Assembly (NCBI GenBank): GCA_017964255.1
Contig: JAGCSI010000034.1
Coordinates: forward strand, 9,992 to 73,991
From: Bacteroidales bacterium
GTDB lineage: Bacteria > Bacteroidota > Bacteroidia > Bacteroidales > WCHB1-69
Length of the DNA: 64,000 nucleotides
Reading direction: 5' to 3'
Shown here: positions 1 to 64,000 of the stretch, in pieces
Position numbering within the stretch: the first letter of the stretch is position 1
Layout of the letters: each line of letters begins with the position of its first letter
Program-made: the position numbers and the translations under genes
The notes under the pieces: model-generated
The model's database searches: none
The model's input: only the letters and a program-made list of their open reading frames with translations
Told to the model about the DNA's origin: nothing

Positions 1-2
1 GT

Positions 3-749
3 GAATCTATCCAAATCTGTATACCATCAACAGTTCCTATTACCCTTGCCACGGCAACTCCATATCCTGCAAGTGGCTTGAACAAAACCCAACTGTTCTC
101 CAATGAAGGTATAACCCTTAAGGCGAGAGTTGGAAACTTTTCCCATTCTCAAGTGTCAAGTTTTGGTTTCCTTATTTCTGATAATCCGGATGATATTCAA
201 ACCTACAATAATGATTTTCGTTTGCCTGCAACATTTACTAATGTTAACGATACGCTATTTACCCATAAGATAGGTATGGAATACTGCAAAAAGACCTGGT
301 ATTACCGTCCTTATATGGTATTGACTGCATGTGATGGAGAAATCCTGTATGGAGAAATCGGCAGTGTGACGATGTGGGGACCGGAGGATTATAATCCGAC
401 AGCCACGCCGATTACTGTAACGGCAGGTCAAACGGTTAACTTGTCCTCCACGGCATACATCACCATAAGTTCGCTTGGTGGATGGAAGCCCATAGAATAC
501 TATCTGGATCCCAATGGTGAATATAGTGAATATGCAGATCAATTAGCTCATAATGGAGTAACATACGAAAACTGGTCCTATTATTGGAAAGCCAACGGCA
601 GCCAGATTTATTCCTCGCATACTTCGGGTAACACCACCCATAATCCCACTCAGACAACGGTGTATGATGCCTATTGTGTGTTTGAAATTAATGGATCGCA
701 TTGTATTGTGAATGGTAACCCGATTACTGTTACGGTAACTCAGCCGTAA
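3..749 (+). CDS. hypothetical protein, C-terminal part (frame open to window edge)
   Basis: Frame 3 has no stop from nt 3. The ORF track starts it at an internal TTG (78). No catalytic motif recognised; Thr/Asn/Tyr-rich, ends VTVTQP. A strong terminator hairpin follows. Confidence 0.55.
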   Translation, partial: ESIQICIPSTVPITLATATPYPASGLNKTQLFSNEGITLKARVGNFSHSQVSSFGFLISDNPDDIQTYNNDFRLPATFTNVNDTLFTHKIGMEYCKKTWYYRPYMVLTACDGEILYGEIGSVTMWGPEDYNPTATPITVTAGQTVNLSSTAYITISSLGGWKPIEYYLDPNGEYSEYADQLAHNGVTYENWSYYWKANGSQIYSSHTSGNTTHNPTQTTVYDAYCVFEINGSHCIVNGNPITVTVTQP

Positions 750-790
750 ATTGAGAATATCACGGAGTCGCTTCCGTGAGGAATATACAT

Positions 791-829
791 AAAAAATCCC
801 CGTTTATCTTGCGATAGGCGGGGATTTTT
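791..829. terminator. bidirectional intrinsic terminator between convergent genes
   Basis: Stem aaaaaatccccg / cggggattttt is flanked by an A-run and a T-run. It lies between the stop at 747-749 (+) and the stop at 853-855 (-). An extra 7-bp hairpin tcacgga/tccgtga sits at 760-779. Confidence 0.7.
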
Positions 830-852
830 CTGCTATAGTTTGGGTTCTTTTG

Positions 853-2925
853 CTATTTCTCCAAGCGGATACGGGCATCCACAGCGGTAACGTAGCTTGG
901 GTTGCCCAAAAGCGGGTTGAGGTCCATCTCCGCGATTTCAGGAGCGGCCTGCACCAAAGCACTCACACGTGCTACTTGGTCAGCGTACAGGTCGAGGTTC
1001 ACAGGCTCCTGGCCACGAACGCCCTGCAGAATCTTGTAGCCACGCAGCTTGGTGAGCATCTCCTTGGCCTCGGCAGCAGTGATAGGAGCCAACGCACTCT
1101 GTACGTCTTTCAGCACCTCGATGAAGATTCCGCCCAAACCGAAAAAGATTTGATGGCCGAACTTGGCGTCCTTGATGGCACCGATATAAACGTCGGTACC
1201 GTCGAGCATGGGGTACATTTCCACTGCGTAGGTGTCTTTAATGGCCATCAGACGGTCGAACTCCTTGCTGACAGTGTCCAGGTCCTTAACGCCGAGGGTT
1301 ACGCCGCCTACGTCGCTTTTGTGCAACGGACCGACCACCTTCATCACGAGAGGCACATCCTTGCTGCAGCCCACCTCTTTGGCGAAGGCCAAGGCATCCT
1401 CTTTCTTGTTTACTTCCACACTTTTCTTGCGGCTGATGCCAGCGGCATCCAGCAGTTCGTTGTAGTCGGCAATTTCCATGTAGCCATCTTTGCAGCGGTC
1501 AACGGTGGCGCGGATACGGGCCACATCAATCTGTGGCAGTTCCACATGTTCGGGCTGCGGTTTGGGAGTGTTGTAAACTTTGCAGATGGCATTACCCAGT
1601 ACACACTCTTCGGGGAAGTTGATACGGCCTTTGGCGATGAAGTCGTTGATTTCGTCCTTCACATTGATGATACTCGGCAGCACGGGGAAGATGGGCTTCT
1701 TGCAGGTCTTCATCTTCTCGTCTAACAAGTCGTATACTTCTTTGTTGCTGAACAAACCGGGAGAGCCGAAGATGACCACGGAGAAGTCGATTTCGTCGTA
1801 TTCATTCTCGACGGTGTCTATAATGTAGCCAAGCTGCTCGGCAGTACCGGTGGCGAGGAAGTCGATGGGGTTGCCCACAGAGGATCCTCCGAAGAGTTTG
1901 GCGAGCAGGGCGGGGCTGGCGGGATGGTCTTTCAGTGAAGGAACCTCCATGCCACCGTTGCTAAGCACATCGGTGAGCATCACGGCGGGACCGCCGGCGT
2001 GGGTGATCACGGCGCAGCGCTTGCCTTTGATTTCGGGATGCATGAACACACCGCAAACGGTGGTCAGCTCCTGGCGATTGTGGCAGCGCACAATGCCTGC
2101 TTTCTGGAACAGGGCATCGACAGCGGCGTCGTTGGTAGCCAAAGCACCAGTGTGTGAAGAAGCGGCACGTGAGCCGGCAGCACTGCCACCGCTCTTGATG
2201 GCGGCGATGTGGCACCCCTTGTTGATGAGGCTTCGGCTGTGCTTGAGCAGACGCTGCGGGTCGCCAATCTTTTCCATATAAAGCATAATGACGTGTGAGG
2301 ACTTTTCAGGATCGAATGTCTCGTCCAAATGTTCGAGTACATCCTCGATGCCGAGTTGCGCACTGTTACCAACTGCCCACACACTGTTGAACTTCAGACC
2401 GTTGCTCATGCCGTATTCCTTGATGAACACAGCCGTGGCTCCGGAACCCGTGATGAAATCGACACCCTTGGGGTCGAGTTTCGGAATCGGCGTGTCAAAA
2501 CAGCCAGCATAGTTCACATTGAGGAAGCCAGTGCAGTTGGGACCGATAAGGGAGCCGCCTACGCTGTTGATGGTATCCACAATGTGCTTCTCAATTTCAG
2601 CGCCTTCGTGGCTCTCTTCCGAGAAACCGGCACTGATGATGATGAAGCCCTTGCAGCCTTTTTCCTTGGCCAGCACATCAACGGTCTGGGCGCAGAACTT
2701 GGCGGCGATACAGAGGATGGCGCAATCTACCTGCGGCAGGTCATCGACTTTGGCGTAGCATTTCACGCCCTGCACTTCGGTCTCTTTGGGGTTGACAGCG
2801 TAAATCTGACCCTTGAAGGGGCTCTCCAAGAGGTTTTTCAGCGATTTTCCACCGGGTTTGTGAATGTCACTCGACGCACCGCATATCACGATGCTTTGGG
2901 GGTTTAATAGTTTTGGGTTGATCAT
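853..2925 (-). CDS. acetate--CoA ligase family protein (ADP-forming acyl-CoA synthetase: CoA-binding + SCS-like + ATP-grasp)
   Basis: 690 aa. N-terminal CoA-binding fold (IVICGAS..HKPGGK), central succinyl-CoA-synthetase-like domain and C-terminal ATP-grasp, the architecture of ADP-forming acetyl-CoA synthetases. Confidence 0.85.
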   Translation of the reverse strand: MINPKLLNPQSIVICGASSDIHKPGGKSLKNLLESPFKGQIYAVNPKETEVQGVKCYAKVDDLPQVDCAILCIAAKFCAQTVDVLAKEKGCKGFIIISAGFSEESHEGAEIEKHIVDTINSVGGSLIGPNCTGFLNVNYAGCFDTPIPKLDPKGVDFITGSGATAVFIKEYGMSNGLKFNSVWAVGNSAQLGIEDVLEHLDETFDPEKSSHVIMLYMEKIGDPQRLLKHSRSLINKGCHIAAIKSGGSAAGSRAASSHTGALATNDAAVDALFQKAGIVRCHNRQELTTVCGVFMHPEIKGKRCAVITHAGGPAVMLTDVLSNGGMEVPSLKDHPASPALLAKLFGGSSVGNPIDFLATGTAEQLGYIIDTVENEYDEIDFSVVIFGSPGLFSNKEVYDLLDEKMKTCKKPIFPVLPSIINVKDEINDFIAKGRINFPEECVLGNAICKVYNTPKPQPEHVELPQIDVARIRATVDRCKDGYMEIADYNELLDAAGISRKKSVEVNKKEDALAFAKEVGCSKDVPLVMKVVGPLHKSDVGGVTLGVKDLDTVSKEFDRLMAIKDTYAVEMYPMLDGTDVYIGAIKDAKFGHQIFFGLGGIFIEVLKDVQSALAPITAAEAKEMLTKLRGYKILQGVRGQEPVNLDLYADQVARVSALVQAAPEIAEMDLNPLLGNPSYVTAVDARIRLEK

Positions 2926-2962
2926 GTTTATGTTTGTTTTTGTTGTATTGTTTATTTATTTT

Positions 2963-3161
2963 GTCGTTTATGCGTTAAGACGTTAAGACATGCACTTCGT
3001 ACATTCGTTAAGACGTTAAAGCGATGTGTTATTCGCATTTATTCGTCTCCTATTCGTTAAGGCGTTAAGACATGCATTGCGTGCATTCGGTTAGGCGTTA
3101 TTGCAATTATCGTCTTAACGAGCGAATGAAGTGAGCGTCTCCACGTCTCCACGTCTTCACG
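2963..3161 (-). repeat. family-A composite intergenic element, copy 1 (CGTTAAGACG...CGTCTTAACG bounded)
   Basis: cgttaagacg (2973-2982, tandemly repeated) and its exact reverse complement cgtcttaacg (3111-3120) bracket small hairpins (atgca..tgcat). An octamer tail gtctccac gtctccac gtcttcac follows. It fills the gap between the pgm stop (3167) and the acs-like start (2925). Confidence 0.8.
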
Positions 3162-3166
3162 AATTC

Positions 3167-4891
3167 CTACAGTTTCATCTCCTCAATTATCCCCTTGATC
3201 TTCGCCTGCATTGCGGCATTGGCCTCGTCGTATTTGGCTACATCAGGCAACTCGCCCACCACACCGAAATAGAACTTGATTTTGGGTTCGGTGCCGGAGG
3301 GACGGACGGTGATTTTGGAGCCGTCGGCCGTGAAGAACTGCAGCACATTGGACTTGGGCAGGGCAATGGGTTCTTGCGTGCCTTTGTCCAAGTGATAAGC
3401 GATGCTAGCCTGGATGTCGTTCATCAGCACCACCTTCTGTCCACCGATTTCTTTCGGAGGATTGTTGCGGTAGTTGACCATCATGGCGGCGATTTCCTCG
3501 GCACCGCTCTTGCCCTGTTTGGTCAGCGAAAGCAGGTCTTCTTTGTAGAAACCGTATTCGTGGTAGATTTCGAGCAGCATCTGGTACAAACTCTTGCCCT
3601 GGTTAGCGTAGAAGGCGGTCATTTCGGCGATAAGACAGCAGGCAATGACGGCATCTTTGTCTCTTACAAAGTCGCCGGCCAGGTAGCCGTAGCTTTCCTC
3701 ACCACCACCGATGAAGCTCATCTGGCCCTCATGCTCTTTGATTTTTTCCGCAATATATTTGAAGCCGGTCAACACATCGAAGCAAGGCACCTGATAGGCA
3801 TCGGCCATGCGCTTGATTAATTCGGTGGTGACGATGGTCTTGACGACAAACTGTTTGCCGTTGATTTTGTTGAGGGCTTTCCACTGCGACAGCAGATAGT
3901 GAACCAGCAGGGAGCCAGTCATGTTGCCGTTGAGCAGGATCATCTCACCTTTGGAGTTGCGCACAGCGATACCCACGCGGTCGGCATCGGGATCGGTGGC
4001 CAGCACCAGGTCAGCTTTCTCGGCCTCTGCCTGGGTGATAGCCATCACGAGGGCGCTTTTTTCCTCGGGGTTAGGTGACTTCACGGTGGGGAAGTTGCCG
4101 TCGCTGACAGCTTGCTCTTTGACGATGCTGATGTTTTCAAATCCGTACATCTTCAAGGCCTTGGGCACCATGGTGATGCCGGTGCCGTGCAGCGGAGTGT
4201 AGATGATTTTCAGCTGTTTCTGAGCGGCAATGGCCTCTGGATGCAGCGATAGGCCGTGAACCAGCTTTAGGTAAGCCTCATCCAGGCTGCTATCGATGAT
4301 ATGCACTTTGTCGGGGTTGCGCTGCCATTTGGTATCATGCAGCGACTTGATTTTGTTGACCTCGGCAATGACATTTTTGTCGTGTGGGGGCACCAATTGT
4401 CCACCGTCATTCCAATATACTTTGTAGCCGTTATATTCTTTCGGATTGTGCGAGGCGGTCACCATTACACCCGACTGGCAGTGCAGGTAGCGCACAGCGA
4501 AAGACAGCACCGGGGTGGGGCGCAGCTCTGGGAACAGGTGGCAGGTGATGCCGTTGGCGGAGAGCACGTCGGCGGTGATGTCGGCGAAATAAGCGCTGTT
4601 GTTGCGTGAATCGAAGGCGATGGCTACGCTGATTTCCTGCTTGGGGAACTGCTGTTTCAGGTAGTTGGCCAGTCCTTGGGTGGCGGCGCCCACCGTGTAT
4701 TTGTTCATGCGGTTGGTGCCCACGCCCATGATGCCGCGCAGACCGCCCGTGCCGAATTCCAGGTCACGGTAGAAAGCCTCGGTCAGCTCGTCGGGGTTGT
4801 TTTGCTGGTATTCCCTGATTTTCGCTTTGGTATCGGCATCGTAGTCGTCGTTCAGCCACAGCGCCACGCGTTCTTCAATATATTTATCCAT
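3167..4891 (-). CDS. phosphoglucomutase/phosphomannomutase family protein (alpha-D-phosphohexomutase)
   Basis: 574 aa. Phosphoserine loop TASHNPKEYNGYK; length and order of four-domain phosphohexomutases. Confidence 0.9.
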   Translation of the reverse strand: MDKYIEERVALWLNDDYDADTKAKIREYQQNNPDELTEAFYRDLEFGTGGLRGIMGVGTNRMNKYTVGAATQGLANYLKQQFPKQEISVAIAFDSRNNSAYFADITADVLSANGITCHLFPELRPTPVLSFAVRYLHCQSGVMVTASHNPKEYNGYKVYWNDGGQLVPPHDKNVIAEVNKIKSLHDTKWQRNPDKVHIIDSSLDEAYLKLVHGLSLHPEAIAAQKQLKIIYTPLHGTGITMVPKALKMYGFENISIVKEQAVSDGNFPTVKSPNPEEKSALVMAITQAEAEKADLVLATDPDADRVGIAVRNSKGEMILLNGNMTGSLLVHYLLSQWKALNKINGKQFVVKTIVTTELIKRMADAYQVPCFDVLTGFKYIAEKIKEHEGQMSFIGGGEESYGYLAGDFVRDKDAVIACCLIAEMTAFYANQGKSLYQMLLEIYHEYGFYKEDLLSLTKQGKSGAEEIAAMMVNYRNNPPKEIGGQKVVLMNDIQASIAYHLDKGTQEPIALPKSNVLQFFTADGSKITVRPSGTEPKIKFYFGVVGELPDVAKYDEANAAMQAKIKGIIEEMKL

Positions 4892-4920
4892 AGTATATCA
4901 GATTATAAATTATTAATCTG

Positions 4921-4928
4921 CAAACTTA
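4921..4928 (-). promoter_or_regulatory. Bacteroidota -7 box (TAagTTTG on minus strand)
   Basis: caaactta is the reverse complement of taagtttg, 30 nt upstream of the ATG at 4891. Confidence 0.55.
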
Positions 4929-5006
4929 CAAAAAGTTTTCGGATTGTCAAAAAATATTTTTGCCATATAATTCCCCTTCTTTAAGACTCGACGAACGAGC
5001 GATGTG

Positions 5007-5034
5007 GTAGAGACGTTTCATGAAACTTCTCTAC
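5007..5034. repeat. 28-bp palindrome family B, copy 1
   Basis: gtagagacgtttcatgaaacttctctac, one mismatch from a perfect palindrome. Preceded by the flank module ttaagactcgacgaacgagcg. Confidence 0.85.
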
Positions 5035-5075
5035 AAAAAAACACAAATCAATTTCATTTATTCAGAAAATTTATG

Positions 5076-5083
5076 TATGTTTG
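5076..5083 (+). promoter_or_regulatory. Bacteroidota -7 box (TAtgTTTG)
   Basis: tatgtttg lies 43 nt upstream of the ATG at 5126. It overlaps the TTG used as the ORF-track start (5081), which argues for the downstream ATG. Confidence 0.55.
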
Positions 5084-5125
5084 CAAAAATTATCAACCCT
5101 TATTATTAATTTAATTCATAAAATT

Positions 5126-5563
5126 ATGGAAGAGAAAGATTTACAACTCTTGGAAGAGTCAAAATTGTATGTGTCAAGCATGGGCAAATGGATGAAATTC
5201 TTTGCCGTGTTGATGACCATAGCTCTTGTGTTCATGGCATTAGGCTGCATAGGCATCGTGTCATTCGGTTCGCATATTCCAATGGAAGTATTTGGAGGGC
5301 TAAGTTTGAAATGGTTCGGATTTTTATACTTGATTATGATTATCCTGTATGTTTTCCCAACCCTTTATCTGTACCGTTCGTCAGCAGCTGCACAATTGGC
5401 AGTGGAAGCTAACGATAATGAGCAGGTTGTGGAATTCCTCAAGAATAACAAGTCTTTCTGGAAATTCTGCGGGATTTTGACGATTGTGATGTTATGTACC
5501 TATGTTGTGGCGATTATTGGTATTATTATTGCCGCGATAGCCATGGGAATGCCGATGATGTAA
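5126..5563 (+). CDS. small integral membrane protein (three hydrophobic segments), function unknown
   Basis: 145 aa from MEEKDLQLLE. Three long hydrophobic stretches; no catalytic motif. Confidence 0.6.
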   Translation: MEEKDLQLLEESKLYVSSMGKWMKFFAVLMTIALVFMALGCIGIVSFGSHIPMEVFGGLSLKWFGFLYLIMIILYVFPTLYLYRSSAAAQLAVEANDNEQVVEFLKNNKSFWKFCGILTIVMLCTYVVAIIGIIIAAIAMGMPMM

Positions 5564-5616
5564 TCAAAAGCCCTGTTTAATTTCCCTTTATTAGATTCGA
5601 CGAACGAACGAGTATG

Positions 5617-5644
5617 GTAGAGACGTTTCATGAAACGTCTCTAC
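5617..5644. repeat. 28-bp palindrome family B, copy 2 (perfect)
   Basis: gtagagacgtttcatgaaacgtctctac, preceded by the flank ttagattcgacgaacgaacgag. Confidence 0.9.
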
Positions 5645-5664
5645 TATGTAAAGCACATTAGATG

Positions 5665-5754
5665 GAATTCAAAGTTCAGAATTCAAAATTCAATTGGTAC
5701 ATTAGCACATTAAAACAATTTGCTAATTTACTAATTAACTAATTTGCTAATTAA
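5665..5754. repeat. heptamer (GAATTCA-like) plus octamer (AATTTGCT-like) tandem tracts abutting the ftsW stop
   Basis: gaattca aagttca gaattca aaattca, then aatttgct aatttact aattaact aatttgct aattaatc. The tract ends at the stop codon at 5755-5757. Confidence 0.8.
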
Positions 5755-6828
5755 TCACGCTTCTTGTTTGCTGATGTTCAGCAACACACCGGTAGCGATG
5801 CCGGCAAAGAGTAGGGAGGCACCGCCACGACTGATGAAGGGCAGTGTCTGTCCGGTGGCGGGCAGGAGCCCGCAGTTGACACCAATGTGTACCAAGCCCT
5901 GACAACAGAACCAGAAACCTATACCTACCGCCAAGAGCATGCCGAAGGGTCCTTCGCTGCGCTTGGCGATTTTTATGGAGCGGATAAACAGCATCAGGTA
6001 GCAGGCCAGAATGATCAGGCTGGCGGTGATGCCCAATTCCTCCGTCACTGTGGTGAACACGTAGTCAGTGTCTTTTTCAGGCAGATTCTTGTTGATGACT
6101 CCCTGTCCAGGTCCTGCTGGCAGCAGTCCCGAACGGGCAATGGCAGCCTTCGACATAATCATTTGGTCGCCATAACCTTCGCTGTTGTCGTTGGTGATGT
6201 AATAGTGACAGCGGTGGCGGAAGGTGCTGGAACGTCCGGAGTTGGTTCCGAACAGGTAAATGGAGCCGAAGAAAACCGCCACAAAGCAGAAGAGCATAAG
6301 ATGCTTGATTCTGACATTGCCTAAAAACATAATGGCCAGGCTGGTGGCGAAAAAGATGATAGCGGTGGACATGTTGCTGAGAGCCATGCCACCGGTGAAC
6401 AGCAAGACGACAACAAATAGTCCTGACACGTCCTGTAAGGTCATTCTGGAATCATTGTTGATGCGGACGGCCAGGAATTTGGCGATGAAAAAAATGACCA
6501 GGAAACCGATGAAATAGAAAGTCTGGATTTCCATGGATCCGATTTGGATGCCTCGCCGTTCTTCATTACCGAACGCCAGGGTTGCCACCAGTAGAATGCC
6601 AGCTGCAAACAGGGAGAAGAGCGCCAGCCTCGACAATGCCTGGTAGTTGATTTTGTAGGCAACAAACATACCGACAAAGCATAGGGCGAGGTTGAACAAA
6701 TGGTGAATGAAGACAGAGGTCGATTTGGCAGAGCTTAACACTGCCAACACCGAAATCAAGGACAGGACAATGGTGATGATCAGGATGCCCCTGTCTCCTT
6801 TGAATTTGAATTTCTCCCTTAGATCCAT
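5755..6828 (-). CDS. ftsW: FtsW/RodA/SpoVE (SEDS) family cell-division protein
   Basis: 357-aa polytopic membrane protein. SEDS-like blocks KDTDYVFTTVTEELG and TGQTLPFISRGGAS; sits in the ftsW position of the dcw cluster. Confidence 0.8.
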   Translation of the reverse strand: MDLREKFKFKGDRGILIITIVLSLISVLAVLSSAKSTSVFIHHLFNLALCFVGMFVAYKINYQALSRLALFSLFAAGILLVATLAFGNEERRGIQIGSMEIQTFYFIGFLVIFFIAKFLAVRINNDSRMTLQDVSGLFVVVLLFTGGMALSNMSTAIIFFATSLAIMFLGNVRIKHLMLFCFVAVFFGSIYLFGTNSGRSSTFRHRCHYYITNDNSEGYGDQMIMSKAAIARSGLLPAGPGQGVINKNLPEKDTDYVFTTVTEELGITASLIILACYLMLFIRSIKIAKRSEGPFGMLLAVGIGFWFCCQGLVHIGVNCGLLPATGQTLPFISRGGASLLFAGIATGVLLNISKQEA

Positions 6829-6833
6829 TTATA

Positions 6834-6991
6834 GTCGTTTATTCGTTTATGCGTTAAGACGTTAAGACATGCACTTTGTGCATTCGTTAAGGCGTTAGGA
6901 CGTTAAGATATGTGTTACGTACATTCATCAAGGTAATTATCGTTTTAACGAGCGAACGAAGTGAGCGTCTCCACGCCTTCACGTTTCCACG
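6834..6991 (-). repeat. family-A composite intergenic element, copy 2
   Basis: cgttaagacg (6852-6861) pairs with cgttttaacg (6941-6950). Internal hairpin atgcac ttt gtgcat; octamer tail gtctccac gccttcac gtttccac. It fills the whole gap between the murD-remnant stop (6993) and the ftsW start (6828). Confidence 0.8.
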
Positions 6992-6992
6992 T

Positions 6993-7550
6993 TTATAACT
7001 GTGCTACCGCGTCTTTGAACTTGTCACCTCTTTCGCGGTAAGTGTGATACATGCCGAAACTGGTGGTTCCGGGAGCGAAAAGGATGGCGTCGCCGGCATC
7101 GGAAGCATAATAGGCGGTGCGAACAGCATCTTCCAGATTGTCACAAATATCCACCATTTTGTCCAAACCGGAAATGAAATCGTATACTTCTGTGTTGTAA
7201 ACATCTACCATGATGATATGTTTCACCTTTTCGTTGATAATGTCCACGAGACTGTCGCTGATATTCTCGCGTTTGTCAATGCTCATGATCCAAGTGGTAG
7301 GCTTGGTCATGCTTTCCAGGGCAAACCATACAGCGTTGGCGTTGGTGGAGCGTGAGTCGTTGATAAAATCTCTGCCTTCGATGGTCTTGACCAGCTCGAG
7401 GTTGTTGGCGCTGCCCTCGAAGTCGGACATGGATTCGTTCAAGCTTTCGTTACGTGCGTGGAGCAGTCTGCCCGCTACGGCAGCGGCCATGCTGCTGCGG
7501 TTGTCGGTGGTGGGGAATACGTTGTACCCAATGTTTTTGTTTGTTGCCAT
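6993..7550 (-). CDS. murD: MurD C-terminal-domain-only ORF (truncated UDP-N-acetylmuramoylalanine--D-glutamate ligase; likely gene remnant)
   Basis: 185 aa, versus roughly 440 aa for MurD (from memory). Only the C-terminal region is recognisable (DFINDSRSTNANAVWFALESM; LFAPGTTSFGMYHTYRERGDKFKDAV). The ATG lies 3 nt after the mraY stop, so there is no room for the N-terminal and P-loop domains. Confidence 0.6.
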   Translation of the reverse strand: MATNKNIGYNVFPTTDNRSSMAAAVAGRLLHARNESLNESMSDFEGSANNLELVKTIEGRDFINDSRSTNANAVWFALESMTKPTTWIMSIDKRENISDSLVDIINEKVKHIIMVDVYNTEVYDFISGLDKMVDICDNLEDAVRTAYYASDAGDAILFAPGTTSFGMYHTYRERGDKFKDAVAQL

Positions 7551-7553
7551 ATT

Positions 7554-8813
7554 TTATCTTACTTTTAATGTTACTACTGAAATTACTGCCAACAGGATGC
7601 CGATGATGATGAATCGCTGTACGATTTTGGTTTCATGCAGGCCCTTTTTCTGGTAATGGTGGTGAATGGGTGCCATCAGAAAGACGCGCTTGCCTTCACC
7701 ATATTTTTTCTTGGTATATTTGAAATAACTTGTCTGGATGATGACGGAAACTGATTCGATGAGATAGATGCCGCAAAGGACAGGAATCAGCAATTCTTTA
7801 CGGATGATGATGCACAAAACAGCGATGATGCCGCCTAGGGAAAGACTGCCAGTGTCGCCCATGAACACCTGGGCTGGGAAGCAGTTCCACCAGTAGAAGC
7901 CGAGACATGCCCCGAGCAAGGCGGCGATGAAGACTACCAACTCACCGATGTTGGGGATGTACATGATGTTCAGGTAGTCGGCGAAAATGCTGTTACCTGA
8001 CACATAGGCTAGTACGGCGATTCCTATGGAAATCACAGCTGCGGTGCCGATGGCCAGACCATCCAGTCCGTCGGTGAGGTTGGCCCCGTTAGATACCGCC
8101 GCTATGATGAAGATGATGACTAAAATGTAAACCAGTGAGGAAAGCAAGCCTGACTTGTCTCCCGTCCAGTTGGTGAGCCAGGCATAGTCGAATTCGTTGT
8201 TTTTCACAAAGGGAATGGTGGTCTTGGTGGAGTTGTGTTGGGCAGGAATTCTGCTGAAGACACTGGTAGTCTGGTTGGCCTCGCCAATGCTGACAACTTC
8301 TGTGGTTTCAACTTTCTTGCTTATAGTACTGTTTTTCTCTTTGATGATTACATCGGGATGAAAGCACATCACAATACCTACAATCAGGCCTAATACAATT
8401 TGTCCGATGAGTTTTTTCTTTCCGGAAAGGCCTTCTTTGTTTTTCTTGAAAACTTTGATATAATCATCGGCAAATCCTAGGCATCCTAACCATAAAGTAG
8501 TGAATATCATTAAGATAATGTAGATATTGTTCAGTTTGGTAACCAAAAGTACTGGTACGATAATGGAAGCGATGATGATAAGACCACCCATGGTAGGGGT
8601 GCCTTTTTTCTGGAGCTGTCCTTCCAGACCAAGGTCGCGGACAGTTTCTCCAATTTGAGCCTTTTGCAGTTTCTTGATGACACTTCTTCCAATTATGAGC
8701 GAGATGAAAAGTGAAAGCACGATGGCTGCTGCTGCTCTGAAAGAAATGTATTGGAACATTCCCGCGCCAGGGAAGTTGTATTGGTGTAACCAGTCGAAAA
8801 GGTAGTACAGCAT
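7554..8813 (-). CDS. mraY: phospho-N-acetylmuramoyl-pentapeptide transferase
   Basis: 419 aa. Motifs [21 protein letters not shown] and APIHHHY; multi-pass membrane protein in dcw order. Confidence 0.95.
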
Positions 8814-8832
8814 AGGGATTAGGTTTTAGTGG

Positions 8833-10308
8833 TTAGAGATTAAAGTTTGCTTTTATTTCTTCGGTGTCATCAAAGTGATGTTTCACGTGGTTGATTTCCT
8901 GATAGTTCTCGTGGCCTTTACCGGCAACCAGCAGCACATCCTTGCCTTGCATCAGCATGCAGGCGGTCTTGATGGCCTCGTGGCGGTTCTCGATGACCAG
9001 CACCTTGCGTTTTTGGTCGGCGCCCACTCCTTGAAGCATGTCGTTGAGGATGTCCTCGGGTTTCTCGGTACGGGGATTGTCGGAGGTCAGGATGACCTTG
9101 TCGCTGTATTCGCAGGCGATGGCGGCCATCTCTGGGCGTTTCAGCTTGTCGCGGTCACCACCGCATCCTACCACGGTGATGATGTTCACGCTGTGCTGCG
9201 TGATGTCGGTGATGGTGGAGAGCACGTTCTTCAGTGCGTCGGGGGTATGGGCGTAATCAACAATGGCAGAACCTCCTTCAGTATTGCGGATCAGCTGGAA
9301 ACGGCCGGCAGCGCTACCCAAGCCACTCATTTGCTGTAATACCTCGGCGGAATCCATACCCAGCAGGATGGCGGCACCGTAAATGGCCAGCAGGTTGTAG
9401 GCATTGAAGCGGCCACATAATTTGAAATACACTTCCTGTCCATTGATGGTCATCTGCAGACCAGTGAAGTCATTGTCCAAAATAACTCCTTTGAAATCAG
9501 CAGTTTTCAGCAAACTGTAAGTCTTGACTTTGGCCCTGCTGTTTTGTGTCATCACCAGGCCGTTCTTGTCATCAATGTTGGTCAGAGCGAAAGCGTTTTC
9601 AGGCAGTTCGTCGAAGAATTTCTTCTTGGCTTTGATGTATTCGGCAAAGGTTTTATGATAGTCCAAATGGTCGTGGGTAATGTTGCTGAAAATGCCTCCG
9701 GCGAAATGTAATCCCGCGATGCGGTGCTGGCAGATGGCGTGTGAGCTGACTTCCATGAAGCAGTACTGGCAGCCAGCTTCCACCATGCGGTGAAGCAGTT
9801 CGTTCAGCACGATGGCGTCGGGGGTGGTGTGTGTAGTGGGGATGACTTCGTTTACAATGCGGTTTTCAATGGTGGAAAGCAGTCCGGTGGGGTAACCCAT
9901 GCTGTTGAACAAGCGGTACAGCAGGGTGACGGTAGTGGTTTTGCCATTGGTGCCGGTGATGCCCACCAAATGCAGTTTCTGGCTGGGGAAATCATAAAAA
10001 GCACTGGCCAACAATCCAAGGGCGATGTCACTGTTAGGCACCTTGATGAAGGTGACATCCTGAGGTAGAGACGTTTCCTGAAACGTCTCTGCAGGAATCT
10101 CTTCGCAAACAATCATTCTGCCGCCCTGTTCAATGACTTTGCCGATGAAACTGTGGCCATCCACATGGGTGCCACGCTGGGCGACAAACAAGGTGTTAGC
10201 ATCGTTTGCTTTGCGCGAGTCAAAGGTGATGTTCTCCACCTGACGCTCGGCAGATCCTATGAGTTCATATTTTCCAATGTGTTGCAATAAAAAAGATAAG
10301 GTTTTCAT
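8833..10308 (-). CDS. murE: UDP-N-acetylmuramoyl-L-alanyl-D-glutamate--2,6-diaminopimelate ligase
   Basis: 491 aa. P-loop GITGTNGKTTT and a DNPR motif (TSDNPRTEKPEDI) typical of DAP-adding MurE. Confidence 0.95.
   Translation of the reverse strand: MKTLSFLLQHIGKYELIGSAERQVENITFDSRKANDANTLFVAQRGTHVDGHSFIGKVIEQGGRMIVCEEIPAETFQETSLPQDVTFIKVPNSDIALGLLASAFYDFPSQKLHLVGITGTNGKTTTVTLLYRLFNSMGYPTGLLSTIENRIVNEVIPTTHTTPDAIVLNELLHRMVEAGCQYCFMEVSSHAICQHRIAGLHFAGGIFSNITHDHLDYHKTFAEYIKAKKKFFDELPENAFALTNIDDKNGLVMTQNSRAKVKTYSLLKTADFKGVILDNDFTGLQMTINGQEVYFKLCGRFNAYNLLAIYGAAILLGMDSAEVLQQMSGLGSAAGRFQLIRNTEGGSAIVDYAHTPDALKNVLSTITDITQHSVNIITVVGCGGDRDKLKRPEMAAIACEYSDKVILTSDNPRTEKPEDILNDMLQGVGADQKRKVLVIENRHEAIKTACMLMQGKDVLLVAGKGHENYQEINHVKHHFDDTEEIKANFNL
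10065..10092. repeat. 28-bp palindrome family B, copy inside murE coding sequence
   Basis: gtagagacgtttcctgaaacgtctctgc differs from the intergenic consensus at 2 positions. It is translated in-frame as AETFQETSL in the MurE N-terminal domain. Confidence 0.85.
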
Positions 10309-10326
10309 TGCTATTGTTTGTTTAGT

Positions 10327-12582
10327 TTATTCCAGATAAAGTGTTACAGTGTTGGTGGCCGTGTTCAAATCCTGACGGTGTACCACGCCATAGCCTTTTA
10401 TTTTCACTTGATAGCCGGCGCGTGTCAGTTCGCTGACAGCATCAGCCGCAATCATATCTGTCACATCAGGCATCTTGTCGCCGTTTTTGAAACGAGGTTT
10501 TTTCAGCATCACGGAGTAGTCTTCGCGCAAGCCGGAGGTGACGTAGGGCACCGGCAGTTGACTGTCAGGATAAGCGATGCCCAGTTGTTTCATGAGGAAC
10601 TTGTATTGTTCAGTGTTGACCACGTAGGTTCTGGGTGTTTTGGTGTTTTGATTATGATTGACAGTTTGCAATGCGCCATAGCCATTGTTGCCGGTGTTCA
10701 TAATATTTCTGGCAATACGAGCGAAGACATCTACAGCAATGGAACTTTTTTTGGACACATTGTACATGAAAACCAGACAGGTGTATTTTGGGGTGTCGGC
10801 GGGGAAATATCCGCAAAAAGAAACGCTGTTCTTGCTGTAGTTGTATGCTTTGAGTTCCTCGTCCCAGATGTCACGGGTACCGGTTTTACCAGCAAAAGTT
10901 ATTATTGTGTCTCGGTAAGGGCGGGCAGTGCCATGTTCGCCGTAGACCACTGCTTTCAGGTAGCTTTTTGCCTTGGCAATAGTTTGTGGACTGCATATTT
11001 TCTCGTTGAGGACTTCTGCTTGGAAGGTTTCTAGGGGTTCAGTCTCGTGAGCTTTGGTGATGTATTTGACGAAGAGTGGTGCAAGCATTTTGCCGTTGTT
11101 GGCGATGGCATTGTAATACACCAAAGTCTGGATGGGGGTCATGGTGAATCCAGCCCCATAGCAGGTGTTGTAATAGGTATGAAAATCTTTGGCATTACGC
11201 TTGAGATTGGGAGCCTGAATCTTACCTAATTGTGTGGAGAAAGAGGTGGTGATGTATAGTTGGTCGATTTTTTTCAAGTAATTTTTATAGTTATTATCGC
11301 CGAAGGCATCAAAGATCATGGAAGCAATACCGACATTGGAGGAACGCTGGATAATTTCACTGGGATAAGCGTAAATATTTTTGTGGTTATTGTCGTCATA
11401 GGAACTTTTGTCATATTTGTGGTACACGTATGTCCTGCTATTGTCTTTGTTTGTTCTTTTGAAATCATGACACAAAATGTGATAGGCCTTGTTATCATCA
11501 CCATGTCTCTGTTCCAGGTAGGCGAGGGCAGAGGCAATCTTGAAAGTGGAACCTGGCTCCACCATCTTGTGCAGCACGTATTCATCGCTTTCAGTATAGT
11601 CACTTCCGTCACGGTTGGCCCGGCGCAGGTTGCAAATGGCTTTGATTTCTCCGGTCTCGGTTTCCATCACCACTGCGCAACCCCATTCTGCATTTTGTTC
11701 TATTAGTTTGGCTTTTAATTCATTGTGGACGATATTCTGAATTTCCAGATTCAAGGTGGTATGGATATCGTAACCGTCAACAGGCTCCACATATTCATTC
11801 AGGGGAAGACGGGCTTTGTTGACATACAGATATTTGCGGGAGCCTTCAATGCCGGCAAGCTGTTCGTTGAAGTAGTACTCCATGCCATACTGGCGGTCGC
11901 CGATGTTCAGGCCTAAAGTTCGTTTGGCAAGGTCTCCATAGGGGTTGATGCGCACGGTATGGTAGGTGTAGTTGACACAGCGTTTGCAGGGTTTCTCGGA
12001 GAACATGGGCAGATGATTGATAAAAGCAGTGTCCTCGGAGGTGACCCATCGCTGCTCATTGCTTTCGTTAGACTGTAGGATGAGCGCATTGCTTTGCTCT
12101 ATCAAGGCACGGGTGAATTTTTTACGATAGTATTGCAGGTCGTTTTTGGGGAATTTGTCTTTGAAATGATTATAGAATTCCGCACTCAGTGTCTCAACCA
12201 ATTTGTTCAGCTTGGCGGCGGAATGAACATATATGGTGTCTTTGGAGCCGAAAATACGGCCATCCAGCGTGAGGTCGAAAACGGTGACATTGCTGACCAG
12301 CACGTGATTCTGATCGTCATAGATCTCTCCTCTGACAGGGCGCACGTTGTTGGCTATCACATAGCAGTCGCAGGTCGAGTCCTGGGCGAGGGGGTTCTGC
12401 TTCCAGTCTTCCTGGGTTTTGTCGAGGCATTTGGAGGAGGTGCCACTATAAAGTGAGCGTTGGAAAATGACAAGATACAGGATTTTGCCGAAACAGCAAA
12501 CACCCAGCAACAACACCAGAAACAGGATGACTCCCATTCTCGTGTTGAAACGTTTGTTTCCCATGTTTTCGTTATTCTGCAT
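10327..12582 (-). CDS. ftsI: penicillin-binding protein (FtsI-type class B transpeptidase)
   Basis: 751 aa with an N-terminal membrane anchor. Transpeptidase motifs STFK (EPGSTFK), SSN (RSSNVG) and KTG (AGKTGT). Confidence 0.9.
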   Translation of the reverse strand: MQNNENMGNKRFNTRMGVILFLVLLLGVCCFGKILYLVIFQRSLYSGTSSKCLDKTQEDWKQNPLAQDSTCDCYVIANNVRPVRGEIYDDQNHVLVSNVTVFDLTLDGRIFGSKDTIYVHSAAKLNKLVETLSAEFYNHFKDKFPKNDLQYYRKKFTRALIEQSNALILQSNESNEQRWVTSEDTAFINHLPMFSEKPCKRCVNYTYHTVRINPYGDLAKRTLGLNIGDRQYGMEYYFNEQLAGIEGSRKYLYVNKARLPLNEYVEPVDGYDIHTTLNLEIQNIVHNELKAKLIEQNAEWGCAVVMETETGEIKAICNLRRANRDGSDYTESDEYVLHKMVEPGSTFKIASALAYLEQRHGDDNKAYHILCHDFKRTNKDNSRTYVYHKYDKSSYDDNNHKNIYAYPSEIIQRSSNVGIASMIFDAFGDNNYKNYLKKIDQLYITTSFSTQLGKIQAPNLKRNAKDFHTYYNTCYGAGFTMTPIQTLVYYNAIANNGKMLAPLFVKYITKAHETEPLETFQAEVLNEKICSPQTIAKAKSYLKAVVYGEHGTARPYRDTIITFAGKTGTRDIWDEELKAYNYSKNSVSFCGYFPADTPKYTCLVFMYNVSKKSSIAVDVFARIARNIMNTGNNGYGALQTVNHNQNTKTPRTYVVNTEQYKFLMKQLGIAYPDSQLPVPYVTSGLREDYSVMLKKPRFKNGDKMPDVTDMIAADAVSELTRAGYQVKIKGYGVVHRQDLNTATNTVTLYLE

Positions 12583-12943
12583 CTTCTTTCGGAGTTTGTA
12601 CTATGATTTTATATATTCGCTTGTCATTTTTCTCGAAACCTCTGTTGTTCAGCATCTGTTTCAGCTCCTGGTTTTGATCATACAGGATGTACTGGTTGTT
12701 GTGTTTCAGTGCGCTGATAGTCTGCTTGTATTCAGTTTCCAACTGTTTGATTTTTTGTCTTTTGGTATCCATGTTGTGTTCGTTCAGCACAATCAGAATC
12801 ATCAGCAGGAAAACGTAGGTGATGTAAGGATACCAGCGGACGGTTTCCGGAGCAAACAGGAAGTCGCCGGAAATCAGTTGTTTCCAGAAGCTGTCGCCCT
12901 TGGTTTTGGGCTCTTTGGGTTCCTGTTTGCTGGTGGTTATCAT
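12572..12943 (-). CDS. ftsL: FtsL-like cell-division protein
   Basis: 123 aa from the ATG at 12943. One TM segment (WYPYITYVFLLMILIVL) followed by a coiled-coil-like region. The 204-aa ORF-track version would overlap rsmH by 238 nt. Confidence 0.6.
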   Translation of the reverse strand: MITTSKQEPKEPKTKGDSFWKQLISGDFLFAPETVRWYPYITYVFLLMILIVLNEHNMDTKRQKIKQLETEYKQTISALKHNNQYILYDQNQELKQMLNNRGFEKNDKRIYKIIVQTPKEDAE

Positions 12944-12948
12944 GTTTG

Positions 12949-13848
12949 TTATTTTTTTTCTGCGACTCTTAATTTTGCGCTTCTGGCACGGGGGTTGACG
13001 GCTATTTCGTCCTCGTCGGGGATTACGGCCTTCCGGGTAATCAGGGTGAACGGGGTCATCAGGTTGCCGAAAAAGTCTTTGTCGGCTTCGCCTTCGAATT
13101 TTCCCGATCGCATGAAGTTCTTCACCAGTCGGTCTTCCAGCGAATGGTAGGCGATGACCACCAGCCGGCCTCCCGGTTTCAGGCATTCCACCGTTTGGCT
13201 TAAGAATTCTTTCAGCACAGCCATCTCGTCATTCACCTCTATTCTGATGGCTTGGAAAAGCTGCGATAGCACTTTGTTTTCCTTGCCTTTTGGGAGCATT
13301 GGTGTTACTGCGGCGACCAGCTGGGCAGTGGTGGCGATTTCGGCTTTCTCGCGCTCGCTCACAATCTGGCGCGCCAACTGTTTGCCGTTGGGCAGTTCGC
13401 CGTAGGTGTAGAACATGGCAGCCAAACGTTCTGGGGCATAGCCGTTGATAATCTCGCGGGCGGAAACCTCTTTCTGCTGGTTCATGCGCATGTCCAAAGC
13501 ACCGTCAAAGCGGTGCGAAAATCCCCGTTCCGCTGTGTCGAACTGGTAGGACGACACCCCGAGGTCGGCCAAAATGCCGTCGGCGGGACAACATTTATAA
13601 TATTGGGCGAATTTTTTCAGATGGCGAAAATTGCTTGGAACAAATTGGAAGCGTTCGTCATCTATAATATTATGTTGTGCGTCAGGGTCTTGGTCGAAGG
13701 CCAGCAAATGTCCGGCAGGATTCAGGCTTTCCAAAATTTTCCGGGAATGCCCGCCACCGCCGAAGGTGACATCGATATAGGAGCCGGAGGGATTGGTGAC
13801 CAGTTGCTGTATGGATTCCTCAAGGAGGACCGGGTTATGGTATGTCAT
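12949..13848 (-). CDS. rsmH: 16S rRNA (cytosine1402-N4)-methyltransferase
   Basis: Starts MTYHNPVLL (typical RsmH N-terminus) with a SAM-binding loop DVTFGGGGHS. The upstream alternative start at 13884 would overlap mraZ by 50 nt. Confidence 0.9.
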   Translation of the reverse strand: MTYHNPVLLEESIQQLVTNPSGSYIDVTFGGGGHSRKILESLNPAGHLLAFDQDPDAQHNIIDDERFQFVPSNFRHLKKFAQYYKCCPADGILADLGVSSYQFDTAERGFSHRFDGALDMRMNQQKEVSAREIINGYAPERLAAMFYTYGELPNGKQLARQIVSEREKAEIATTAQLVAAVTPMLPKGKENKVLSQLFQAIRIEVNDEMAVLKEFLSQTVECLKPGGRLVVIAYHSLEDRLVKNFMRSGKFEGEADKDFFGNLMTPFTLITRKAVIPDEDEIAVNPRARSAKLRVAEKK

Positions 13849-14323
13849 TGCCTTCCTCCTTTCGCGCAGTATTAAATTGGCCAAGGTGAATGGCCTCGTT
13901 CAACTTGTTCAATTCTTCTGGGGTCATGTCGAACTCTTTGTGGTATGCCTCACTGTCCCAAACGTCAATTTTGCCGTCGTCTAAAATCATTACTACCTCA
14001 CGATCAATATTATAGTATTCCATGAAGAATTTTGGAATGACAAGGCGGCTTTGTGAGTCACATTCCACAAGGGTATTGCGCGTAAGAAATGCGTTGCGGT
14101 ATTTCTTGATTGCTATGATGTTTCTATCCAAAGAATTAAGGAAATCCATCTGTTTCTCGTAGGCCTTCATGGTCCATAAGGTCACATGATTGCCGAAACC
14201 AGGGGTAGCCATAAAACAACTGCGGTCATCTTCGTCCAATGACTTCAAGAGCATGGTGGGCAATTTCACACGCCCATGCTTCTCGATGGCAGCTTCATAA
14301 TAACCTTGATTGAATTTTGGCAT
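13835..14323 (-). CDS. mraZ: division/cell wall cluster transcriptional regulator MraZ
   Basis: 162 aa. Two MraZ/AbrB-like half-domains (GRVKLP..., SRLVIPKFF); first gene of the dcw cluster. Confidence 0.85.
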   Translation of the reverse strand: MPKFNQGYYEAAIEKHGRVKLPTMLLKSLDEDDRSCFMATPGFGNHVTLWTMKAYEKQMDFLNSLDRNIIAIKKYRNAFLTRNTLVECDSQSRLVIPKFFMEYYNIDREVVMILDDGKIDVWDSEAYHKEFDMTPEELNKLNEAIHLGQFNTARKEEGNDIP

Positions 14324-14346
14324 TTTTTTCTTTGGTTTTATCGTGG

Positions 14347-14354
14347 CAAAGATA
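14347..14354 (-). promoter_or_regulatory. Bacteroidota -7 box (TAtcTTTG on minus strand) for mraZ
   Basis: caaagata lies 24 nt upstream of the mraZ ATG (14323). Confidence 0.55.
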
Positions 14355-14857
14355 TATCTTTTTTCAATACTTTTTCCACAATTTTTCCTTTTTAGTCAAA
14401 AAAAGATAATATTGTAATGTAAATATCTGAAAATCAGTGTGGAAAAAAATGGTAATTTTTTCGAATTTAAAGGATTAATAAGCTAAAATATTGATTTTTC
14501 AGTAGATAAAGTTATATAATTTAATAAATCATAACTTTTTAAAAATCAATACTATATAAGAAATAAATGGAGGTCTTTCCAAAATTTTCCACAATAGATT
14601 GTTGATTTTCGGAGAAATCTGGAAAAAAATGGAAACTTTTGGAGCGGGAAGGAAAGTTATCAACAAAAAAACGACCCGAAGGTCGTTATGCTTTCCACAG
14701 GGGAATGTTGATTAATTAACAAATTGGTTAATTAGCAAATAAGCAAATGATTTTAATGTGCTAATGTGCAAATTGATGATTACGATTTGCTCGAATGAGG
14801 CTCGAAAACGGCCTCAAAGAGGTCGAATCTTAGTAACCCCGCACGTAAGTGTGGGGT

Positions 14858-15187
14858 CTAGAACATCACAATCTTCAGGTACTCCACCAGCACTGCGGCG
14901 AGGACCGCTCCGATGGCGACAGTGAGCAGGTCACGTTTGCGCCACGACATGATGAGCGCTACCACCGTGGCGACAACACCCGAGGTGAGACTTTTGGTAG
15001 AATATATGACATCGGGGAAGGTCATGGCAGCCAGTACGCAGAAGGGGATGTAGAACATGAAATCCTTGAACCAGCGGTTTTCTAATTTGCGGTGGAACAC
15101 AGCCATGGGCGTCACCCTGATGAAATAGGTGGTGAGGGCCATGACAGCCAACATGATGCCTGCGGTGGAGAAAGTGAATTGGCTCAT
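14858..15187 (-). CDS. azlD: AzlD-family branched-chain amino acid transport protein
   Basis: 109-aa hydrophobic protein. It overlaps the AzlC stop by 4 nt, the classic azlCD pairing. Confidence 0.8.
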   Translation of the reverse strand: MSQFTFSTAGIMLAVMALTTYFIRVTPMAVFHRKLENRWFKDFMFYIPFCVLAAMTFPDVIYSTKSLTSGVVATVVALIMSWRKRDLLTVAIGAVLAAVLVEYLKIVMF

Positions 15188-16116
15188 CGTGCCACCTCCT
15201 TTCTCTCTGCCTCATCGGCAACCTCGTCGGTTTTGAAGAAAGTGGCGCAGAGGGAAGCTGCTCCAATAGCGGAGATAATCAGCGACCAGCCACCACCGTT
15301 CTGTGAAATCTGGTTGATGCCAGGCACATATTTGAACATGCACGACAGTGCCGAGGCAATCAGTATAGAGTAGAATATCTTCTTGTTGGTTTTGGAGGGC
15401 GGCACAATGATGGCGATGAACATGCAGTACAAGGCAATGCCCATGCAGGCCTGTACCATGGCGGGCATCAGCTCGGCGGCAAAGGCACCCAGCACCGTGC
15501 CCAGCGTCCAGCCGACAATTGGGCATGTCATCAGGCCGGTAAAGAAACGGAAGCTGACATCCTCTTTCTCCATGGCTGCCAGCGCGAAAATCTCGTCCGT
15601 CACGCCGAATGCCATGATACAGCGTTTGTAGGTCGGCATTTTTGGGTCTATCTTTTGCGTCAGCGAGAGGCTCATCAGGAAGTAGCGGATGTTCACCACC
15701 AGGGTGGTCATGGCCAGTTCGATGGCAGGAGCGCCACCGGCAATCATGCGGATGCCGGCAAACTGACCGGCAGAAGCCAGGTTGGTGAGCGAGATGAAGA
15801 CCGCTACCCAGGGGTCGAAGCCCATCTGCACGGCCACCAAACCGAAAGTGAACGACACGGGTACATAGCCCAAGCCGATGGATTTGCCCAACGACAAGCC
15901 CCGCATATAGTCGTTTTTCGGTTGGTCCTTACGGGATCTGCGTCTCAGGACCTTGATCAGGAGGGGGAGACGGCGCACAATCAAGAGGTCATTGACCTGC
16001 TCGCGCAAACGCCGGTTGAACTTGTCGCGCCTCCATTTCATGGCGCGCAAGGTGGCTTTTCGGCGCGAACCGCGTCGGCTGCTTACACTCTTGATTTTTT
16101 TATTTTCTTTTACCAC
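15184..16116 (-). CDS. azlC: AzlC-family branched-chain amino acid permease component (start uncertain)
   Basis: The polytopic core starts near MRGLSLGKSIGLGYVPVSF. The longest ORF uses a GTG at 16116 and adds about 70 Arg/Lys-rich residues. In-frame ATGs at residues 26 and 71 are alternative starts. Confidence 0.75.
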   Translation of the reverse strand: MVKENKKIKSVSSRRGSRRKATLRAMKWRRDKFNRRLREQVNDLLIVRRLPLLIKVLRRRSRKDQPKNDYMRGLSLGKSIGLGYVPVSFTFGLVAVQMGFDPWVAVFISLTNLASAGQFAGIRMIAGGAPAIELAMTTLVVNIRYFLMSLSLTQKIDPKMPTYKRCIMAFGVTDEIFALAAMEKEDVSFRFFTGLMTCPIVGWTLGTVLGAFAAELMPAMVQACMGIALYCMFIAIIVPPSKTNKKIFYSILIASALSCMFKYVPGINQISQNGGGWSLIISAIGAASLCATFFKTDEVADEAERKEVAR

Positions 16117-16156
16117 AGTTATTTATGCCGTTTTTATAGGCTCAATTTTCAGAGTG

Positions 16157-16164
16157 CAAAAGTA
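16157..16164 (-). promoter_or_regulatory. Bacteroidota -7 box (TActTTTG on minus strand)
   Basis: caaaagta lies 41 nt upstream of the GTG at 16116. Confidence 0.45.
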
Positions 16165-16174
16165 ATGTTTTTTT

Positions 16175-16306
16175 TAATTAGCTAATTAGCAAATTAGTTA
16201 ATTAGCAAATTAGCAAATGATTTTTGGGAGTCTCATGCTAAGCATTCGAGGGAGAGTTGTAAATGTGCTAATTGAATTTTGAATTCTATTCAATGTGCCA
16301 ATTGAA
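16175..16306. repeat. mosaic of octamer (AATTAGCA) tract, 30-bp C element and heptamer tract
   Basis: taattagc taattagc aaattagt taattagc aaattagc (16175-16219). C element gggagtctcatgctaagcattcgagggagag (16226-16256). Heptamers aaatgtg ctaattg aattttg aattcta ttcaatg tgccaat run up to the stop at 16308. Confidence 0.8.
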
Positions 16307-16307
16307 A

Positions 16308-17285
16308 TCAAAACCGAAGCCTCACAAACACCGGATAGTGATCCGAAGGATTGCGGCGGGTGTATGAGTTGAAGGAAATTTCCTGTGGCGCATCTAAGGC
16401 CTTTTTGCTTTCGTCCGACTGCTCGTTAGGAGTCCAATAACTGTTGGTGAACACTCCGTAAGCTTCCACCTGTGTGGAGGGGGACACAAATACATGGTCG
16501 ATGCGGCTTTGGGTGAAATATTCCGTTTTGAAAGCATTGAAGGTGCCGTTTTCCGCAAAACGTATGCGGGCGGCATCATAGGAGTCTTTCAGCAGTCCCG
16601 ACTGGGAGAAAATAGTGTATATCTCATCGTTTTGGTCCACATTGAAATCGCCGGTGAGGATGACGGGAAGACCGTCGGTCATCTCTTTGATACGCTTCAT
16701 CACCAGCTTGGCCGCCTCGCGTCGGGCTACCACGCCCACATGGTCCATGTGTAGGTTGAAGTAATAAAAGGTTTGGGCGTCCTTATTGGGACTGTCGGAC
16801 CGTTTGTCGGCAGCGTCGTTTTGTGCGGTCTTCACCGAGAACTTGCCCCAGGTGCAGATGCGGATACAGGCCGCGTCCCAACCCAATGCGGGCTTGTCGG
16901 GCGTTTCGTTGAGCCAGAAGTCTCCATGGTCGAGGAGCTGGAGTTGGTCTTTCTTGTAGAAGATGGCCTCGTGTTCGCCGCCATGTTTGCCGTCGTCACG
17001 CCCGATGCCGATGTAGTCGTAGCCGTCCAAAGCTTTTTGCATATCGAGAAGCTGGCTATACAATACCTCCTGGGTGCCGAAAATGACGGGGGCCATGAAG
17101 TTAATCTGGTCGCAGATGACCTGGCAACGCTTTGGCCACAGATTGCCCTGCACACTGTCGTTCCAGTTCTTATAGCGTATGTTGTAGCTGCCTACAAGCA
17201 TCTCCTGAGCGGAGACAAAAATGACAAGAAACAGGAAAAATCCGAAGAATATCAGTCTTTTCTGAAAAATAAAGTTTTTGTTCAT
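16308..17285 (-). CDS. endonuclease/exonuclease/phosphatase (EEP) family protein, secreted
   Basis: 325 aa with a signal-peptide-like N-terminus. C-terminal SDHYPVFV motif typical of the EEP fold. Confidence 0.8.
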   Translation of the reverse strand: MNKNFIFQKRLIFFGFFLFLVIFVSAQEMLVGSYNIRYKNWNDSVQGNLWPKRCQVICDQINFMAPVIFGTQEVLYSQLLDMQKALDGYDYIGIGRDDGKHGGEHEAIFYKKDQLQLLDHGDFWLNETPDKPALGWDAACIRICTWGKFSVKTAQNDAADKRSDSPNKDAQTFYYFNLHMDHVGVVARREAAKLVMKRIKEMTDGLPVILTGDFNVDQNDEIYTIFSQSGLLKDSYDAARIRFAENGTFNAFKTEYFTQSRIDHVFVSPSTQVEAYGVFTNSYWTPNEQSDESKKALDAPQEISFNSYTRRNPSDHYPVFVRLRF

Positions 17286-17306
17286 GTAAGGTCATTTTAT
17301 TTTCCG

Positions 17307-17314
17307 CAAAAATA
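17307..17314 (-). promoter_or_regulatory. Bacteroidota -7 box (TAttTTTG on minus strand)
   Basis: caaaaata lies 22 nt upstream of the ATG at 17285. Confidence 0.5.
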
Positions 17315-17486
17315 CGTAAAAAACACATATTTCTGATCTTAAAAAGACTCCCCTCGAACGCAGTGCGAGATTTCCCCAAATTTTCTCATTTGCTAATTTA
17401 CTAATTAACCTATTTGCTAATTCTCTTCAACATTTCCCTGTGTATAAATACTATCCTCTTTTTGAAAATAGAGGGCAATATCCTTT

Positions 17487-17494
17487 TATTTTTG
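17487..17494 (+). promoter_or_regulatory. Bacteroidota -7 box (TAttTTTG)
   Basis: tatttttg lies 26 nt upstream of the ATG at 17520. Confidence 0.5.
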
Positions 17495-17519
17495 TAAGTT
17501 ATAGTAAAGTAGTAAATTA

Positions 17520-18836
17520 ATGCTGATGAAAAACCATATTTTTTCCCGTTTGTTGTTCGCAGTGGCGGTATTGACGCTAACGCTGATGTTTGCCCCTTTC
17601 GACGCTTTTTCGCAATCGAAAAGCGCAAAGTTGAAAAATGACAAGAAGAAAATCGAGACGGAAATCGCCAATACCCAGAAACTGCTGAAGCAGACCGAGA
17701 AAAACAAGAATGCCTCTCTGCAGCAAATCAGTGTCTTGCGTCAGCAGATTTCCAACCGTGAGGCGCTGATTACCACTTTGAATACCGAAATCTTCCAACT
17801 GGAAGAGGAACTGGCCCTCAATGTCAAGCTGTCGCAGGACCTGAGCAAGAAGCTCGAATACATGAAGTCTGATTACTCCCGTGTAGTGTATCTGGCATAT
17901 AAAAACCGCAAACTCATCGACAAGGTGACTTTCCTGCTTTCCGCGGATAATTTCTCGCAGATGTTCCGCAGAATCAAGTATTATTCTGTCTTCGCCAACA
18001 ATGTGAAACGGCAGGTGGAGTTGATTGAGAAAACACAGGAGGAAATCAAGGCGAAGAACGAGGAGATTGTGCAGATGAAAGCGGAAAAACTGGCATTGTT
18101 GGAGGGCAAGGAGGTGGAAATCAAGAAATTGGAAATGGACAGAACGGCCACTACCAAGAAGGCTCAGGAGCTGAAACAGAAAGAGAAACAATTGGCCAGC
18201 ACGCTTCAGGAAAAACAGAAAAAGAGAAAAGAACTGGATGTGGCTATCAAGAAAGCCATCGAAGCGGAAATTGTGGCGGCCAACAAGAAGAAAGCTGAGG
18301 AGGCTGCCAAAGCTGCCAAGGCTAAAGCCAACAAGAATACTACCAACACCTCGTCTTCCAGCAGAAGTGGTAAAACAACCGCCAAGAACGAGATTGTGTT
18401 GACTCCCGATGAGCAGTTGGTGAGCAATTCCTTTGCCAACAACAAGGGCAAGTTGCCATGGCCAGTGGCCAAAGGCGCCAAGGTGGGCGATTTCGGCAGC
18501 TACCCGCATCCCGACGTGCCTTCGGTGATGATTGAAAACCGAGGTATTGATATTTTGGTAGAGCCAAACACCCCTGTCAGGGCCATCTTCCAAGGCGAGG
18601 TGACCGGCATCCTCGATGTGATGGGCACCAAGGTGCTGATGATTCGTCATGGTGAGTATCTTTCTGTTTATCAGAATCTTGCATCGGTAAATGTAAAGAA
18701 GGGAGACAAAGTAACTACCAAACAAAGCATTGGAACAGTAGCCAAATCTTCAACTAACAATACTTACGAACTCCATTTTGAGGTGTGGAAGAACAATGTG
18801 TATCTGAACCCCAACCAATGGCTGTCGGGAAGATAA
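17520..18836 (+). CDS. EnvC-like murein hydrolase activator / peptidase M23 family protein
   Basis: 438 aa. Signal peptide, a long Lys/Glu/Gln coiled-coil region, and a C-terminal LytM/M23 domain. Expected metal-binding His positions look substituted (YQNL, YELHFE), as in non-catalytic EnvC-type activators (judged from memory of the motif). Confidence 0.8.
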   Translation: MLMKNHIFSRLLFAVAVLTLTLMFAPFDAFSQSKSAKLKNDKKKIETEIANTQKLLKQTEKNKNASLQQISVLRQQISNREALITTLNTEIFQLEEELALNVKLSQDLSKKLEYMKSDYSRVVYLAYKNRKLIDKVTFLLSADNFSQMFRRIKYYSVFANNVKRQVELIEKTQEEIKAKNEEIVQMKAEKLALLEGKEVEIKKLEMDRTATTKKAQELKQKEKQLASTLQEKQKKRKELDVAIKKAIEAEIVAANKKKAEEAAKAAKAKANKNTTNTSSSSRSGKTTAKNEIVLTPDEQLVSNSFANNKGKLPWPVAKGAKVGDFGSYPHPDVPSVMIENRGIDILVEPNTPVRAIFQGEVTGILDVMGTKVLMIRHGEYLSVYQNLASVNVKKGDKVTTKQSIGTVAKSSTNNTYELHFEVWKNNVYLNPNQWLSGR

Positions 18837-18922
18837 CTATTTATGGGCTTATAGGTAGCAGGATTTTGTCCTGTGAAAAAAGGCACCAGCATCGAATTGC
18901 ATCTATTCAAACCTAAATAATC

Positions 18923-19552
18923 ATGGATTACCAAATCAAGAATGTAAAATTCCTTAAGTCCGAGGTAGATTATAAAAAATGCCCAGCGGACCGTTTACCT
19001 GAAGTTGCCTTCATTGGCCGTTCCAATGTGGGTAAATCTTCATTAATCAACATGTTAGCAAATCATAAGGATTTGGCAAAGACCTCATCAAAACCTGGAA
19101 AAACCCAAACCATCAACCATTATGAGGTGGATAAGCGATGGTACCTTGTGGATCTGCCAGGCTATGGTTATGCTTCCATTTCCAAGTCAATGCGCGAGAA
19201 ATGGGAGAAGATGATAGACAATTATCTCAGATACCGTAAAAACCTCCAGTCGGTGTTCGTATTGGTGGATATCCGTCTGGAACCGCAGGAATTGGATATC
19301 AATTTTATCAATAAATTGGGAGAGATGGGCATGCCGTTCTCCTTGGTATTTACCAAGGCGGATAAAATTGGGAAAAACAAGGGCGCTGTCAGTGTGCGTA
19401 ATTTCTGCCGTAAGCTGATGGAAACCTGGGAAGATTTGCCACCGTTCTTTGTCTGTTCATCTGTAGATGGTCGTGGCAAACAGGAACTGTTGGACTATAT
19501 TGACCAGATTAACGAATATTATTACAACCAGAAAAAACAGGAGAAAGAATGA
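18923..19552 (+). CDS. engB: ribosome biogenesis GTP-binding protein YihA/YsxC (EngB)
   Basis: 209 aa. G1 GRSNVGKSSLIN and G3 DLPGYG. Confidence 0.9.
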   Translation: MDYQIKNVKFLKSEVDYKKCPADRLPEVAFIGRSNVGKSSLINMLANHKDLAKTSSKPGKTQTINHYEVDKRWYLVDLPGYGYASISKSMREKWEKMIDNYLRYRKNLQSVFVLVDIRLEPQELDINFINKLGEMGMPFSLVFTKADKIGKNKGAVSVRNFCRKLMETWEDLPPFFVCSSVDGRGKQELLDYIDQINEYYYNQKKQEKE

Positions 19553-19995
19553 AAAGGACAGCTGTTATTTTTTCAATTGTTATTGTGGTCTTGCTTGTGT
19601 TGTCAGTAACAGCATGTATGACCGCCAAAAAGAAGGCCGAAATGGCACAGAACAAACCCTTGGTGGATACCTATTGGGTGTTGAAGTCGGTGAAGGGAGA
19701 GGATATACCCAAAAATATCATCACACCTTTCATCGTTTTTCATTCAGACGGGACTTATAACGGCAATTTGGGCTGCAATAAATTTTTCGGCAATTATAGA
19801 TGCGGCAAGAGCAAGATGAAGATGGAATATGAGGGGGCTACCAAGCGCTTGTGTGAGACTATGAAAGTGGAGAAGCTTTTCATGTTGCATCTCCACAGCG
19901 ATTTCAAACAATATGAAATTATCAAGGATACACTTATCCTGAAGGATAAAGAGGGCGAGGTGTTGCGCTTCTTCGCTGGCGTGAGACCGGAATAG
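19549..19995 (+). CDS. META (HslJ-like) domain lipoprotein
   Basis: 148 aa. Lipoprotein-type signal (LSVTAC) and the W-x-L pattern DTYWVLKSVKG typical of META domains. ATGA overlap with engB. Confidence 0.65.
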   Translation: MKRTAVIFSIVIVVLLVLSVTACMTAKKKAEMAQNKPLVDTYWVLKSVKGEDIPKNIITPFIVFHSDGTYNGNLGCNKFFGNYRCGKSKMKMEYEGATKRLCETMKVEKLFMLHLHSDFKQYEIIKDTLILKDKEGEVLRFFAGVRPE

Positions 19996-20000
19996 TTTAC

Positions 20001-20057
20001 AGGTGCCAGTGGTCAGTGGACAGAAAAATCTGTAACCTGCAACCTGTAACCTAATCC
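20001..20057. repeat. heptamer tracts (CAGTGGT-like and CTGTAAC-like) between convergent stops
   Basis: ccagtgg tcagtgg acag, then ctgtaac ctgcaac ctgtaac ctaatcc. The tract ends at the nadB stop (20058-20060). Confidence 0.75.
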
Positions 20058-21653
20058 CTATAAAAGGTCATGCGTACTCTGCGACTCGTCGCGATGCCCT
20101 TGGTAATCCAATGAATAGTGCAAACCTCGGCTTTCATGGCGATTCATGGCATGCTTGATAATCAAGTAGCCGATATTGATCATATTACGCAATTCGCAGA
20201 TTTCAGGAATCAAAATGGATTTCTTATAGAGGTCTTCGGTTTCCCTATACAAAATTTCCAGACGGTCGAAGGCGCGTTGCAAACGGACGTTGGAGCGGAC
20301 AATACCCACATAATTACACATGATGGTCTGCAACTCCTTGCGAGATTGCGTAATCAATACCATTTCTTCGTTGAGAACTGTGCCTTCGGTGTTCCATTCC
20401 GGCACATCATCGCAGAAGTCAATATCTTTGAAACGCTCCACGGCTTTGAGGCAGGCACGGTGAGAGAAAACCAAAGCTTCAAGCAAAGAGTTTGAAGCCA
20501 GTCGGTTAGCACCATGTAAACCTGTGGAGGCACATTCACCGGAACTGAACAGGTTGATAATGGAGCTCTCGCCCCATTCGTCCACCTTGATACCGCCGCA
20601 TGAGTAGTGGGCAGCAGGTACCACGGGAATCATGTCCTTGGTGATATCCACGCCAATACTTAAGCATTTGGCATAGATATTGGGGAAGTGGTTGAAAATC
20701 TCGGTTTTGCTGATGTGGGTGGCATCAAGATACACGTGGTCGCAGCCTTTTTGTTTCATCTCATTGTCGATGGCACGGGCCACAATGTCACGGGGTGCCA
20801 AGGAACCTCGTTTGTCGTATTTGCTCATGAACTCCACCCCGTTCTCATCTTTCAGGATAGCTCCGGCACCACGCAAAGCCTCGGTAATCAGGAAAGAAGG
20901 CGATTCTTTGGGATTGTAGAGTGAGGTGGGGTGGAACTGCACGAATTCCATACCGTTGACCGCCCCCTTTGCACGATAGACCATGGCAATGCCGTCGCCG
21001 GTGGCAATGGTGGGATTGGTGGTGTTGCCATACACCGTGCCGATGCCACCGGTGCACATCATGGTGATGCGCGACAAGATGGTTTCTACCTTGTTGGTGT
21101 TGGGGTTATAAACATAAGCCCCGTAGCAGGTGATGTCGGGGGTACGGCGGCTCACCTCGATACCCAGGTGGTGCTGGGTGATAATCTCGATGGCCAGATG
21201 ATTTTCAAGTATTTCAATATTAGGATGCTGCTTGGCAGCGATAATCAGTTTCTCCTCGATTTCCAAACCAGTGATGTCCTTGTGGTGCAACACGCGGAAC
21301 TCGGAGTGACCACCTTCTTTGGCCAGGGCGAACTTGCCACTTTTGGTCTTGTCGAAGTCCACGCCCCATTCCACCAGTTCCATCACACGGGCAGTCGATT
21401 CGCGGATGGTGAGTTCCACAATGTGTCGGTCCGACAGTTCGTCACCGGCAATCATGGTGTCCTGGATGTGTTTCTCGTAGGTGTCGGGCTGGTACACCAC
21501 GGCGGCGATACCACCCTGTGCATACTTGGTAGAGGTGTCGTCAACCTTGGCTTTGGTAACCATGCATACTTTGCCGTAGTTGGCGGCTTTCAAGGCGAAG
21601 CACAGGCCGGCGACGCCTGATCCGATAACCAGAAAATCAACTTTTTTTCTCAT
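20058..21653 (-). CDS. nadB: L-aspartate oxidase
   Basis: 531 aa. FAD-binding VIGSGVAGL N-terminus and succinate dehydrogenase/fumarate reductase-like flavoprotein architecture of NadB length. Confidence 0.9.
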   Translation of the reverse strand: MRKKVDFLVIGSGVAGLCFALKAANYGKVCMVTKAKVDDTSTKYAQGGIAAVVYQPDTYEKHIQDTMIAGDELSDRHIVELTIRESTARVMELVEWGVDFDKTKSGKFALAKEGGHSEFRVLHHKDITGLEIEEKLIIAAKQHPNIEILENHLAIEIITQHHLGIEVSRRTPDITCYGAYVYNPNTNKVETILSRITMMCTGGIGTVYGNTTNPTIATGDGIAMVYRAKGAVNGMEFVQFHPTSLYNPKESPSFLITEALRGAGAILKDENGVEFMSKYDKRGSLAPRDIVARAIDNEMKQKGCDHVYLDATHISKTEIFNHFPNIYAKCLSIGVDITKDMIPVVPAAHYSCGGIKVDEWGESSIINLFSSGECASTGLHGANRLASNSLLEALVFSHRACLKAVERFKDIDFCDDVPEWNTEGTVLNEEMVLITQSRKELQTIMCNYVGIVRSNVRLQRAFDRLEILYRETEDLYKKSILIPEICELRNMINIGYLIIKHAMNRHESRGLHYSLDYQGHRDESQSTHDLL

Positions 21654-21678
21654 AGTGGCAATAGGTATTTTAATCTTG

Positions 21679-21686
21679 CAAAAATA
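21679..21686 (-). promoter_or_regulatory. Bacteroidota -7 box (TAttTTTG on minus strand) for nadB
   Basis: caaaaata lies 26 nt upstream of the ATG at 21653. Confidence 0.5.
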
Positions 21687-21710
21687 AGAAAAAACAAGAT
21701 ATGCGCAACC

Positions 21711-22862
21711 TTAATGCATGATTCCCTTTCGCAGCGTGAAAACGACAATCTCAGGTTGTGCGCCCAAACGGAATGGAATGGTTCCACCAACGCCTTCGCT
21801 GACAAAAAGATGTTGCTCACCTTCAGTGTATAGTCCGCTCCATTCGGTGTAAAGCCACTGCACGGGTGACCACCGGCCGATTTTGACTTGCGCGGCATGG
21901 GTGTGGCCTGACAGAGTGAGAGGAATATGGGTGTCGGGCAGTACTTCCATACGCCAGTGGGAGGGGTCGTGCGAAAGCAAAATCGTGAAAACACTGTCCG
22001 GTATCCCTGCCATGGCGGCTTTGAGGTCACCGATTTCAGGGAAGGGCGGCTTGCCGGTATTCTCCACCCCGACAATGGCAATTTGTGCTCCGTTGTGTTG
22101 AATCATCCGATGCTCGTTGAGCAGCAAATTCCAACCCATTTGCTTTTCGTTTTGAACCAGTTGCTTCGCTCCGTCTCGCGGGTCTGCGGGACGTTCCTTC
22201 ATGCCGTATAGGCAATAGTCGTGATTGCCGAGGACCGATATAACCCCGTCATGAGCCTGCAATTGCGACAGTATTGTCTCAAAGGGTTTGAGTTCATCCG
22301 CTGAGGTATTGACAAGGTCTCCCGTGAAAACAATCAGGTCGGCTTGCTGTTCGTTCACACGCTGGACTAATTTTTCCAGGAAAGCGGTCTGTTGGCCATG
22401 GGTGCCAATGTGAAGGTCGGAGAGCTGCACGATTTTGTATCCGTCAAATGCAGCGGGAAGAGAGGGAAAACTCAATTCCACTTGTTTGACAGTCAGGTGT
22501 TTCCAGCCGAATATCACCCCATAAAGCATGGTCAATGCCAAAACAGAGGCCAAGCAGAGTCCTGTTACGTTGCCGATGTTGGCAGCAGGATGCCAAACCA
22601 AACCGATAAGCTTGCCTAATATGGAAAATATGGCGAAAAGCAATTGGGGTAGGGCGATGCAGAGCAGTAGACCAATAAACAATTGCATCTTCACGGCTCC
22701 TAATCCGCTGAATCTGACGGAGAGCAGTATCACAAACGCCACAATGGAGGGGGTCCATAAAAGCAGATGCGCCCACCATGACGCTCCTCGCATCAAGGCA
22801 AGGGAGATATACAAATCAGGCAAAATAAAAAGCAGGGCGATAATGAGGAGAGCGATAATCAT
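21711..22862 (-). CDS. membrane-anchored metallophosphoesterase
   Basis: 383 aa from MIIALLIIALLF. N-terminal TM helices, then DLHIG, GDLVN, GNHDY and SGHTH motifs. A -7 box caaaagta (22889-22896) supports this start over the 455-aa ORF-track version. Confidence 0.8.
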   Translation of the reverse strand: MIIALLIIALLFILPDLYISLALMRGASWWAHLLLWTPSIVAFVILLSVRFSGLGAVKMQLFIGLLLCIALPQLLFAIFSILGKLIGLVWHPAANIGNVTGLCLASVLALTMLYGVIFGWKHLTVKQVELSFPSLPAAFDGYKIVQLSDLHIGTHGQQTAFLEKLVQRVNEQQADLIVFTGDLVNTSADELKPFETILSQLQAHDGVISVLGNHDYCLYGMKERPADPRDGAKQLVQNEKQMGWNLLLNEHRMIQHNGAQIAIVGVENTGKPPFPEIGDLKAAMAGIPDSVFTILLSHDPSHWRMEVLPDTHIPLTLSGHTHAAQVKIGRWSPVQWLYTEWSGLYTEGEQHLFVSEGVGGTIPFRLGAQPEIVVFTLRKGIMH

Positions 22863-23055
22863 AAGGGGTACATTATGGTTTGAGCCTGCAAAAGTATAAA
22901 ATATTTTTATTCGAAGAGATGGGGTGTGCCCCGTCTCCGCCAAGAAAAACAAATTGATCATATTGAATTTCATGAATTCTGTGTACATTTGCAATCTATT
23001 ACCCTCTGAAGGGTGATTATTCGTATTATTCTGATTATCAATAAAATAATATATC

Positions 23056-24072
23056 ATGAGAAGTTTTGGCAGTGACAATAATTCGGGAGTGCATCCGCAG
23101 ATTATGGAGGCTTTGATGAAAGCGAACGATAACCATGCTTTAGCTTATGGTGATGACCCATGGACCGCTCAGGCGGTAAAAGACCTCAAAGCTTGTTTTG
23201 GCGAAATTGCTGAACCTTATTTTGTGTTCAACGGTACGGGAGCCAATGTGACAGCTATCAGGGCTTGTTGTCAGCCTTTTCATGCGGTGATAGCAGCGCG
23301 TACAGCACATATTGCGGTGGATGAGTGCGGTGCTCCGGGTTTCTTGAGCGGTGCGGCCGTGAAGGAGGTGGATACTCCTGATGGCAAACTTACTCCTGAG
23401 TTGATAAAGCCACTGTTACATGGTTTCGGTTTTGAGCATCACTCCCAACCTAAAATGGTTTATATTTCGCAGTGCAGTGAGTTGGGTACGGTTTATACCT
23501 TGACGGAAATCAAGAATCTGGCAGACTTTGTACATCAATATAATATGTATCTGCTGATGGATGGCGCCCGCATTGCCAACGCTTGTGTGGCTTTGGGCAA
23601 AACGGTTAAAGAGGTGACGGTGGATTGTGGTGTCGACATTCTGAGCTTTGGAGGTACCAAAAACGGCTGTATGATGGCTGAGTCGGTCATTGCTTTCCGT
23701 CCTGAATTGGCGGAGAATATCAAATATCTGCGCAAGCAGTCCACCCAGTTGTACTCTAAGATGCGCTATGTGTCGGCACAGTTTTCCGCTTATCTGCAGG
23801 GCGACTTGCTGTATAAAAACGCTGCGCATGCCAACAAAATGGCCCAAAAGTTGCATCAGGAACTATTGAATCTGGGCTTTGAGTTTACCCAGTCGCCCGA
23901 TGCCAATATTCTGCTCCTGAAAATGGAACCAGATATGGTTGACAAGCTATTGCAGAAGCATTTCTTTTACGTTTGGGACGAAAACACCCACGAAATCCGC
24001 CTAGTCACCTCCTGGGACACCACCGAAGAGGATGTCATGTCATTTGTACAGGACGTGAAGGTACTGATATAG
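23056..24072 (+). CDS. ltaE: low-specificity threonine aldolase / beta-eliminating lyase family protein
   Basis: 338 aa. N-terminus FGSDNNSGVHPQIMEAL and a PLP-lysine block FGGTKNG. A -7 box tacatttg lies at 22984-22991. Confidence 0.8.
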   Translation: MRSFGSDNNSGVHPQIMEALMKANDNHALAYGDDPWTAQAVKDLKACFGEIAEPYFVFNGTGANVTAIRACCQPFHAVIAARTAHIAVDECGAPGFLSGAAVKEVDTPDGKLTPELIKPLLHGFGFEHHSQPKMVYISQCSELGTVYTLTEIKNLADFVHQYNMYLLMDGARIANACVALGKTVKEVTVDCGVDILSFGGTKNGCMMAESVIAFRPELAENIKYLRKQSTQLYSKMRYVSAQFSAYLQGDLLYKNAAHANKMAQKLHQELLNLGFEFTQSPDANILLLKMEPDMVDKLLQKHFFYVWDENTHEIRLVTSWDTTEEDVMSFVQDVKVLI

Positions 24073-24075
24073 CTG

Positions 24076-27000
24076 TTAGAAATCCAATCCTATTGAGAAG
24101 TTAAACATACCCTTGGGGTTGTATATTTTGTAGTCCTCTACGCCCCAGGCGTAGTCGAAGCGCAGGAAATAGCCGAAAACACTAACTCGCAGGCCTAGGC
24201 CAAAGCCACCGACAAAGGGTTCCACCTGCCGTGTGATTTTGGCGGTGATGGGGCCGTTGATGACATAGCGGGTGTATAAACAGTTGTCTTCCGAATAAGG
24301 CGTGAGCCCCGTCCAGGCAGTGCCGAAGTCGCCGAACAAAAGCAACTGCATGGAGTTGAAGAAGTTGAAGCGTACTTTGTGCCCCACGATGAGCTGGATG
24401 AACGGAATGCGCAACTCCGTGTTCAGCACAATAAAAGAGGTACCGTTGCGGATGTTCTGCTCGAAACCATGCATGTTGGTGGCCAAGGTTTGATAGGCAT
24501 AGTCCTTGCTGACATCCACCCAGATGTCGCTGTTGAATTTGGCCCCAATCCAGTTGTCCACACCTCCCATGTAATACACTAAACGTGATTGCCCGAAATT
24601 GGTACTGGCCGCCAGTCGTGTGGCCCAGGTCATGTTCTTATAGACCTTTACCGATTTGCGGATGTCAAAACCGATGACAAACAGGTTTTTAGTCTCTTTC
24701 TCCACTCGCTGCTGGTACTCCGCGAACAGCTTGATTTTGCTGCCTTTCCACAGATTTGTATACAATTCTTTGGAGGAGTCAAAAATGTATTCTATTTTGG
24801 CACCTGCCCATACATGCCATTCGTTGGCTGCTTTGAGAGCGGCGTCGTTTGTGCTGCCTAAAATGTTGGTTTCCAGTCTTCCTGTAAGGGTCAAACGCAG
24901 GCTGTTGAATTTGTCGAAGGGCAATTTGATGATGTAAAACAAACTGTTGGCCCGCTGCTTGTACATGTAGTAGCTGTTGTAGGAGTTGATGGATTGACGG
25001 TAAAATACAATTTGGTGATCTACTCTCCGCGAGAGGTTTTCGTAGCTGATCATGAATTCATTGCTCTGCATGTCCAAACCGAGCCTGAAACCACCCGTGA
25101 TACGATGGTTCTCGAACAGGTCGTGGATGCCTACCATAAACAGGGCGTTGATTCCGGTGTTAAGGTAAATGGGACTGGTACTGCTGGTGAATTGCTGGTA
25201 AGTGGTGTTCAGAAAACCATAATCGGCTTGTGTAACCAGTTTGTTTACAGTATATTGTGTGTAATAGTTTTTGGAAATTGGGTGTACATATTCAAAACCT
25301 TTGGTGAGCACATCCTCTTGGATGCCTTTTTTAGAGCCGGTGTTGCTCAAACTATCTTCCACTATCACAGGCTTTTTGACCAAATCACTTTTTCTGAATT
25401 GGTAAAAACCGTGTTTTGTCGCGCTCTCTTTTTTCTTTTCCGGCTTGACGTTGGCCAGACTGTCCTTGATTTGCTGCTCTTTTAGTATTTGCGCCTTGAT
25501 GCTGGAAGCGCTCAACTCCTGTTGGTGCAAGGGAGATGCCAATGGGGTGATATAGATTCTTTTGACTTTGTCATATAGGATGATGCTTCCGCTTTGTACG
25601 GATGCGGGATTATAACTTTGTTCAAAAATGCTGTAATAATTGTCGCTGAGGTGTGACAGACGGGCGAAATAGCCGTAATGGATGATGGTGTCAATCTTGC
25701 TGATACTGCTGTCCAATCGGGTCAGTTGCTGATTATAAATACCGTTTTCATCGCTCAAAAACAATATTTCCCGTGGACTTACTGCCTGTGCCTGAATATT
25801 GTTCACGTGGTTGGAATGGGTGATTTGCAGGAGTTTTTCATCCTTTTGTACGTAGCGATACAAAAACAGATTATAGCCATCAACCGGTTTGGCTTGGTAG
25901 AAGGGATCCTTGATTTTGATGGAATCTACTGGCCGGTTGGAGGAGAAGACGATTTGTTTTTTATCCAGAAAAACAGGGAAGCAATCGTCGTAAAAGTCAT
26001 TGGTGATGTTTTGATAGGATTTGGCCAACAAACTGAAAATGAATATATCAGACTGTCCATTTTTGAATCCGGAGAAGAGCAGGAACTTGCCATCGGGGTC
26101 AAAAGAGAAGTCGGTGATTTTTTCCACGTCCACTAAAATACGTTTTCCTACTTTGTTTTTTTCCGTATCAAAAGGATAATAATAACAACGGCCTTTATCC
26201 TCCATGGTGAAGGCGAGAACACTTCCACTGGGGTGCCAGCATAGCGAGGGATAGCTGAGGTCCGGATTGTCTTCTGTTTTTTTATACTTTCGGTAGATGA
26301 CGACAGGTTTTTTCTTTTCAGGAGTTTTTAACCAGATTTTTACCTGTCCCGCTTCATTGGTGGCGTATGCGTAACTTTCCCCATCCGGTGAAAAACAGAA
26401 TTGGTTGTAGTCTCGCAGTTTGTGCGGGCGTTTCAAAATACCGTTTCCGTCGGGCATGGTCCTCTCACGGTCTTTGGCGTATAGAATGTAGTAATAGCGG
26501 AACCAGTTGGCTAACAGTTGCCGGTACTCCAAACCGGTGACAAGGTAAAATCCTCTTTCATAGCTGCCAGAAGAGCGGGTGACATGAAGAATATTGGGAA
26601 TGGCTTTCTCACCATACTCATCCACAATGAACTTCCAGAAGGAATGTCCGGCGTAGGTGGCATCTACGGGTGATAGCTCGTCAAAATCGGCATAACGTTG
26701 GGTCAGGATGCCGTCTTTGACGTGGGCATCGATGTCGCTGTCCCAGTTGCGTCCGATATATGACGACAGACCGTTATAGTACCAGCTGGGCATGGAACCT
26801 GTATAGCTTGATTTCATGTTGGAAGCTGTGGTGCTTCCTTCCACCAGCAGGTGAGCGTAGATATTCATGATGCCTGCCTTCAGCATCTTGTCGAAGTGGG
26901 CATGGCTGCCGTCGAAATACAGATAGACTTTGGTGCCGTAGATGTTGGTGATACCACCTTGGTTGTAAAAATCCTCGTCATCGCAAGCGAAATTAGATTC

Positions 27001-27306
27001 CCGGAAATCCGCCTGAGTATTATAGACGATGAATTGGATTTTCTTTTCCGAGGTGAAATTGAGCATTTTTTCAATCTCACTGATAAACTGTGGTGCCTTA
27101 TATAGCGTGTATTCAGCCAGATTTTTACCAGTGGGGTAGAAGTATACGTCGAATTGTGTGTCCCGGAAGTATTCCCAATTGAATTTCTGGTGCTGTACCC
27201 GGTTCTTTCCGAAACTCAGCTGTGAACCATTGTAAAACTGGGCATACAAAGGCACTGCCGCTATCAAAAGCAGGAATAAAACCATGATTTGCCCGAGTTT
27301 TTTCAT
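24076..27306 (-). CDS. large outer-membrane protein: N-terminal globular region + TolB/PD40-like beta-propeller repeats + C-terminal Omp85/surface-antigen-like beta-barrel
   Basis: 1076 aa with a signal peptide (AAVPLYAQ). PD40-like repeats (PDGESYAY, HPSGSVLAF, DPDGKFLLFSG..SDIFIF). Alternating-hydrophobic C-terminal third ending FNFSIGLDF, an aromatic terminal residue typical of OMPs. Confidence 0.6.
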   Translation of the reverse strand: MKKLGQIMVLFLLLIAAVPLYAQFYNGSQLSFGKNRVQHQKFNWEYFRDTQFDVYFYPTGKNLAEYTLYKAPQFISEIEKMLNFTSEKKIQFIVYNTQADFRESNFACDDEDFYNQGGITNIYGTKVYLYFDGSHAHFDKMLKAGIMNIYAHLLVEGSTTASNMKSSYTGSMPSWYYNGLSSYIGRNWDSDIDAHVKDGILTQRYADFDELSPVDATYAGHSFWKFIVDEYGEKAIPNILHVTRSSGSYERGFYLVTGLEYRQLLANWFRYYYILYAKDRERTMPDGNGILKRPHKLRDYNQFCFSPDGESYAYATNEAGQVKIWLKTPEKKKPVVIYRKYKKTEDNPDLSYPSLCWHPSGSVLAFTMEDKGRCYYYPFDTEKNKVGKRILVDVEKITDFSFDPDGKFLLFSGFKNGQSDIFIFSLLAKSYQNITNDFYDDCFPVFLDKKQIVFSSNRPVDSIKIKDPFYQAKPVDGYNLFLYRYVQKDEKLLQITHSNHVNNIQAQAVSPREILFLSDENGIYNQQLTRLDSSISKIDTIIHYGYFARLSHLSDNYYSIFEQSYNPASVQSGSIILYDKVKRIYITPLASPLHQQELSASSIKAQILKEQQIKDSLANVKPEKKKESATKHGFYQFRKSDLVKKPVIVEDSLSNTGSKKGIQEDVLTKGFEYVHPISKNYYTQYTVNKLVTQADYGFLNTTYQQFTSSTSPIYLNTGINALFMVGIHDLFENHRITGGFRLGLDMQSNEFMISYENLSRRVDHQIVFYRQSINSYNSYYMYKQRANSLFYIIKLPFDKFNSLRLTLTGRLETNILGSTNDAALKAANEWHVWAGAKIEYIFDSSKELYTNLWKGSKIKLFAEYQQRVEKETKNLFVIGFDIRKSVKVYKNMTWATRLAASTNFGQSRLVYYMGGVDNWIGAKFNSDIWVDVSKDYAYQTLATNMHGFEQNIRNGTSFIVLNTELRIPFIQLIVGHKVRFNFFNSMQLLLFGDFGTAWTGLTPYSEDNCLYTRYVINGPITAKITRQVEPFVGGFGLGLRVSVFGYFLRFDYAWGVEDYKIYNPKGMFNFSIGLDF

Positions 27307-27324
27307 CGCGTCAGTTTAAGCGTG

Positions 27325-27352
27325 CAAAGCTACAAAAATTTTTGTATTTTTG
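27325..27352. promoter_or_regulatory. back-to-back divergent -7 boxes forming a 28-bp near-palindrome
   Basis: caaagcta (minus-strand TAgcTTTG, 19 nt from the ATG at 27306) and tatttttg (plus strand, 21 nt from the ATG at 27373) are joined by caaaaatttttg. Confidence 0.55.
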
Positions 27353-27372
27353 CCCTTCATTTTGTTATTATC

Positions 27373-29088
27373 ATGGATATTCTGACAGTAAATGATTTTT
27401 CTCTGGAATTGAAGCGTGATGAGGAATGGAAACAGATTCTGCATCACGTGACTTTTTCGTTGGGAAAAGGGGAGACTGTCGGTATCGTGGGCGAGTCGGG
27501 TTCTGGCAAGTCGGTGACCGCTTTGTCGGTAATGCAGTTGCTGAATCGGAAAATAGCCAAATTCACGTCGGGAAGCATAGTCTTTCATGACAAAGACAGT
27601 GAAATTAGTATTTTGGACGCATCGGAAACGCAGATGCGGAGTATTCGGGGTGCTCGTATCGCCATGATTTTCCAGGAGCCTATGACCTCCCTCAATCCGG
27701 TCATCAAGTGTGGCGATCAGGTGACGGAGGCGATTTTGCTGCATAACGACATCAGCGAAAAAGAGGCCCGCGAGCAGGTGATTACACTTTTCAAAGAAGT
27801 GATGTTACCTCGTCCGGAAAAAATCTTTGATTCTTATCCTCATGAGTTGTCCGGTGGCCAGAAACAGCGTGTGATGATCGCCATGGCCATGAGCTGTCAT
27901 CCCGATATCCTGATTGCGGATGAGCCTACTACCGCACTGGATGTGACGGTGCAGAAGAATATTCTGGAACTGATACGCAGTCTGCAGCAGAAGCATGGCA
28001 TGAGCGTGATTTTTATCACCCACGATTTGGGTGTGGTGGCCGAAATCGCCGAAAAAGTGGTGGTGCTGTACAAGGGCCAGATTGTGGAGGCGGGACCGAT
28101 ACAAGAGATTTTCAGACATCCTCAACATCCTTATACACAGGGCTTGTTGGCATGTCGTCCGCCTTTGGATGTGCGTTTGAAAAAATTATCCACAGTGGAT
28201 GATTACATGCGCAGTGCGGAAGAGCATAAGGCGGTGCCAAAAGAGATTGTCTCTCCGGAGGAAAGACAAGTTTTCCATCAGCAGTTATATGCTGAGAAAC
28301 CGTTGATATGCATTGAGCATTTGTTCAAGACCTATCCCATTCGAAAACGGAAGTTGTTTGAGAAGCAGGAGTATGTCCATGCAGTGCAAGATATTAGTTT
28401 GGAAGTGTTTGAAGGAGAAACCCTGGGTTTGGTAGGCGAGTCGGGTTGCGGCAAAACCACTTTGGGCAGGTCCATGATCCGCTTGATTGAACCCACTTCA
28501 GGAATCGTAACTTATAAAGGGGAGAATTTGCTGAATTTGTCGGGACGGGAGATGATGAAACACCGCAAAGACCTGCAAATTATTTTGCAAGATCCTTATT
28601 CGTCTTTAAATCAGCGAATTACTATAGGTTCGGCCATCATGGAGCCAATGCAGGTGCATCATTTGTATGCCAATGACAAGGAACGGAAAAAACGGGCGAT
28701 AGAGTTGCTGGAGCGTGTTAGTTTGGACGAGTCGCATTTCTACCGCTATCCGCACGAGTTTTCCGGTGGTCAGCGGCAGCGTATCAGTATTGCCCGTGCC
28801 TTGGCGGTGAACCCTCGCTTCATCATCTGCGATGAGTCAGTTTCCGCGCTGGATGTGTCGGTACAGGCCCAGGTGCTGAATCTGCTTAATGAGTTGAAAC
28901 AGGAATACCATCTGACCTATATCTTCATTTCTCACGACTTGTCGGTGGTGAAGTTCATGTCCGATAGGATGGCGGTCATGCAGAATGGTAGAATAGTGGA
29001 ATTAAATGATGCGGACGAGGTGTATGCCCATCCGCAGACAGATTATACTAAAAAATTAATCGGGGCTATTCCCAAAGGTATTAATTAA
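27373..29088 (+). CDS. ABC transporter ATP-binding protein with duplicated ATPase domains (Dpp/Opp/YejF type)
   Basis: 571 aa from MDILTVNDF. Two Walker A motifs ([16 protein letters not shown]) and two signature motifs ([16 protein letters not shown]). Confidence 0.9.
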
Positions 29089-29112
29089 GAACTAAGAATT
29101 AAGAGTTAAGAA
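29085..29112. repeat. (TTAAGAA)4 heptamer tract overlapping the ABC stop codon
   Basis: ttaagaa ctaagaa ttaagag ttaagaa. The TAA stop at 29086-29088 lies in unit 1. Confidence 0.8.
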
Positions 29113-29135
29113 CCAAGTATTTAAAATAACAAGAT

Positions 29136-30053
29136 ATGAAAATTAAAGATATTGTTTTGTTGATACTTCGCCTCCTGATTGGCGGCATGTTTGTCACCAC
29201 AGCTATTATGAAGTTATTGACCATTGATGAGTTTGAAGCATATATATACAGTTTCGGCATTTTCAATTTCCTTTTATCCACAGTAGTAGCTCGTTTGGTG
29301 ATAATGGCCGAAATGCTGTTAGGTATTTGTTTGATGGCCAAGTTGTTGTATAAGTACGCATGGTGGTTGACTATGTTGATGCTGGTGGGATTCACCCTTT
29401 TTCTGATTTATGTGGCTATTTTCAGAAATGATACCAATTGCCATTGTTTTGGAGATATTATTCAAGTTGATCCCGCACATTCCATTATCAAAAATGTGGT
29501 GACGATGATTCTGATGTTTTTCATCAGGAAAGAGGAGGATTATCAGTTCAAAGGAAAGAAATGGGCGATAGCTGCTGCTTGCTTGGTGTCGTTTGTGGTG
29601 CCGTTCTGTGTGTTTCCGATGGATGCGGTCTATAACAAGTTTGTGTCTCCTGTGGAGGAGATTAATGAACAGGCTTTCACTACACTTCTGTCAGACAGCA
29701 CGATGGCGGATTTTGACATCCATGAGGGAAATTATGTGGTGGCTGTTTATGCCTCAGGTTGCAAATATTGCAAGATGAGCGCCAAGAGAATGTCAATGAT
29801 GATGGACCAACATGACCTTGATCCCGACAGATTCCAAATATTGATTTGGGGGGATTCTGTTCATATCAAGAGCTTTATGGAGGAAACCAATTGTTCCCAA
29901 TACCGTTGGTATCATATTAGTCCGTATAAGGCTATTGATATGGTATATGGCCAATTTCCCACGTTTATACTCACTCACGACGGCCAGGTCACCAAAGGCA
30001 TGGACTATCGTGGTATCGATGAAAGCATCTTGTTAGAGCATATTTCCAAATAA
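29136..30053 (+). CDS. DoxX/MauE-like membrane domain fused to a thioredoxin-like CxxC domain
   Basis: 305 aa. N-terminal four-TM region with CHCFGD (MauE/DoxX-like). C-terminal soluble region with VYASGCKYCKMS, a CxxC in a thioredoxin-like context. Confidence 0.55.
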   Translation: MKIKDIVLLILRLLIGGMFVTTAIMKLLTIDEFEAYIYSFGIFNFLLSTVVARLVIMAEMLLGICLMAKLLYKYAWWLTMLMLVGFTLFLIYVAIFRNDTNCHCFGDIIQVDPAHSIIKNVVTMILMFFIRKEEDYQFKGKKWAIAAACLVSFVVPFCVFPMDAVYNKFVSPVEEINEQAFTTLLSDSTMADFDIHEGNYVVAVYASGCKYCKMSAKRMSMMMDQHDLDPDRFQILIWGDSVHIKSFMEETNCSQYRWYHISPYKAIDMVYGQFPTFILTHDGQVTKGMDYRGIDESILLEHISK

Positions 30054-30066
30054 AAAGCGCAAAGAC

Positions 30067-30231
30067 TTATTTGCAAGAACGACTGTCGTTGGAGTAATTG
30101 CCGCAGTCTTCGTTGTAAGCTATTTCAATTTCCTGGTCTAAATTAGAACTGGAAATGGAACAGGTGCATGATTTGCTGCAGGCGCAACACATCATCGCCG
30201 CTACACAAACAAAAAACAATATCTTTTTCAT
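30067..30231 (-). CDS. 54-aa Cys-rich small secreted/lipoprotein-like peptide (not in ORF track)
   Basis: Hand translation gives MKKILFFVCVAAMMCCACSKSCTCSISSSNLDQEIEIAYNEDCGNYSNDSRSCK*. The N-terminus is signal-like and runs into a Cys cluster; 8 Cys in total. ATG at 30231-30229, TAA at 30069-30067. Confidence 0.4.
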   Translation of the reverse strand: MKKILFFVCVAAMMCCACSKSCTCSISSSNLDQEIEIAYNEDCGNYSNDSRSCK

Positions 30232-30256
30232 AATCTATAGTAGTAATTAGTTTTGT

Positions 30257-30313
30257 ATTCTGAACTTTGAATTTTGAATTCTCTAAACTCTAATCCCTGT
30301 CCCCTGTAACCTG
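30257..30313. repeat. eight drifting heptamer units ending 1 nt from the stop of the first T9SS paralog
   Basis: attctga actttga attttga attctct aaactct aatccct gtcccct gtaacct, followed by the stop (tca at 30314-30316). Confidence 0.85.
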
Positions 30314-33157
30314 TCATCTCTCCCTGATCACCTGTAGCGTCCCATGATAATTCACCGTCTTCAATTTCCCCTTGTAATAAAAGGTAAAAAAGTAGGTTCC
30401 GTCAGTGACTTTGGACGCGTCGAAAACTTGTTCGCCAATGATAATCCCGTTGCCTCTTTCTCCCGTCATATCTTTGAAAGTGTCGTAGTTTATCGCATGA
30501 TAAACTTGCTTGCCCCAGCGATCATAGATGAATAGCTCGTTATTTCTGTATTTGTCTGGGTCAAAAACGTTCATGGTGGTGTTGAGATTGCCGATAGCGA
30601 ACACATCGTTCACTCCATCGCCATTGGGTGTGATGACGTTCGGGAAGACAAGGTCCGCTTCGAGTGTTACCGTGTGAGCGATGCTGCTGCTACAACCGTC
30701 AGAGGAGGATAGGGATAGCGTGACAACATAATCTCCCCAACTGCTATAATTATGCTCAATGCTGTAGCCCGAAGACTCACTGGAACCATCGCCAAAATCC
30801 CAAAGAATACTCATATTGTCCTCGAAAGACAGGGTGTCGCCCATAACATGAAATGTAATGACACCACCGCTTTCCGCCCAAAGGGAAATTTCTGGCAATG
30901 CTTCAAATTCGGCGACTGGCTGATAGTTCACATTGATTAAGTCAGACTTTAATAGCGAGTCTTGGCAGCCTTCGGGGCTTGTTATCGTGAGTTGTATGCT
31001 GTATATGCCACTTTGCTCGAAAGTGTAGTTGGGGTTTTGTTGCGATGAGGTGAAAACTATCTGTCCATATTCATCCCAACAGGTCCAATAATATTGTAAA
31101 TTTTCCCCTGTGACTACGCTCCTGTCAGTAAAGGTTACAGACAAAGGGGAACATCCACTGGTGTCGCTGACGGAAAAATCTGCCGTCGGTTTGGGTGCCA
31201 CCTGAATCAACACCGTGTCAGCGCCACTGCATACCAAGCCGTCTTCGGAGGTGTTGAATACATTCAGGGAATATTCGCCTGCAGAGGTAAGATAAATATC
31301 TGAGGTGTGCTCGCCAGTGCTCCATAAAAAGGTGGAGTTGTTATCCTGCCAGTTGGAAGTCAACAAGTATAGGTCACCGAAGCAGATAAAACGGTCATCT
31401 CCCAGGTCGGGCTGGGGACTTTGGGTAATGTCGATGTGCATAACGGTGTCATAAAGACAGCCATACTCATCGATTACATTCACCGTGTATGGAATATTGC
31501 CGCTTTGATTGGGCACAATATAGGTGCCGTTAGCTCCCGGACCTGTGATGAAGATGGTGTCCACTGCTACGGCATACGACCAGTTTTGGGGAAGTAGGGA
31601 GGGATCCAAAGCCATTTCCCATTCATGTAGATAACCATTGTCATTAGTCCATACATCCTCGATTTCGATGTACCAGCTGCCGTTCAAGGGACAACCTACC
31701 ATACCTGCGAAACTTTGAAGAGGATGATACACTTGGGTCATATTGGCCACGTCAGTGGAGTCGATTTTGTAGGAAGTAGAGCCATCATCCCAATAGGGGT
31801 TGGGCGTGGAGTGCACATTGCCAGGCTCATAACAATAGCTGTTTGGTGTGCTGGCATATTGATAACCTAATGTCGTGTTGTTCGACCATACATAATTCCA
31901 AGCAATTCCCATAGGATTTTGTGAGGCGTTGCAACTTACCACCTCCTGCAAGCGGTTTGCTACTCCCAAATTGGTCCGGAAGTAGTGGGTGACACCGCCC
32001 CAACCGTCATACTGGTAGTCGGGAACAATCTTGCAGCGACTTCCATTAGGACATACCAGTGAGATACGAATGTCTTCGATGGCAGAGTGCTCTATTTTCA
32101 AGCGCACATACAGAATGTCGTTGGCGCTGGTGATGGTTGCATTGGGCGAAAAAGCCGTGAAATTGACGTATGAACGGTAGTAATAGCCGTAAGGCGGACA
32201 ACTTATGCCGTCGGGGAGAAAAACCGTATCCACGACAGCCAATGAGGTGATTTGTTCACTTCCTACCGGGGTCAGTTGCAAGGAGGATAAATTGTCATAG
32301 CCTACCGACAGGTGCAATTCGTCGCCTGTGCATGCGGGCGCTTGGGCGGCAATCCCTTTGATGGGATTCTTGGAGGTGCGCACACGGAAGGTAATGGGCA
32401 CTAACGATGGGCATTGGCTGACATCAATGGCGCTGATGGCCACGTCATAGCCGCGTCCTGGTGTGAAGTAGTAGTCAATGGTATTCCCACCTGTAATGTC
32501 AAACTCTTCCAAGTCAAAATCCCACTTGAACGAGGTGGTGGCGTCAGACTGATGATAGCTGAAGTCATTGTCGGGATAGTCACAGTGAACCACAAAATGA
32601 ACGGTGTCATAAGGACAGACATCCACATAATAGTAGCTGTCTTCAGGATTCAGATGGGGAATATGGGTGGATTGTAATGAATCCAAGTAAATGTTCACGC
32701 GTTGGCATGGGGCAATGCAGCTGGTATGCAGTTCAAAGCCTTCGCTTACATTGGCGGAATCGGTCTTGAATCTGACGGTGATGGCACCAGTGGCATTTTG
32801 GATGGTGGCTGCATAACGGTAGGTGACAGTAGGATTGTAATTTCCATTGTTGATTTTGTGCAGCAATATTCCGTTGGTATCGGTTCCGTCGTAGAAATAA
32901 AGGGTGTCGTTTTCGTCGATATTCAGGCTTTGGACCTCTACCACGACACAGCCGTTGTTGGGGTCGTTGGAGGTGATGGTCAGTGTCTGGTCGAGATTTG
33001 AAGAGTAGTCTCCACTGGCCCCGCCATTGTCATAGATCAGCAAGTCACAGCCGGCAATGGCCGAACTGGCTCCAAGGTTTATGGTGCCTTGGGCGATAAG
33101 CATGGGTAAGCAGGAGATGAATAGTACAAACAAAAAGAAAGACTTTCTCATAAGCAT
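30314..33157 (-). CDS. T9SS type-B C-terminal sorting domain surface protein, paralog 1 (CUB-like + P-domain-like + PKD repeats + CTD)
   Basis: 947 aa with a signal peptide. N-terminal CUB-like block (CDLLIYDNGG...DTLYFYDG); P-domain-like block (LYVRLKIEHSAIEDIRISLVCPNGS). PKD-like WDFGDGS. C-terminus FPNVITPNGDGVNDVF...IYDRWGKQVY...GTYFFTFYYKG matches the gliding-motility C-terminal (type B) domain. Confidence 0.8.
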   Translation of the reverse strand: MLMRKSFFLFVLFISCLPMLIAQGTINLGASSAIAGCDLLIYDNGGASGDYSSNLDQTLTITSNDPNNGCVVVEVQSLNIDENDTLYFYDGTDTNGILLHKINNGNYNPTVTYRYAATIQNATGAITVRFKTDSANVSEGFELHTSCIAPCQRVNIYLDSLQSTHIPHLNPEDSYYYVDVCPYDTVHFVVHCDYPDNDFSYHQSDATTSFKWDFDLEEFDITGGNTIDYYFTPGRGYDVAISAIDVSQCPSLVPITFRVRTSKNPIKGIAAQAPACTGDELHLSVGYDNLSSLQLTPVGSEQITSLAVVDTVFLPDGISCPPYGYYYRSYVNFTAFSPNATITSANDILYVRLKIEHSAIEDIRISLVCPNGSRCKIVPDYQYDGWGGVTHYFRTNLGVANRLQEVVSCNASQNPMGIAWNYVWSNNTTLGYQYASTPNSYCYEPGNVHSTPNPYWDDGSTSYKIDSTDVANMTQVYHPLQSFAGMVGCPLNGSWYIEIEDVWTNDNGYLHEWEMALDPSLLPQNWSYAVAVDTIFITGPGANGTYIVPNQSGNIPYTVNVIDEYGCLYDTVMHIDITQSPQPDLGDDRFICFGDLYLLTSNWQDNNSTFLWSTGEHTSDIYLTSAGEYSLNVFNTSEDGLVCSGADTVLIQVAPKPTADFSVSDTSGCSPLSVTFTDRSVVTGENLQYYWTCWDEYGQIVFTSSQQNPNYTFEQSGIYSIQLTITSPEGCQDSLLKSDLINVNYQPVAEFEALPEISLWAESGGVITFHVMGDTLSFEDNMSILWDFGDGSSESSGYSIEHNYSSWGDYVVTLSLSSSDGCSSSIAHTVTLEADLVFPNVITPNGDGVNDVFAIGNLNTTMNVFDPDKYRNNELFIYDRWGKQVYHAINYDTFKDMTGERGNGIIIGEQVFDASKVTDGTYFFTFYYKGKLKTVNYHGTLQVIRER

Positions 33158-33216
33158 GATTTTTTGTTTTTGATATCCAATTTGCCTCCGTAAGAATCTC
33201 TATTAAAATCAGTCCA

Positions 33217-33224
33217 CAAAGTTA
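33217..33224 (-). promoter_or_regulatory. Bacteroidota -7 box (TAacTTTG on minus strand) for paralog 1
   Basis: caaagtta lies 60 nt upstream of the ATG at 33157. Confidence 0.5.
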
Positions 33225-33267
33225 CACAAAAATTTTAAACATATTTCTACTTGCAATAATTTATTGT

Positions 33268-33302
33268 AAAAAAAAAGAGTTAAGAAGAATACCTCTTAAC
33301 TC
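33268..33302 (-). terminator. intrinsic terminator after paralog 2
   Basis: On the minus strand: 9-bp stem gagttaaga/tcttaactc with an 8-nt loop, followed by a T9 run (the A-run at 33268-33276 on the plus strand). Confidence 0.7.
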
Positions 33303-33337
33303 TTAATTGTTAATTGTAAACTATTAACTATCAATTG
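33294..33337. repeat. six heptamer units (TCTTAAC-like) abutting the stop of paralog 2
   Basis: tcttaac tcttaat tgttaat tgtaaac tattaac tatcaat, then tg and the stop tta (33338-33340). Unit 1 doubles as the terminator stem arm. Confidence 0.8.
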
Positions 33338-36199
33338 TTAACGGTCTCTGATAATCTGCAGGGTGCCGTGATAGTTGACGGTTTTTAATTTTCCTTTGTA
33401 GTAAAACGTGAAATAATAGGTACCATCGTTCACCTTGGAAGCGTCGAAGACCTGTTCTCCCACTATAATACCATTACCTCTCTCACCGGTCATATCCTTG
33501 AAAGTGTCATAGTTGAGTGCATGATATACTTGTTTGCCCCAGCGGTCGTAAATGGTCAGCTCGTTGTTTCTGTATCTGTCAGGGTCATAGCTGTTCATGG
33601 AGGTGTTGAGGTTGCCGATGGCAAATACGTCGTTCACACCATCCCCATTGGGAGTGATGACATTCGGGAAAATGAGGTCTGCTTCCAGAGTAACTGTATG
33701 GGTGATACTGCTGTTACAGCCTTCGGGGGTGAACATGAACAAGGTTACATCGTAATCGCCCCAGCTGGAAAAGCTGTGTTCGAGGGCATAGCTGGAGGAG
33801 TCGATGCTGCCATCGTCGAAGTCCCAATAAAATCCCATGTCATCTCCGAATGCCAGCGTGTCGCCTTGTACCTGGAAGAAGACGGAGCCATTAGTTTCAG
33901 ACCAAAGCGCTACTTCGGGCAGAGCATCGAATTCAGCCAAGGGTTGGTAATTGATGGTCAGGTAATTGACCTTGGTGATAGAATCCGTACAGCCTTCATC
34001 AGTGGTAACCACTAATTTGACGGTATAGTGGCCTTCATTCTCGAAGCGAAGGTCCGGATTGGCCTTGTCAGAGGTGCTGACAATATTGCCGTTTTCATCA
34101 AAGATAATCCACCGGAAACTCATTCCCATGGTATCATTGGTTACGCTCCTGTTGATAAAGTGGATGTCAAGTGGTGCGCAACCTGCGGTATCCGATGCGG
34201 TAAATTCGGGAACAGGTTTAGGTGATACATATACATTGACGGTATCAGAACCCGTGCAGGTCAAACCATCGTCATTGGTAACGGCCACACGTACTGAATA
34301 ATCACCTGCGGAAGTTAAGAAGATGGTGGGAGTGTGTTCACCGGTATTCCAATAAACGGTACTTTGGGGATTGTCATAATGTGAATCCAATTCATAGAGT
34401 TCTCCGTGGCAGATGGCAATGTCGGGACCCAAGTCGGGATGAGGTCTCTCTACTACTTCAATATGAAGCAGTGTGTCATACACACAACCAAATTCGTCCA
34501 TAATGTGTGCGGTATATTCTACCTGACCACTTTGGTCGGGAATAATGTATGCTCCTTGAGCACCAGGACCGGTAACCCACATGGTGTCAGGGTGAACAGT
34601 ATAATCCCAGTCTTGTGGCAGCAAGGAAGGATCCAGAGCCATTTCCCATTCGGTCAGCCAGCCGTTATCAGCGCCCCAACCGTCAATTACTTTGATAGAC
34701 CAGGTTCCGTTCATCGGACAGCCAATAAGTTGTGAGAAGGGCTGGTCAGGATGATATACTTGGGTCATGTTCACTGTGTTGGTGGAATCTACTCTGCCGT
34801 TAGTTACATTGACAGTTTCATATACATAACCTTGGCCGTTGGCATATTGGTATCCCAGCGCAGTGTTGTTGGACCAGCAGTAGTTCCAAGTCTGACCCAT
34901 TTGGTTTTGGCTGTCGTTGGGGTTGCAACCATTGGAATAGTCGTAGGCTACACCGAAATAGGCACCTGAAGAGACTCCAGAAGTTACTTGCCATCCCCAT
35001 GGGGTCGGAATCTGGGAAGCACAAGTGGTGGCACCGCTGGTTCCGTATTTGTTCATAATTTTGACTGTTTGTCCATTAGGACAGCTCAAGGCAATGTAGA
35101 TATCACCGATAAATGAGTGCTCCAACTGGATACGGACATACAAAATGTCATCGGCACTTTGGATGGTGGCAGAGGGAGCAAAAGCTGTAAAGGTTACAGA
35201 TGAAGTGTATGCACATCCATTACCACAGTCCACACCGTCGGGGAGGAAGATGGTGTCCGTTACCTTCAAAGTGGTCAGCTGTTCACTGAACACAGAGTCC
35301 ACCTGGATGACAGAAAGGTTTGAATAGGTGGAGGAGACTGTGATTTGGTCGCCAGTACACATAGGAGGTAATTGCGATACTTTTCTGATGGGGTTTTGGG
35401 AAGTTCTGATACGGAAGATTTCAGGCATATAGTTGATACAGCCGGCACTATCCACATTGGAGATGGCGATGTCATAACCGCGACCTGTGGTGAAATAGTA
35501 ATCCAAGGTGTTCATACCCACACCTTCTTGTGTTTCAATTCCCAAATCCCAAGTGAATGTTGTGTTTGCATCGTCCTGATGATAGCTGAAGTCGTTGTCC
35601 GGATAGACACCGTGCACTACCATGTGCAAAGTGTCCTTTTCGCACAAATCCACATAGTAGAAGCCGTCGTCAGCCAAATGGGGATAGTGGGATGACAATA
35701 CTGAATCGATTTCCAAACTTACGCGCTGGCAGGGAGCCACACAGTCGGTGTTGATGACGTATCCTGTACCAACACTATCTGATGCATCAGAAACGAATTT
35801 TAAGGTCAATGCGCCTGTGGGATTGGTCACTGTGGCGGTGAAAATGATATTGTTGGCTGTGACACCGTACATTACATCGTTGTTGACGGCACCGATCAAC
35901 AGAGAATCGGCATCAGTGACACCATCATAGATGTACAGTGTGTCAGTGGGATGGATGTCAAAACCCAACATGACAATGCTGATCTGAACACACGCTGCAT
36001 TCGGGTTGCTGGAGTGAATGGTCAGAAGGTCGTTGCGGTTGGGACCATAATTTCCTTGGAGACCACCGTGATCATAAATGACGAAATTACAGCCTGTTAC
36101 ATCTGTGGTACTACCGCCCATGGTGACTACAGTCTGCGCTGAAACAGTACCTATAATCCCGCAAATAATAAAAGCGAGGAGAGTTAAAATTCTTTTCAT
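33338..36199 (-). CDS. T9SS type-B C-terminal sorting domain surface protein, paralog 2
   Basis: 953 aa with the same architecture as paralog 1. The C-terminal ~115 aa are nearly identical in all three paralogs, and the protein is collinear with paralog 3 over its whole length. Confidence 0.8.
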   Translation of the reverse strand: MKRILTLLAFIICGIIGTVSAQTVVTMGGSTTDVTGCNFVIYDHGGLQGNYGPNRNDLLTIHSSNPNAACVQISIVMLGFDIHPTDTLYIYDGVTDADSLLIGAVNNDVMYGVTANNIIFTATVTNPTGALTLKFVSDASDSVGTGYVINTDCVAPCQRVSLEIDSVLSSHYPHLADDGFYYVDLCEKDTLHMVVHGVYPDNDFSYHQDDANTTFTWDLGIETQEGVGMNTLDYYFTTGRGYDIAISNVDSAGCINYMPEIFRIRTSQNPIRKVSQLPPMCTGDQITVSSTYSNLSVIQVDSVFSEQLTTLKVTDTIFLPDGVDCGNGCAYTSSVTFTAFAPSATIQSADDILYVRIQLEHSFIGDIYIALSCPNGQTVKIMNKYGTSGATTCASQIPTPWGWQVTSGVSSGAYFGVAYDYSNGCNPNDSQNQMGQTWNYCWSNNTALGYQYANGQGYVYETVNVTNGRVDSTNTVNMTQVYHPDQPFSQLIGCPMNGTWSIKVIDGWGADNGWLTEWEMALDPSLLPQDWDYTVHPDTMWVTGPGAQGAYIIPDQSGQVEYTAHIMDEFGCVYDTLLHIEVVERPHPDLGPDIAICHGELYELDSHYDNPQSTVYWNTGEHTPTIFLTSAGDYSVRVAVTNDDGLTCTGSDTVNVYVSPKPVPEFTASDTAGCAPLDIHFINRSVTNDTMGMSFRWIIFDENGNIVSTSDKANPDLRFENEGHYTVKLVVTTDEGCTDSITKVNYLTINYQPLAEFDALPEVALWSETNGSVFFQVQGDTLAFGDDMGFYWDFDDGSIDSSSYALEHSFSSWGDYDVTLFMFTPEGCNSSITHTVTLEADLIFPNVITPNGDGVNDVFAIGNLNTSMNSYDPDRYRNNELTIYDRWGKQVYHALNYDTFKDMTGERGNGIIVGEQVFDASKVNDGTYYFTFYYKGKLKTVNYHGTLQIIRDR

Positions 36200-36235
36200 T
36201 GTTGTATGTTTTTATTTTTGTTGATTTTCTATGGA

Positions 36236-36688
36236 TTACAAGCCGTATTCTGATAAAACAGCGCGTTTCTGTTCCTCAAACCATTGCTTGGAGTTGACAA
36301 TGATATAGGCGCCAGTATTGCCCATGGGATAGACCACTGTCATAAAGGCATGTTGCTCCAAGTCAAAGTCATAGCGATTGATGGCTCCGCTGCTGATAAT
36401 ATCCTGGTAATTGCAGCTTTTGCCAGCTTTGACATGGTTCTTCAAGTCGTCTTTCATGATGAAAGTGCCTTCTGGTTCCGACATTTTCAAAGCCACATAG
36501 CAGAAATAATTCAGATTGACATGCTCAATCAATAATTGTTTCGGATTATTGGCTTTCAAATCGTTAACTTTGGCAGCTCCTAATATCTCTGTGAGGCGAG
36601 GATCAACCTTAATTTCTTTCTTGCTTTGCTGTGAATAGGCTCCAAATAGAAGGAAATAAGCCATCGCAAATAAAATCAGTTTTTTCAT
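36236..36688 (-). CDS. 150-aa secreted hypothetical protein, likely co-transcribed with paralog 2
   Basis: Signal peptide MKKLILFAMAYFLLFGAYSQQ. Its stop is 36 nt upstream of the paralog 2 start, with no promoter box between them. No recognisable family. Confidence 0.6.
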   Translation of the reverse strand: MKKLILFAMAYFLLFGAYSQQSKKEIKVDPRLTEILGAAKVNDLKANNPKQLLIEHVNLNYFCYVALKMSEPEGTFIMKDDLKNHVKAGKSCNYQDIISSGAINRYDFDLEQHAFMTVVYPMGNTGAYIIVNSKQWFEEQKRAVLSEYGL

Positions 36689-36809
36689 AACTATCTAATT
36701 TTTAATATGTTATCATTTTTACATTTCCCTTTTTGCTGTTTTTCTCTAACTACATGACGCTTTAAACCTTCAAAACGTTACAACAAAATGAAATTTTTTT
36801 TCTAATCGG

Positions 36810-36817
36810 CAAAGATA
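36810..36817 (-). promoter_or_regulatory. Bacteroidota -7 box (TAtcTTTG on minus strand) for the 150-aa gene/paralog 2 unit
   Basis: caaagata lies about 120 nt upstream of the ATG at 36688, implying a leader of roughly 110 nt that contains the conserved block at 36752-36796. Confidence 0.45.
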
Positions 36818-36885
36818 CAAAATATTTAATATAAATATACTTTAGATGAAAAAATAGATGCCTTTATATGGATATTTTTCTGTTT

Positions 36886-39744
36886 TTATCTTTCTTTGAT
36901 AATCTGCAGGGTGCCGTGATAGTTGACAGTTTTTAATTTTCCTTTGTAGAGGAAGGTGAAGAAATAAGTGCCGTCGGTCACTTTGGAAGCGTCGAATACT
37001 TGTTCACCCACAATGATGCCATCACCTCGCTCACCGGTCATATCCTTGAAGGTGTCATAGTTGAGGGCATGGTAAACTTGTTTGCCCCAGCGGTCGTAAA
37101 TGGTCAGTTCGTTGTTTCTGTATCTGTCTGGATCATAGTCATTCATGGAAGTATTGAGGTTGCCGATGGCAAATACGTCGTTCACACCATCTCCATTGGG
37201 AGTGATGACATTCGGGAAAATGAGATCTGCCTCCAAAGTAACTGTATGGGTGATACTGCTCTTACAACCTTCAGGAGTGAACATGGAGAGGGTCACATCA
37301 TAGTCGCCCCAACTGGGGAAAATGTGTTCAAGGGCATAGCTGGAGGAGTCGATGCTGCCATCACCAAAGTCCCAATAGAAACCCATGCCGTCGCCGAATT
37401 CCAGAGTGTCGCCCTGTACTTGGAAAAAGATGGTGCCATTGGTTTCAGACCAGAGCGCCACTTCAGGAAGAGCGTCGAATTCAGCCATAGGTTGGTAATT
37501 GATAGTCAGATAATTGTATTTGGTGATGGAATCTGTGCATCCTTCATCGGTAAGGACCACTAATTTGACGGTATAATGTCCCTCGTGGTCAAATTGCAGG
37601 TCGGGGGATGCCTTGTCGGAGGTAAAGGCCACATTGCCGTTTTCGTCATAGACAATCCAATGGTATGACATGCCCATGGTGTCGTTGGCGAAGCTGGCAT
37701 TGTTGAAATGTACGGTCAATGGCGCGCAACCAGAGGTGTCGGACGCAGAGAATTCAGGCGTCGGTTTCGGGGAAACATAGACATTGACAGTGTCGGAACC
37801 TGTGCAAACCAACCCGTCTTCGTTGGTCACAGACACACGGACTGAGTAGTCACCCGCGGAAGTCAGAAAGATGGAAGGACTGTGCTCGCCGGTGCTCCAC
37901 ACGAGTGAGGTATAAGGCTCGTCATAGCCACAATCTAATTCATAAAGGTCACCATGGCAGATGGCGATGTCGGGTCCGAGGTCAGGATGAGGCCTCTCCA
38001 CCACGTCCAAAACAAAGGTGCTATCGTATTCACAGCCTAAATCGTCAATAACATGTACCGTATATTCAAAGTTACCACCCTCGGAAGGGATGATGGTGGA
38101 ATTTTCCGCGCCAGGGCCGGTCACGTACACGGAGTCGACAAAAACGGTGTAGGACCAATCCTGGGGCACCAAAGAGGGGTCTAAAGCCATTTCCCATTCG
38201 GTAATCCATCCGTTGTCCGCTCCCCATCCGTCAATGACGGTGATTGCCCATTGTCCGTTCATGGGGCATCCGATCAATGAACTGAAGGACTCGTCAGGAT
38301 GATAAACATTGGTCATATTGAGCGTATTGGTGGAGTCAACACTGCCATTGTGGACATTGACAGTTTCGTAAACATATCCATAGCCATTGGCATACTGGTA
38401 TCCGTTGCTGGTGTTGTTCGACCAACAATAATTCCAGGGCTGACCCATTTGGTTCTGGCTGTCGAAGGGATTGCAACCGTTGGAATAGTCGTAGGCAATG
38501 CCAAAATTTGCGCCGGAAGACACTCCTGTGCTTAATTGCCATCCCCAAGGAACGGGAATATAGGCGGAGCATTGGGAGGAGCCGCTTGAGCCGTATTTGT
38601 TCATGATTTTGGCCCTTTGTCCGTTCGGACAGGTGAGCGCGATATAGACATCACCGATATAGGAGTGCTCTAATTTTATCCGGACATACAGAATGTCGTC
38701 GGCGCTCTGTATGGTGGCGTTGGGGGCGAATGCGGTGAAAGTCACGGGAGAGTTGTATTCGCATCCGTTACCGCAATCCACTCCGTCGGGAATGAAGACG
38801 GTATCGTTGACAGCCAGTGTTGTCTCCTGTACGCTGTGAACCGAGTCAATTTGCAATATGGAAAGATTGGAGTATCCGGAGGTTATCGTTATTTCATCAC
38901 CGGAACAGATAGCGGGTAGCGGCTGTATGTGCTTGATGGGGTTCATGGAGGTCCTGATTCGGAAGATGGTAGGCATCATGTTCTTGCAGCCGGCACTATC
39001 CTCATTGCTGATCGAAATGTCATATCCTCGTCCAGCTTCAAACAGATAGTCCAGTACAGTCATCCCTTCTCCTTCCATGTAGTCAACGCCCAGGTCCCAT
39101 TTGAATGTGACATTGGTGTCGGCTTGGTGGTAAGTGTAGTCATTGTCGGGATAAACCCCGTTTACGACCAGATGAAGGGTGTCATTCCCGCAAAGATCTA
39201 TGTAATAAAAGCCGTCTGTATCCAGTTGCGGATAATGAGAGGATAAAAAGGGATTAATTTCCAAACCGACACGTTGGCAAGCACGAACGCAACTTGTTTC
39301 AACGAGATATCCGCCGGATTGGAGGGTGTCGTCACTTTTGAACCTCAAGGTTATTGCTCCGCTCGGATTGTGGACGGTAGCCGAGTAAACGAGTTCGTTT
39401 GCGGAAACGTTATTTACAATTTGGCTGTTGATGGCCGCTAATAACAGAGAATCTGCCACCATGTCTCCGTCATACACAAACAAGGTGTCATTGTGACAAA
39501 TTTCCAGATATACCATGTTGATTTTCACTTGCACATTGGGATTCGTGGGGTCGTCCGAATGAATGGTCAAGATGTCATTACGGTGGGGACCGTAATTTCC
39601 TTGAAGACCGCCGTGGTCTAAAATGACAAAATCACATCCTGTGACACTTGTTGTGCTACCGCCCATCGTAACGAAGGTCTGTGCGGAAATGGTCCCCATA
39701 ATCCCGCAAATGATAAAGGCTAAAAGAATAATATTGTTTTTCAT
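36886..39744 (-). CDS. T9SS type-B C-terminal sorting domain surface protein, paralog 3
   Basis: 952 aa from the ATG at 39744. MKNNIILLAFIICGIMGTISAQT parallels the paralog 2 N-terminus. The ORF-track start at 39774 is a TTG that adds 10 aa. Confidence 0.8.
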   Translation of the reverse strand: MKNNIILLAFIICGIMGTISAQTFVTMGGSTTSVTGCDFVILDHGGLQGNYGPHRNDILTIHSDDPTNPNVQVKINMVYLEICHNDTLFVYDGDMVADSLLLAAINSQIVNNVSANELVYSATVHNPSGAITLRFKSDDTLQSGGYLVETSCVRACQRVGLEINPFLSSHYPQLDTDGFYYIDLCGNDTLHLVVNGVYPDNDYTYHQADTNVTFKWDLGVDYMEGEGMTVLDYLFEAGRGYDISISNEDSAGCKNMMPTIFRIRTSMNPIKHIQPLPAICSGDEITITSGYSNLSILQIDSVHSVQETTLAVNDTVFIPDGVDCGNGCEYNSPVTFTAFAPNATIQSADDILYVRIKLEHSYIGDVYIALTCPNGQRAKIMNKYGSSGSSQCSAYIPVPWGWQLSTGVSSGANFGIAYDYSNGCNPFDSQNQMGQPWNYCWSNNTSNGYQYANGYGYVYETVNVHNGSVDSTNTLNMTNVYHPDESFSSLIGCPMNGQWAITVIDGWGADNGWITEWEMALDPSLVPQDWSYTVFVDSVYVTGPGAENSTIIPSEGGNFEYTVHVIDDLGCEYDSTFVLDVVERPHPDLGPDIAICHGDLYELDCGYDEPYTSLVWSTGEHSPSIFLTSAGDYSVRVSVTNEDGLVCTGSDTVNVYVSPKPTPEFSASDTSGCAPLTVHFNNASFANDTMGMSYHWIVYDENGNVAFTSDKASPDLQFDHEGHYTVKLVVLTDEGCTDSITKYNYLTINYQPMAEFDALPEVALWSETNGTIFFQVQGDTLEFGDGMGFYWDFGDGSIDSSSYALEHIFPSWGDYDVTLSMFTPEGCKSSITHTVTLEADLIFPNVITPNGDGVNDVFAIGNLNTSMNDYDPDRYRNNELTIYDRWGKQVYHALNYDTFKDMTGERGDGIIVGEQVFDASKVTDGTYFFTFLYKGKLKTVNYHGTLQIIKER

Positions 39745-39849
39745 TGTGCTATGGTTTTTAGTGTTTTCTTTCAATCACATGACGCTAAAAACTCGCAAAA
39801 CGTTACAATGAAATCAAGTTTTTGGCAAGCCGGAGGCTTACATAAATTT

Positions 39850-39857
39850 CAAATATA
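39850..39857 (-). promoter_or_regulatory. Bacteroidota -7 box (TAtaTTTG on minus strand) for paralog 3
   Basis: caaatata lies about 105 nt upstream of the ATG at 39744. The leader contains the conserved block at 39776-39813. Confidence 0.45.
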
Positions 39858-39940
39858 CAAGCAGTTATATTAAAAATATATGTTTGTTGTAAATATATAG
39901 GGGAAAATGTAGGACTGTCGTATTATGGCAGCCCTGAGAA

Positions 39941-39978
39941 ATAAAAAAAAACGTGTCAAACAGAAATCTGACACGTTT
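39941..39978 (-). terminator. intrinsic terminator after tRNA-Phe
   Basis: On the minus strand: stem aaacgtgtca/tgacacgttt followed by a T-run (the A9 run on the plus strand at 39943-39951). Confidence 0.7.
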
Positions 39979-39986
39979 GAAAAAAG

Positions 39987-40059
<73 letters not shown>

Positions 40060-40076
40060 AGCTGTTTTTGGAGTTG

Positions 40077-40084
40077 CAAAAATA
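40077..40084 (-). promoter_or_regulatory. Bacteroidota -7 box (TAttTTTG on minus strand) for tRNA-Phe
   Basis: caaaaata lies 18 nt upstream of the mature tRNA 5' end. Confidence 0.55.
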
Positions 40085-40234
40085 CAAAAAAAATCAATCT
40101 ACACTATATTTTTCAGAAAAAATTTTCATAATCAATATAAGTAATTGGTATTCAGTAATTTTAATTTTATTGATTGAATGATGACAATGCGCTTTTTCCT
40201 CTTTTTTTCATTTATTTGCGAGGAAAAATGGAAG

Positions 40235-40897
40235 TTAATCGTTCAATTTTTTGCCGTAAGCTAAATCTCCGGCATCTCCCAAACCAGGTACGATAAATGA
40301 ATTGGCAGTCAGTTCATCGTCCACGGCACCCACCCAAATGGTGCATTTACGGGGTGAGAGATTCTTCTGCAAATACTCTATACCCTGGGCGGAAGCGATG
40401 GCGCAAACAATGTGCGTGTGCCTGGGGTTGCCGTTGTTGAGGAGTTCTTCGTAAGCTAAAATCATGGATTGTCCTGTCGCCAACATAGAGTCGGCGATAA
40501 TCAATGTACGGTCCTCCAAATTGGGAGCTGACATGTAATCTACCTGGATTTCGAAGGAACCGTCGCGGTAATGCTTTCTGAAAGCCGATATAAAGGCGTT
40601 TTCCGAGTCGTCGAAGTAGTTGAGTAATCCTTGGTGGAAGGGGAGCCCGGCACGCAAAATTGTGGCTAAAACGGGCTTCTCCTTGAGCAGGTTCATATTG
40701 GCTATGCCAAGCGGAGTGGAGACTTCTCGCTTTTCATATTCCATCTGCTTGCTGATTTCATAGGCGAAAATCTCTCCTATACGTTCCAGATTTCTTCTGA
40801 AGCGCATGCTGTCCTGTTGAGCGTTCTCGCTTCTTATTTCCGCAATGAAATGATTGAAGATGGAATTCTCTAATCCTAAGTTTCTGATGGGTTTCAT
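40235..40897 (-). CDS. upp: uracil phosphoribosyltransferase
   Basis: 220 aa. PRPP-binding loop LIIADSMLATGQS and C-terminal VPGLGDAGDLAYG. Confidence 0.9.
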   Translation of the reverse strand: MKPIRNLGLENSIFNHFIAEIRSENAQQDSMRFRRNLERIGEIFAYEISKQMEYEKREVSTPLGIANMNLLKEKPVLATILRAGLPFHQGLLNYFDDSENAFISAFRKHYRDGSFEIQVDYMSAPNLEDRTLIIADSMLATGQSMILAYEELLNNGNPRHTHIVCAIASAQGIEYLQKNLSPRKCTIWVGAVDDELTANSFIVPGLGDAGDLAYGKKLND

Positions 40898-40939
40898 AAT
40901 GTTTGTTGTTTTTGTTTAATGGTTAATGTTTATTTTTTT

Positions 40940-41027
40940 GAGCTATGAGCTGTGAGCTGTGGGGTATGAGGTTAGAGTTTAGGGTTTGGGTTTAATGGGG
41001 AGTCTCATGCTTCGCATTCGAGGGGAG
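40940..41027. repeat. eight GAGCTGT-like heptamers followed by 30-bp C element
   Basis: gagctat gagctgt gagctgt ggggtat gaggtta gagttta gggtttg ggtttaa, then ggggagtctcatgcttcgcattcgaggggag (40997-41027). Confidence 0.85.
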
Positions 41028-41153
41028 TTTAAATTCCCCTTCTTCTAGATTCGACGAATGAGCGAGTGCAGATTCATAGTTTACTTTGAGTATGCCGAGC
41101 GAAGAGGAGAAGAAGACGAAGTCTTCAACGGGTGGCCGAAGGCCGGGGTAGTC

Positions 41154-41181
41154 TAATTTTGAATTTTGAATTTTGAATTAA
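41154..41181. repeat. (GAATTTT)n heptamer tract next to the stop of the FemAB-like gene
   Basis: taatttt gaatttt gaatttt gaattaa, 6 nt before the stop at 41188-41190. Confidence 0.8.
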
Positions 41182-41187
41182 TATTGC

Positions 41188-42120
41188 TTAGTGTTTTATC
41201 GCCTTATACAGTTTTATCAGCCCGCCCAAGTAAAAATCCCGGGTATAGTGCAGCATGTTGAAAGTGTATGGGATGCCGCCGAAGCTTTTGTACAGCCGGG
41301 CTACATTCTCGTTCATGGAGCCGTTGAAGTCTAGGATGTATTGCTGTTCCGCATGACGACGAATATACTCGTCAATCAGGAAAAACATGGCTTTTTTGTC
41401 CGCCTGCGCATTGTCCCGTCCCGAAAACCAAAACCATATTTTGCCATTATCTTTCAGAAAAAGGGCTCCGGCAATCATTTTTCCTTCACTCAGCACACCG
41501 ACGGTGTCCAAAAATCCATGGTTATAGGCATGGTGCGCCAGTCTCATCAAGCTGTAATAGTCTCTTTTTTTGTAATGTACAGCCTTTCGTTTGCCCCTGT
41601 TCTGTTGAAATAACCGGATAGTTTCCTTGATGGAAGCATTTTCGATATATTGTAGGCCTTGTTTTTGTGCGGATTTGATATTCCGGCTGGTATTCTGCGA
41701 GTATAGGCGGACAATTGTTTCGTAGGACTGTTTCAAGCCCATGCGATGCGATACCATTTCAATAACCTTGTCATCAATAAGTTCGCATGGATTGTTCTCG
41801 TTGAGAGAAAGGTCAATCTGTCTGTATTTCCGTGGTATGGCATCGGTAAATTCCTTCACCAGTTCGGGACTGATCTCTTTTTGGGAGAAAATGCCCATCC
41901 GATTATAAAAGAAGGGGGTGAATACATACTTGATGGATAGCTTTGAACGCACTGGCAATGGCATGATACTTTGATAGTCATCTTCCACTAAAGCACACCA
42001 GTTCGGATTGCCGATACTTAAGAAATCAAAATCGACAAAGATAGTGGGATTCAATGCCGTATGGGCAGTTTTGTTCCAGCTGTCTTTGTCGATTTCCGAA
42101 TGCTTAAGAAAGCGTATCAT
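41188..42120 (-). CDS. FemAB-like / GNAT-fold acyltransferase family protein (function unknown)
   Basis: 310 aa. The overall pattern resembles the FemAB/BioF2-like acetyltransferase family common in Bacteroidota, recognised by eye only. Its start is 4 nt after the MCM stop. Confidence 0.45.
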   Translation of the reverse strand: MIRFLKHSEIDKDSWNKTAHTALNPTIFVDFDFLSIGNPNWCALVEDDYQSIMPLPVRSKLSIKYVFTPFFYNRMGIFSQKEISPELVKEFTDAIPRKYRQIDLSLNENNPCELIDDKVIEMVSHRMGLKQSYETIVRLYSQNTSRNIKSAQKQGLQYIENASIKETIRLFQQNRGKRKAVHYKKRDYYSLMRLAHHAYNHGFLDTVGVLSEGKMIAGALFLKDNGKIWFWFSGRDNAQADKKAMFFLIDEYIRRHAEQQYILDFNGSMNENVARLYKSFGGIPYTFNMLHYTRDFYLGGLIKLYKAIKH

Positions 42121-42124
42121 CTGC

Positions 42125-44269
42125 TTAGTTCATCAGAATTTCCAGAATTTTGATGGCACAATCGCTGATAACAGAGCCAGGACCGAAAATGGCGGCGGCA
42201 CCGGCTTTGTACAGGAAGTCATAGTCCTGCGGCGGAATAACGCCACCCACCACCACGATGATGTCCTCGCGGCCTAATTTCTTCAGTTCTTCAATTACTT
42301 GGGGAACCAGAGTCTTGTGACCGGCAGCCAATGAGGAAACGCCCAATACGTGAACGTCGTTCTCAACGGCTTGCTTGGCAGCTTCTTCCGGGGTCTGGAA
42401 CAAAGGTCCCATATCCACGTCGAAACCGATGTCGGCATAACCGGTGGAGACTACCTTGGCGCCACGGTCGTGACCGTCCTGGCCCATTTTGGCAATCATA
42501 ATACGCGGACGACGGCCTTCTTTCCTGGCGAATTCGTCGGCCATCTCACAAGCTTTCTTGAAGCTGGTGTTTTCTTTTTGTTCTGAACTGTACACGCCTG
42601 TAATTAAATTGATTTTTGCTTTGTATCTTCCGAAAACTTTCTCCATAGCGTAGGAGATTTCACCCAAAGAAGCACGCTTTTTGGCTGCATCTACGGACAA
42701 TTCCAGCAGATTGCCCTCGCCAGTCTCGGCGCAGCGGGTGATAGCCTCCAGACAAGCCTGAACCTCTTCGTTGTTACGTTCTGCTCTCAGCTTGGCCAAA
42801 CGTTTAATCTGGGCCTCACGCACAGCGGTGTTGTCCACTTCCAGAGTCTCAATCGGGTCTTCCTTGTCCAAACGATATTTGTTGACACCTACGATGGATT
42901 CGATGCCAGAGTCGATTTTGGCCTGTTTTCTGGCAGCGGCTTCCTCGATTCTCATCTTTGGAATACCGGTTTCAATAGCTTTGGCCATGCCACCCAAGGC
43001 TTCCACTTCTTGGATATGCTTCCAGGCGCGGTGTGCCAGCGCATGGGTGAGGGTTTCCACATAATAGGATCCAGCCCACGGGTCAACCACACGGCAAACG
43101 TTAGTCTCTTCCTGAATGTAAATCTGTGTGTTACGGGCAATACGTGCGGAGAAGTCGGTAGGCAATGCGATAGCTTCGTCCAAAGCGTTGGTGTGCAGTG
43201 ACTGGGTGTGTCCCAGTGCGGCACCCATGGCTTCAATGCAAGTACGTGCCACGTTGTTGAACGGATCTTGCTCGGTGAGGCTCCAGCCTGAGGTTTGCGT
43301 GTGCGTACGCAAAGCCAGTGACTTGGGATTCTTCGGGTTGAAAGTACTTACAATTTTAGCCCACAGCATACGGGCAGCACGCATTTTGGCAATTTCCATG
43401 AAATGGTTCATGCCTGAGCACCAGAAAAATGACAGACGAGGTGCGAAAGCGTCAACATCCAAGCCGGCTTTGACACCGGTACGCAGGTAGTCCCAGCCGT
43501 CGGCCAAGGTGTATGCCATTTCAATGTCAGAAGTGGCACCGGCTTCCTGCATGTGATAGCCTGAAATGGAGATGCTGTTGAATTTCGGCATTTTTTGCGA
43601 GGTGAACTCGAAAATGTCGGCGATAATACGCATTGAGTGTTCAGGCGGGTAAATATAGGTGTTACGTACCATGAATTCCTTCAAAATGTCGTTTTGGATG
43701 GTGCCTTGCAATTCTTCGTATTTGGCACCTTGCTCCAAAGCGGCAACGATGTAGAACGCCAAAATCGGCATAACTGCACCGTTCATGGTCATGGAAACGG
43801 ACATTTTGTTCAAGGGAATCTGGTCGAACAAAACCTTCATATCTTCGACAGAGCAGATACTCACACCGGCCTTACCCACATCACCCATGACACGCTCGTG
43901 GTCGGCGTCGTAGCCACGGTGGGTGGCCAAGTCGAAGGCCACAGACAGACCTTTCTGGCCAGCTGCGATGTTACGGCGATAGAAAGCGTTACTTTCCTCA
44001 GCGGTGGAGAATCCGGCGTATTGACGGATGGTCCATGGGCGCATCACATACATGGTAGAGTAGGGTCCACGGAGGTAAGGGGCAATGCCGGCGGCATAGT
44101 TGAGGTGCTCCATGCCTTCCAAATCCTCTTTCCCATATACTGGCTTGACGGGAATTTGTTCCGTGGTCAGCCAACTGGTGTCGATGTTGTTTTCTTTAGC
44201 CCACTCGGCAAAACTCTGCTCGTTTTGCTTCTTTTGTTTGAAGTTTACTTTACTGAAATCAGGACGCAT
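42125..44269 (-). CDS. methylmalonyl-CoA mutase, large (catalytic) subunit
   Basis: 714 aa. N-terminal substrate-binding barrel and a C-terminal B12-binding domain with the DxHxxG motif ([10 protein letters not shown]). Confidence 0.95.
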
Positions 44270-44302
44270 AATCAGTTTTTTTAACTATTAAGTTTGAATC
44301 GG

Positions 44303-44310
44303 CAAAGTTA
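44303..44310 (-). promoter_or_regulatory. Bacteroidota -7 box (TAacTTTG on minus strand) for the mutase
   Basis: caaagtta lies 34 nt upstream of the ATG at 44269. Confidence 0.55.
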
Positions 44311-44343
44311 CATAAAAATCTTGATAATAACACAACATGTCAT

Positions 44344-44380
44344 AAAAAAAAGTGGAGATGCAATGGCGTCTCCACTTTTT
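44344..44380. terminator. bidirectional-type intrinsic terminator after the acyl-CoA ligase gene
   Basis: 10-bp stem gtggagatgc/gcgtctccac (one G-U pair) with loop aatg, flanked by A8 and T5. The arm reuses the gcgtctccac word found in family-A elements. Confidence 0.7.
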
Positions 44381-44420
44381 CATCGCTCACGGCTCATCGC
44401 TCATGGCTTTTGTCCGTGGC
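44381..44420. repeat. CATCGCT-like heptamer tract abutting the stop of the acyl-CoA ligase gene
   Basis: catcgct cacggct catcgct catggct tttgtcc gtggc, then the stop tta (44421-44423). Confidence 0.8.
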
Positions 44421-46190
44421 TTATTTGAACATTTCGTCAATTCTGTTGGCGTAGCGCTCATGGACAAAACGTCTCTTTACCTTCAGTGTTGGGGTGAGAA
44501 TCTCGTTTTTGATAGTCCATTCGTCAGGCACCAAGATGAACTTTTTGATTTGCTCGAAATCGCCGAAATTCTTGTTGTAACTTTGTACCTCACGGTTGTA
44601 ACGCTTGATGATGTCGGGGTTGTGTACCATGTCATCGGGAGTGGTGAACTTCATTTCGTGGCGTGCGCACCAGCCTTTCAGGAATTCAAAGTCGGGTGCG
44701 ATGACCGCGCCAGCGAATTTCTGGTTCTCACCTACCACCATCATGTTGGCAATGAACGGAGATTCGCAGAATTTCTCTTCCAAAGCTTCGGGGTTGATAT
44801 ACTTGCCGAAAGAGGTCTTGAACAAGCTCTTGATACGGCCGGTGATGAAAATCTGTCCTTTTTCGTTACGGCGACCCATATCTCCGGTGTGATACCAACC
44901 ATCTTTATCGATGACCTCGGCGGTCAGTTCGGGATCCTTGTAGTAGCCCATCATCACGTTGTGACCGCGGCACAGCAATTCGCCATTGTCGTCGAATTTG
45001 ATTTCCACACCGGGCAGCGGGAAGCCTACAGTGCCCACTTCACGTCCGTCACGGTCGCGGCAGCTCACGGCAATCACAGGAGAGGTCTCGGTGCTGCCAT
45101 AACCCTCGAAAACGGGCATGCCGATGGCGGAGAAGAAGGAGGCCAGATGAGGCTGGATGCTGGCGGCACCGGACACCACGATGTCAAAATTGCCACCTAT
45201 TTTTTCACGTATCTTCTTGTAAACCAATTTGTCGGCAATGCTGTGCTTGAAGTTGTACCAGGCAGAGCGTTCATAATCCTGGATTTTGTATTGTTTGGCT
45301 ACTCCGACAGCCCATACGAATATTTTCTGGGCCATGGGTTTCATGTTGAACTTGGAACTCCAGATTTTGTCGTAGAATTTTTCCAACACACGAGGTACTG
45401 CCGACATCATGGTGGGGTTCACCTCTTTGATGTTCTCGGCAATGGTGCCTAAATTTTGTGCGTAATATACGGACATGCCCAGATATTGGTACAGGAATAC
45501 CAGCATACGTTCGTAAGCGTGGCAGATGGGCAGGAAGCTGAAGGCCTTGTTGGACCATTTGGCGGGAGTCTGGCGCAGGTTGAGCAGCTGATGCACAATG
45601 TTGCGGTGTGACAGCATCACGCCTTTCGGGTGACCGGTGGTACCGGAAGTGTACATAATGGTGCAGCAATCTTCCTCTTTCACGGCATCGCTGCGACGTT
45701 TCAGTTCTTCGGGGTTGGCATTCTCACGGCCCATTTCAATCAACTGGTCCAGATAGGGGAAGCGGTCGCGATTGATGAAAGTATAAACTTTCTCCAGTTT
45801 CGGGGTGTCGCCCATGATGTTGCTGATCTTGTTCATCACTTCCACGCCTTCCACGAAAACGACCTTCATGTCGGAGTGGTTGACGATGTAATGGTAGTCG
45901 CTCTCGCTGATGGTCGGATACACGGGAACTGTGATGGCTCCGATTTGCATGATACCCATGTCCAGCATGTTCCATTCGGGACGGTTGTTGGCAATGATGC
46001 CGACCTTGTCGCCGGGTTCCACTCCCAATTTCATCAGTCCGTAACTGATATTGTCGGTCAATTCTTTATATTGGGCGGGTGAGAAGGTTACCCATTTCTG
46101 ATCTCTTTTACAGCCTAAAGCAATGGTCTGTTTGGGATATTTTTCCTCATAACGATTCAAAATATCAAAAAGTCTGCTGATTTCTTTCAT
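44421..46190 (-). CDS. long-chain-fatty-acid--CoA ligase (AMP-dependent synthetase)
   Basis: 589 aa. AMP-binding signature YTSGTTGHPKGV and later GWYHTGD. Confidence 0.9.
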   Translation of the reverse strand: MKEISRLFDILNRYEEKYPKQTIALGCKRDQKWVTFSPAQYKELTDNISYGLMKLGVEPGDKVGIIANNRPEWNMLDMGIMQIGAITVPVYPTISESDYHYIVNHSDMKVVFVEGVEVMNKISNIMGDTPKLEKVYTFINRDRFPYLDQLIEMGRENANPEELKRRSDAVKEEDCCTIMYTSGTTGHPKGVMLSHRNIVHQLLNLRQTPAKWSNKAFSFLPICHAYERMLVFLYQYLGMSVYYAQNLGTIAENIKEVNPTMMSAVPRVLEKFYDKIWSSKFNMKPMAQKIFVWAVGVAKQYKIQDYERSAWYNFKHSIADKLVYKKIREKIGGNFDIVVSGAASIQPHLASFFSAIGMPVFEGYGSTETSPVIAVSCRDRDGREVGTVGFPLPGVEIKFDDNGELLCRGHNVMMGYYKDPELTAEVIDKDGWYHTGDMGRRNEKGQIFITGRIKSLFKTSFGKYINPEALEEKFCESPFIANMMVVGENQKFAGAVIAPDFEFLKGWCARHEMKFTTPDDMVHNPDIIKRYNREVQSYNKNFGDFEQIKKFILVPDEWTIKNEILTPTLKVKRRFVHERYANRIDEMFK

Positions 46191-46290
46191 GTTTATGATT
46201 TAAGTTGATAAATTTCTTCTGAGTTGAGGCTAATAAAAAATGCAAAAGAATGAAAAAAAATGACAGACTTGTATTTTATGGTGTGTTTGA

Positions 46291-46400
46291 GGGGTAAATG
46301 TGGCGAAATTCCCAAATGAGGGGCGAAATTCCCAAATGAGGGGCGAAATTCAATTGCTGTGGGGTGAAATTTAAAAATACGGTGTGAAATAAATTTTTTG
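46291..46400 (+). promoter_or_regulatory. array of five to six phased 20-bp direct repeats (core G[CT]GAAAT) immediately upstream of the LytTR gene promoter
   Basis: ggcgaaattcccaaatgagg occurs twice perfectly (46302-46341). Degenerate units follow: ggcgaaattcaattgctgtg, gggtgaaatttaaaaatacg, gtgtgaaataaattttttg. The array ends at the -7 box. Confidence 0.7.
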
Positions 46401-46408
46401 TATCTTTG
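46401..46408 (+). promoter_or_regulatory. Bacteroidota -7 box (TAtcTTTG) for the LytTR/methyltransferase unit
   Basis: tatctttg lies 25 nt upstream of the ATG at 46433. It overlaps the TTG used by the ORF track (46406). Confidence 0.55.
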
Positions 46409-46432
46409 CATCCCTTTAAAATATATTGTATA

Positions 46433-47290
46433 ATGAACCAGAAAATACCGGATTACTTGGCGAATTTCCGCATCAACATCCAGATGCTGCTTTTCGTTTT
46501 GGTATTTTCTATCGCATTTGTTTCCATTTATACCCCTTTCGATCTTACCACTTGGTACCAGTCCAATGATGATGTGATGAAAATGGTTTATGCTTCCATC
46601 ACTGTTTTGGGCTGTGTGTCCATTTTGGTGCTGAGTCGCTTGATCTTGTGGGCGGTATGCCGCAGAGAGCGTATTTCCATTTTGCAATATGTGCTGTGGA
46701 TCGCTTCGGAAATCATCTTGATTGTGTTTATTTATTCGGTTTTCAATAAATTTGCGTTGCATGATGACCGTCCTTTCGAGGATATTTTCAAAAGAGCGCT
46801 GATATTTGTGCCGTCTATCCTTTTTATCCCTTATTTGGTGTCCTATTTGTATTATTCTTTGAAAGAAAAGAACAATAAACTGAATAGTTTGTTGGAAAAA
46901 AAGGAGATTTGGGACAATAAACCCTATACCCATGTGGATGAAGTTTTCAATTTCTGCGATGAAAAGGGAAGACTGAAGTTGTCCATCCTGCTGGCAAATG
47001 TATATTACTTGGCGTCAGCAGATAATTATGTTAATATATATTATATGGATAATGGGCATTTGTTCCATTATATGCTTCGCAACAATTTGAAGGATTTGGA
47101 AGAGAAGTTGAGCAACAAAGGCTTCTGTCGTAGCCATCGTTCGTATATCGTTAATATGCAGAAGATTAAGATGATCAGCAAAGAGAAGGAAGGCTTGTTC
47201 ATCAATTTCGATAATGAAGAGGTGGCTCCGCTGCCGGTGTCCAAAACCTACTCTGAACAGATTGTGGACAAATTTGCCACTTCCGAATAG
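46433..47290 (+). CDS. membrane-anchored LytTR-domain DNA-binding protein
   Basis: 285 aa. About four N-terminal TM helices and a C-terminal LytTR-type domain (YLASADNYVNIYY...CRSHRSYIVNMQKI). Confidence 0.75.
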   Translation: MNQKIPDYLANFRINIQMLLFVLVFSIAFVSIYTPFDLTTWYQSNDDVMKMVYASITVLGCVSILVLSRLILWAVCRRERISILQYVLWIASEIILIVFIYSVFNKFALHDDRPFEDIFKRALIFVPSILFIPYLVSYLYYSLKEKNNKLNSLLEKKEIWDNKPYTHVDEVFNFCDEKGRLKLSILLANVYYLASADNYVNIYYMDNGHLFHYMLRNNLKDLEEKLSNKGFCRSHRSYIVNMQKIKMISKEKEGLFINFDNEEVAPLPVSKTYSEQIVDKFATSE

Positions 47291-47307
47291 CTTTTCTTGC
47301 ACTCATT

Positions 47308-48231
47308 ATGAAAGAAAGGGCTCCCCGCAACAAGACTTTAACCCTGACGGAGGAGGAGAGAAAATCTCTTCAGTCTCGTTTGTTGTCTGCCCATCAGATC
47401 AAGAGCAATACTAACTTGACTAACAAGACGATACATGGTGATGCTTTGTCGTTGTTGTCGCAGCTTCCGGCACAAATGGCCGACTTGATCATCGTGGATC
47501 CACCCTATAATCTGTCAAAGAACTTCAATGGTTTTCAGTTCAAGGCTACTTCCGAATCCCAGTATCTGGAGTACCTCCGCTCATGGTTTCCAAAGTTGTG
47601 CAAGTTGTTGAAACCCAATGGGTCCTTGTATCTTTGTGGTGATTGGAAATCCACTTCAGCCTTGCAACAGGTGATGGAGGAGAATCTGACGGTGATGAAC
47701 CGCATCACCTGGCAGCGAGAGAAGGGCAGAGGAGCTTACAAAAATTGGAAGAACGGCATGGAGGACATCTGGTACGGAGTCATAGATAAGAACAACTATT
47801 ACTTTGACTTAGAATCAGTTAAACAGAAAAGAAGGGTGTTAGCCCCTTATCGTGAGAAAGGTGTGCCGAAAGATTGGGAAGAAGGTGAGGAGGGTAAATT
47901 CCGTCTTACTTGCCCGTCAAATTTCTGGGACGACATTACCGTTCCGTACTGGTCGATGCCGGAAAATACTGATCATCCGACACAAAAGCCCGAGAAGCTT
48001 GTTGCCAAACTGATTCTTGCCTCCTGCCCTCCCGATGGTTTGGTCTTCGATCCGTTCCTCGGTTCCGGTACCACCTCCGTGGTCGCCAAGAAGCTAGGAC
48101 GCCAATACCTCGGCATTGAAATGAATGAGGAATATTGCCTTTGGGCGGAAAAACGTTTGATGCTGGCCGATGAAAATCCACGTATCCAAGGGTATGAAAA
48201 TGGGGTGTTCAAAGAGCGAAATATGCACTGA
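47308..48231 (+). CDS. site-specific DNA methyltransferase, beta class (N6-adenine or N4-cytosine), orphan
   Basis: 307 aa. Motif IV IIVDPPYN precedes motif I FDPFLGSGTT, the beta permutation. It starts 17 nt after the LytTR stop, and no restriction endonuclease is adjacent. Confidence 0.85.
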   Translation: MKERAPRNKTLTLTEEERKSLQSRLLSAHQIKSNTNLTNKTIHGDALSLLSQLPAQMADLIIVDPPYNLSKNFNGFQFKATSESQYLEYLRSWFPKLCKLLKPNGSLYLCGDWKSTSALQQVMEENLTVMNRITWQREKGRGAYKNWKNGMEDIWYGVIDKNNYYFDLESVKQKRRVLAPYREKGVPKDWEEGEEGKFRLTCPSNFWDDITVPYWSMPENTDHPTQKPEKLVAKLILASCPPDGLVFDPFLGSGTTSVVAKKLGRQYLGIEMNEEYCLWAEKRLMLADENPRIQGYENGVFKERNMH

Positions 48232-48505
48232 TATTTTTTTGATTTTTCATGCCATTTTTTGCATAAAAATGACGATTATATTCACCTTTTTCTTAATTCT
48301 CTAATAATCAAAGAAAAAAAATATCAACGTCATTTTGTTCATAATAAATATGAATTTTAACATTCTATTCGCTCCAACTTTTTTATTTTAGCAAAAGAGT
48401 TTTAGAGAGATTTTTGTAAAGCTAATCATCGTTCTATCAATGAGTTATTGAATTTGCCATTGACGGGCTTTGTATAGTTTTATGAAAAAGAGGTGAAGGG
48501 GGATG

Positions 48506-48513
48506 TAAATTTG
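48506..48513 (+). promoter_or_regulatory. Bacteroidota -7 box (TAaaTTTG) for the RNR gene
   Basis: taaatttg lies 21 nt upstream of the ATG at 48534. Confidence 0.5.
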
Positions 48514-48533
48514 GAAAAAATACAAGCATTTCT

Positions 48534-51272
48534 ATGGATAAAGATTTATCACTATTTGACAATTTGAAAATTTCGGAGTCCTTGGAAGAGGTGGATGTCC
48601 AGAAAAAAGACAACCAGCAGGCGCTGATAGAGAGCCGCGCGAATGGTTTGGAGAAAATGCAGTTCGATGACCTGGAAGAGCTGGTCATGGGAAGTGCGCA
48701 AGAGGAAATCAAAGCAGTGGAGGAAGTGGAGAAGGAGCCGATGAAAACGTATAAGAAAGAGGATATTTTCCAAGAGGTGGTGGAATATTTCCATGGCGAC
48801 GAACTGGCAGCAGGCGTGTGGATCGACAAATATGCGCTGAAAAATGATGAAGGTCAGTTGATGGAACGCAATCCTGACGAGATGCACCATCGTATGGCCC
48901 GCGAGTTTGCCCGTATCGAGAAGAAATATGCCAACCCGATGAGCGAGGAGCTGATTTATTCCTTGTTCAAGAATTTCAAATATGTTATTCCTCAGGGAAG
49001 CCCGATGGCCGGTATTGGTAACAATTTTCAGATTTCGTCTTTGTCCAATTGCTTCGTTATTGGTAACGATGCCCGCTCCGACTCTTATGGTGGTATCATG
49101 AAAATGGACGAGGAACAGGTACAACTGATGAAACGTCGTGGTGGTGTGGGTCATGACCTTTCCCATATCCGTCCCACGGGTAGCAAAGTGCAGAACTGTG
49201 CTATTTCCTCTACCGGCGTGGTGCCTTTCATGGAAAGATATTCCAATTCCACCCGTGAGGTGGCCCAGGATGGCCGCCGTGGTGCTTTGATGTTGTCTAT
49301 CTCTATCAAACATCCCGATGCCGAACGTTTCATAGATGCCAAGATGACCGAGGGCCGAATCACCGGTGCCAACGTGTCCGTGCGTATTGACGATGAGTTC
49401 ATGGAATGCGTGAGAACCGGCAAGCCCTACGTGCAACAGTATCCTATCGATTCTCCCAATCCGAAATTCAGACAGGAAATAGATGCTTCCAAGTTGTGGC
49501 AGAAAATCACCCACAATGCCTGGAAGTCCGCAGAACCAGGTGTGTTGTTCTGGGACACCATCCACAGAGAAGCTATTCCCGACTGCTATGCTGATGAAGG
49601 TTTCTTGACGGTTTCTACCAACCCCTGCGGCGAGATTCCCTTGTGCCCATACGACAGTTGCCGTTTGATTGCCATGAACTTGTACAGCTATGTGGACAAT
49701 CCGTTCACGGAACAGGCCAGCTTCAATATGCCGCTGTTCCGTCAGCATGTGCAGTACGCCCAGCGTCTGATGGATGACATCATCGACTTGGAATTGGAGA
49801 AAATCGAGAAGATTATTGACAAAATCAAGAAAGACCCTGAAACGGATGATATCAAACGTGTGGAACTGGAACTGTGGAACAAAATCAAGAAACAATCCTT
49901 GAAGGGTCGTCGTACCGGTTTGGGTATCACCGCCGAAGGCGATATGCTGGCCGCTCTGAATATCCAGTACGGTTCCGACCACGGCAACGCTTTCTCAACC
50001 GAAGTACACAAACAATTGGCTCTGGCCGCTTATCGTTCCTCCGTTACCATGGCACGCGAAAGAGGCGCTTTCCCGGTGTATAGCTGCATCAAAGAAAGCC
50101 GCAATCCGTTCGTGCTGCGTTTGAAAGCCGCCGACGAAAAGCTGTATGAAGACATGATTCGCTACGGTCGTAGAAATATTGCCTTGCTGACTATCGCTCC
50201 TACAGGTAGTGTGAGTATTTGTACGCAAACCACTTCCGGTATCGAGCCCGTCTTCAATGTGGTGTATATGAGAAGAAGAAAAGTGAATCCCAACGATATG
50301 AACCGTCGCAAGACCGTGCGTGATACTGTGGGTGATCTTTTCGAGGAATATATGGTCTTCCATCCTAAATTCATCGACTGGGCCGCTGTCCAGGGCATCA
50401 GCAAGGAAGAACTGGAAGCTATGGATAAAGACGAGATCTTGGCTTTGGTGGAGAAATCTCCTTACTACAAGTCCATGGCTGCTGATACCGATTATATCAA
50501 GAAAGTGGAATTGCAGGGTATGGTGCAGAAATGGGTGGACCACTCCATTTCTGTTACCGTGAATTTGCCTGCCGACACTACTGAGGAAACCGTGGCCGGC
50601 TTGTATGTCAAAGCTTGGGAAGTGGGTTGCAAGGGCATGACCGTTTATCGTGAGGGTTCTCGCGACGGTGTGTTGAATACCATCACCAAAAAAGAAGAGG
50701 AGAAACCTGCCGAACAACCCAAGAATTACAAACGTCCCACCTCTCTGCCAGCAGAAATTGTGAGATTCAAAAACAATTGCGAGGACTGGATTGCTTTTGT
50801 GGGTCTGCGTGACGGTCGTCCGTACGAGATTTTCACCGGTAAGACCGAAAGCGACCGCTTCGTTATTCCGAAATGGGTGGAGTCAGGTTTCATCATCAAG
50901 AATCGCCACGAGGATGGTACAAAGACCTACGATTTCCAATATTATGACAAAGACGGTTATGAAGTGCTGATGAAAGGCTTGTCCCGTACATTCAATCCTG
51001 AATTCTGGAACTATGCCAAGATGATTTCCGCTTTGCTGAGACACGAAATCCCGATGGAAAGCATCATCAACATCATTTCCGGTCTGAATTTCCGCGAGGA
51101 ATCCATCAACTCATGGAAGAATGGTGTGATTCGCGCCCTGAAGAAATTCCTCCGCGATGGTACAAAAGCCAAGGGTGCTGTCTGCCCGAAATGCGGTCAG
51201 GAGAATACCATGGAGTACAAGGAGGGCTGTCTGTGCTGCTCTAACTGCGGCTACTCCAAATGTGGTTCGTAA
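48534..51272 (+). CDS. nrdJ: adenosylcobalamin-dependent (class II) ribonucleotide reductase
   Basis: 912 aa. Active-site block TNPCGEIPL and a C-terminal CxxC...CxxC zinc ribbon (CPKCG...CSNCG). About 70 aa of acidic N-terminal extension. Confidence 0.9.
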   Translation: MDKDLSLFDNLKISESLEEVDVQKKDNQQALIESRANGLEKMQFDDLEELVMGSAQEEIKAVEEVEKEPMKTYKKEDIFQEVVEYFHGDELAAGVWIDKYALKNDEGQLMERNPDEMHHRMAREFARIEKKYANPMSEELIYSLFKNFKYVIPQGSPMAGIGNNFQISSLSNCFVIGNDARSDSYGGIMKMDEEQVQLMKRRGGVGHDLSHIRPTGSKVQNCAISSTGVVPFMERYSNSTREVAQDGRRGALMLSISIKHPDAERFIDAKMTEGRITGANVSVRIDDEFMECVRTGKPYVQQYPIDSPNPKFRQEIDASKLWQKITHNAWKSAEPGVLFWDTIHREAIPDCYADEGFLTVSTNPCGEIPLCPYDSCRLIAMNLYSYVDNPFTEQASFNMPLFRQHVQYAQRLMDDIIDLELEKIEKIIDKIKKDPETDDIKRVELELWNKIKKQSLKGRRTGLGITAEGDMLAALNIQYGSDHGNAFSTEVHKQLALAAYRSSVTMARERGAFPVYSCIKESRNPFVLRLKAADEKLYEDMIRYGRRNIALLTIAPTGSVSICTQTTSGIEPVFNVVYMRRRKVNPNDMNRRKTVRDTVGDLFEEYMVFHPKFIDWAAVQGISKEELEAMDKDEILALVEKSPYYKSMAADTDYIKKVELQGMVQKWVDHSISVTVNLPADTTEETVAGLYVKAWEVGCKGMTVYREGSRDGVLNTITKKEEEKPAEQPKNYKRPTSLPAEIVRFKNNCEDWIAFVGLRDGRPYEIFTGKTESDRFVIPKWVESGFIIKNRHEDGTKTYDFQYYDKDGYEVLMKGLSRTFNPEFWNYAKMISALLRHEIPMESIINIISGLNFREESINSWKNGVIRALKKFLRDGTKAKGAVCPKCGQENTMEYKEGCLCCSNCGYSKCGS

Positions 51273-51376
51273 TCTTTTTTAATGGGGTTAATAAATTGAA
51301 AAAAAGGGTGGTCGGCAACGAACTGCCCTTTTTTGTATGCAGGTCGGCGAATATTTTGTAATTTTGTAGCCGAATT

Positions 51377-52696
51377 ATGGTAGAACAGTTTCGACAACAT
51401 ATTGAACAATTGGTGCCTTTTGCGCAGGAGAAAAAATATCTGCTGACGGTGAGTGGTGGTGCCGATTCCTCGGTGATGGCCTGGCTTTTTCATCACTGCG
51501 GATTTGACTTTGCCATAGCACATTGCAATTTTCATTTGCGGGGCGAGGAGTCGGATAAGGATATGCTGCTGGTGCGCGAAATGGCTAAGAATTACGGTGT
51601 ACGATACTTTGAGCAGGAGTTTGACACGCTGGACTACCAGAAACAGCATGGCTTGTCGCTGGAAATGGCCGCACGGGAACTGCGTTATCATTGGTTTGCG
51701 AAAATTTCCGCTGATTTTGATTACGTGGTAACTGCCCATAATGCCAATGACAATGCTGAAACATTCCTTCTGAATATGACACGGGGGACAGGTTTGAAGG
51801 GTCTGACGGCCATTCCGGAAAAGACCACCACATTGCTCCGCCCGTTATTGCATTTCTCTTCGGCCCAAATCAGGCGTTTTGCCGCCGAAAAAGGCATTGC
51901 GTATAGAAATGATGCTTCTAATGACTCCGAGGCCTTCCAACGCAATAAAATCAGGCTTTCTGTGATGCCTAAACTGGAAGAGATGAATCCGGAACTGATT
52001 CCTGTTTTTTCACGCAATATCGATTTGCTTAAACGCCAGTATTTTTTTTACCAACGACGGATGGATGAACTTAAGTCTACGTTGGTTGACGAAGAGGGGG
52101 AAATGTTGCGTATTTCGACAGAAAAATTGTGCAAGTGTGAAGATCCGGCGCTGGTTTTATTCGAAATTCTGAAAGATTACGGTTTTAACGCTTCTGGGGT
52201 GGAGCAGATTCTGGATTCATTGGAAAAATCCTCTGGCAAACTTTTCTATTCGACCGATTATCAATTGGTAAAAGATAGAAAATATATGATTGTCAGTCCT
52301 GTAGAGACTTCTCAGCAAAAAGATAAAAAGATTGAAAAGATAGAGGATTTGGAGGTTCTGGGATTCACAGTGGAGAAGTTTCCGATCAGCGTTTCCCCTG
52401 ATTATACTCCGAATTCCAGTGTTTTGTATGTGGATGCGAAGAAGTTGGTCTTCCCGCTGATTCTGCGTCATTGGCAAGAAGGCGACCGTTTTTATCCTTT
52501 TGGTATGCGAGGCAGTAAGAAACTGAGTGATTTTTTTATTGATCAGAAAATCAATTTGTTAGAAAAACAAAATGTACCTGTTTTATGTTCTGGCGATAAA
52601 ATTGTTTGGCTGGTGGGATTACGCAGCGATGACAGATTCAAGATAGATCATCAAACCGAAAATTATTATAAAATTCAATATCATGGATCCATTTAA
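51377..52696 (+). CDS. tilS: tRNA(Ile)-lysidine synthase
   Basis: 439 aa. PP-loop SGGADSSV and the HCNFHLRG block typical of TilS. Confidence 0.9.
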   Translation: MVEQFRQHIEQLVPFAQEKKYLLTVSGGADSSVMAWLFHHCGFDFAIAHCNFHLRGEESDKDMLLVREMAKNYGVRYFEQEFDTLDYQKQHGLSLEMAARELRYHWFAKISADFDYVVTAHNANDNAETFLLNMTRGTGLKGLTAIPEKTTTLLRPLLHFSSAQIRRFAAEKGIAYRNDASNDSEAFQRNKIRLSVMPKLEEMNPELIPVFSRNIDLLKRQYFFYQRRMDELKSTLVDEEGEMLRISTEKLCKCEDPALVLFEILKDYGFNASGVEQILDSLEKSSGKLFYSTDYQLVKDRKYMIVSPVETSQQKDKKIEKIEDLEVLGFTVEKFPISVSPDYTPNSSVLYVDAKKLVFPLILRHWQEGDRFYPFGMRGSKKLSDFFIDQKINLLEKQNVPVLCSGDKIVWLVGLRSDDRFKIDHQTENYYKIQYHGSI

Positions 52697-53195
52697 CGAA
52701 AACAAACCGAAACGCTCACCTTGGCTGGTGGTGCTGGCAGTATTAACCTTCATTTTCTCGGGTTTTTCCTTCCTGGGATATTTTACGCTTTCTTTTACTT
52801 CCGGGGTGATGCCATCGGTGATAGAGATGTATGAGAACGCGGGAATGCCGAGCGAGATGATTGAGGCTATGCAAAAATTGGCGGAAGTGCCGTCGTGGCA
52901 GTATCTCTTGCTGTCTTTAGGTTATGCCTTGGCAGTGGTGGGTGCCGCTTTGATGCTGAAACTTAATAAAGTCGGTTTTCATTTGTATGTCATCGCCCAA
53001 ATCTGGCTGTTTGTAATGTGCAATCTGGTCATTAAAGGCGCTTTGACCATGAATTGGATGAGTATTTTCACCACCGTGCTGATTATTGCCTGTTATGGTT
53101 TGCTGATGCGTGAGGCTTTGATGAACAAAAATGACGGGAACCAGTTCTCGGATTATGAGGAAGTGAATGATCAAGACGATGATGACGATGAATAG
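52683..53195 (+). CDS. small membrane protein with acidic C-terminal tail
   Basis: 170 aa. Four hydrophobic segments; tail ends DQDDDDDE. It overlaps tilS by 14 nt and sufS by 8 nt, which suggests translational coupling. Confidence 0.55.
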   Translation: MDPFNENKPKRSPWLVVLAVLTFIFSGFSFLGYFTLSFTSGVMPSVIEMYENAGMPSEMIEAMQKLAEVPSWQYLLLSLGYALAVVGAALMLKLNKVGFHLYVIAQIWLFVMCNLVIKGALTMNWMSIFTTVLIIACYGLLMREALMNKNDGNQFSDYEEVNDQDDDDDE

Positions 53196-54390
53196 AGAGG
53201 ATTTTAAGATTTTGGATCAGAAGATATATGGCAGACCATTGGTATATCTTGATAATGCTGCCACCACGCAGAAACCGCAGGTGGTGATTGACACATTGAA
53301 GGCGTATTATGAGACCATCAATAGCAATATCCACCGTGGGGTGCATTATCTGAGCCAGCGGGCTACCGACGAGTTTGAGGCTGCCCGTGAGGCGGTACGA
53401 CGCTTTATCAACGCCCGTCATGCCTATGAGATTATTTTCACCCGTGGAGCTACGGATTCTATGAATCTGGTAGCGGCTTCTTTTGGACGTACTTTTTTGC
53501 ATGAAGGCGATGAAATCATTGTCAGCGAGATGGAGCATCATGCCAATATTGTACCGTGGCAGTTTCTTTGCAAAGACCGTGGTTGTGTGCTGAAAGTGCT
53601 TCCTTTCAACGAAAAGGGAGAGTTGTGCATAGAGCAGCTGGATCAACTGATTACTCCCAAAACCAAGATAGTGGCGGTGACGCATGTGTCCAATTCTTTG
53701 GGAACGGTCAATCCGGTGAAGGAAATTATTGAAATAGCCCATGAAAAGGGTGTTCCTGTGCTGCTGGACGGTGCTCAGGCAGTCTCCCACTGCAAAGTGG
53801 ATGTCCAGGCCTTGGATTGCGAGTTTTACTGCTTCTCGGGGCACAAGATGTATGCGCCGATGGGTATCGGGGTGATGTATGGCAAGGAGGAATGGTTGAA
53901 CAAGATGAAACCCTACCAGGGTGGGGGTGAGATGATCAAGCAGGTGACTTTTGCCAAAACCACTTATAACGATTTGCCTTTTAAATTCGAGGCCGGTACT
54001 CCCAGTGTGGGCGATGCCATGGGCTTGAAGGCTGCAGTGGAATATATGGAGAGTATTGGTATTGAGAATATTGCCGCCTATGAGAAGGAGTTGCTTGATT
54101 ATGCGGAGGAGCGTTTGTCAAGTATTGAAGGACTTCGTATCTATGGTCAGGCAGCACAGAAAGCGGCTATCGTTTCTTTCAATATAGATAAAATCCACCC
54201 CTCTGATATCGGGGCTATTATTGACAAATTGGGTGTGGCGGTGCGTACAGGCCATCATTGCACCCAGCCTATCATGGATCATTTCGGAATTCCCGGAACG
54301 GTCCGGGCTTCGTTTGCCTTATACAATGACAAAAAAGAAATAGACGACCTCTATGAGGCCGTCTATAGGGCAAAAAACATGTTGTTGTAA
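53188..54390 (+). CDS. sufS: cysteine desulfurase, SufS family (start ambiguous: 53167-53188)
   Basis: LVYLDNAATTQKP, PLP-lysine block SGHKMYAPMGIG, and catalytic Cys loop RTGHHCTQP. Confidence 0.9.
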   Translation: MNREDFKILDQKIYGRPLVYLDNAATTQKPQVVIDTLKAYYETINSNIHRGVHYLSQRATDEFEAAREAVRRFINARHAYEIIFTRGATDSMNLVAASFGRTFLHEGDEIIVSEMEHHANIVPWQFLCKDRGCVLKVLPFNEKGELCIEQLDQLITPKTKIVAVTHVSNSLGTVNPVKEIIEIAHEKGVPVLLDGAQAVSHCKVDVQALDCEFYCFSGHKMYAPMGIGVMYGKEEWLNKMKPYQGGGEMIKQVTFAKTTYNDLPFKFEAGTPSVGDAMGLKAAVEYMESIGIENIAAYEKELLDYAEERLSSIEGLRIYGQAAQKAAIVSFNIDKIHPSDIGAIIDKLGVAVRTGHHCTQPIMDHFGIPGTVRASFALYNDKKEIDDLYEAVYRAKNMLL

Positions 54391-54394
54391 AAAA

Positions 54395-54426
54395 ATATAG
54401 AGATGCAAAACATTGCATCTCTATAT
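54395..54426 (-). terminator. 14-bp perfect hairpin; T-run only on the minus strand (terminator for the protease gene)
   Basis: atatagagatgcaa aaca ttgcatctctatat, preceded on the plus strand by A5, which reads as a T-run after the hairpin for minus-strand transcripts. Confidence 0.6.
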
Positions 54427-54466
54427 TAGGGGATAATATTCTTGAATTTTGAATTCTGAATTATAT

Positions 54467-54500
54467 GTAGAGACGTTTCATGAAACGTCTCTACTTTTTT
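54467..54500 (+). terminator. family-B 28-bp perfect palindrome followed by T6 (terminator-like for sufS)
   Basis: gtagagacgtttcatgaaacgtctctac followed by tttttt. This is copy 4 of the palindrome family. Confidence 0.55.
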
Positions 54501-54503
54501 ATA

Positions 54504-56498
54504 TTAATTCTTCGAGAATTTCTTATACACTACTTCGTTATCCACGGTAGTCAGACGCATGAGGTACATGGCGTTTTCTAACTGGGCCACGGGGATAATC
54601 AGCGAGTTGTCACCGTTGGTGTTGGCGCTGTAAACCACTTTGCCTAACATGTCGATGATTTCGACTTTGCTGAGGAAGTGATCAGCGGTTTCAATATTGA
54701 TTTCGTTGTGAGCGGGATTAGGATAAATGTTGAATTCTGTTTCTGAAACCATGGAGATGCCTGTTCCGGAAGCATCTTGTTTCACAATTACTTGGAAAGA
54801 AGTGCCATCGGCTTTGTTGACAAACATATTGCAACGGCGGGTGCTGGTTGTGGGGTTTGCCTGGCAAGTCACCTGTATGGCACCGTCACCACTACCGGAT
54901 TCGTTATTCACAGTAAACCAGCTGTGATCATTTTGATAGGTCAGAGTCCATGGCTGGTCGCTGAAAACAGTGTAGTTATAATTAGCGCCATTGGCACTGA
55001 AAACGTGAGCGGCGGGCAAGACATAGAATGAACTAGTGAGGTCCAAGGTATTGCAAGTTGTTTGTGAAAGCGGAACGGGATCCAACCAAGGTTGCAGTTT
55101 TCTTTCGTTGGTAGTTCCGGCGGAAGACCAGTGGTAAGACATTTTGCCGTAGTATTCTCTGCTATTGGGGTTGGCGCAGTTAGAGTTGCCACCGGTAAGG
55201 GTGCCGACTACCAATCCATTAGAGTTGAACAGGGGTGAACCTGAGGAACCTCCTTCTGTGTCACTTCTGCCATGAGCAGTGGTAGCCCATGGAACTACCC
55301 AATACGCATTGGTTGCTCCATCGTTGAAAGTGCCGGAAGTCAAGGTGGAATTATAGGTGGAAATTTTCTTCACATCACCTGCGGGGTGGTGGATACAAAC
55401 ACCTGAGGAACTGGCCGAAACGGCTTTGCTCCATCCGTTCAGCACTAAACCGTCATTTTTCAATCTGGTCCAGGCGGCGTTTTTCAATTTCAGCAACAAA
55501 AAGTCAGATCCACGATAGGTGTAAGCGCCAGAAGTGTTAGTAATGGCGATGGGGCTGCTGGCGACTTTGGTAACGCCTGAGTACGTGATCATGCCCGGCT
55601 CAGAAGTGCAAGTGCAATAAGGACATTCGTAATGGAAGTAAATTTCAAAATAATTGAAATATTGGATGGTAGTTCCTTCTGCACAGTGGTGGGCGGAAAG
55701 AAAATAGGGGGTTCCATCACCCATGGTGTTGTTGATTAATGTGCCAGAACACCAGCCTGCGGTTACTTCTCCGTCTTCTGTACCATAACAAAGCATACGT
55801 CCTACGCCTTTTTGCTGAACTCTCCAGTTGTCACCTTCAGAGCAGTTGACATTAATCTTGCAACTTTGGGCTGCTCCATAACCGGTATCACCGTCTTTGG
55901 TTCCGAAAATTCTGTTGTCGGGCAATCCTTCTGAACGATAAAAATAGGTATATCCGGCAATCAGAATGTCGGGATTCTCACTTTGGTTAAACATTTGTTT
56001 TGGAGAAACGTATTCCAGAATCACATCTCCTCCCGCGAACAATCCGCTACTGAAACCTTCTCCAGAAGGATTGTCTTCGTTGGTATAAGGACCATAAATC
56101 AAAGACTTGTCGTCGTTGTAAGCAAAGAACTGTGAGCCTTCGGGCAATTGGAAACGTTCGAAGAGTGCGCAACATCCCAATGCTTTGGCATTGTGTAATC
56201 TCAGTCGCCAGATGTCATAACCGTCATTTGTATGTTCCCAAATTCCCGCATTGTCAGTGGTAAGTTGCAAAGGCATGACAATAGCCACCTTCAAGGGAGT
56301 GCCATCCATGATGGATTTTTCCGATTTGGCTTGAAGATCCGCTAAATCGGGAGTGGCAACATCAACCTGAGGAACAGAGGCTTCAGATAATTGTGCCACA
56401 GTACTTTTGGGAAGAACACCGCTGTTCACTTGTGCGGATACCCATTGACCGATAATCAGACATAAGGCCAATAAAGAGACAGGTAGTAATTTTTTCAT
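54504..56498 (-). CDS. secreted trypsin-fold (S1-like, lysyl/glutamyl endopeptidase-like) serine protease with T9SS type-A C-terminal domain
   Basis: 664 aa with a signal peptide. His block LSAHHC and Ser block TEGGSSGSPLF. C-terminal ~80 aa (IYPNPAHNEINIE...MYLMRLTT...) look like a Por secretion tail. Confidence 0.75.
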   Translation of the reverse strand: MKKLLPVSLLALCLIIGQWVSAQVNSGVLPKSTVAQLSEASVPQVDVATPDLADLQAKSEKSIMDGTPLKVAIVMPLQLTTDNAGIWEHTNDGYDIWRLRLHNAKALGCCALFERFQLPEGSQFFAYNDDKSLIYGPYTNEDNPSGEGFSSGLFAGGDVILEYVSPKQMFNQSENPDILIAGYTYFYRSEGLPDNRIFGTKDGDTGYGAAQSCKINVNCSEGDNWRVQQKGVGRMLCYGTEDGEVTAGWCSGTLINNTMGDGTPYFLSAHHCAEGTTIQYFNYFEIYFHYECPYCTCTSEPGMITYSGVTKVASSPIAITNTSGAYTYRGSDFLLLKLKNAAWTRLKNDGLVLNGWSKAVSASSSGVCIHHPAGDVKKISTYNSTLTSGTFNDGATNAYWVVPWATTAHGRSDTEGGSSGSPLFNSNGLVVGTLTGGNSNCANPNSREYYGKMSYHWSSAGTTNERKLQPWLDPVPLSQTTCNTLDLTSSFYVLPAAHVFSANGANYNYTVFSDQPWTLTYQNDHSWFTVNNESGSGDGAIQVTCQANPTTSTRRCNMFVNKADGTSFQVIVKQDASGTGISMVSETEFNIYPNPAHNEINIETADHFLSKVEIIDMLGKVVYSANTNGDNSLIIPVAQLENAMYLMRLTTVDNEVVYKKFSKN

Positions 56499-56554
56499 AA
56501 GCTTTAATGTTATTCTATGTTACTTTCTTTTTTGAACTTTCTTTTTTGAGCCTG

Positions 56555-56562
56555 CAAATTTA
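56555..56562 (-). promoter_or_regulatory. Bacteroidota -7 box (TAaaTTTG on minus strand) for the protease gene
   Basis: caaattta lies 57 nt upstream of the ATG at 56498. Confidence 0.45.
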
Positions 56563-56614
56563 TCACTTTTTTTTGGATTTTTCATACGGAGGATGAAATA
56601 TTAAATTTTTTTTG

Positions 56615-56622
56615 TATTTTTG
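56615..56622 (+). promoter_or_regulatory. Bacteroidota -7 box (TAttTTTG) for rho
   Basis: tatttttg lies about 110 nt upstream of the rho ATG. The leader contains a hairpin agcggt...accgct. Confidence 0.5.
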
Positions 56623-56730
56623 CAGCGGTTTTGCAGGTGGTTGTTTACCGCTAAGAATTGCTGGATGCAAGGGCAAAATCTTCTCAGGAAAATTTTTTAA
56701 CAAACGAAATCAGCATTTACTTTATTTTTT

Positions 56731-58500
56731 ATGGAGAACTCTCTTGAAAAGAAATCGAAAAGAAAACGTATTTCTGTCCCCGGAAAGGGTCCAGTAGCTA
56801 CTTCAAATGTCAAAAAGATTTCATCGGGAATGCTTGTCGCAAATGAAATTAAACCCGAGGAAAACCAGCCTTTGACAGAGGGTGTCATGGAAAATGGATT
56901 GACGCAGAATGCGAACGATAATATATCAGATATTGATAGTCAAATTATTGTAAATCAAGAAAATCCTGTGCGGGTGGAAAAAGTTGAGACAAAAGGGAAA
57001 AAGTCTAGAAGAACCAGAAAAAAGGAGGTACAGCCACAATTGGATTTGACTTTGGATGATAATGTGGAAATGTCAGTGGTGGAGGCTATCCCCAAAAAGG
57101 GTGCTTCGCGTAGGAAAACAAAAGCAAAAGCCAATGATGAGGATAAAACCGCTGACATTCTGGCATTGAATGATATATTGCTGGACGATGATTCTTTCAT
57201 AAATGACATTACAGAGCCTGCCGAATTTGCAAATCAAGTTCCTGTGATGGAGGAAAATGAAGCTGATGAGACAGAAGAGGATGTGGATGTGACAGAGACG
57301 TCAAAAGAGAAAGCTCAGAAAATTCCCGAAAAACCGACAGTGTTTGATGAACAGTGGGGTATAGTGGCTAATGCCAATTATGACGGCTCCGTGACAGCAG
57401 AAGGTGTGCTGGAAATTAATGCCGACAACTCCTGCGGTTTTCTCCGATCTTCAGATTATAATTATTTGTCCTCCCCAGATGATATATATGTATCTCCTTC
57501 TCAGATTAAGCTGTTCGGCCTGAAGAATGGAGATACCATCAAAGGGGCCATCCGTCCGCCGAAAGAAGGAGAGAAATTTTTTCCATTAACAAAAATTGAA
57601 AAAATCAATGGTCGTAATCCTGAGGAAATTCGAGACCGTGTGCCGTTCGACTACCTTACTCCGATGTTCCCGGATAAGAAAATCCGCTTGACAGGCCATC
57701 AAGGTGAGACTTTGAGTACCCGTGTCATCGATTTGTTCGCCCCAATCGGAAAAGGACAGCGTGGTTTGATTGTGGCCCAGCCGAAAACCGGTAAAACAGT
57801 GTTGCTGAAAGAGATAGCTAATGCTATTGCCGCCAACCACCCTGAAATATACTTGATTATCCTCCTGATTGATGAGCGTCCGGAAGAGGTGACCGACATG
57901 CAGCGCAGCGTGAATGCTGAGGTGATTTCCTCTACTTTTGACGAACCAGCGGAACGTCATGTGCGCATCGCCAACATGGTGCTCGAGAAAGCCAAGCGTA
58001 TGGTGGAATGCGGTCACGATGTGTGCATCTTGTTAGACTCTATCACTCGTTTGGCCAGAGCATTTAACACGATGGCACCGGCGTCGGGCAAGGTGTTGTC
58101 GGGTGGTGTGGAAGCTAACGCTTTGCAAAAGCCCAAACGTTTCTTCGGTGCGGCACGTAATATCGAAAATGGTGGTTCACTGACGATTATCTCCACCGCA
58201 TTGATTGAAACGGGCTCCCGTATGGATGAGGTAATCTTCGAGGAATTCAAGGGTACCGGTAATATGGAATTGCAGTTGGATAGAAAGTTGTCCAACAAGC
58301 GTATCTATCCAGCTGTGGATATCGTGGCTTCGAGTACACGTCGCGATGATTTGCTGCAACCGCAGGAAGTATTGCAGAAAGTTTGGATTCTGAGAAATCA
58401 TCTGGCCGATATGACTACATTGGAAGCCATGACTTTCTTGAAGGAAAGAATGGAAAATACTCGCAGCAACGAGGAATTCCTTATTTCAATGAATGGTTAA
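56731..58500 (+). CDS. rho: transcription termination factor Rho with long N-terminal low-complexity insertion
   Basis: 589 aa. About the first 200 aa are Lys/Glu/Asp-rich and low-complexity. The canonical Rho core follows (Walker A AQPKTGKT; [10 protein letters not shown]). Confidence 0.9.
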
Positions 58501-58547
58501 TAGCTGATTATGTTTTAGCTGGCAGTCTGAGAGGATTGCCAGCAAGA

Positions 58548-59291
58548 TTATCGGGTGAGTTGGCGGAATAATTCCTCCATCTCCAAGTTTGTGGCGCGCT
58601 CTTCTTGCCGCTTGAAGCCCATCTTTTCGGTCATCTTTCTGATGTCGTCAATCTTGGCGTCAGCAACAATTTTGCCTTTGTTGATGATGATGATGCGGTC
58701 GCAAACGGCTTCCACTTCCTGCATGATGTGGGTGGACAACAATACGGTTTTGGTTTTGCCGCATTTTTTGATGAGTTCGCGGATCTCCACCAATTGGTTG
58801 GGGTCGAGACCTGTGGTGGGCTCGTCCAAAATCAGCACTTCAGGGTCGTGGATGAGGGCTTGGGCAATGCCCACACGTTGCTTGTAACCACGCGACAAGG
58901 CTCCGATTTTCTTGTGCATCTCAGGGGAAAGACCGGTCAGTTGGATAATGTGTTCCACTTTTGCCTTTTTGTCTTTCAGCTGATGAATGCCTGCAATGAA
59001 TTCCAGAAATTCACGCACATACATGTCGTAGTACAAGGGATTGGCCTCGGACAGGTAGCCCACTTTTTTGCGCAGTTCCAACGAATCGTTCCAGATGTCC
59101 AGACCGCACACTTCCACATCGCCTTTAGTGGGGGGGATGAAGGAGGTGATGATTTTCATCATGGTGGATTTGCCGGCTCCGTTGGGACCTAAAAAGCCCA
59201 CAATCTCTCCTTTTTTGATTTCAAAACTGACATCGTCTAGGGCATACTGGGTGCCGAAAACCTTGGAAACATGATGAACTGCGATGGACAT
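58548..59291 (-). CDS. ABC transporter ATP-binding protein (ABC-2/GldA-like subfamily)
   Basis: 247 aa. Walker A GPNGAGKST, signature LSRGYKQR, Walker B LILDEP. No permease gene is adjacent. Confidence 0.85.
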   Translation of the reverse strand: MSIAVHHVSKVFGTQYALDDVSFEIKKGEIVGFLGPNGAGKSTMMKIITSFIPPTKGDVEVCGLDIWNDSLELRKKVGYLSEANPLYYDMYVREFLEFIAGIHQLKDKKAKVEHIIQLTGLSPEMHKKIGALSRGYKQRVGIAQALIHDPEVLILDEPTTGLDPNQLVEIRELIKKCGKTKTVLLSTHIMQEVEAVCDRIIIINKGKIVADAKIDDIRKMTEKMGFKRQEERATNLEMEELFRQLTR

Positions 59292-59337
59292 GACCTATGA
59301 TATATTGTTGGTTGTTGTTGCTTGATTTATCGGAGGG

Positions 59338-59345
59338 CAAAAATA
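59338..59345 (-). promoter_or_regulatory. Bacteroidota -7 box (TAttTTTG on minus strand)
   Basis: caaaaata lies 47 nt upstream of the ATG at 59291. Confidence 0.5.
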
Positions 59346-59348
59346 CAA

Positions 59349-59388
59349 ATTAATTAGCAAATTAGCAAATTAGCCAATGAGCAAATTA
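59349..59388. repeat. AATTAGCA-type octamer tract abutting the TolC stop
   Basis: taattagc aaattagc aaattagc caatgagc aaattatt, then the stop tta (59389-59391). Confidence 0.8.
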
Positions 59389-60720
59389 TTATTCATTATT
59401 TCCGCTCCGGTAAAACTCCAACAACTGCACTTTGTAGATGTAGTCGTATTGTGCTTGTACTAAGTCGGAAGACGCTTTCAGATAGTTGTTCTTGGCTTCG
59501 TTGAATTCGGTAAGGGTGACTTTGCCGTTCTCATAGCGGGCTTTCTCCAAAAGGAAAGCTTCTTCGGAGCTTTCCGCCGCTATCTTGCTGCTCTTGTATT
59601 TGTCGCGTGCGCTCACAGCTCCGTAATAGGCCTGTTGGATTTCTTTATACAGCGTCTTCTTTACATTGTCCAGCTGCAATTGCTGACTGCTGAGTTGCAG
59701 TTTGGCGCTGCGCACATTGTTGCGGGTCACCAATTTGTCGAAGATAGGGATGTACAGCGAGAATCCTAGATAGGGACTGAAGTTGTCCTTGAGTTGTTGC
59801 CCGAATGATTTGTTTTGATAGCCCAGCAACGCATAATAATTGGTGCCGATGCCACCATTCATCGACAAAGTGGGAATATAGCCGCTTTTGGCCAAGGCAA
59901 TGTTGGTTTTAGCATAATCATAGCGGATTTCCTCTGCCTTAATGGCTGGTCTGACACCGACGGCTTGAGCATATACCTGTTCAGGGTTGGGCAGGGCATT
60001 GACCGTAAAGTTCGAGATGTCCAAAGGGGCGATGGAAAAGCCTTCGGGACTATTCAGTTCCAACAGCTGAGAAAGCTCCAGTAAGTCCAGTTTCAGTTGG
60101 TTGGCAGCTTGCGTATAGGTGAGCTGGCTTTGGGCCAGTGTGGACCTTTGGGCGGCGACCTCCGCAGACCCTGCTTTTCCTGCTTTTTCCATGGCTTGAA
60201 GCCGCTCCAGCTGCATGGAGTCGATGCTGATTTGCTCCGCTGCTACCTTGCTGATTTCCATGTCATACAGAATTTGTGTGAAGGCTTGCATCACCGCAAT
60301 GCGGATGTCGTCTTTGGCTTTTTCGTAGTCGGCGGTGGCGGCCTGCAGATTGAGTTTGCCCATCGTGATGTTGTTCTTGACCCTCAAACCTGTGAACAAG
60401 TCCAAACTTCCGCCAATGCTGAAAGAAGTGTTGGCGGTGTTGTTCATGGTGTAGGTATTGTCCTCCGACAGACCACGACCGAAGTTAAACCCTTGGCTTC
60501 CATTGGCTTGTAAAGACGGCCATACGCTGTTGCGGGCAGTGTTCAGCTCGATGGAACGCTGTTGGCAGGTGTTTTGGCTTTGTTTTATGCTGATGTTATG
60601 CTCCAAGGCATATTGGATACAGTCGTCCAGTGTCCATGGACCTTTGTTTGTAGTGTTGTCCTGCCCATGTACAAAAAGCAGGCCACAACTCATCAGAAAA
60701 CAGAACAGTATTTTTTTCAT
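59389..60720 (-). CDS. TolC-family outer membrane efflux protein
   Basis: 443 aa with a signal peptide. Two-repeat TolC-like pattern (WTLDDCIQYALEHN...); last gene of the efflux operon. Confidence 0.85.
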   Translation of the reverse strand: MKKILFCFLMSCGLLFVHGQDNTTNKGPWTLDDCIQYALEHNISIKQSQNTCQQRSIELNTARNSVWPSLQANGSQGFNFGRGLSEDNTYTMNNTANTSFSIGGSLDLFTGLRVKNNITMGKLNLQAATADYEKAKDDIRIAVMQAFTQILYDMEISKVAAEQISIDSMQLERLQAMEKAGKAGSAEVAAQRSTLAQSQLTYTQAANQLKLDLLELSQLLELNSPEGFSIAPLDISNFTVNALPNPEQVYAQAVGVRPAIKAEEIRYDYAKTNIALAKSGYIPTLSMNGGIGTNYYALLGYQNKSFGQQLKDNFSPYLGFSLYIPIFDKLVTRNNVRSAKLQLSSQQLQLDNVKKTLYKEIQQAYYGAVSARDKYKSSKIAAESSEEAFLLEKARYENGKVTLTEFNEAKNNYLKASSDLVQAQYDYIYKVQLLEFYRSGNNE

Positions 60721-60726
60721 GGCTTA

Positions 60727-61818
60727 TTATTTATCGAAGATGATTTGTGAACCTCTGACCTTATCGCCTTCTTTCAACCCATTGGTAATTTGGATATTGA
60801 TGCCATCGCTCAAACCTGTGGTGACAGCCTGTCGGGTGAAGTTGCCATCCTTTTTGACATAGACAAAGGTGGAATCCCCTTCAAATTCGAGGGCACTTTC
60901 GGGAATGGCCAATACATCGGTGGCCTGTTCAAGAATGATTTTGGCGTTGGCACTGTAGCCGGAACGTATTTTGTGCTCTTTCTGCGGTAACACAGCGGCC
61001 TTAATCTCAAATTTGTTGGTACCGTTACTCTCGGTCGCCTTGGGTGCGATGTATTCCAAAGTGGCTTCAAAACTCAGGTTTTGCAAGGCCCCGATGGTGA
61101 TAATCAGCGGCATGCCTTCCTGTAGTGTGCCCACTTCGGTTTCGTCCACACTGCCCGTGAAAATCAGGTCGTTCATATTGGCAATGGTGGCCACGGTGGT
61201 GCCGTCGTTGAGGGTATTGGCCTGGATGACGGAGTTACCCACCTTGACAGGAACATCCAGAATCAGTCCCGAAATGGTGGAGCGCACCAGGGTAGAGCTG
61301 GAGGTGGCGTTGGTGGAGGACACGCCATCGCGGATAATCTCCAAAGCGTCTTGGGCTGCCGATTTCTCCTCTCGGGCCTGATTCAGTAATTGTGTGGTTT
61401 TCTCAAAGGATTCCTGGCTGATCAGCTTCTGGTCGTATAGCATTTTTTCCCGCTTGTAATTGCTCAAAGACTGTTCGTAGTTGATTTCCGCCAGTCGGAC
61501 ACGGCTTTGGGCCGCACTCAGCGAGTTCATGTCGGGAATCACCTTCAGTTTGGCAATCACCTCGTTTTCTTTCACTTCCTGTCCCGCTTCCTTGTATAAT
61601 TCGGCGATGATGCCGTTGATTTGCGGCTTGATGGCCACCTCGTTGCGGGGACTGATTTTGCCGGTAATCAAAGCTTCCCGCTGGATATCCATCTTCGCTA
61701 CCTCGTATTCGTTATACTGAATTTCTTTTTTTCTGGATTTCTGGAACAGAAAAACGAAAGTGCCGATAAAAATCAGGCCAATCAGCGTGAAAATGATAAT
61801 TTTGAGTCCCTTTTTCAT
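60727..61818 (-). CDS. efflux transporter periplasmic adaptor subunit (HlyD/MacA family)
   Basis: 363 aa. N-terminal anchor, a coiled-coil hairpin region, and barrel-sandwich/beta-barrel segments. It lies between the permease and TolC genes. Confidence 0.85.
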   Translation of the reverse strand: MKKGLKIIIFTLIGLIFIGTFVFLFQKSRKKEIQYNEYEVAKMDIQREALITGKISPRNEVAIKPQINGIIAELYKEAGQEVKENEVIAKLKVIPDMNSLSAAQSRVRLAEINYEQSLSNYKREKMLYDQKLISQESFEKTTQLLNQAREEKSAAQDALEIIRDGVSSTNATSSSTLVRSTISGLILDVPVKVGNSVIQANTLNDGTTVATIANMNDLIFTGSVDETEVGTLQEGMPLIITIGALQNLSFEATLEYIAPKATESNGTNKFEIKAAVLPQKEHKIRSGYSANAKIILEQATDVLAIPESALEFEGDSTFVYVKKDGNFTRQAVTTGLSDGINIQITNGLKEGDKVRGSQIIFDK

Positions 61819-61843
61819 GATATGATGTTTTATTTATTTTTGA

Positions 61844-61947
61844 ATCGTTTATACGGTTATACGTTAAGGCGTTAAGACGACATTATTCATTTTTTCTGTT
61901 TTTCCGAACGAACGTAGTGAGTGTCTCCACGCTTCCACGTCTTAACG
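61844..61947 (-). repeat. family-A composite intergenic element, copy 3 (short form)
   Basis: cgttaagacg (61870-61879) and its exact reverse complement cgtcttaacg (61938-61947). Contains gtgtctccacgcttccacg. It lies between the permease stop (61957) and the adaptor start (61818). Confidence 0.8.
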
Positions 61948-61956
61948 TTTCTATTT

Positions 61957-63189
61957 CTATTCATCTCTCATCGCATCTACAGGTTTTATATGCATGGCTC
62001 GGTAGGCAGGGGCGATGCCCGCTAACATGCCGAGAATAGTAAGCAGGAAAAATGCTGCCATGGCTGTGCCAAAGTTAATCTGGAAGGCGGTTTCGTGGTG
62101 CGCGATCACTTCAAGCGCATTCAGCATGAATACCGAAAACACAATGGCCGACAGTCCCGCAACCAAAGTGAGTACGATGCCTTCCATGACAATCTGGAAC
62201 AGAATGTCGAAAGGTGTGGCTCCAATAGCTCTGCGGATGCCGATTTCGATGGTGCGCTCTTTCACCACCACCATCATGATGTTGCTTACTCCGATGGCAC
62301 CGGCCAGCAAAGTGCCGATACCTACTAACCATATTAAAAAGTTTACACCTTTGAAAAGGTTGTCTATTATCTTGAAAATTGGTTCCATGTTGAGCATGAA
62401 AAGTGCCTCGTCATCGTCGGGGGCAATGGTATGCTTGCGGTAAACAGCTTGGCGGATGCGGGGTTCCATGTCACTCATCTTCACACCGTCTCGTCCCACC
62501 ATGCAAATCATTCCTACTGCATCTCCCGTATTGAGAATGTCACGTAAAACTGTAATAGGCACGGTAACACTTTCTTCGCTTCGGCCATTGATGTTGATGT
62601 TGGAGCTGCTATAATTCACTCCAATCACTTGATAATAAACAGAGTTTACACAGATGAACTGTCCGCAGGGGTCACCACCTTCCGGAAACAGCGATTGGTA
62701 AATCTGTTTGCCGATGACACATACCTTCCGGTGCTGTTGTATATCCACATTGTTGAGGTAACGTCCATATTTCAGTACCGGGGTTTCCACATACTGGTAG
62801 TCGGCGTCTGCTCCCAGCATATTGCTGTTGACCGAATATCCCTCGTTGACAGCTACTGTGCCCCATTGTGACAACTGCGGAGTGACGATGGACAACTCGG
62901 GAAACAGATGTTTCAGCCGTTCTACGTCTTTAAACTCCAATTGCCAGTAACGTCCTTCCTCGAAACCCTTGTATGGCTTACCTGTCTGGCCCGCCCCCAT
63001 AATGATGGTGTTGGTGGCGAAACCCGAGAAATTCTTGGACAACAGGGCTTTCAATCCGTTTCCGCCTCCGATGAGGAACAACAGCATGAACAAGCCCCAA
63101 AAGATGCCGAAACCGGTGAGGAAACTTCGCCGTTTGTTCCGCATCAGCGAGTCAGAGATTTCTTTGTAACTGTCCAGGTCGAATTTCAT
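61957..63189 (-). CDS. ABC transporter permease (MacB/FtsX family)
   Basis: 410 aa. N-terminal TM, a large periplasmic domain, and a C-terminal three-TM FtsX domain. Confidence 0.85.
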   Translation of the reverse strand: MKFDLDSYKEISDSLMRNKRRSFLTGFGIFWGLFMLLFLIGGGNGLKALLSKNFSGFATNTIIMGAGQTGKPYKGFEEGRYWQLEFKDVERLKHLFPELSIVTPQLSQWGTVAVNEGYSVNSNMLGADADYQYVETPVLKYGRYLNNVDIQQHRKVCVIGKQIYQSLFPEGGDPCGQFICVNSVYYQVIGVNYSSSNININGRSEESVTVPITVLRDILNTGDAVGMICMVGRDGVKMSDMEPRIRQAVYRKHTIAPDDDEALFMLNMEPIFKIIDNLFKGVNFLIWLVGIGTLLAGAIGVSNIMMVVVKERTIEIGIRRAIGATPFDILFQIVMEGIVLTLVAGLSAIVFSVFMLNALEVIAHHETAFQINFGTAMAAFFLLTILGMLAGIAPAYRAMHIKPVDAMRDE

Positions 63190-63218
63190 TACTGTTGAAT
63201 TGTTGAGTTGTTTATTTT

Positions 63219-63272
63219 GCTATGGGCTGTGAGCTATGGGGTGTGAGCTCATCGCTCATCGCCCACAGCTTC
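63219..63272. repeat. GCTRTGR/GCTCATC heptamer tract filling the gap between the two permease genes
   Basis: gctatgg gctgtga gctatgg ggtgtga gctcatc gctcatc gcccaca gcttctc, running into the stop at 63273-63275. The two halves are imperfect reverse complements of each other. Confidence 0.8.
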
Positions 63273-64000
63273 TCATTCATTTCTAAGTGCTTCTATCGGT
63301 CGTATGCGTGCTGCTTTCAGGGCGGGGGAGAGTCCGGCAATGGTGCCGGCGATAATCAGTACAAGTGTCACTCCGAAAGCTACATCCAAGCCTACCGTAG
63401 GGTCAACAAACACACTGACTTTTTCTCCGAACATCTCCAACGAGGATTTCCCCACGGTGGCGTCCATGATTTCGCAGGCCACCAGCCCGAGAATCATGCC
63501 AATATAGCCAAATAGTGCTGTGATGGTCACACTTTCGGCCACAATGAGTTTCATGATGGAACTCGGCGTGGCGCCAATGGCTTTGCGGATGCCGAATTCG
63601 TGTGTTCTTTCTTTCACCGTAATCAGCATGATGTTCGATACTCCGACTATGCCGCCCAGAAGTGTTAAGATTCCGATAATCCATAAAGCTTTGCTCAAAA
63701 TACTGGTGCCTTTGTTCATCTGCATGTTCTGGGTGAAACGGTTCCAGATCCAAATGGCTCCGTCGTCGTTGGGGGCAGCACGGTGCGATTGGTTGAGCAC
63801 CGCTCTGTATTGCCGCTCAAACTCCTCATTTTCTTGTTCGGTGTTCAAACCATGGAAGGTAAATATGATGTGGTCTTCGTAATTGTAGTTGTTGGTAAGC
63901 ATCTGCATGGTGGTGAACGGAACATAAACATCGTTGTTGCGCATGTTGTCCTGTGCTTTGTAGATGCCCACAATCTTATACATTGAGTTTCCTATTTTCA
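63273..64000 (-). CDS. ABC transporter permease (MacB/FtsX family), C-terminal part; continues beyond window
   Basis: The frame stays open upstream of the Met at 63983 to the window edge (..KIGNSMYKIVGIYK). An FtsX three-TM domain is present. Confidence 0.8.
   Translation of the reverse strand, partial: KIGNSMYKIVGIYKAQDNMRNNDVYVPFTTMQMLTNNYNYEDHIIFTFHGLNTEQENEEFERQYRAVLNQSHRAAPNDDGAIWIWNRFTQNMQMNKGTSILSKALWIIGILTLLGGIVGVSNIMLITVKERTHEFGIRKAIGATPSSIMKLIVAESVTITALFGYIGMILGLVACEIMDATVGKSSLEMFGEKVSVFVDPTVGLDVAFGVTLVLIIAGTIAGLSPALKAARIRPIEALRNE

Follow-up and report, generated by a model that had tools for sequence, protein, structure and literature searches.

Heptamer tandem repeats have stood unexplained in some bacterial genomes for decades. 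The heptanucleotide sequences of cyanobacteria, which belong to the short tandemly repeated repetitive (STRR) sequences, were reportedly described by Mazel and colleagues in 1990, and Elhai and colleagues are said to have found, in 2008, heptamer arrays within which small dispersed repeats lie nested. Two other kinds of element bear comparison. REP and BIME sequences are dispersed extragenic mosaics of enterobacteria whose unit is a palindrome of ∼35 nt, and the intervening sequences (IVS) of 23S rRNA carry an "S23p"/IVS-protein ORF (PF05635) in a long stem. In Xanthomonas and Nostoc, heptamers occur near stop codons (within 50 bp or overlapping them) and between aligned ORFs, often as inverted pairs, and they vary among close relatives (Rehm 2015, PMC4692102); three tandemly repetitive heptanucleotides of Calothrix PCC 7601 are cited in the same paper. 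Heptamer direct repeats, including TAACTGA, have been reported in five Bacteroidetes (MacGregor 2015, PMC4679880), where the TAACTGA spacers also hold "other heptamer direct repeats", related strains occur without repeats, and Elizabethkingia contigs end inside such repeats. As cited in that paper, heptanucleotides are the commonest class of long simple-sequence repeats (SSRs) in most genomes, with polymerase slippage as the proposed cause (Mrazek 2007), and CspB binds heptamer repeats with one protein per unit. The preliminary description of our DNA knew of no published equivalent in Bacteroidota, a remark that is thus only partly right.

The DNA analyzed here is a 64-kb stretch (the window) from an uncultured rumen Bacteroidales, a dense and degenerate case of heptamer repeats. 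Its tracts represent, in Bacteroidales, the type of heptamer repeat described in cyanobacteria and Xanthomonas. Like cyanobacterial STRRs, they consist of tandem 7-nt units that fall into few word families per genome and occupy many intergenic sites, but they are shorter and more degenerate (3–8 drifting units) and are joined by a parallel 8-nt class. The GGGAATC and GGGGA(T/C)T repeats of Xanthomonas and Nostoc similarly favor aligned-ORF spacers, are rare in divergent spacers and coding sequence, lie near stop codons, form inverted pairs with stem-loop potential, and vary among close relatives. Those repeats, however, are G-rich, quadruplex-forming and dominated by one word, whereas the tracts of the window are AT-rich, have many words, and lack G-tracts. 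With long SSRs (5–11-nt units) and TAACTGA, as the cited passages portray them, the tracts share the prevalence of heptanucleotides, the intergenic position and a sporadic occurrence across phyla; TAACTGA, in contrast, lies mostly just 5′ of starts in one orientation, while the tracts of the window are unoriented and stop-side. By the usual definition of an SSR, the tracts qualify, as head-to-tail units in the 5–11-nt range that run longer than chance. Like REP and BIME elements, they are modules scattered outside genes in both orientations, frequently on the 3′ side of a gene, and form mosaics with hairpins, but they are direct tandem arrays of 7–8-nt units instead of imperfect palindromes of ∼35 nt, and palindromes are limited to accompanying modules such as GTAGAGACGTTTCATGAAACGTCTCTAC. 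Nor are they CRISPR-like, as their 7–8-nt units are contiguous and there are no 24–48-nt repeats with unique spacers. The sole Rfam match in the window at the gathering threshold was a tRNA.

To establish whether the periodicity was real, we compared the 16 tracts of the preliminary description with 2000 dinucleotide shuffles. All 16 were periodic, with a match of 0.44–0.94 at the lag assigned to them, higher than at any of the remaining lags between 4 and 12, and 15 of them reached P ≤ 0.002; the tract at 16261–16306 was weak (lag match 0.44, P = 0.046). Most were recovered independently by TRF. Across all 4878 nt of intergenic DNA in the window, autocorrelation peaked at lags 7 (z = 6.7) and 8 (z = 8.3) only, with |z| ≤ 3.6 at the other lags between 2 and 24. 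Our own detector found eight period-7 and seven period-8 tracts, intergenic with one exception, versus 0, 0, 0, and 1 tracts at periods 5, 6, 9, and 10. A 50-kb control from E. coli K-12 gave z = −0.2 and 0.6 and zero tracts. The window has ∼20 tracts in its 64 kb. Since independent assemblies from ENA and Logan were 99.99–100% identical over the tract regions, we rejected an assembly artefact. The existence of tracts with a 7- or 8-nt period, as first described, is therefore upheld. Their coordinates are collected in Table 1.

Table 1. Repeat tracts and associated elements of the window. Positions are those of the window; units are given on the sense strand where so marked, and lag matches are at the period of the tract.
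Feature	Position	Strand	Composition and setting	Lag match
Long imperfect hairpin across spacer	2964..3162	.	octads CGTTAAGA (2964-3019) paired to octads GTCTCCAC (3107-3162)	
Composite element	5665..5754	.	GAATTCA heptads 5665-5695, AATGTGCTAATGT module, then octads TAATTTGC/AATTAGCA 5717-5754, adjoining stop 5755	
CGTTAAGA...GTCTCCAC hairpin element, second copy	6835..6991	.	contains the previously listed tract 6966-6991	
AATTAGCA octad element, third copy	14709..14776	.	not previously listed	
Composite element, second copy	16175..16306	.	octads 16175-16219, inserted hairpin module, heptads 16261-16306	
Octad element, fourth copy	17380..17422	.	divergent spacer; not previously listed	
Convergent-spacer heptads	20001..20057	.	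CAGTGGT..., CTGTAAC CTGCAAC CTGTAAC; fills 62-nt spacer between 19549-19995(+) and 20058-21653(-)	0.60 (P = 0.0005)
Heptad spacer	29086..29135	+	TAAGAAC TAAGAAT TAAGAGT TAAGAAC ...; stop codon of 27289-29088 within first unit; reaches ATG 29136	0.81
Focal tract	30232..30313	-	entire 82-nt spacer, from stop of CHU_C/PKD paralog (30314-33157) to ATG of 54-aa ORF (30067-30231); sense CAGGTTA CAGGGGA CAGGGAT TAGAGTT TAGAGAA TTCAAAA TTCAAAG TTCAGAA TACAAAA CTAATTA	0.70 (P = 0.0005)
Heptad tract with terminator-like hairpin	33275..33337	-	TTAAC/TTAAT words 33294-33337; hairpin 33275-33304, stem of TTAAC/TTAAT heptad words, AAGAGTTAAGA...TCTTCTTAACTCTT then T7	0.76
Heptads immediately 5' of upp start codon	40898..40996	-	sense CCCTAAA CTCTAAC CTCATAC CCCACAG CTCACAG CTCATAG ... 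CATTAAA CAAAAAC	0.72
∼120-nt insertion within heptad spacer	41031..41150	.	missing in six relatives	
Heptads just 3' of FemAB-like/GNAT stop	41154..41187	-	gene 41188-42120; sense TTCAAAA x3, stop-triplet-free	0.86
Heptads and hairpin	44352..44420	-	heptads 44381-44420, sense GCCATGA GCGATGA GCCGTGA GCGATGA, 3' of acyl-CoA ligase stop, bordered by conserved A-tract/hairpin/T-tract 44352-44375, GTGGAGA...TCTCCAC	0.64
GAATTTT-family heptads	54441..54462	.	between two hairpins, convergent spacer	0.87
Octad element, fifth copy	59349..59388	.	adjoins stop 59389	0.78
CGTTAAGA...GTCTCCAC hairpin element, third copy, shorter	61860..61947	.	end 9 nt from stop 61957	
Heptads in both orientations, forming self-hairpin	63219..63272	-	GAGCTGT/GAGCGAT family, directly 3' of stop 63273	0.62

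The claim that most tracts butt against stop codons also stood. Twelve of the 16 end 0–6 nt from a stop codon, versus 2.6 expected when each tract, with its boundaries as first drawn, is placed uniformly within its own spacer; with the boundaries of our detector, 7 of 15 lie within 8 nt of a stop codon. The tracts away from stop codons are those at 5665–5695, 16175–16219, 40940–40996, and 54441–54462, the last being 41–50 nt from them. In a wider set of other Bacteroidales loci (1.39 Mb), stop proximity was again found (16 observed versus 7.2 expected, P about 0.001), and tract counts at periods 5 through 12 were 2, 11, 39, 25, 25, 6, 8, and 19. Proximity to stops is confirmed, with one correction: the periodic signal is just as strong over the 42 nt that precede start codons (z = 4.0 at lag 7 and 4.5 at lag 8). 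Some arrays take up the whole distance between one gene's stop codon and the next start codon. By spacer type, the wider set had 0.52 tracts per kb in co-directional, 0.37 in convergent and 0.22 in divergent spacers versus 0.005 in coding sequence, which makes arrays rarer by a factor of about two in divergent, promoter-only spacers and leaves coding DNA ∼100-fold depleted, as expected if units that are not a multiple of three are kept out of genes. We also looked by eye for Bacteroidetes promoter motifs (TTTG and TAnnTTTG in TAATTTGC or GAATTTTG arrays); one spacer, 59292–59388, fits, and the remaining word families and orientations do not, so that a promoter reading was rejected.

While the observation of periodic, stop-near tracts was borne out, the function favored for them in the preliminary description, a frame-independent translation stop, was not. 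Over 17 tracts (779 nt), we counted 60 stop triplets on the sense strand, as defined by the upstream gene, versus 64 on the antisense strand and ∼51 in shuffles. It had been proposed that three units of an array suffice to place stops in every frame. On the sense strand this is true of only 2 of the 17 tracts, and over the full tract length all three frames are stopped in 8 of them. For instance, TAA recurs every 7 nt in 29089–29135 and TGA every 7 nt in 44381–44420, and these few tracts do fit the idea that arrays exist to present three-frame stop codons directly 3′ of a gene. The example originally given, gaattttgaatttt with its TGA at 7-nt intervals, is taken from the non-transcribed strand at gene 41188–42120, and the sense strand there, TTCAAAA, is stop-free. 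The first 23 nt of the focal tract likewise have no stop triplet, so that in both tracts stops are missing at positions where they would be needed. Arrays moreover run in both orientations, and divergent spacers and the 5′ side of start codons have them too. The stop-triplet counts largely refute the translation-stop reading; we rejected it on these counts and consider it extremely improbable.

Another candidate role is that of functional RNA or DNA elements, either single-strand-binding platforms for proteins such as cold-shock or S1-type OB folds, which bind ∼7 nt, or processing or stabilizing hairpins between cistrons, such as REP/BIME-like or RNase III sites. Several features are consistent with such roles: orthologous sites keep the period while the sequence changes, the tracts lie close to stop codons both in the window and across loci, and they sit within apparently co-transcribed gene pairs without an intervening terminator or promoter. 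The CspB precedent, as cited in PMC4679880, offers one protein per heptamer unit. On the hairpin side, inverted array pairs form long hairpins, one of which carries a T-run like an intrinsic terminator. Fold z-scores reach down to −6, with the spacer of 63219..63272 at z = −6.2. The stem at 33275–33304 is built of heptads and followed by a T-run; a terminator scan matched it on the minus strand (33304–33275), and the element is kept in L088. The hairpin at 44352–44375 with its T-run looks terminator-like by eye, although the scan did not flag the site; in the orthologues in L087–L089 the hairpin is kept and the heptads have changed. Most heptad tracts of the window, however, are direct and unstructured, with neither stem nor T-run. 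The focal tract folds no better than expected (z = +1.1), the tract at 40898..40996 has P(paired) 0.20, and the MFE of 29086..29135, one of the few tracts with three-frame stops, is 0.0 and the tract therefore unstructured.

Against such roles, no significant strand bias relative to transcription was detected in 50 tracts by AT skew, GC skew, or purine fraction; a trend of C over G had p = 0.06. The octad hairpins showed no sense-strand advantage in folding, with antisense folds equal or better. For example, the element at 2964..3162 folds at −62.1 kcal/mol (z = −5.5) in sense and −65.9 in antisense, with P(paired) 0.73. Because strand bias was missing from the 50 tracts and hairpins were no better on the sense strand, we set aside a Rho-loading (rut) or RNA-platform reading, and the RNA-protein binding platforms offered as an alternative in the original account are unsupported. 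Length, words and even presence of the arrays vary among close relatives (53–290 nt), many related genomes among the other Bacteroidales loci lack them, and Rfam has no match. A functional-element reading is thus, in our judgment, improbable.

The words themselves recur, as had been noted. Exact 9-mers were common to 35 tract pairs at different loci versus 5.5 in shuffles (maximum 15), and the tracts group into three connected word families, so that the same unit families occupy many loci within the 64-kb window. The same words appear in unlinked spacers in either orientation, and they are restricted to the lineage of the window. The octad element is the clearest case, with the order of variant units identical in its five copies; the copy at 5665..5754 forms an inverted-repeat pair (I1) with 14709–14776, 88% complementary over 68 nt. 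A second octad element (CGTTAAGA/GTCTCCAC) has inverted arms and three copies, with no target-site duplications identified. The tract previously listed at 3136–3161 lies within its 3107–3162 arm (inverted repeat I2). The ∼120-nt insert at 41031..41150 is polymorphic between strains by presence and absence, and a related copy lies in opposite orientation in another spacer of L089 (19767–19920); the insert has the look of a small mobile or dispersed element. A perfect palindrome of 28 nt also occurs four times in the window.

To follow the arrays over time, we compared the spacer between the FemAB-like gene and upp in seven relatives (80–100% protein identity), a series found via the FemAB-like protein. 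The search by methylmalonyl-CoA (MM-CoA) mutase orthology gave closest matches (L007–L014) without synteny to the window. The FemAB-to-upp spacer is heptadic in all seven relatives at lengths of 290, 237, 189, 139, 187, 128, and 53 nt, and its conserved part is the final 20–25 nt 5′ of the ATG, in five of the seven. Heptads make up whole intercistronic spacers in three relatives. Between relatives, word blocks and the number of units per block differ while the period is kept, and orthologues of the focal spacer in L089 and L090 are likewise heptadic with other words; a promoter-bearing spacer, in contrast, is still alignable in L089 (81% identity of the FemAB-like protein). Copy number and sequence thus vary among related strains, and the series shows the speed at which such spacers are rebuilt. 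Orthologous spacers do not differ in length by whole 7-nt steps, and the MAFFT alignment of the arrays was ambiguous; on these grounds we rejected evolution in unit steps. At the shortest distances there was no change. We found no indels across six or more tract-bearing spacers relative to 99.99%-identical contigs, and zero gaps relative to independent assemblies in 20.9, 16.5, and 6.6 kb. The arrays are therefore not hypermutable as contingency loci are, and with the tracts lying 3′ of genes we also rejected a phase-variation reading.

Taken together, these results make it somewhat more probable than otherwise that the tracts form a family of short tandem repeats, specific to the lineage and with units of 7 or 8 nt, of the STRR or long-SSR kind, and are no translational device. 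Among the explanations in the preliminary description, the one that invokes slippage within a dispersed, REP-like family fits best, given the words shared across loci, the five octad copies with the same unit order, the occurrence in either orientation, and the fast turnover between relatives. Locally, units would be gained, lost, and re-duplicated by slipped-strand mispairing or unequal exchange, and duplication of an already mutated unit would give the unit-by-unit "drift". Recombination, or small dispersed elements of the hairpin type, may carry words between spacers. Arrays would be purged by selection from genes, promoters, and leaders, and would persist in the unconstrained stretch just 3′ of the stop, upstream of any terminator. 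Judging from the sequence, the cellular effect of the arrays is probably incidental, with direct arrays probably giving unstructured intercistronic RNA and inverted arrays hairpins.

Several observations sit less easily with this repeat-family explanation. Slippage alone leaves the recurrence of words at unlinked loci unexplained and gives no preference for 7 or 8 nt over 5, 10, or 11. A purely passive model does not obviously predict stop adjacency as strong as the 3-4-fold excess in the window, and the absence of indels in near-identical contigs and of length differences in multiples of 7 also counts against it. For practical purposes, the tracts should not be labeled regulatory or recoding signals in annotation, and they are likely assembly breakpoints (cf. 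PMC4679880) and sites of ambiguous spacer alignment.

The association of arrays elsewhere with two small-ORF families, the four-helix-bundle "23S rRNA IVS protein" and the GxxExxY nuclease, hints at a more specific biology. In other Bacteroidales we found 11 such ORFs, all in the mutA|mutB spacer, and inverted arrays enclose at least 9 of them; at L038, the hairpin is present and the ORF absent. The flanks of 13 IVS-protein ORFs, including those on cyanobacterial and Riemerella plasmids, were strongly periodic at lag 7 (z = 16.6), with the caveat that cyanobacterial plasmids are heptamer-rich generally. Arrays on the latter are built of GTAGGGA (L172), CTGTCAC (L174), and AAAGCTA (L175). GxxExxY ORFs from metagenomes had a period-8/9 tract in a flank in 42 of 91 cases, at a density of 2.5 per kb versus a background of 0.23 per kb, and ORF-less hairpins with the arms of GxxExxY flanks lie beside such loci (L160, L108). 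Our literature searches returned no paper connecting these two ORF families with short tandem repeats, and an Rfam search of ten cassette loci gave zero matches. The flanking of IVS-protein ORFs by heptad arrays, usually inverted, and of GxxExxY ORFs by arrays of period 8–9 may be new.

These findings raise the idea that arrays belong to small selfish IVS-like cassettes, either as their arms or landing pads or as what remains of them, with 7-nt arms around a four-helix-bundle ORF and 8–9-nt arms around a GxxExxY PD-(D/E)XK nuclease ORF. The ORF-less hairpins and orphan arrays of the window would then be non-autonomous derivatives, like the MITEs of transposons, and its three ORF-less octad-hairpin copies and the small insertions within arrays agree with this, as do the mutA|mutB loci, the periodic flanks, and the matching ORF-less hairpins described above. 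The resemblance to 23S rRNA IVS, in relatives and in cyanobacteria, is that an ORF of the same family is enclosed by a long stem as its loop; the cassette stems differ in lying between protein-coding genes and having heptad arms, and the window is without such an ORF. Indeed, neither IVS-protein (TIGR02436, PF05635) nor GxxExxY (TIGR04256, PF13366) ORFs were found by tblastn with four query proteins (E ≤ 1e-5) in the 64-kb window or L087–L090 (L180 and L182 fell outside the search). The words of the window match no observed cassette arm, its heptad tracts are mostly direct and unstructured and not inverted pairs, and neither terminal duplications nor evidence of transposition were found. The ORF at L175 is inside one long direct array, which fits "arrays first, ORF later" equally well, and the plasmids of cyanobacteria are rich in heptamers in any case. 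We thus regard a cassette origin of the arrays as unlikely. The broader proposition, that 7-nt and 8–9-nt arrays, cyanobacterial STRRs included, are cis elements of widespread undescribed selfish cassettes with orphans as their offspring or landing pads, is rather unlikely; such a cassette may consist of a hairpin-loop ORF (an Avd-like four-helix-bundle protein or a GxxExxY nuclease) with arms of short tandem repeats, inserted between operon cistrons much as an IVS is in rRNA. The association with two ORF families nevertheless gives a testable handle on the origin of such repeats. It holds in Bacteroidota, cyanobacteria, and metagenomes, and a scan of the viral_contigs set for IVS-protein ORFs returned one locus only.

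Independent assemblies of several ENA and Logan samples yielded contigs that match the window at 99.99-100% identity, ruling out an assembly artefact, and in genome collections the methylmalonyl-CoA mutase of the window has its closest matches among uncultured Bacteroidales from the rumen. The window (46% G+C, with T9SS-type CHU_C/PKD genes) is therefore genuine uncultured Bacteroidales sequence. The preliminary description had listed 16 degenerate tandem tracts of period 7 or 8, and this periodicity was borne out. In each of the 16, the match fraction at the stated lag (0.44-0.94) was above that at all other lags from 4 to 12, and for 15 tracts P was ≤0.002 against dinucleotide shuffles, with 16261-16306 being the sole weak one in this test; most tracts also appear in the TRF listing of the window. 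When all 4878 nt of intergenic DNA were autocorrelated, a check that the preliminary description had proposed, two lags stood out, 7 (z = 6.7) and 8 (z = 8.3). A simple detector returned 8 period-7 and 7 period-8 tracts in the window, and 0, 0, 0, and 1 for periods 5, 6, 9, and 10; these tracts were intergenic with one exception. A 50-kb stretch of E. coli K-12 treated identically gave z = -0.2 (lag 7) and 0.6 (lag 8) and zero tracts. The claim that word families recur also held, since exact 9-mers were common to 35 tract pairs at different loci versus 5.5 in shuffles (maximum 15), and these shared 9-mers group the tract words of the window into three connected families.

The focal spacer reads, in sense, CAGGTTA CAGGGGA CAGGGAT TAGAGTT TAGAGAA TTCAAAA TTCAAAG TTCAGAA TACAAAA CTAATTA and is unstructured (fold z = +1.1). 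The 54-aa ORF that follows it has a lipoprotein-like N-terminus (MKKILFFVCVAAMMCCAC...) and is absent from the list of ORFs of at least 100 aa; two syntenic relatives have called genes at its position, of 62 aa (L089) and 58 aa (L090). The remaining tracts are of three types, namely direct unstructured arrays, arrays running from a stop codon to a hairpin, and arms of long hairpins (see the table). For the hairpin-bearing spacer 2926-3166, folding gave -62 kcal/mol (z = -5.5), but the complementary strand reached -66. A single dispersed element, present in five copies, makes up the AATTAGCA octads; its order of variant units is kept, and it is at times joined to a AATGTGCTAATGT module and GAATTTT heptads. 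Separately, leaders 5′ of starts at 2926-2965, 36200-36235, 40898-40940, and 59292-59330 are A/C-rich, G-poor, and 7-8-periodic (AAACAAT ACAACAA AAACAAA CATAAAC), and no Shine-Dalgarno-like motif was seen in these four leaders by eye.

Periodic tracts of the window and small-ORF loci in comparison sequences (L-numbers, fetched loci)
Feature	Location	Strand	Description
Focal tract	30232-30313		Entire 82-nt spacer, from CHU_C paralog stop to ATG of 54-aa ORF
54-aa cysteine-rich ORF	30067-30231	-	Just 3′ of focal tract
Direct, unstructured arrays (examples)	29089-29112; 40940-40996; 41154-41181
Array between stop and hairpin	44381-44420		Ahead of GTGGAGA...TCTCCAC with A and T runs either side
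Array into terminator-like stem	33294-33337		Stem composed of the tract's own heptad words
Long imperfect hairpin arms	3136; 6966; 61919		GTCTCCAC octads; partners are CGTTAAGA octads at opposite spacer end
Mutase-spacer ORFs	L055:9521-9981; L062:9486-9990; L067:9465-9990; L048:9430-9990; L059:9560-9990; L073:2290-2740
Mutase-spacer ORFs	L054; L049; L065; L085
ORF-less hairpin	L038:9935-10000		Mutase spacer
GxxExxY ORFs (examples)	L109:1248-1622; L125:885-1271; L142:1220-1609; L148:299-673; L160; L108
Four-helix-bundle loci	L172; L174; L175; L176		L172, Nostoc plasmid; L174, Anabaena sp. 90; L175, Pseudanabaena
Four-helix-bundle loci	L177; L178; L179; L171		L177, Riemerella; L171, IMG/VR

The function favored in the preliminary description was a frame-independent translation stop, and the count of stop triplets per frame that it had itself proposed came out against this idea. 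Over 779 nt, the tracts carry 60 stop triplets in the sense of the upstream gene versus 64 in antisense, with about 51 in shuffles. All three frames are covered over the full length in just 8 of 17 tracts, and the asserted coverage within about three units is true of only two of the 17. The first 23 nt of the focal tract lack a stop, and overall it has four sense versus 10 antisense stops. The example of a TGA every 7 nt was drawn from the wrong strand; the sense strand for gene 41188-42120 reads TTCAAAA. These counts per strand and frame refute a frame-independent stop.

Adjacency to stop codons stood in part. With the tract boundaries of the preliminary description, the gap between tract end and stop codon is 0-6 nt in 12 of 16 cases, where uniform placement in the same spacers predicts 2.6; with the detector's own boundaries, seven of 15 lie ≤8 nt away. 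However, four of the 16 do not adjoin any stop codon, and periodicity is just as strong in the 42 nt 5′ of starts as in the 42 nt past stops (z = 4.0/4.5 versus 5.7/3.9). We extended the census to four syntenic relatives and to 80 further Bacteroidales genomes (1.39 Mb); with the window included, tracts number 0.52 per kb between co-directional genes, 0.37 between convergent genes, 0.22 between divergent genes, and 0.005 in coding sequence. Within co-directional spacers their relative position is about uniform. Across loci, 16 tract edges lie ≤10 nt from a stop codon versus 7.2 expected (P about 0.001), start codons show no matching excess (nine versus 7.2), and no strand bias relative to transcription was found.

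The comparison of orthologous spacers, also suggested beforehand, showed that the period is kept while length and words are not. Syntenic contigs were collected through graded homologs of the FemAB-like protein (96, 94, 90, 87, 81, and 80% identity). The spacer from this gene to upp is heptadic in all seven genomes and measures 290, 237, 189, 139, 187, 128, and 53 nt. In three relatives (L087, L088, and L089) it consists of heptads from stop codon through start codon, and in L180 and the window inserted non-heptad modules break the array. These spacers are mosaics of common blocks (GAGCTRT, GAAYTAA, AAACTGA, CTCAYAG, CCCTAAA, AACAATT, and TTCAAAA) that vary in number and order between genomes, with conservation limited to the last 20-25 nt before ATG, in five of seven. 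Small non-periodic modules have been gained or lost inside arrays between relatives: a ∼35-nt hairpin module is common to the upp spacers of the window and L180, and a ∼120-nt module occurs there in the window alone, with a related copy in another L089 spacer. Past the CHU_C paralog, the spacer is heptadic in both the window and L089 with wholly different words, and a promoter-bearing spacer is still alignable between the two (FemAB-like protein 81% identical). Since orthologous spacers differ in this way, arrays turn over fast at the scale of species divergence, yet the 99.99%-identical contigs carry no indels, which rules out contingency-type hypermutability.

Among the 80 genomes (1.39 Mb), tract counts for periods 5 to 12 were 2, 11, 39, 25, 25, 6, 8, and 19, so that, multiples of three aside, it is periods 7 and 8 that are common. 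Occurrence is patchy, with many loci having no tracts; arrays are sometimes far longer than those of the window, and the words of the window are confined to close relatives. According to Mrazek et al. 2007, as relayed by MacGregor 2015 (PMC4679880), in most genomes no class of long SSR is more common than the heptanucleotides, for which polymerase slippage has been proposed. In Xanthomonas and Nostoc, heptamers lie between aligned ORFs and rarely between divergent ones, ≤50 bp from or overlapping stop codons, frequently as inverted pairs, and close relatives differ strongly (Rehm et al. 2015, PMC4692102); five Bacteroidetes carry heptamer direct repeats that related strains lack (MacGregor 2015, PMC4679880). 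The properties of the window tracts agree with these repeats. We therefore lean, by a modest degree, toward the tracts being a Bacteroidales member of this known and unexplained class, with lineage-specific words that are seeded, locally rebuilt, and filtered by selection. A limited set of 7-/8-nt words would have been seeded in many spacers by some dispersal route, and arrays would be rebuilt locally through unit duplication and loss, probably by slippage. Selection would purge arrays from genes, promoters, and leaders, so that they would accumulate between cistrons and just 3′ of stop codons, a passive account of stop proximity. Slippage alone falls short, as word recurrence and the 7/8-nt preference are left over; there is support for the alternative raised in the preliminary description, a dispersed, REP-like family that slippage has shaped. 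Because other phyla, and in sketchy form Bacteroidetes, are already known to carry elements of this kind, the tracts are a further member; what is noteworthy is a dense, clean case of entire spacers composed of drifting heptads and a testable association of short arrays with two small ORF families.

This association emerged at the methylmalonyl-CoA mutase genes, between whose subunits a small ORF lies in 11 of 80 Bacteroidales loci; none was found elsewhere in those loci. Two unrelated families are represented, GxxExxY (PF13366, TIGR04256) and a four-helix bundle known as '23S rRNA intervening-sequence protein' (23S_rRNA_IVP; PF05635, TIGR02436). It is conceivable, though improbable, that the window arrays derive from cassettes of such ORFs, given that inverted arrays of 7-8-nt units enclose at least nine of the 11 (potential stem 20-35 bp), for example ACACAGAG ACACGGAG ACACAGAG ... 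CTCTGTGT CTCCGTGT CTCTGTGT. A period-8/9 tract likewise flanks 42 of 91 GxxExxY ORFs with usable flanks from a metagenome scan (2.5 per kb versus 0.23 per kb background), usually as (CRCRGAG+1-2 nt)n on the 5′ side and the reverse complement on the 3′ side, in contigs spanning many environments and G+C contents (L091-L170). Flanks of 13 four-helix-bundle ORFs, eight of them on cyanobacterial and Riemerella plasmids, gave a lag-7 z of 16.6 that includes the cyanobacterial plasmids' own heptamer background, and by eye heptad arrays flank 12 of the 13. However, the window holds neither ORF family, its words match none of the cassette arms, and its heptad tracts mostly run as direct arrays, not as pairs. 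Between operon genes, arrays at four-helix-bundle ORFs are classic heptamers, mostly inverted, as on the Nostoc plasmid (GTAGGGA x8 / TCCCTAC x5 around an ORF that separates the genes for RNR beta and alpha). In two further genera, such an ORF separates cas6 from cas4. In Pseudanabaena (L175), by contrast, the ORF sits within a single long direct (AAAGCTA)n array, which suggests that arrays may be there first and receive the ORFs, instead of being brought in by them. Neither Rfam nor the literature searched yielded a link between either ORF family and such short repeats. Hairpins without an ORF but with identical arms adjoin some GxxExxY ORFs.

Other repeats accompany the arrays in the window. 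A hairpin module of ∼33 nt (GGGAGTCTCATGC..GCATTCGAGGGGAG) sits in or beside arrays at 16224-16256, 40998-41030, and 17340-17372 (reverse), and also occurs in L180. Small dispersed repeats nested within cyanobacterial heptamer arrays, reportedly described by Elhai et al. in 2008, are similar to it. A 28-nt perfect palindrome, GTAGAGACGTTTCATGAAACGTCTCTAC, is present four times (5007-5034, 5617-5644, 10065-10092, and 54467-54494), with a GATTCGACGAACGAGCGA-like module preceding three of the copies. Two copies flank a 160-aa ORF (5081-5563), and another falls within ORF 8833-10308, a mechanical call for which the real start codon may lie farther 3′. Three tandem paralogs of ∼950 aa with PKD/CHU_C (T9SS-sorted) domains occupy 30314-39774 at about 76% DNA identity, and they number two in L089 and one in L090. 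Lastly, ORF 46193-46933 contains a perfect 20-nt tandem repeat, GGCGAAATTCCCAAATGAGG x2.5 (46302-46351, TRF score 100), and runs antisense to the LytTR-domain ORF 46406-47290.

Follow-up and report, generated by a model that had tools for sequence, protein, structure and literature searches.

The three tandem genes described here encode P1, P2 and P3, long-established paralogs of one conserved family of approximately 950 aa. We suggest, with a probability of about 0.7, that they are old, conserved orphan type-B substrates with a binding function, that they share a carrier encoded elsewhere in the genome, and that they are served by a small periplasmic accessory protein and ECF-type promoters. 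The window is the whole stretch of DNA that was analysed, 64,000 nucleotides, and its features are collected in Table 1.

Table 1. Features of the three-paralog block and its surroundings. Positions are those of the window.
Feature	Position	Strand	Remarks
Paralog P1	30314-33157	(-)	947 aa; CTD at approximately 30314-30646
Terminator-like hairpin	33275-33304	(-)	13-bp stem, then a T run; between P2 stop and P1 start
Paralog P2, MBP5663136.1	33338-36199	(-)	953 aa; CTD at approximately 33338-33673
Conversion-like 3' tract, P2 side	33338-33920 (approximate); core 33488-33682	(-)	From pS, trees and identity
Small secreted protein, MBP5663137.1	36236-36688	(-)	150 aa; annotated 'hypothetical'
Putative ECF-sigma-type motif GTAAC-N17-CGTC	36756-36781	(-)	93 nt upstream of the small-gene ATG
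Bacteroidetes-type TAnnTTTG box	36810-36817	(-)	Upstream of the small gene
Paralog P3, MBP5663138.1	36886-39744	(-)	952 aa; CTD at approximately 36886-37221
Conversion-like 3' tract, P3 side	36886-37470 (approximate); core 37036-37230	(-)	From pS, trees and identity
Second copy of the ECF-sigma-type motif	39781-39806	(-)	62 nt upstream of the P3 ATG
Terminator-like hairpin after tRNA-Phe	39949-39978	(-)	
tRNA-Phe	39986-40059	(-)	Upstream boundary of the three-paralog block
Type-A CTD trypsin-like protease	54504-56498		Por_Secre_tail, 51 bits

The block has a MauE/DoxX gene as one neighbour; at its other end lie tRNA-Phe and a UPRTase gene. The length of P3 is counted from the ATG chosen in the initial annotation; the mechanical ORF extends to a TTG at 39774. 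For P1, an ATG two codons further downstream may be the true start.

All three paralogs, named 'gliding motility-associated C-terminal domain-containing protein' by NCBI, end in a type-B sorting domain (CTD). CHU_C (PF13585) matches the extreme C-terminus of P1, P2 and P3 at residues 838-942, 843-948 and 842-947 with 61.8, 61.9 and 63.6 bits, respectively, against a cut-off of 27. TIGR04131 gave 26.4-29.2 bits, below its curated cut-off of 35, and matched profile positions 3-44 of 85 only. The domain carries inserts, approximately 105 residues being laid on an 86-position model. The type-B assignment of the initial annotation is thus supported by the first model, but not at threshold by the second.

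A PorP_SprF (PF11751) search gave no match in any plausible ORF of the window or in the immediate flanks of the block, in agreement with the earlier statement that no porP/sprF-like gene is linked to these cargo genes. Among the neighbours at 73 loci of the family (203 ORFs, 95 cluster representatives), PF11751 is absent from the 25 commonest of 121 matched families, and also from the 20 cluster representatives scanned individually. One locus (L003) carries a three-gene insert (268, 148 and 270 aa) that was considered as a carrier and rejected; it gave only a weak, sub-threshold OMP_b-brl match and is absent from the window.

The initial annotation treated the missing neighbour as an anomaly. 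We find it unremarkable, because in Flavobacterium johnsoniae three of twelve type-B substrates are 'orphans' that use one unlinked shuttle (PMC12618676), and in Porphyromonas gingivalis the type-B cargo PG1035 binds the general PorP (PMC9143113). The F. johnsoniae orphans resemble the present paralogs in being type-B cargos with no adjacent porP/sprF-like gene, in having mutually similar CTDs for which one carrier is expected, and in being putative adhesins. They differ in that our family belongs to gut Bacteroidales and not to Flavobacteriia, has CUB-like, P-domain and PKD passengers, and forms tandem paralogs preceded by a conserved small protein and an ECF-type motif, neither of which is reported there. 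The PG1035-PorP-PorE system shares with our family the order Bacteroidales and a type-B cargo unlinked to its carrier gene; PG1035 retains its C-terminal domain without cleavage and has the general PorP as its anchor (PMC9143113). Unlike our family (approximately 105 kDa, multi-copy, with a dedicated upstream partner gene), PG1035 is a single protein of approximately 50 kDa and the sole type-B cargo of its genome.

By analogy with these systems, P1, P2 and P3 would be exported via Sec, pass through the type IX translocon, and then be handed to, and anchored on, an unlinked PorP/SprF-type carrier, as are orphan type-B substrates. We assume that the genome encodes the T9SS core genes and a PorP-type carrier. 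The type-A CTD protease, which the initial annotation had correctly placed in the window, gives indirect support for this assumption.

The 150-aa protein encoded between P3 and P2 was underrated in the initial annotation. A signal peptide is present, with Gln invariant at position 20, and Cys63 and Cys92 are nearly invariant. Searches found no known family and no sorting domain. The AlphaFold model is confident (pLDDT 88), and a search of PDB and BFVD gave no fold match. The ORF ends 36 nt from the start of P2, and co-transcription of the two genes, as earlier proposed, is very likely.

Of 66 genome loci, 48 have the small gene immediately 5' of a big gene, the two being separated by -14 to +84 nt, and every metagenome context read shows this adjacency too. 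The linkage is kept in a remote pair whose big protein is 35% identical to P2, and one locus (L048) has a tandem [small-big][small-big] arrangement. Comparison of gene order across these loci shows the small gene as the conserved first gene of the ancestral unit. This unit is a two-gene operon, with an approximately 150-aa secreted protein, a gap of 0-40 nt and one big gene, to which additional big genes were added by tandem duplication. In the present block there is one small gene for three cargo genes. As 18 of the 66 loci lack the small gene, its product is not obligatory for each family member.

From gene adjacency alone, we infer an accessory role for the small protein. It may act as a cargo-specific periplasmic chaperone or escort, keeping a large, disulfide-rich cargo fit for T9SS export. 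The arrangement resembles that of SprB/SprF and Fjoh_3952/3951/3950 in F. johnsoniae, where a type-B cargo and a dedicated accessory gene also share one operon. In the F. johnsoniae operons the cognate sprF-like gene, often with a porE-like gene, is downstream and encodes an outer-membrane beta-barrel of approximately 300 aa, whereas here the accessory is upstream and is a soluble protein of 150 aa without a matched fold.

A different reading of the same linkage makes the small protein a stoichiometric partner, which would leave the periplasm together with its cargo or would replace the anchoring or carrier role of a linked PorP/SprF-PorE, and would thus be a new surface accessory of type-B cargo. 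That the linkage outlasts deep divergence, that small and big genes were duplicated together in L048, that no linked porP/sprF was found at the family loci searched, and that the confident fold is unmatched all speak for such a partner. The identities of small and neighbouring big proteins also correlate (Spearman 0.76 overall), slightly better for the N-terminal domains (0.70 with CUB) than for the CTD (0.57); this mirror-tree analysis, in which the small protein was set against each big-protein domain, is confounded by shared phylogeny, and was left out of the evidence. We nevertheless consider a stoichiometric partner unlikely. With 130 aa, a soluble alpha/beta structure and neither sorting domain, lipobox nor beta-barrel, the small protein cannot itself be the outer-membrane carrier. 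As many as three big genes share a single small gene, the downstream paralogs never have a copy of their own, and the 18 loci noted above have none. With no sorting domain and one copy per three cargo genes, the protein would not be a stoichiometric surface subunit, and we retain the periplasmic accessory as the preferred reading.

A putative ECF-sigma-type promoter motif precedes both the small gene and P3. In brief, GTAAC-N16-17-CG[TA]C is present in 35 of 59 distinct small-gene upstream regions, at -50 to -125, against a mean of 0.04 in shuffles; the opposite strand has 0. Across all 64 kb of the window it matches only twice, 5' of the small gene and 5' of P3. The approximately 130 nt around the P3 copy resemble the small-gene upstream region, TAnnTTTG box included, and mean column identity is 72% over the whole 248-column alignment of the two. 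As a motif match, the element has the features of an ECF-type promoter, with a predicted -35 ending in AAC and a predicted -10 of CGT/CGA, 16-17 nt apart and at a conserved position. The same architecture, AAC...CGTC, is given in the target table of PMC6767563. No gene of the sigma-70 family, ECF sigma factors included, was found among the window ORFs scanned. A scan with the sigma-70 consensus gave 25 sites versus 21 in shuffles, which is no excess, and this consensus is unsuited to Bacteroidetes; only the terminator matches were therefore used from that scan.

A hidden, degenerate small gene 5' of P3 was considered and rejected, since the region holds tRNA-Phe and short spurious ORFs. Judged by its motifs, the duplicated element upstream of P3 is a putative promoter region and not a small gene. 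The block would then comprise three transcription units: P3 with an ECF-type promoter; the small gene and P2, with an ECF-type promoter and a terminator; and P1, with a putative promoter of its own. A more far-reaching idea, which we put forward tentatively and as rather doubtful, is that the approximately 150-aa protein represents a new class of cargo-specific T9SS accessory (periplasmic escort/adaptor or co-displayed subunit) that has co-evolved with this orphan type-B family and is co-expressed with it from an ECF-sigma-controlled promoter, so that in rumen Bacteroidales a signal from the envelope or the environment turns on the surface display of these CUB/P-domain binding proteins.

We found more than 120 full-length homologs, at least 49% identical, in which many Cys, Gly and Trp residues are invariant from end to end. 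The 73 genome loci are all in Bacteroidales-type MAGs, mostly from herbivore gut; sources are rumen, horse faeces and a few human samples, and the family was found only in uncultured Bacteroidales.

P1, P2 and P3 are collinear over a 973-column protein alignment. Overall amino acid identity is 56% for P1/P2, 54% for P1/P3 and 75% for P2/P3. Over the last approximately 110 aa, P1 is 88-92% identical to P2 or P3, and P2/P3 are 94-98% identical. Identity along the paralogs is clearly non-uniform, because the C-terminal figures far exceed the overall ones, and the mosaic divergence described in the initial annotation is thereby confirmed.

Other rumen MAGs encode separate orthologs of P1, of P2 and of P3, at 79-96% identity, giving three separate orthogroups. 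P1 is 85% identical to P0057 and 76-79% identical to P0052-58, and its orthogroup is monophyletic in every segment with bootstrap 1.0. The orthologs of P2 (P0001-P0012) are 82-96% identical to it, and the P3 ortholog P0018 is 95% identical. The orthogroups are clean over codons 1-740 (bootstrap 1.0), and the three-gene layout is repeated in at least four other assemblies (L010, L011, L014 and L015). A recent tandem duplication was rejected on the basis of the separate orthogroups and of paralog pS values of approximately 0.7-0.9. In each of the six segments, head included, dN/dS between orthologs is 0.01-0.22, and selection is therefore purifying and not diversifying. The three genes are old, stably kept paralogs under purifying selection.

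The initial annotation had proposed a variable adhesin family. In such a model diversifying selection, perhaps with recombination, would act on the exposed N-terminal parts to vary binding or antigenicity, and conversion would keep the secretion signal. The mosaic divergence and the conversion-like 3' tract of P2 and P3 (see below) are in keeping with this, and so is the fact that orthologs are mosaic too: in DNA, P2 of the window and P2 of L010 are 100% identical over alignment columns ~181-280 and 75-80% identical at 380-440 and 620-760, which points to recombination between strains. We consider a variable family quite unlikely. The dN/dS range holds in every domain, the orthogroups and the layout recur, and more than 100 homologs agree in length, layout and dozens of invariant residues. 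Neither elevated dN/dS nor rapid turnover of exposed domains was found among close relatives, and the CTD of P1, as shown next, is kept by selection and not by conversion.

Between P1 and P2/P3, synonymous sites of the CTD are saturated (pS 0.84-0.92) while dN is 0.06, so the similarity of P1 is due to selection alone, and gene conversion as its source was rejected. The CTDs would be held near-identical by purifying selection because all must fit one shared carrier. For P2 and P3, 323 of 363 nt (89.0%) are identical between 33338-33700 and 36886-37250, which confirms the DNA-level similarity of their 3' ends noted earlier; the matching stretch of P1 is 75.5-77.7% identical to both. P2/P3 pS is 0.7-0.9 upstream, 0.45-0.6 from column ~761 and 0.26-0.27 in columns 841-900, and the P2 and P3 orthogroups dissolve in the last approximately 215 codons. 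P2 and P3 thus share a conversion-like 3' tract, and are the only two of the paralogs to do so. It should be noted that the signal is moderate: two genomes have a within-genome P2/P3 identity of 0.91-0.93 in the core tract, against mean ortholog identities of 0.89 (P3) and 0.91 (P2), so that paralog and ortholog identities converge, and paralogs are not clearly higher in all genomes. Of the two explanations offered initially, constraint applies to the whole set, and conversion to P2/P3 only, which may have been additionally homogenised by it over the last approximately 200 codons.

The passenger part has the order signal peptide, CUB-like domain, Ig-like domain, split P-domain and Ig/PKD domains, followed by the type-B CTD. 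By inspection, the signal peptides have a hydrophobic N-terminus followed by A-Q (TVSA/QT in P2). Q22 of P2, at the predicted cleavage site, is invariant in 39 homologs and agrees with the Bacteroidetes Q-rule as outlined in PMC10653852. Pfam matches above the gathering score were PKD_4/PKD, CHU_C and P_proprotein. P_proprotein (PF01483) scored 38-39 bits against a cut-off of 21; it matched two separate stretches of P1 and of P2 and a single one of P3, the match being interrupted by an insert of roughly 60-100 residues. The P-domain assignment is based on Pfam; a PDB sequence search with this region alone gave no match.

CUB (PF00431) had no Pfam match in P1, P2 or P3 at E<0.1. The AlphaFold model of P2 residues 22-310 (pLDDT 83.5) predicts a CUB fold and, after it, an Ig-like domain. 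In Foldseek searches against PDB, the model superposed on neuropilin CUB 4gza_H (target-normalised TM 0.70), 6gh8_A (0.68), spermadhesin 1spp_A (0.74) and C1r CUB2 6f1d (0.63), at 13-19% sequence identity, and on PCPE-1 CUB1-CUB2 with E 3.5e-6. The CUB match is assigned to the first domain, judging from the single-domain targets and alignments of approximately 134 columns. The second domain resembles PKD/Ig domains (4tn9_A, TM 0.69). Of the architecture initially claimed, the P-domain and PKD are thus found by Pfam, whereas the CUB-like domain is seen in the predicted fold and not in sequence.

Neither Peptidase_S8 nor any other catalytic family was detected in any paralog at E<0.1. As no catalytic domain is detectable, the big proteins most likely serve, judging from their predicted domains, in binding at the cell surface, as adhesins or ligand receptors whose heads differ among the three. 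Residues ~388-484 (the P-domain insert) and ~545-660, which lie outside the model, could conceal an activity. A small secreted protein gene just 5' of a secreted effector is a common inhibitor/immunity arrangement, and a reading of the big proteins as secreted enzymes or toxins, with the small protein as periplasmic inhibitor or immunity protein, is conceivable but very improbable: the gene order matches, the P-domain is that of proprotein convertases and a JGI record names one homolog 'subtilisin-like proprotein convertase family protein', but the P-domain comes without an S8 domain, the modelled N-terminal region is CUB and Ig-like, PDB sequence searches with P2 or the family profile matched PKD domains only, and a single small gene facing three heads 54-75% identical argues against a specific inhibitor.

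Recognition, escort and anchoring of type-B T9SS cargo are still being worked out, nearly all in F. johnsoniae and P. gingivalis. The family described here is a natural case beyond both models, abundant in rumen and hind-gut Bacteroidales, and its several orphan cargos with near-identical sorting domains fit a single shared carrier. New here are the tightly linked, unannotated small secreted protein and the conserved alternative-sigma-type promoter motif. For the window itself the meaning is more modest, the block being a set of ordinary, stably inherited surface-protein paralogs rather than a contingency locus that evolves rapidly. Should the small protein prove to be a helper specific to this cargo, it would be an extra T9SS component, and the pair of small and big genes would be a marker for such units.

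The block is transcribed in the order UPRTase gene, tRNA-Phe, P3, small gene, P2 and P1, and is followed by a convergent MauE/DoxX gene. In brief, P1, P2 and P3 (the big genes) encode paralogs with a T9SS type-B sorting domain, and the small gene, directly upstream of P2, encodes a secreted protein. P2, P3 and the small protein have exact NCBI records (MBP5663136.1, MBP5663138.1 and MBP5663137.1, respectively) from an uncultured Bacteroidales MAG (locus tags J6X16_...), to which RGIG6710 and RGIG9334 are the closest MAGs. The record name is 'gliding motility-associated C-terminal domain-containing protein' for the first two and 'hypothetical protein' for the third. These three are also present in a 15-billion-protein collection, from which the exact P1 protein, read from the ATG at 33157 (MLMRKSFF...), is absent. 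The P1 orthologs begin MKK(F/V)(L/F)F, and P1 may in reality begin at an ATG two codons further downstream (MRKSFF...; window 33151-33157).

Features of the locus and other window features discussed (window coordinates)
Feature	Position	Strand	Description
UPRTase gene	40235-40897		first in the block's transcription order
tRNA-Phe	39986-40059		between UPRTase gene and P3
GTAAC-N17-CGTC	39781-39806		upstream of P3
P3	36886-39744	-	ORF, 952 aa from ATG; mechanical ORF reaches TTG at 39774
GTAAC-N17-CGTC	36756-36781		upstream of small gene
Small gene	36236-36688	-	ORF, 150 aa; ends 36 nt ahead of P2 start
P2	33338-36199	-	ORF, 953 aa
Hairpin	33275-33304		13 bp with T run, between P2 and P1
P1	30314-33157	-	ORF, 947 aa
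Cys-rich ORF	30067-30231	-	between P1 and MauE/DoxX gene
MauE/DoxX gene	29136-30053		convergent; beyond P1
Double ABC ATPase gene	27289-29088		adjoins the beta-propeller gene
Beta-propeller gene	24076-27306	-	1076 aa; PD40/Tricorn_N-like repeats
Type-A CTD protease	54504-56498	-	trypsin-like peptidase with Por_Secre_tail

The conserved Cys-rich ORF (54-62 aa) between the last big gene and the MauE/DoxX gene has a lipoprotein-like signal, MKKILFFVCVAAMMCCACSKSCTCS..., and is annotated as a gene in all three syntenic contexts read, with one, two or three big genes. Its counterparts in related loci of other genomes are L010:16048-16212 (nearly identical), L003:18368-18556 and L008:11416-11592. 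At its C-terminus the MauE/DoxX protein carries a thioredoxin-like CxxC region, and the Cys-rich ORF may be a member of a redox or peptide system rather than linked to the T9SS cargo. The synteny of the beta-propeller gene with the locus is kept in L003, L008 and L010.

The three big proteins align collinearly over 973 columns. Overall amino acid identity is 56% for P1/P2, 54% for P1/P3 and 75% for P2/P3, against 88-98% in the last ~110 residues. The initial annotation, made from the sequence alone, is confirmed; it had described three type-B paralogs with mosaic rather than uniform divergence and no porP/sprF partner. The 3' ends of P2 and P3 that it had aligned by eye (33338-33700 and 36886-37250) are 89.0% identical at the DNA level, and the P1 counterpart is 75.5-77.7% identical to them. 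In Pfam, the C-termini match the type-B sorting domain CHU_C at 62-64 bits (cut-off 27); the NCBI model TIGR04131 scores 26-29, below its cut-off of 35, with the match limited to the first half of the model. The sorting domain contains inserts. A proprotein-convertase P-domain is found at 38-39 bits (cut-off 21), split into two stretches in P1 and P2, and PKD domains are above threshold. Pfam gave no sequence-level CUB match in P1-P3. An AlphaFold model of P2 residues 22-310 (pLDDT 83.5) consists of two beta-sandwiches, and in the PDB it matches single CUB domains (neuropilin, spermadhesin and C1r; target-normalised TM-scores of 0.63-0.74), CUB1-CUB2 of PCPE-1 (E 3.5e-6) and PKD/Ig-like domains. 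Taken with the Pfam matches, the domain order claimed earlier, from a CUB-like head to a C-terminal domain (CTD) of type B, is therefore correct at the fold level. No catalytic domain was found in the big proteins using Pfam, NCBIfam or the family profile against PDB sequences. The type-A CTD trypsin-like protease noted in the same window is real, and has in addition a sub-threshold BACON match (19.8 bits, cut-off 25); both T9SS cargo classes thus occur within 25 kb.

No porP/sprF gene is linked to the block, which is flanked by the UPRTase gene, tRNA-Phe and the MauE/DoxX gene, and PorP_SprF had no match in any plausibly sized ORF of the window. The initial annotation had presented this as an anomaly, but there are known precedents. 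Of the 12 type-B substrates of F. johnsoniae, 9 are encoded beside a sprF-like gene, and the three 'orphans' use one common unlinked shuttle, Fjoh_1677 (PMC12618676). In P. gingivalis, PG1035, the sole type-B protein, binds the general PorP, and PorP binds PorE (PMC9143113). Published pairs of such a CTD and its cognate carrier reach iPTM >0.8 in co-folding. At 73 genome loci of the family, the neighbouring ORFs (230-480 aa, within 6 kb) number 203 and form 95 clusters. PorP_SprF was absent from the 25 commonest of the 121 Pfam families matched in these clusters, and from 20 cluster representatives scanned individually against Pfam; among these representatives were those of the largest clusters, more candidates with a signal peptide and the only candidate that resembles an outer-membrane protein. 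Because none was seen among these families and representatives, the whole family appears to be orphan.

A search with P2 gave more than 120 full-length homologs (927-966 aa, at least 49% identity), and uncultured Bacteroidales are the source of them all. A 39-sequence alignment shows invariant residues over its full length, and many of these are Cys. Orthologs were found for P1 (P0057, 85% identity; P0052-58, 76-79%), P2 (P0001-12, 82-96%) and P3 (P0018, 95%), and at least four further assemblies (L010, L011, L014 and L015) share the layout P3-small-P2-P1. In a codon alignment of nine genes from three genomes, the three orthogroups have a bootstrap support of 1.0 over codons 1-740. Ortholog dN/dS (Nei-Gojobori) is 0.01-0.22 in each of six segments, the CUB-like head included, which is purifying selection. 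These are long-standing, conserved paralogs rather than a family that varies fast, and with separate orthogroups and such ratios in all segments the proposed 'diversification of the exposed part' is unsupported. The P2 orthologs are themselves mosaic: P2 and L010:10001-12862 are 100% identical at the DNA level over alignment columns ~181-280 and only 75-80% identical at columns ~380-440 and ~620-760, with segment dS from 0.13 to 0.93. This suggests intragenic homologous recombination between strains.

Between the CTD of P1 and those of P2 and P3, synonymous sites are saturated (pS 0.84-0.92), which rules out conversion as the source of their likeness. Since dN is only 0.06 and P1 is monophyletic in all segments, the similarity of the P1 CTD is due to selection at the protein level. 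Between P2 and P3, pS is 0.7-0.9 across most of the gene, 0.45-0.6 from alignment column ~761 and 0.26-0.27 in columns 841-900, and the two orthogroups lose support (<0.5) in the last ~215 codons. Over the last 345 nt, identity between P2 and P3 of one genome is 0.84-0.90 and between those of different genomes 0.86 on average, and mean ortholog identity is 0.90; over the first 740 codons identity is 0.68 for paralogs and 0.84-0.93 for orthologs. We read this as a signature of gene conversion or repeated homogenisation at the 3' end of P2 and P3, the signal being moderate, not overwhelming. By analogy with the published orphans, fit to one common unlinked carrier would be a sufficient reason for the strongly conserved CTDs. 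Of the initial interpretation, a constrained secretion signal and P2/P3 conversion thus stand, whereas diversifying selection and the weight given to the missing porP do not.

All metagenomic contexts read, which represent three distinct chromosomal neighbourhoods, have a 148-152-aa homolog of the small protein encoded 19-38 nt upstream of a big gene, and the linkage is kept in a remote pair whose big protein is just 35% identical to P2. Upstream DNA is present in 66 of the 73 genome loci, and in 46 of these HMM scans found a big gene immediately preceded (-14 to +84 nt) by the small gene. L064 and L070, missed solely because the big ORF was over-extended, raise the total to 48 of 66. Of 19 arrays with two or three big genes, 16 have the small gene ahead of the first one; the exception is the window-type layout, where P3 stands as an additional big gene upstream of it. 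Two small-big pairs stand in tandem in L048. The syntenic locus from UPRTase to MauE holds one pair in L008, a pair and a second big gene in L003, and also occurs with three big genes, as in the window. From the linkage across loci, the tandem in L048 and these three forms of the syntenic locus, the unit is one small and one big gene, and the extra big genes are tandem duplicates.

A second small-family gene, of a different subfamily, lies 3' of the big gene at L042:12983-13441, L046:12983-13441 and L054:2999-3457; it has no big gene after it, the ORF that follows being of 228 aa, and it looks like a remnant orphaned after loss of its big partner. In L003, the two big genes are separated by three extra genes (268, 148 and 270 aa; L003:13153-15288). 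The product of 148 aa is lipoprotein-like but unrelated to the small partner (16% identity), and the 268-aa product has a weak, sub-threshold OMP_b-brl match (16.6 bits, cut-off 28.7).

A terminator-like hairpin lies between P2 and P1, but no such site was found in the gap from the small gene to P2 or in the 197 nt from P3 to the small gene. The small gene and P3 have upstream regions that are alike over ~130 nt (mean column identity 72% over the whole 248-column alignment), and both contain a TAnnTTTG box, the Bacteroidetes housekeeping -7 element. Each also holds a GTAAC-N17-CGTC motif, and GTAAC-N16-17-CGWC is matched nowhere else in the window. Across related loci, 35 of 59 distinct regions upstream of the small gene contain GTAAC-N16-17-CG[TA]C on the coding strand, at a distance of 50-125 nt (mean of 0.04 in shuffles, 0 on the opposite strand). 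The consensus sequences of B. subtilis sigma-X, sigma-M and sigma-W have the same '...AAC'/'CGTC' form. An '...AAC' -35 and a 'CGTC' -10 element are the usual architecture of ECF-sigma promoters, as in a published target list (PMC6767563). Because the conserved motif has this architecture, the unit is probably under the control of an alternative sigma factor, of ECF type by its promoter motif. No sigma factor gene was found among the window ORFs scanned. Upstream of the small gene in L043 (~9420-9510), short tandem repeats, GAATGAAGAATGTAGAAT... and GAATTATGAAT..., replace the usual promoter motif.

The small family is narrow: it forms 38 clusters when grouped at 90% identity, and a library of 1.84 billion contains 45 representatives. 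Neither Pfam nor NCBIfam has a model that the small protein matches. An invariant Gln follows its signal peptide, and two of its Cys residues are nearly invariant. Its AlphaFold model is confident (pLDDT 88.4), shows three helices, one small sheet and a further helix at the C-terminus, and finds no match in the PDB or BFVD. Since the protein has no sorting domain, lipobox or barrel, and there is one copy per up to three big genes, we prefer to infer a periplasmic, sub-stoichiometric helper (chaperone or escort) rather than a carrier or a subunit at the surface.

P1-P3 add new members to a known class, orphan type-B T9SS cargo, and in rumen Bacteroidales they probably act as adhesin-like binding proteins. 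What goes beyond the known orphan pattern is the conserved upstream small protein, with no fold match, and the conserved ECF-type promoter motif; these make the locus modestly new, and no major surprise.

Follow-up and report, generated by a model that had tools for sequence, protein, structure and literature searches.

Our analysis indicates that a phased array of 20-bp direct repeats (46280-46390) is probably the operator of the adjacent regulator, a one-component protein with four transmembrane (TM) helices and a LytTR domain (4-TM/LytTR), and that this operator would be shared by two divergent promoters. The window, i.e., the whole 64,000-nucleotide stretch of DNA analysed, comes from an uncultured rumen Bacteroidales bacterium. 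The array lies in the 242-bp intergenic region (46191-46432) between the regulator gene and a divergent gene for a long-chain acyl-CoA synthetase (ACS); its chief target is probably this ACS gene. The features are as follows, with distances marked by a plus sign counted from the conserved GCAAAAGAA-type motif, taken as the ACS -7 box.

44421 to 46190, minus strand: long-chain acyl-CoA synthetase (ACS, AMP-binding) gene, with Pfam AMP-binding and AMP-binding_C_3.
46243 to 46250, minus strand: putative -7 box of the ACS promoter, TTCTTTTG on the minus and GCAAAAGAA on the plus strand, with one mismatch to TAnnTTTG.
46280 to 46289, plus strand: unit 0, GGTGTGTTTG, very degenerate, in phase, +37 from the ACS -7 box.
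46300 to 46309, plus strand: unit 1, GTGGCGAAAT, +57 from the ACS -7 box, PWM score 12.9.
46320 to 46329, plus strand: unit 2, GGGGCGAAAT, +77, member of the universal core pair, PWM score 24.3.
46340 to 46349, plus strand: unit 3, GGGGCGAAAT, +97, member of the universal core pair, PWM score 24.8.
46361 to 46370, plus strand: unit 4, GGGGTGAAAT, +118, 40 bp before the LytTR -7 box, PWM score 19.0.
46381 to 46390, plus strand: unit 5, GGTGTGAAAT, +138, starting 20 bp before the LytTR -7 box, PWM score 11.6.
46401 to 46408, plus strand: predicted -7 box of the LytTR promoter, TATCTTTG, fitting TAnnTTTG and invariant in relatives.
46433 to 47290, plus strand: gene of the 285-aa regulator, in which four TM helices are followed by a long linker helix and, at the C-terminus, the LytTR domain.

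The centre of the array is formed by two exact tandem copies of GGCGAAATTCCCAAATGAGG (46302-46341); with Tandem Repeats Finder, 2.5 perfect copies of a 20-bp unit were detected at 46302-46351. Five GYGAAAT cores, all on the plus strand, start at 46303, 46323, 46343, 46364 and 46384. The whole window holds 25 matches to this core on both strands; 0.017 are expected per 88 nt of one strand, and the Poisson probability of five or more is about 1e-11. The perfect duplication and the five cores of the original prediction are thus borne out, but the exact 20-bp spacing that it claimed is in fact 20/20/21/20, and its weaker upstream unit at the same spacing has to be replaced. The sequence meant, GGGGTAAAT (46291-46299), lies only 10 bp from unit 1, half a period out of phase, is poorly conserved and was rejected as an array unit; the in-phase place is taken by the degenerate unit 0. 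The latter gives a weak PWM peak at +37 across loci, with G90, T92, T94, T97 and T98 invariant in close relatives, and is the weakest part of the array. The direct, not inverted, orientation, the length of about 9-11 bp and the period of about 20-22 bp are those of a LytTR operator.

The spacers that follow units 1 and 2 (46310-46319 and 46330-46339) are the same within a strain and different between strains, each paired spacer being present twice: TCCCAAATGAG in the window, CTCCAAATGAG in locus L010, TTCCAAATGAG in L011 and TCGATTATCT in L015. Such identity within and divergence between strains implies concerted evolution or repeated re-duplication of 20 bp at constant copy number. A further sequence, TTGGCGAATTTCC (46457-46469, plus strand, inside the LytTR ORF), matches unit 1 at 11 of 13 positions 76 nt past unit 5; it is out of phase and varies at synonymous sites in relatives, and was therefore judged to be chance or coding sequence. 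An Rfam scan of 46100-46500 returned chance-level matches only (E ~0.7-0.9), which leaves an RNA element unsupported. A scan for sigma-70 promoters and terminators was uninformative for a Bacteroidota genome.

The protein encoded next to the array is, as predicted, a membrane-anchored LytTR protein. Pfam LytTR (PF04397) matches residues 185-278 (E 3.4e-17), and the Kyte-Doolittle profile contains four hydrophobic spans of TM length (9-39, 48-77, 80-109 and 118-141). In an AlphaFold2 model based on 29 homologues (pLDDT 80), helices at 12-32, 47-78, 83-108 and 115-161 precede a beta-rich domain at 171-269. Foldseek aligned the C-terminal domain with the LytTR-domain chains of AgrA and 3d6w at target-normalised TM-scores of 0.72-0.79, the score against full-length ComE being ~0.37-0.39, and a PDB sequence profile search also found 3d6w (E 1.4e-10). 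There is no receiver (REC) domain, as Pfam finds LytTR alone and residues 1-160 consist of the TM helices; these N-terminal 160 residues have zero Pfam matches. With the TM segments and, at 171-278, the DNA-binding LytTR domain in one polypeptide, the protein is a one-component membrane-tethered regulator, and its full-length family comprises 445 representatives at 50% identity (E <= 1e-30). Residues P35, R69, W89, E93, P133 and Y134 are invariant in the 29 homologues down to 32% identity. The charged and aromatic ones among the invariant residues sit within or at the ends of TM helices and could form a ligand or signal site of the membrane domain.

The array is widely conserved. In eight metagenomic contigs encoding an identical LytTR protein, the number of units is unchanged and C/T changes occur inside GYGAAAT. 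We then compared 80 orthologous loci drawn from species-level genomes. The identity of their LytTR proteins to that of the window ranges from 98% to ~33%, and by eye almost all of the loci carry two to six copies of GGGGYGAAAW 5' of the LytTR gene. Across 78 upstream regions of 220 nt each, hexamer self-matches at a lag of 20 number 334, compared with 6.6 +/- 3.1 in shuffles and 0 in the coding control, and harmonics appear at 40, 41 and 61. This lag analysis is independent of the PWM, which was trained on the sites that it scores. The PWM places unit starts at distances of exactly 20, sometimes 21, locus after locus, and finds phased pairs upstream of 51 of the 80 LytTR genes, but in 0 of the 1380 windows that served as controls within these loci; it gave no pair in the other ~29 loci, mostly the most distant ones, in which the motif has drifted. 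In the alignment of close relatives, the GGGG.GAAAT cores, ATGCAAAAGAA and TATCTTTGCA are invariant, with variable spacers between them. When the 51 loci are anchored on their best pair, the three positions of GGG are occupied at -20 in 47, 42 and 44 loci and at -40 in 41, 39 and 34 loci, each out of 51. From this enrichment one and two periods upstream, the ground plan of the family has four phased units, the distal two being degenerate. The window clade has two units beyond this plan and five good units in all, and L015 has six. The array is therefore unusually extended, as had been noted, relative to canonical pairs of LytTR sites, but not within its own family.

This conservation bears on the possibility that the array is functionless or at least not transcriptional, i.e., a tandem duplication by replication slippage or a set of replication-origin iterons, which we regard as extremely improbable. 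Period, cores and register are kept across about 80 species-level genomes with unalignable flanks and conserved chromosomal synteny, the copy number is fixed among strains, and the spacers vary between cores that are invariant. All this outweighs the two perfect unit copies and the co-variation of the unit 1 and unit 2 spacers between strains, which would fit ongoing duplication or conversion. Like plasmid iterons, the array consists of direct repeats of ~20 bp in phased tandem, an iteron-like form that the original prediction had already recognised together with the lack of a replication gene nearby. Unlike them, it lies on the chromosome in conserved synteny, with its units in register with two predicted -7 boxes, and its flanks contain ACS, LytTR, methyltransferase and ribonucleotide reductase genes and no rep-like ORF. 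A dispersed element unrelated to the promoter, which had been named as one of the findings that would overturn the prediction, was also rejected: GGCGAAATTCCCAAATGAGG has no further copy in the 64-kb window with up to three mismatches allowed, and a phased pair is absent elsewhere in it.

Plasmid iterons do match the search pattern elsewhere. Metagenome contigs were scanned for GGGGYGAAAW-N10/11-GGGGYGAAAW, which gave at least 120 stretches. Among the matches listed, a family LytTR gene lies just downstream in 15-16 stretches, all with an N10 gap, and in 0 of the 55 N11-gap matches. Most of the listed stretches have nothing to do with the array, being iterons 5' of Rep genes, simple tandem repeats or phage DNA, and outside the LytTR and ACS contexts the listed N10 and N11 matches are about equally frequent; a large regulon of consensus pairs is thus unsupported. 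Repeats of 21-22 bp that contain GGGGTGAA occur in L161 (~350-520), before a 421-aa ORF resembling a plasmid replication initiator, and in L181 (~2040-2140), where no initiator gene was identified. We read both as true iterons unrelated to the LytTR arrays.

The genes next to the array point to fatty-acid metabolism. The best NCBIfam matches of the window ACS are FadD11 and long-chain fatty-acid-CoA ligase, both below the curated cut-offs. A divergent ACS orthologue (65-99% identity) stands beside the LytTR gene in ~38 loci and a divergent DUF6051 gene in 35 more distant ones (L039-L088), so that a divergent partner is conserved in 73 of the 80 loci. In the DUF6051 class, four units come directly after a GCAAAnA motif; in most of these loci, 56-58 bp separate the end of the array from the LytTR -7 box. 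The DUF6051 protein (PF19519) has 372-394 aa and is encoded on the minus strand ~200-260 bp upstream of the LytTR gene; its HGLNE and AYSIG motifs appear to resemble the nucleophile elbow of alpha/beta-hydrolases.

Arrays also occur in other settings. In L150, the array and the LytTR gene lack a divergent partner and are followed by an acyl-ACP thioesterase gene, and in L171 and L207 a LytTR-only protein with a motif pair is divergent from fabH-fabF, followed by an electron-transfer-flavoprotein (ETF) gene. Six to seven GGGGTGAA units lie upstream of an ACS orthologue (58% identity) without an adjacent LytTR gene in L179, L197 and L107, the first unit being +36/37 from a perfect TAATTTTG -7 box; their other flank is presumably the 3' end of an nqrF-like gene, as read from the ORF translation. 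In L096, L141, L178 and L203, the gene preceded by an array encodes an AMP-binding enzyme of a second type. The 100-nt region upstream of the LytTR gene of L178 has no array, whereas the convergent AMP-binding gene has one, and LytTR autoregulation is apparently absent in this locus. The LytTR domain is common to four array contexts, and a fatty-acid enzyme gene to nearly all contexts.

The gene downstream of the LytTR gene is not conserved and was ruled out as a conserved operon partner. In the window it encodes an adenine-specific DNA methyltransferase (47308-48231, plus strand; Pfam N6_N4_Mtase, NCBIfam PRK11524-like below the cut-off), which starts 17 nt past the LytTR stop and is thus probably co-transcribed. 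It is confined to L001-L011 and looks like a recent insertion, because in L012-L014 the ribonucleotide reductase gene directly follows the LytTR gene. The locus is flanked by a methylmalonyl-CoA mutase gene (42125-44269, minus strand) and a class II-like ribonucleotide reductase gene (48534-51272, plus strand); this synteny is kept in the closest relatives, and we found no link between it and the array.

The arrangement of the units relative to both promoters speaks for a shared operator. Bacteroidota promoters have the -7 consensus TAnnTTTG. The predicted LytTR -7 box, which the original prediction also placed at 46401, starts 32 nt 5' of the LytTR ATG and is separated from the end of unit 5 (46390) by 10 bp. 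At the putative ACS -7 box, the block ATGCAAAAGAA is invariant in an alignment of eight sequences, and nearly all ACS-linked loci have a CAAAnn[TA]A motif at the matching relative place. Counted from this box, units start at exactly +57, +77 and +97 in ~25 of 30 distinct ACS-linked intergenic regions, and virtually every ACS-linked locus has those at +77 and +97. The two -7 boxes are not at a constant distance from each other, the values being 117, 139-142, 158 (window clade) and 199. In the 117-bp class, it is the +77 and +97 units whose starts precede the LytTR -7 box by 40 and 20 bp; in the window, where this box lies at +158, the same distances are provided by the extra units at +118 and +138. 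The 20-bp distance from unit to LytTR -7 box recurs in L016-L023, L035 and L038. Unit 4 comes after the one 21-bp step of the array and is clade-specific, being found in the window clade and L015 only. We infer that the five units comprise three in the ACS register and two that restored the geometry at the LytTR promoter after the promoters had shifted 41 bp apart; the count of five would follow from these quantised distances, since +57/+77/+97 are kept and the 40/20 geometry is regained. The 139-142 class has not kept the 20/40 geometry at the LytTR promoter, and autoregulation may therefore not be universal.

The original prediction saw in the array an autoregulatory operator. Its LytTR type is supported, as motif and period recur upstream of orthologues in three gene contexts, but a merely autoregulatory role is not. 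A purely autoregulatory operator, with positive feedback on the LytTR promoter alone, as in the LytTR regulatory systems (LRS) of Streptococcus mutans, and with the ACS gene as an unrelated neighbour, is unlikely given that it is the ACS and not the LytTR -7 box to which the units keep the stricter spacing, that the ACS genes without an adjacent LytTR gene also have arrays, that the array of L178 belongs to the AMP-binding gene and that the divergent partner is so widely kept. It would nevertheless account for the distance of exactly 20 bp from the start of unit 5 to the LytTR -7 box, which is shared with the loci named above, and for the array of L150, where the LytTR gene has no divergent partner; moreover, HdrR and BrsR are documented to autoregulate via upstream direct repeats (PMC6193735).

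A different, unlinked regulator, e.g., a global lipid regulator, could also bind the array, in which case the LytTR gene, ACS, DUF6051 and fabH-fabF would be co-members of its regulon. The LytTR protein has been assigned as the binder from sequence, the unit is unlike the classical LytTR consensus, and some arrays stand at loci that lack an adjacent LytTR gene. The LytTR domain, however, is the sole component common to the four array contexts, direct repeats with a 20-21 bp period are typical of LytTR sites (PMC6193735, PMC11347149), and the LytTR-linked metagenome matches, among those listed, all have the N10 and none the N11 gap. We consider an unlinked regulator improbable and the adjacent LytTR protein the likely ligand of the array.

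Known systems share some features with the window locus and differ from it in others. The sites of the LytTR response regulators AgrA, ComE, PlnC/D, BlpR and AlgR are likewise direct repeats of ~9-11 bp, ~20-22 bp apart centre to centre and upstream of promoters, and these proteins share the DNA-binding fold of the window protein (AgrA TM-score ~0.78). In contrast to the AgrA/AlgR class, the window regulator is anchored in the membrane and lacks a receiver domain, and its array has four to six phased units, not one pair, and would serve divergent promoters. The classical LytTR consensus is [TA][AC][CA]GTTN[AG][TG]. It has zero matches on both strands of 46270-46410, but is a weak criterion, because published LRS repeats deviate from it too (PMC6193735).

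Zou et al. (2018) described Bacteroides operons with TM-containing LytTR regulators and predicted 11-bp repeats before TAnnTTTG promoters (PMC6193735). These LRS-like operons and HdrRM/BrsRM resemble the window locus in having a LytTR regulator without a phosphorelay and direct repeats upstream of its own promoter. LRS of the HdrRM type, however, consist of a soluble regulator and a co-transcribed membrane inhibitor, and the locus falls outside this type, as the window regulator itself contains the four TM helices. The Bacteroides operons have a membrane partner gene; the window locus has none, its neighbours being ACS and a DNA methyltransferase. Compared with LRS, the period is 20 and not 22 bp, the units are more numerous and a metabolic gene is the conserved candidate target.

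Closer in architecture is CoxC, a membrane-anchored LytTR regulator with three direct repeats in its operator, a number also found for RcoM (PMC11347149). Both are, like the window regulator, one-component LytTR proteins with an N-terminal sensor (the transmembrane MHYT domain in CoxC, putatively the TM domain in the window protein), and they require more than two direct repeats. The window TM domain differs from that of CoxC in having four helices and neither MHYT motifs nor a Pfam match, and the array has another motif and four to six units; CoxC and RcoM target CO oxidation genes, whereas the candidate target in the window is a fatty-acid gene. Bacteroidota commonly possess transmembrane transcription regulators (PMC10269533). 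With ToxR, TcpP and CadC (PMC10269533), the window regulator shares a membrane-tethered DNA-binding domain and tandem direct repeats near promoters, and a membrane or lipid signal is plausible. Those proteins have a winged-helix domain of OmpR type and a single TM helix, in contrast to the LytTR domain that follows four TM helices here.

We therefore propose the following mechanism for the array as a shared operator. Each 20-bp unit (core GGGGYGAAAW) would bind one LytTR domain, and since the units are spaced by about two helical turns, the bound domains would lie roughly on one face of the DNA, so that the array could take up several membrane-tethered protomers next to one another. The +57/+77/+97 units would act on the ACS promoter. 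The two extra units of the clade, at distances of 40 and 20 bp from the LytTR -7 box, would give the LytTR promoter back the geometry for which compact relatives use the shared units. In this way, fatty-acid activation would come under the control of the regulator and so, in the window clade, would its own synthesis. As to the sign of regulation, we lean slightly towards activation, because the units are upstream of both -7 boxes and a -33 TTTG is recognisable at neither promoter. At the predicted LytTR promoter, however, unit 5 reaches into the -33 region, a position that would fit repression as well as activation of class II type; CoxC is a repressor whose three-repeat operator overlaps the -35 box (PMC11347149).

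The idea of lipid sensing comes solely from the gene neighbourhood. We tentatively suggest that the 4-TM/LytTR family might sense fatty acids or the state of the bilayer from within the membrane, and that it would sit on the array as a tetramer to hexamer and regulate fatty-acid genes of Bacteroidota. Under this still speculative scheme, these genes would include both activation and synthesis (acyl-CoA synthetases, the DUF6051 hydrolase, fabH-fabF and acyl-ACP thioesterase), with the array bridging the divergent promoters. We know of no described Bacteroidota counterpart of the lipid regulators FadR, FabR, FapR and FabT of other phyla. In the searchable literature, no regulator is described for the 4-TM/LytTR family, and no link between LytTR and acyl-CoA synthetase in Bacteroides. 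The array of four to six units, the exact 20-bp ruler between two promoters, the GGGGYGAAAW motif and the link to fatty-acid genes appear to be new.

Our data define a candidate regulator family (445 clusters) and the DNA motif that goes with it, together with an exact promoter geometry and the genes of a candidate regulon. In the evolution of the array, growth would proceed by the addition of whole 20-bp units with the register kept, and such a ruler-like series of sites may be a way for one membrane-tethered factor to serve two promoters.
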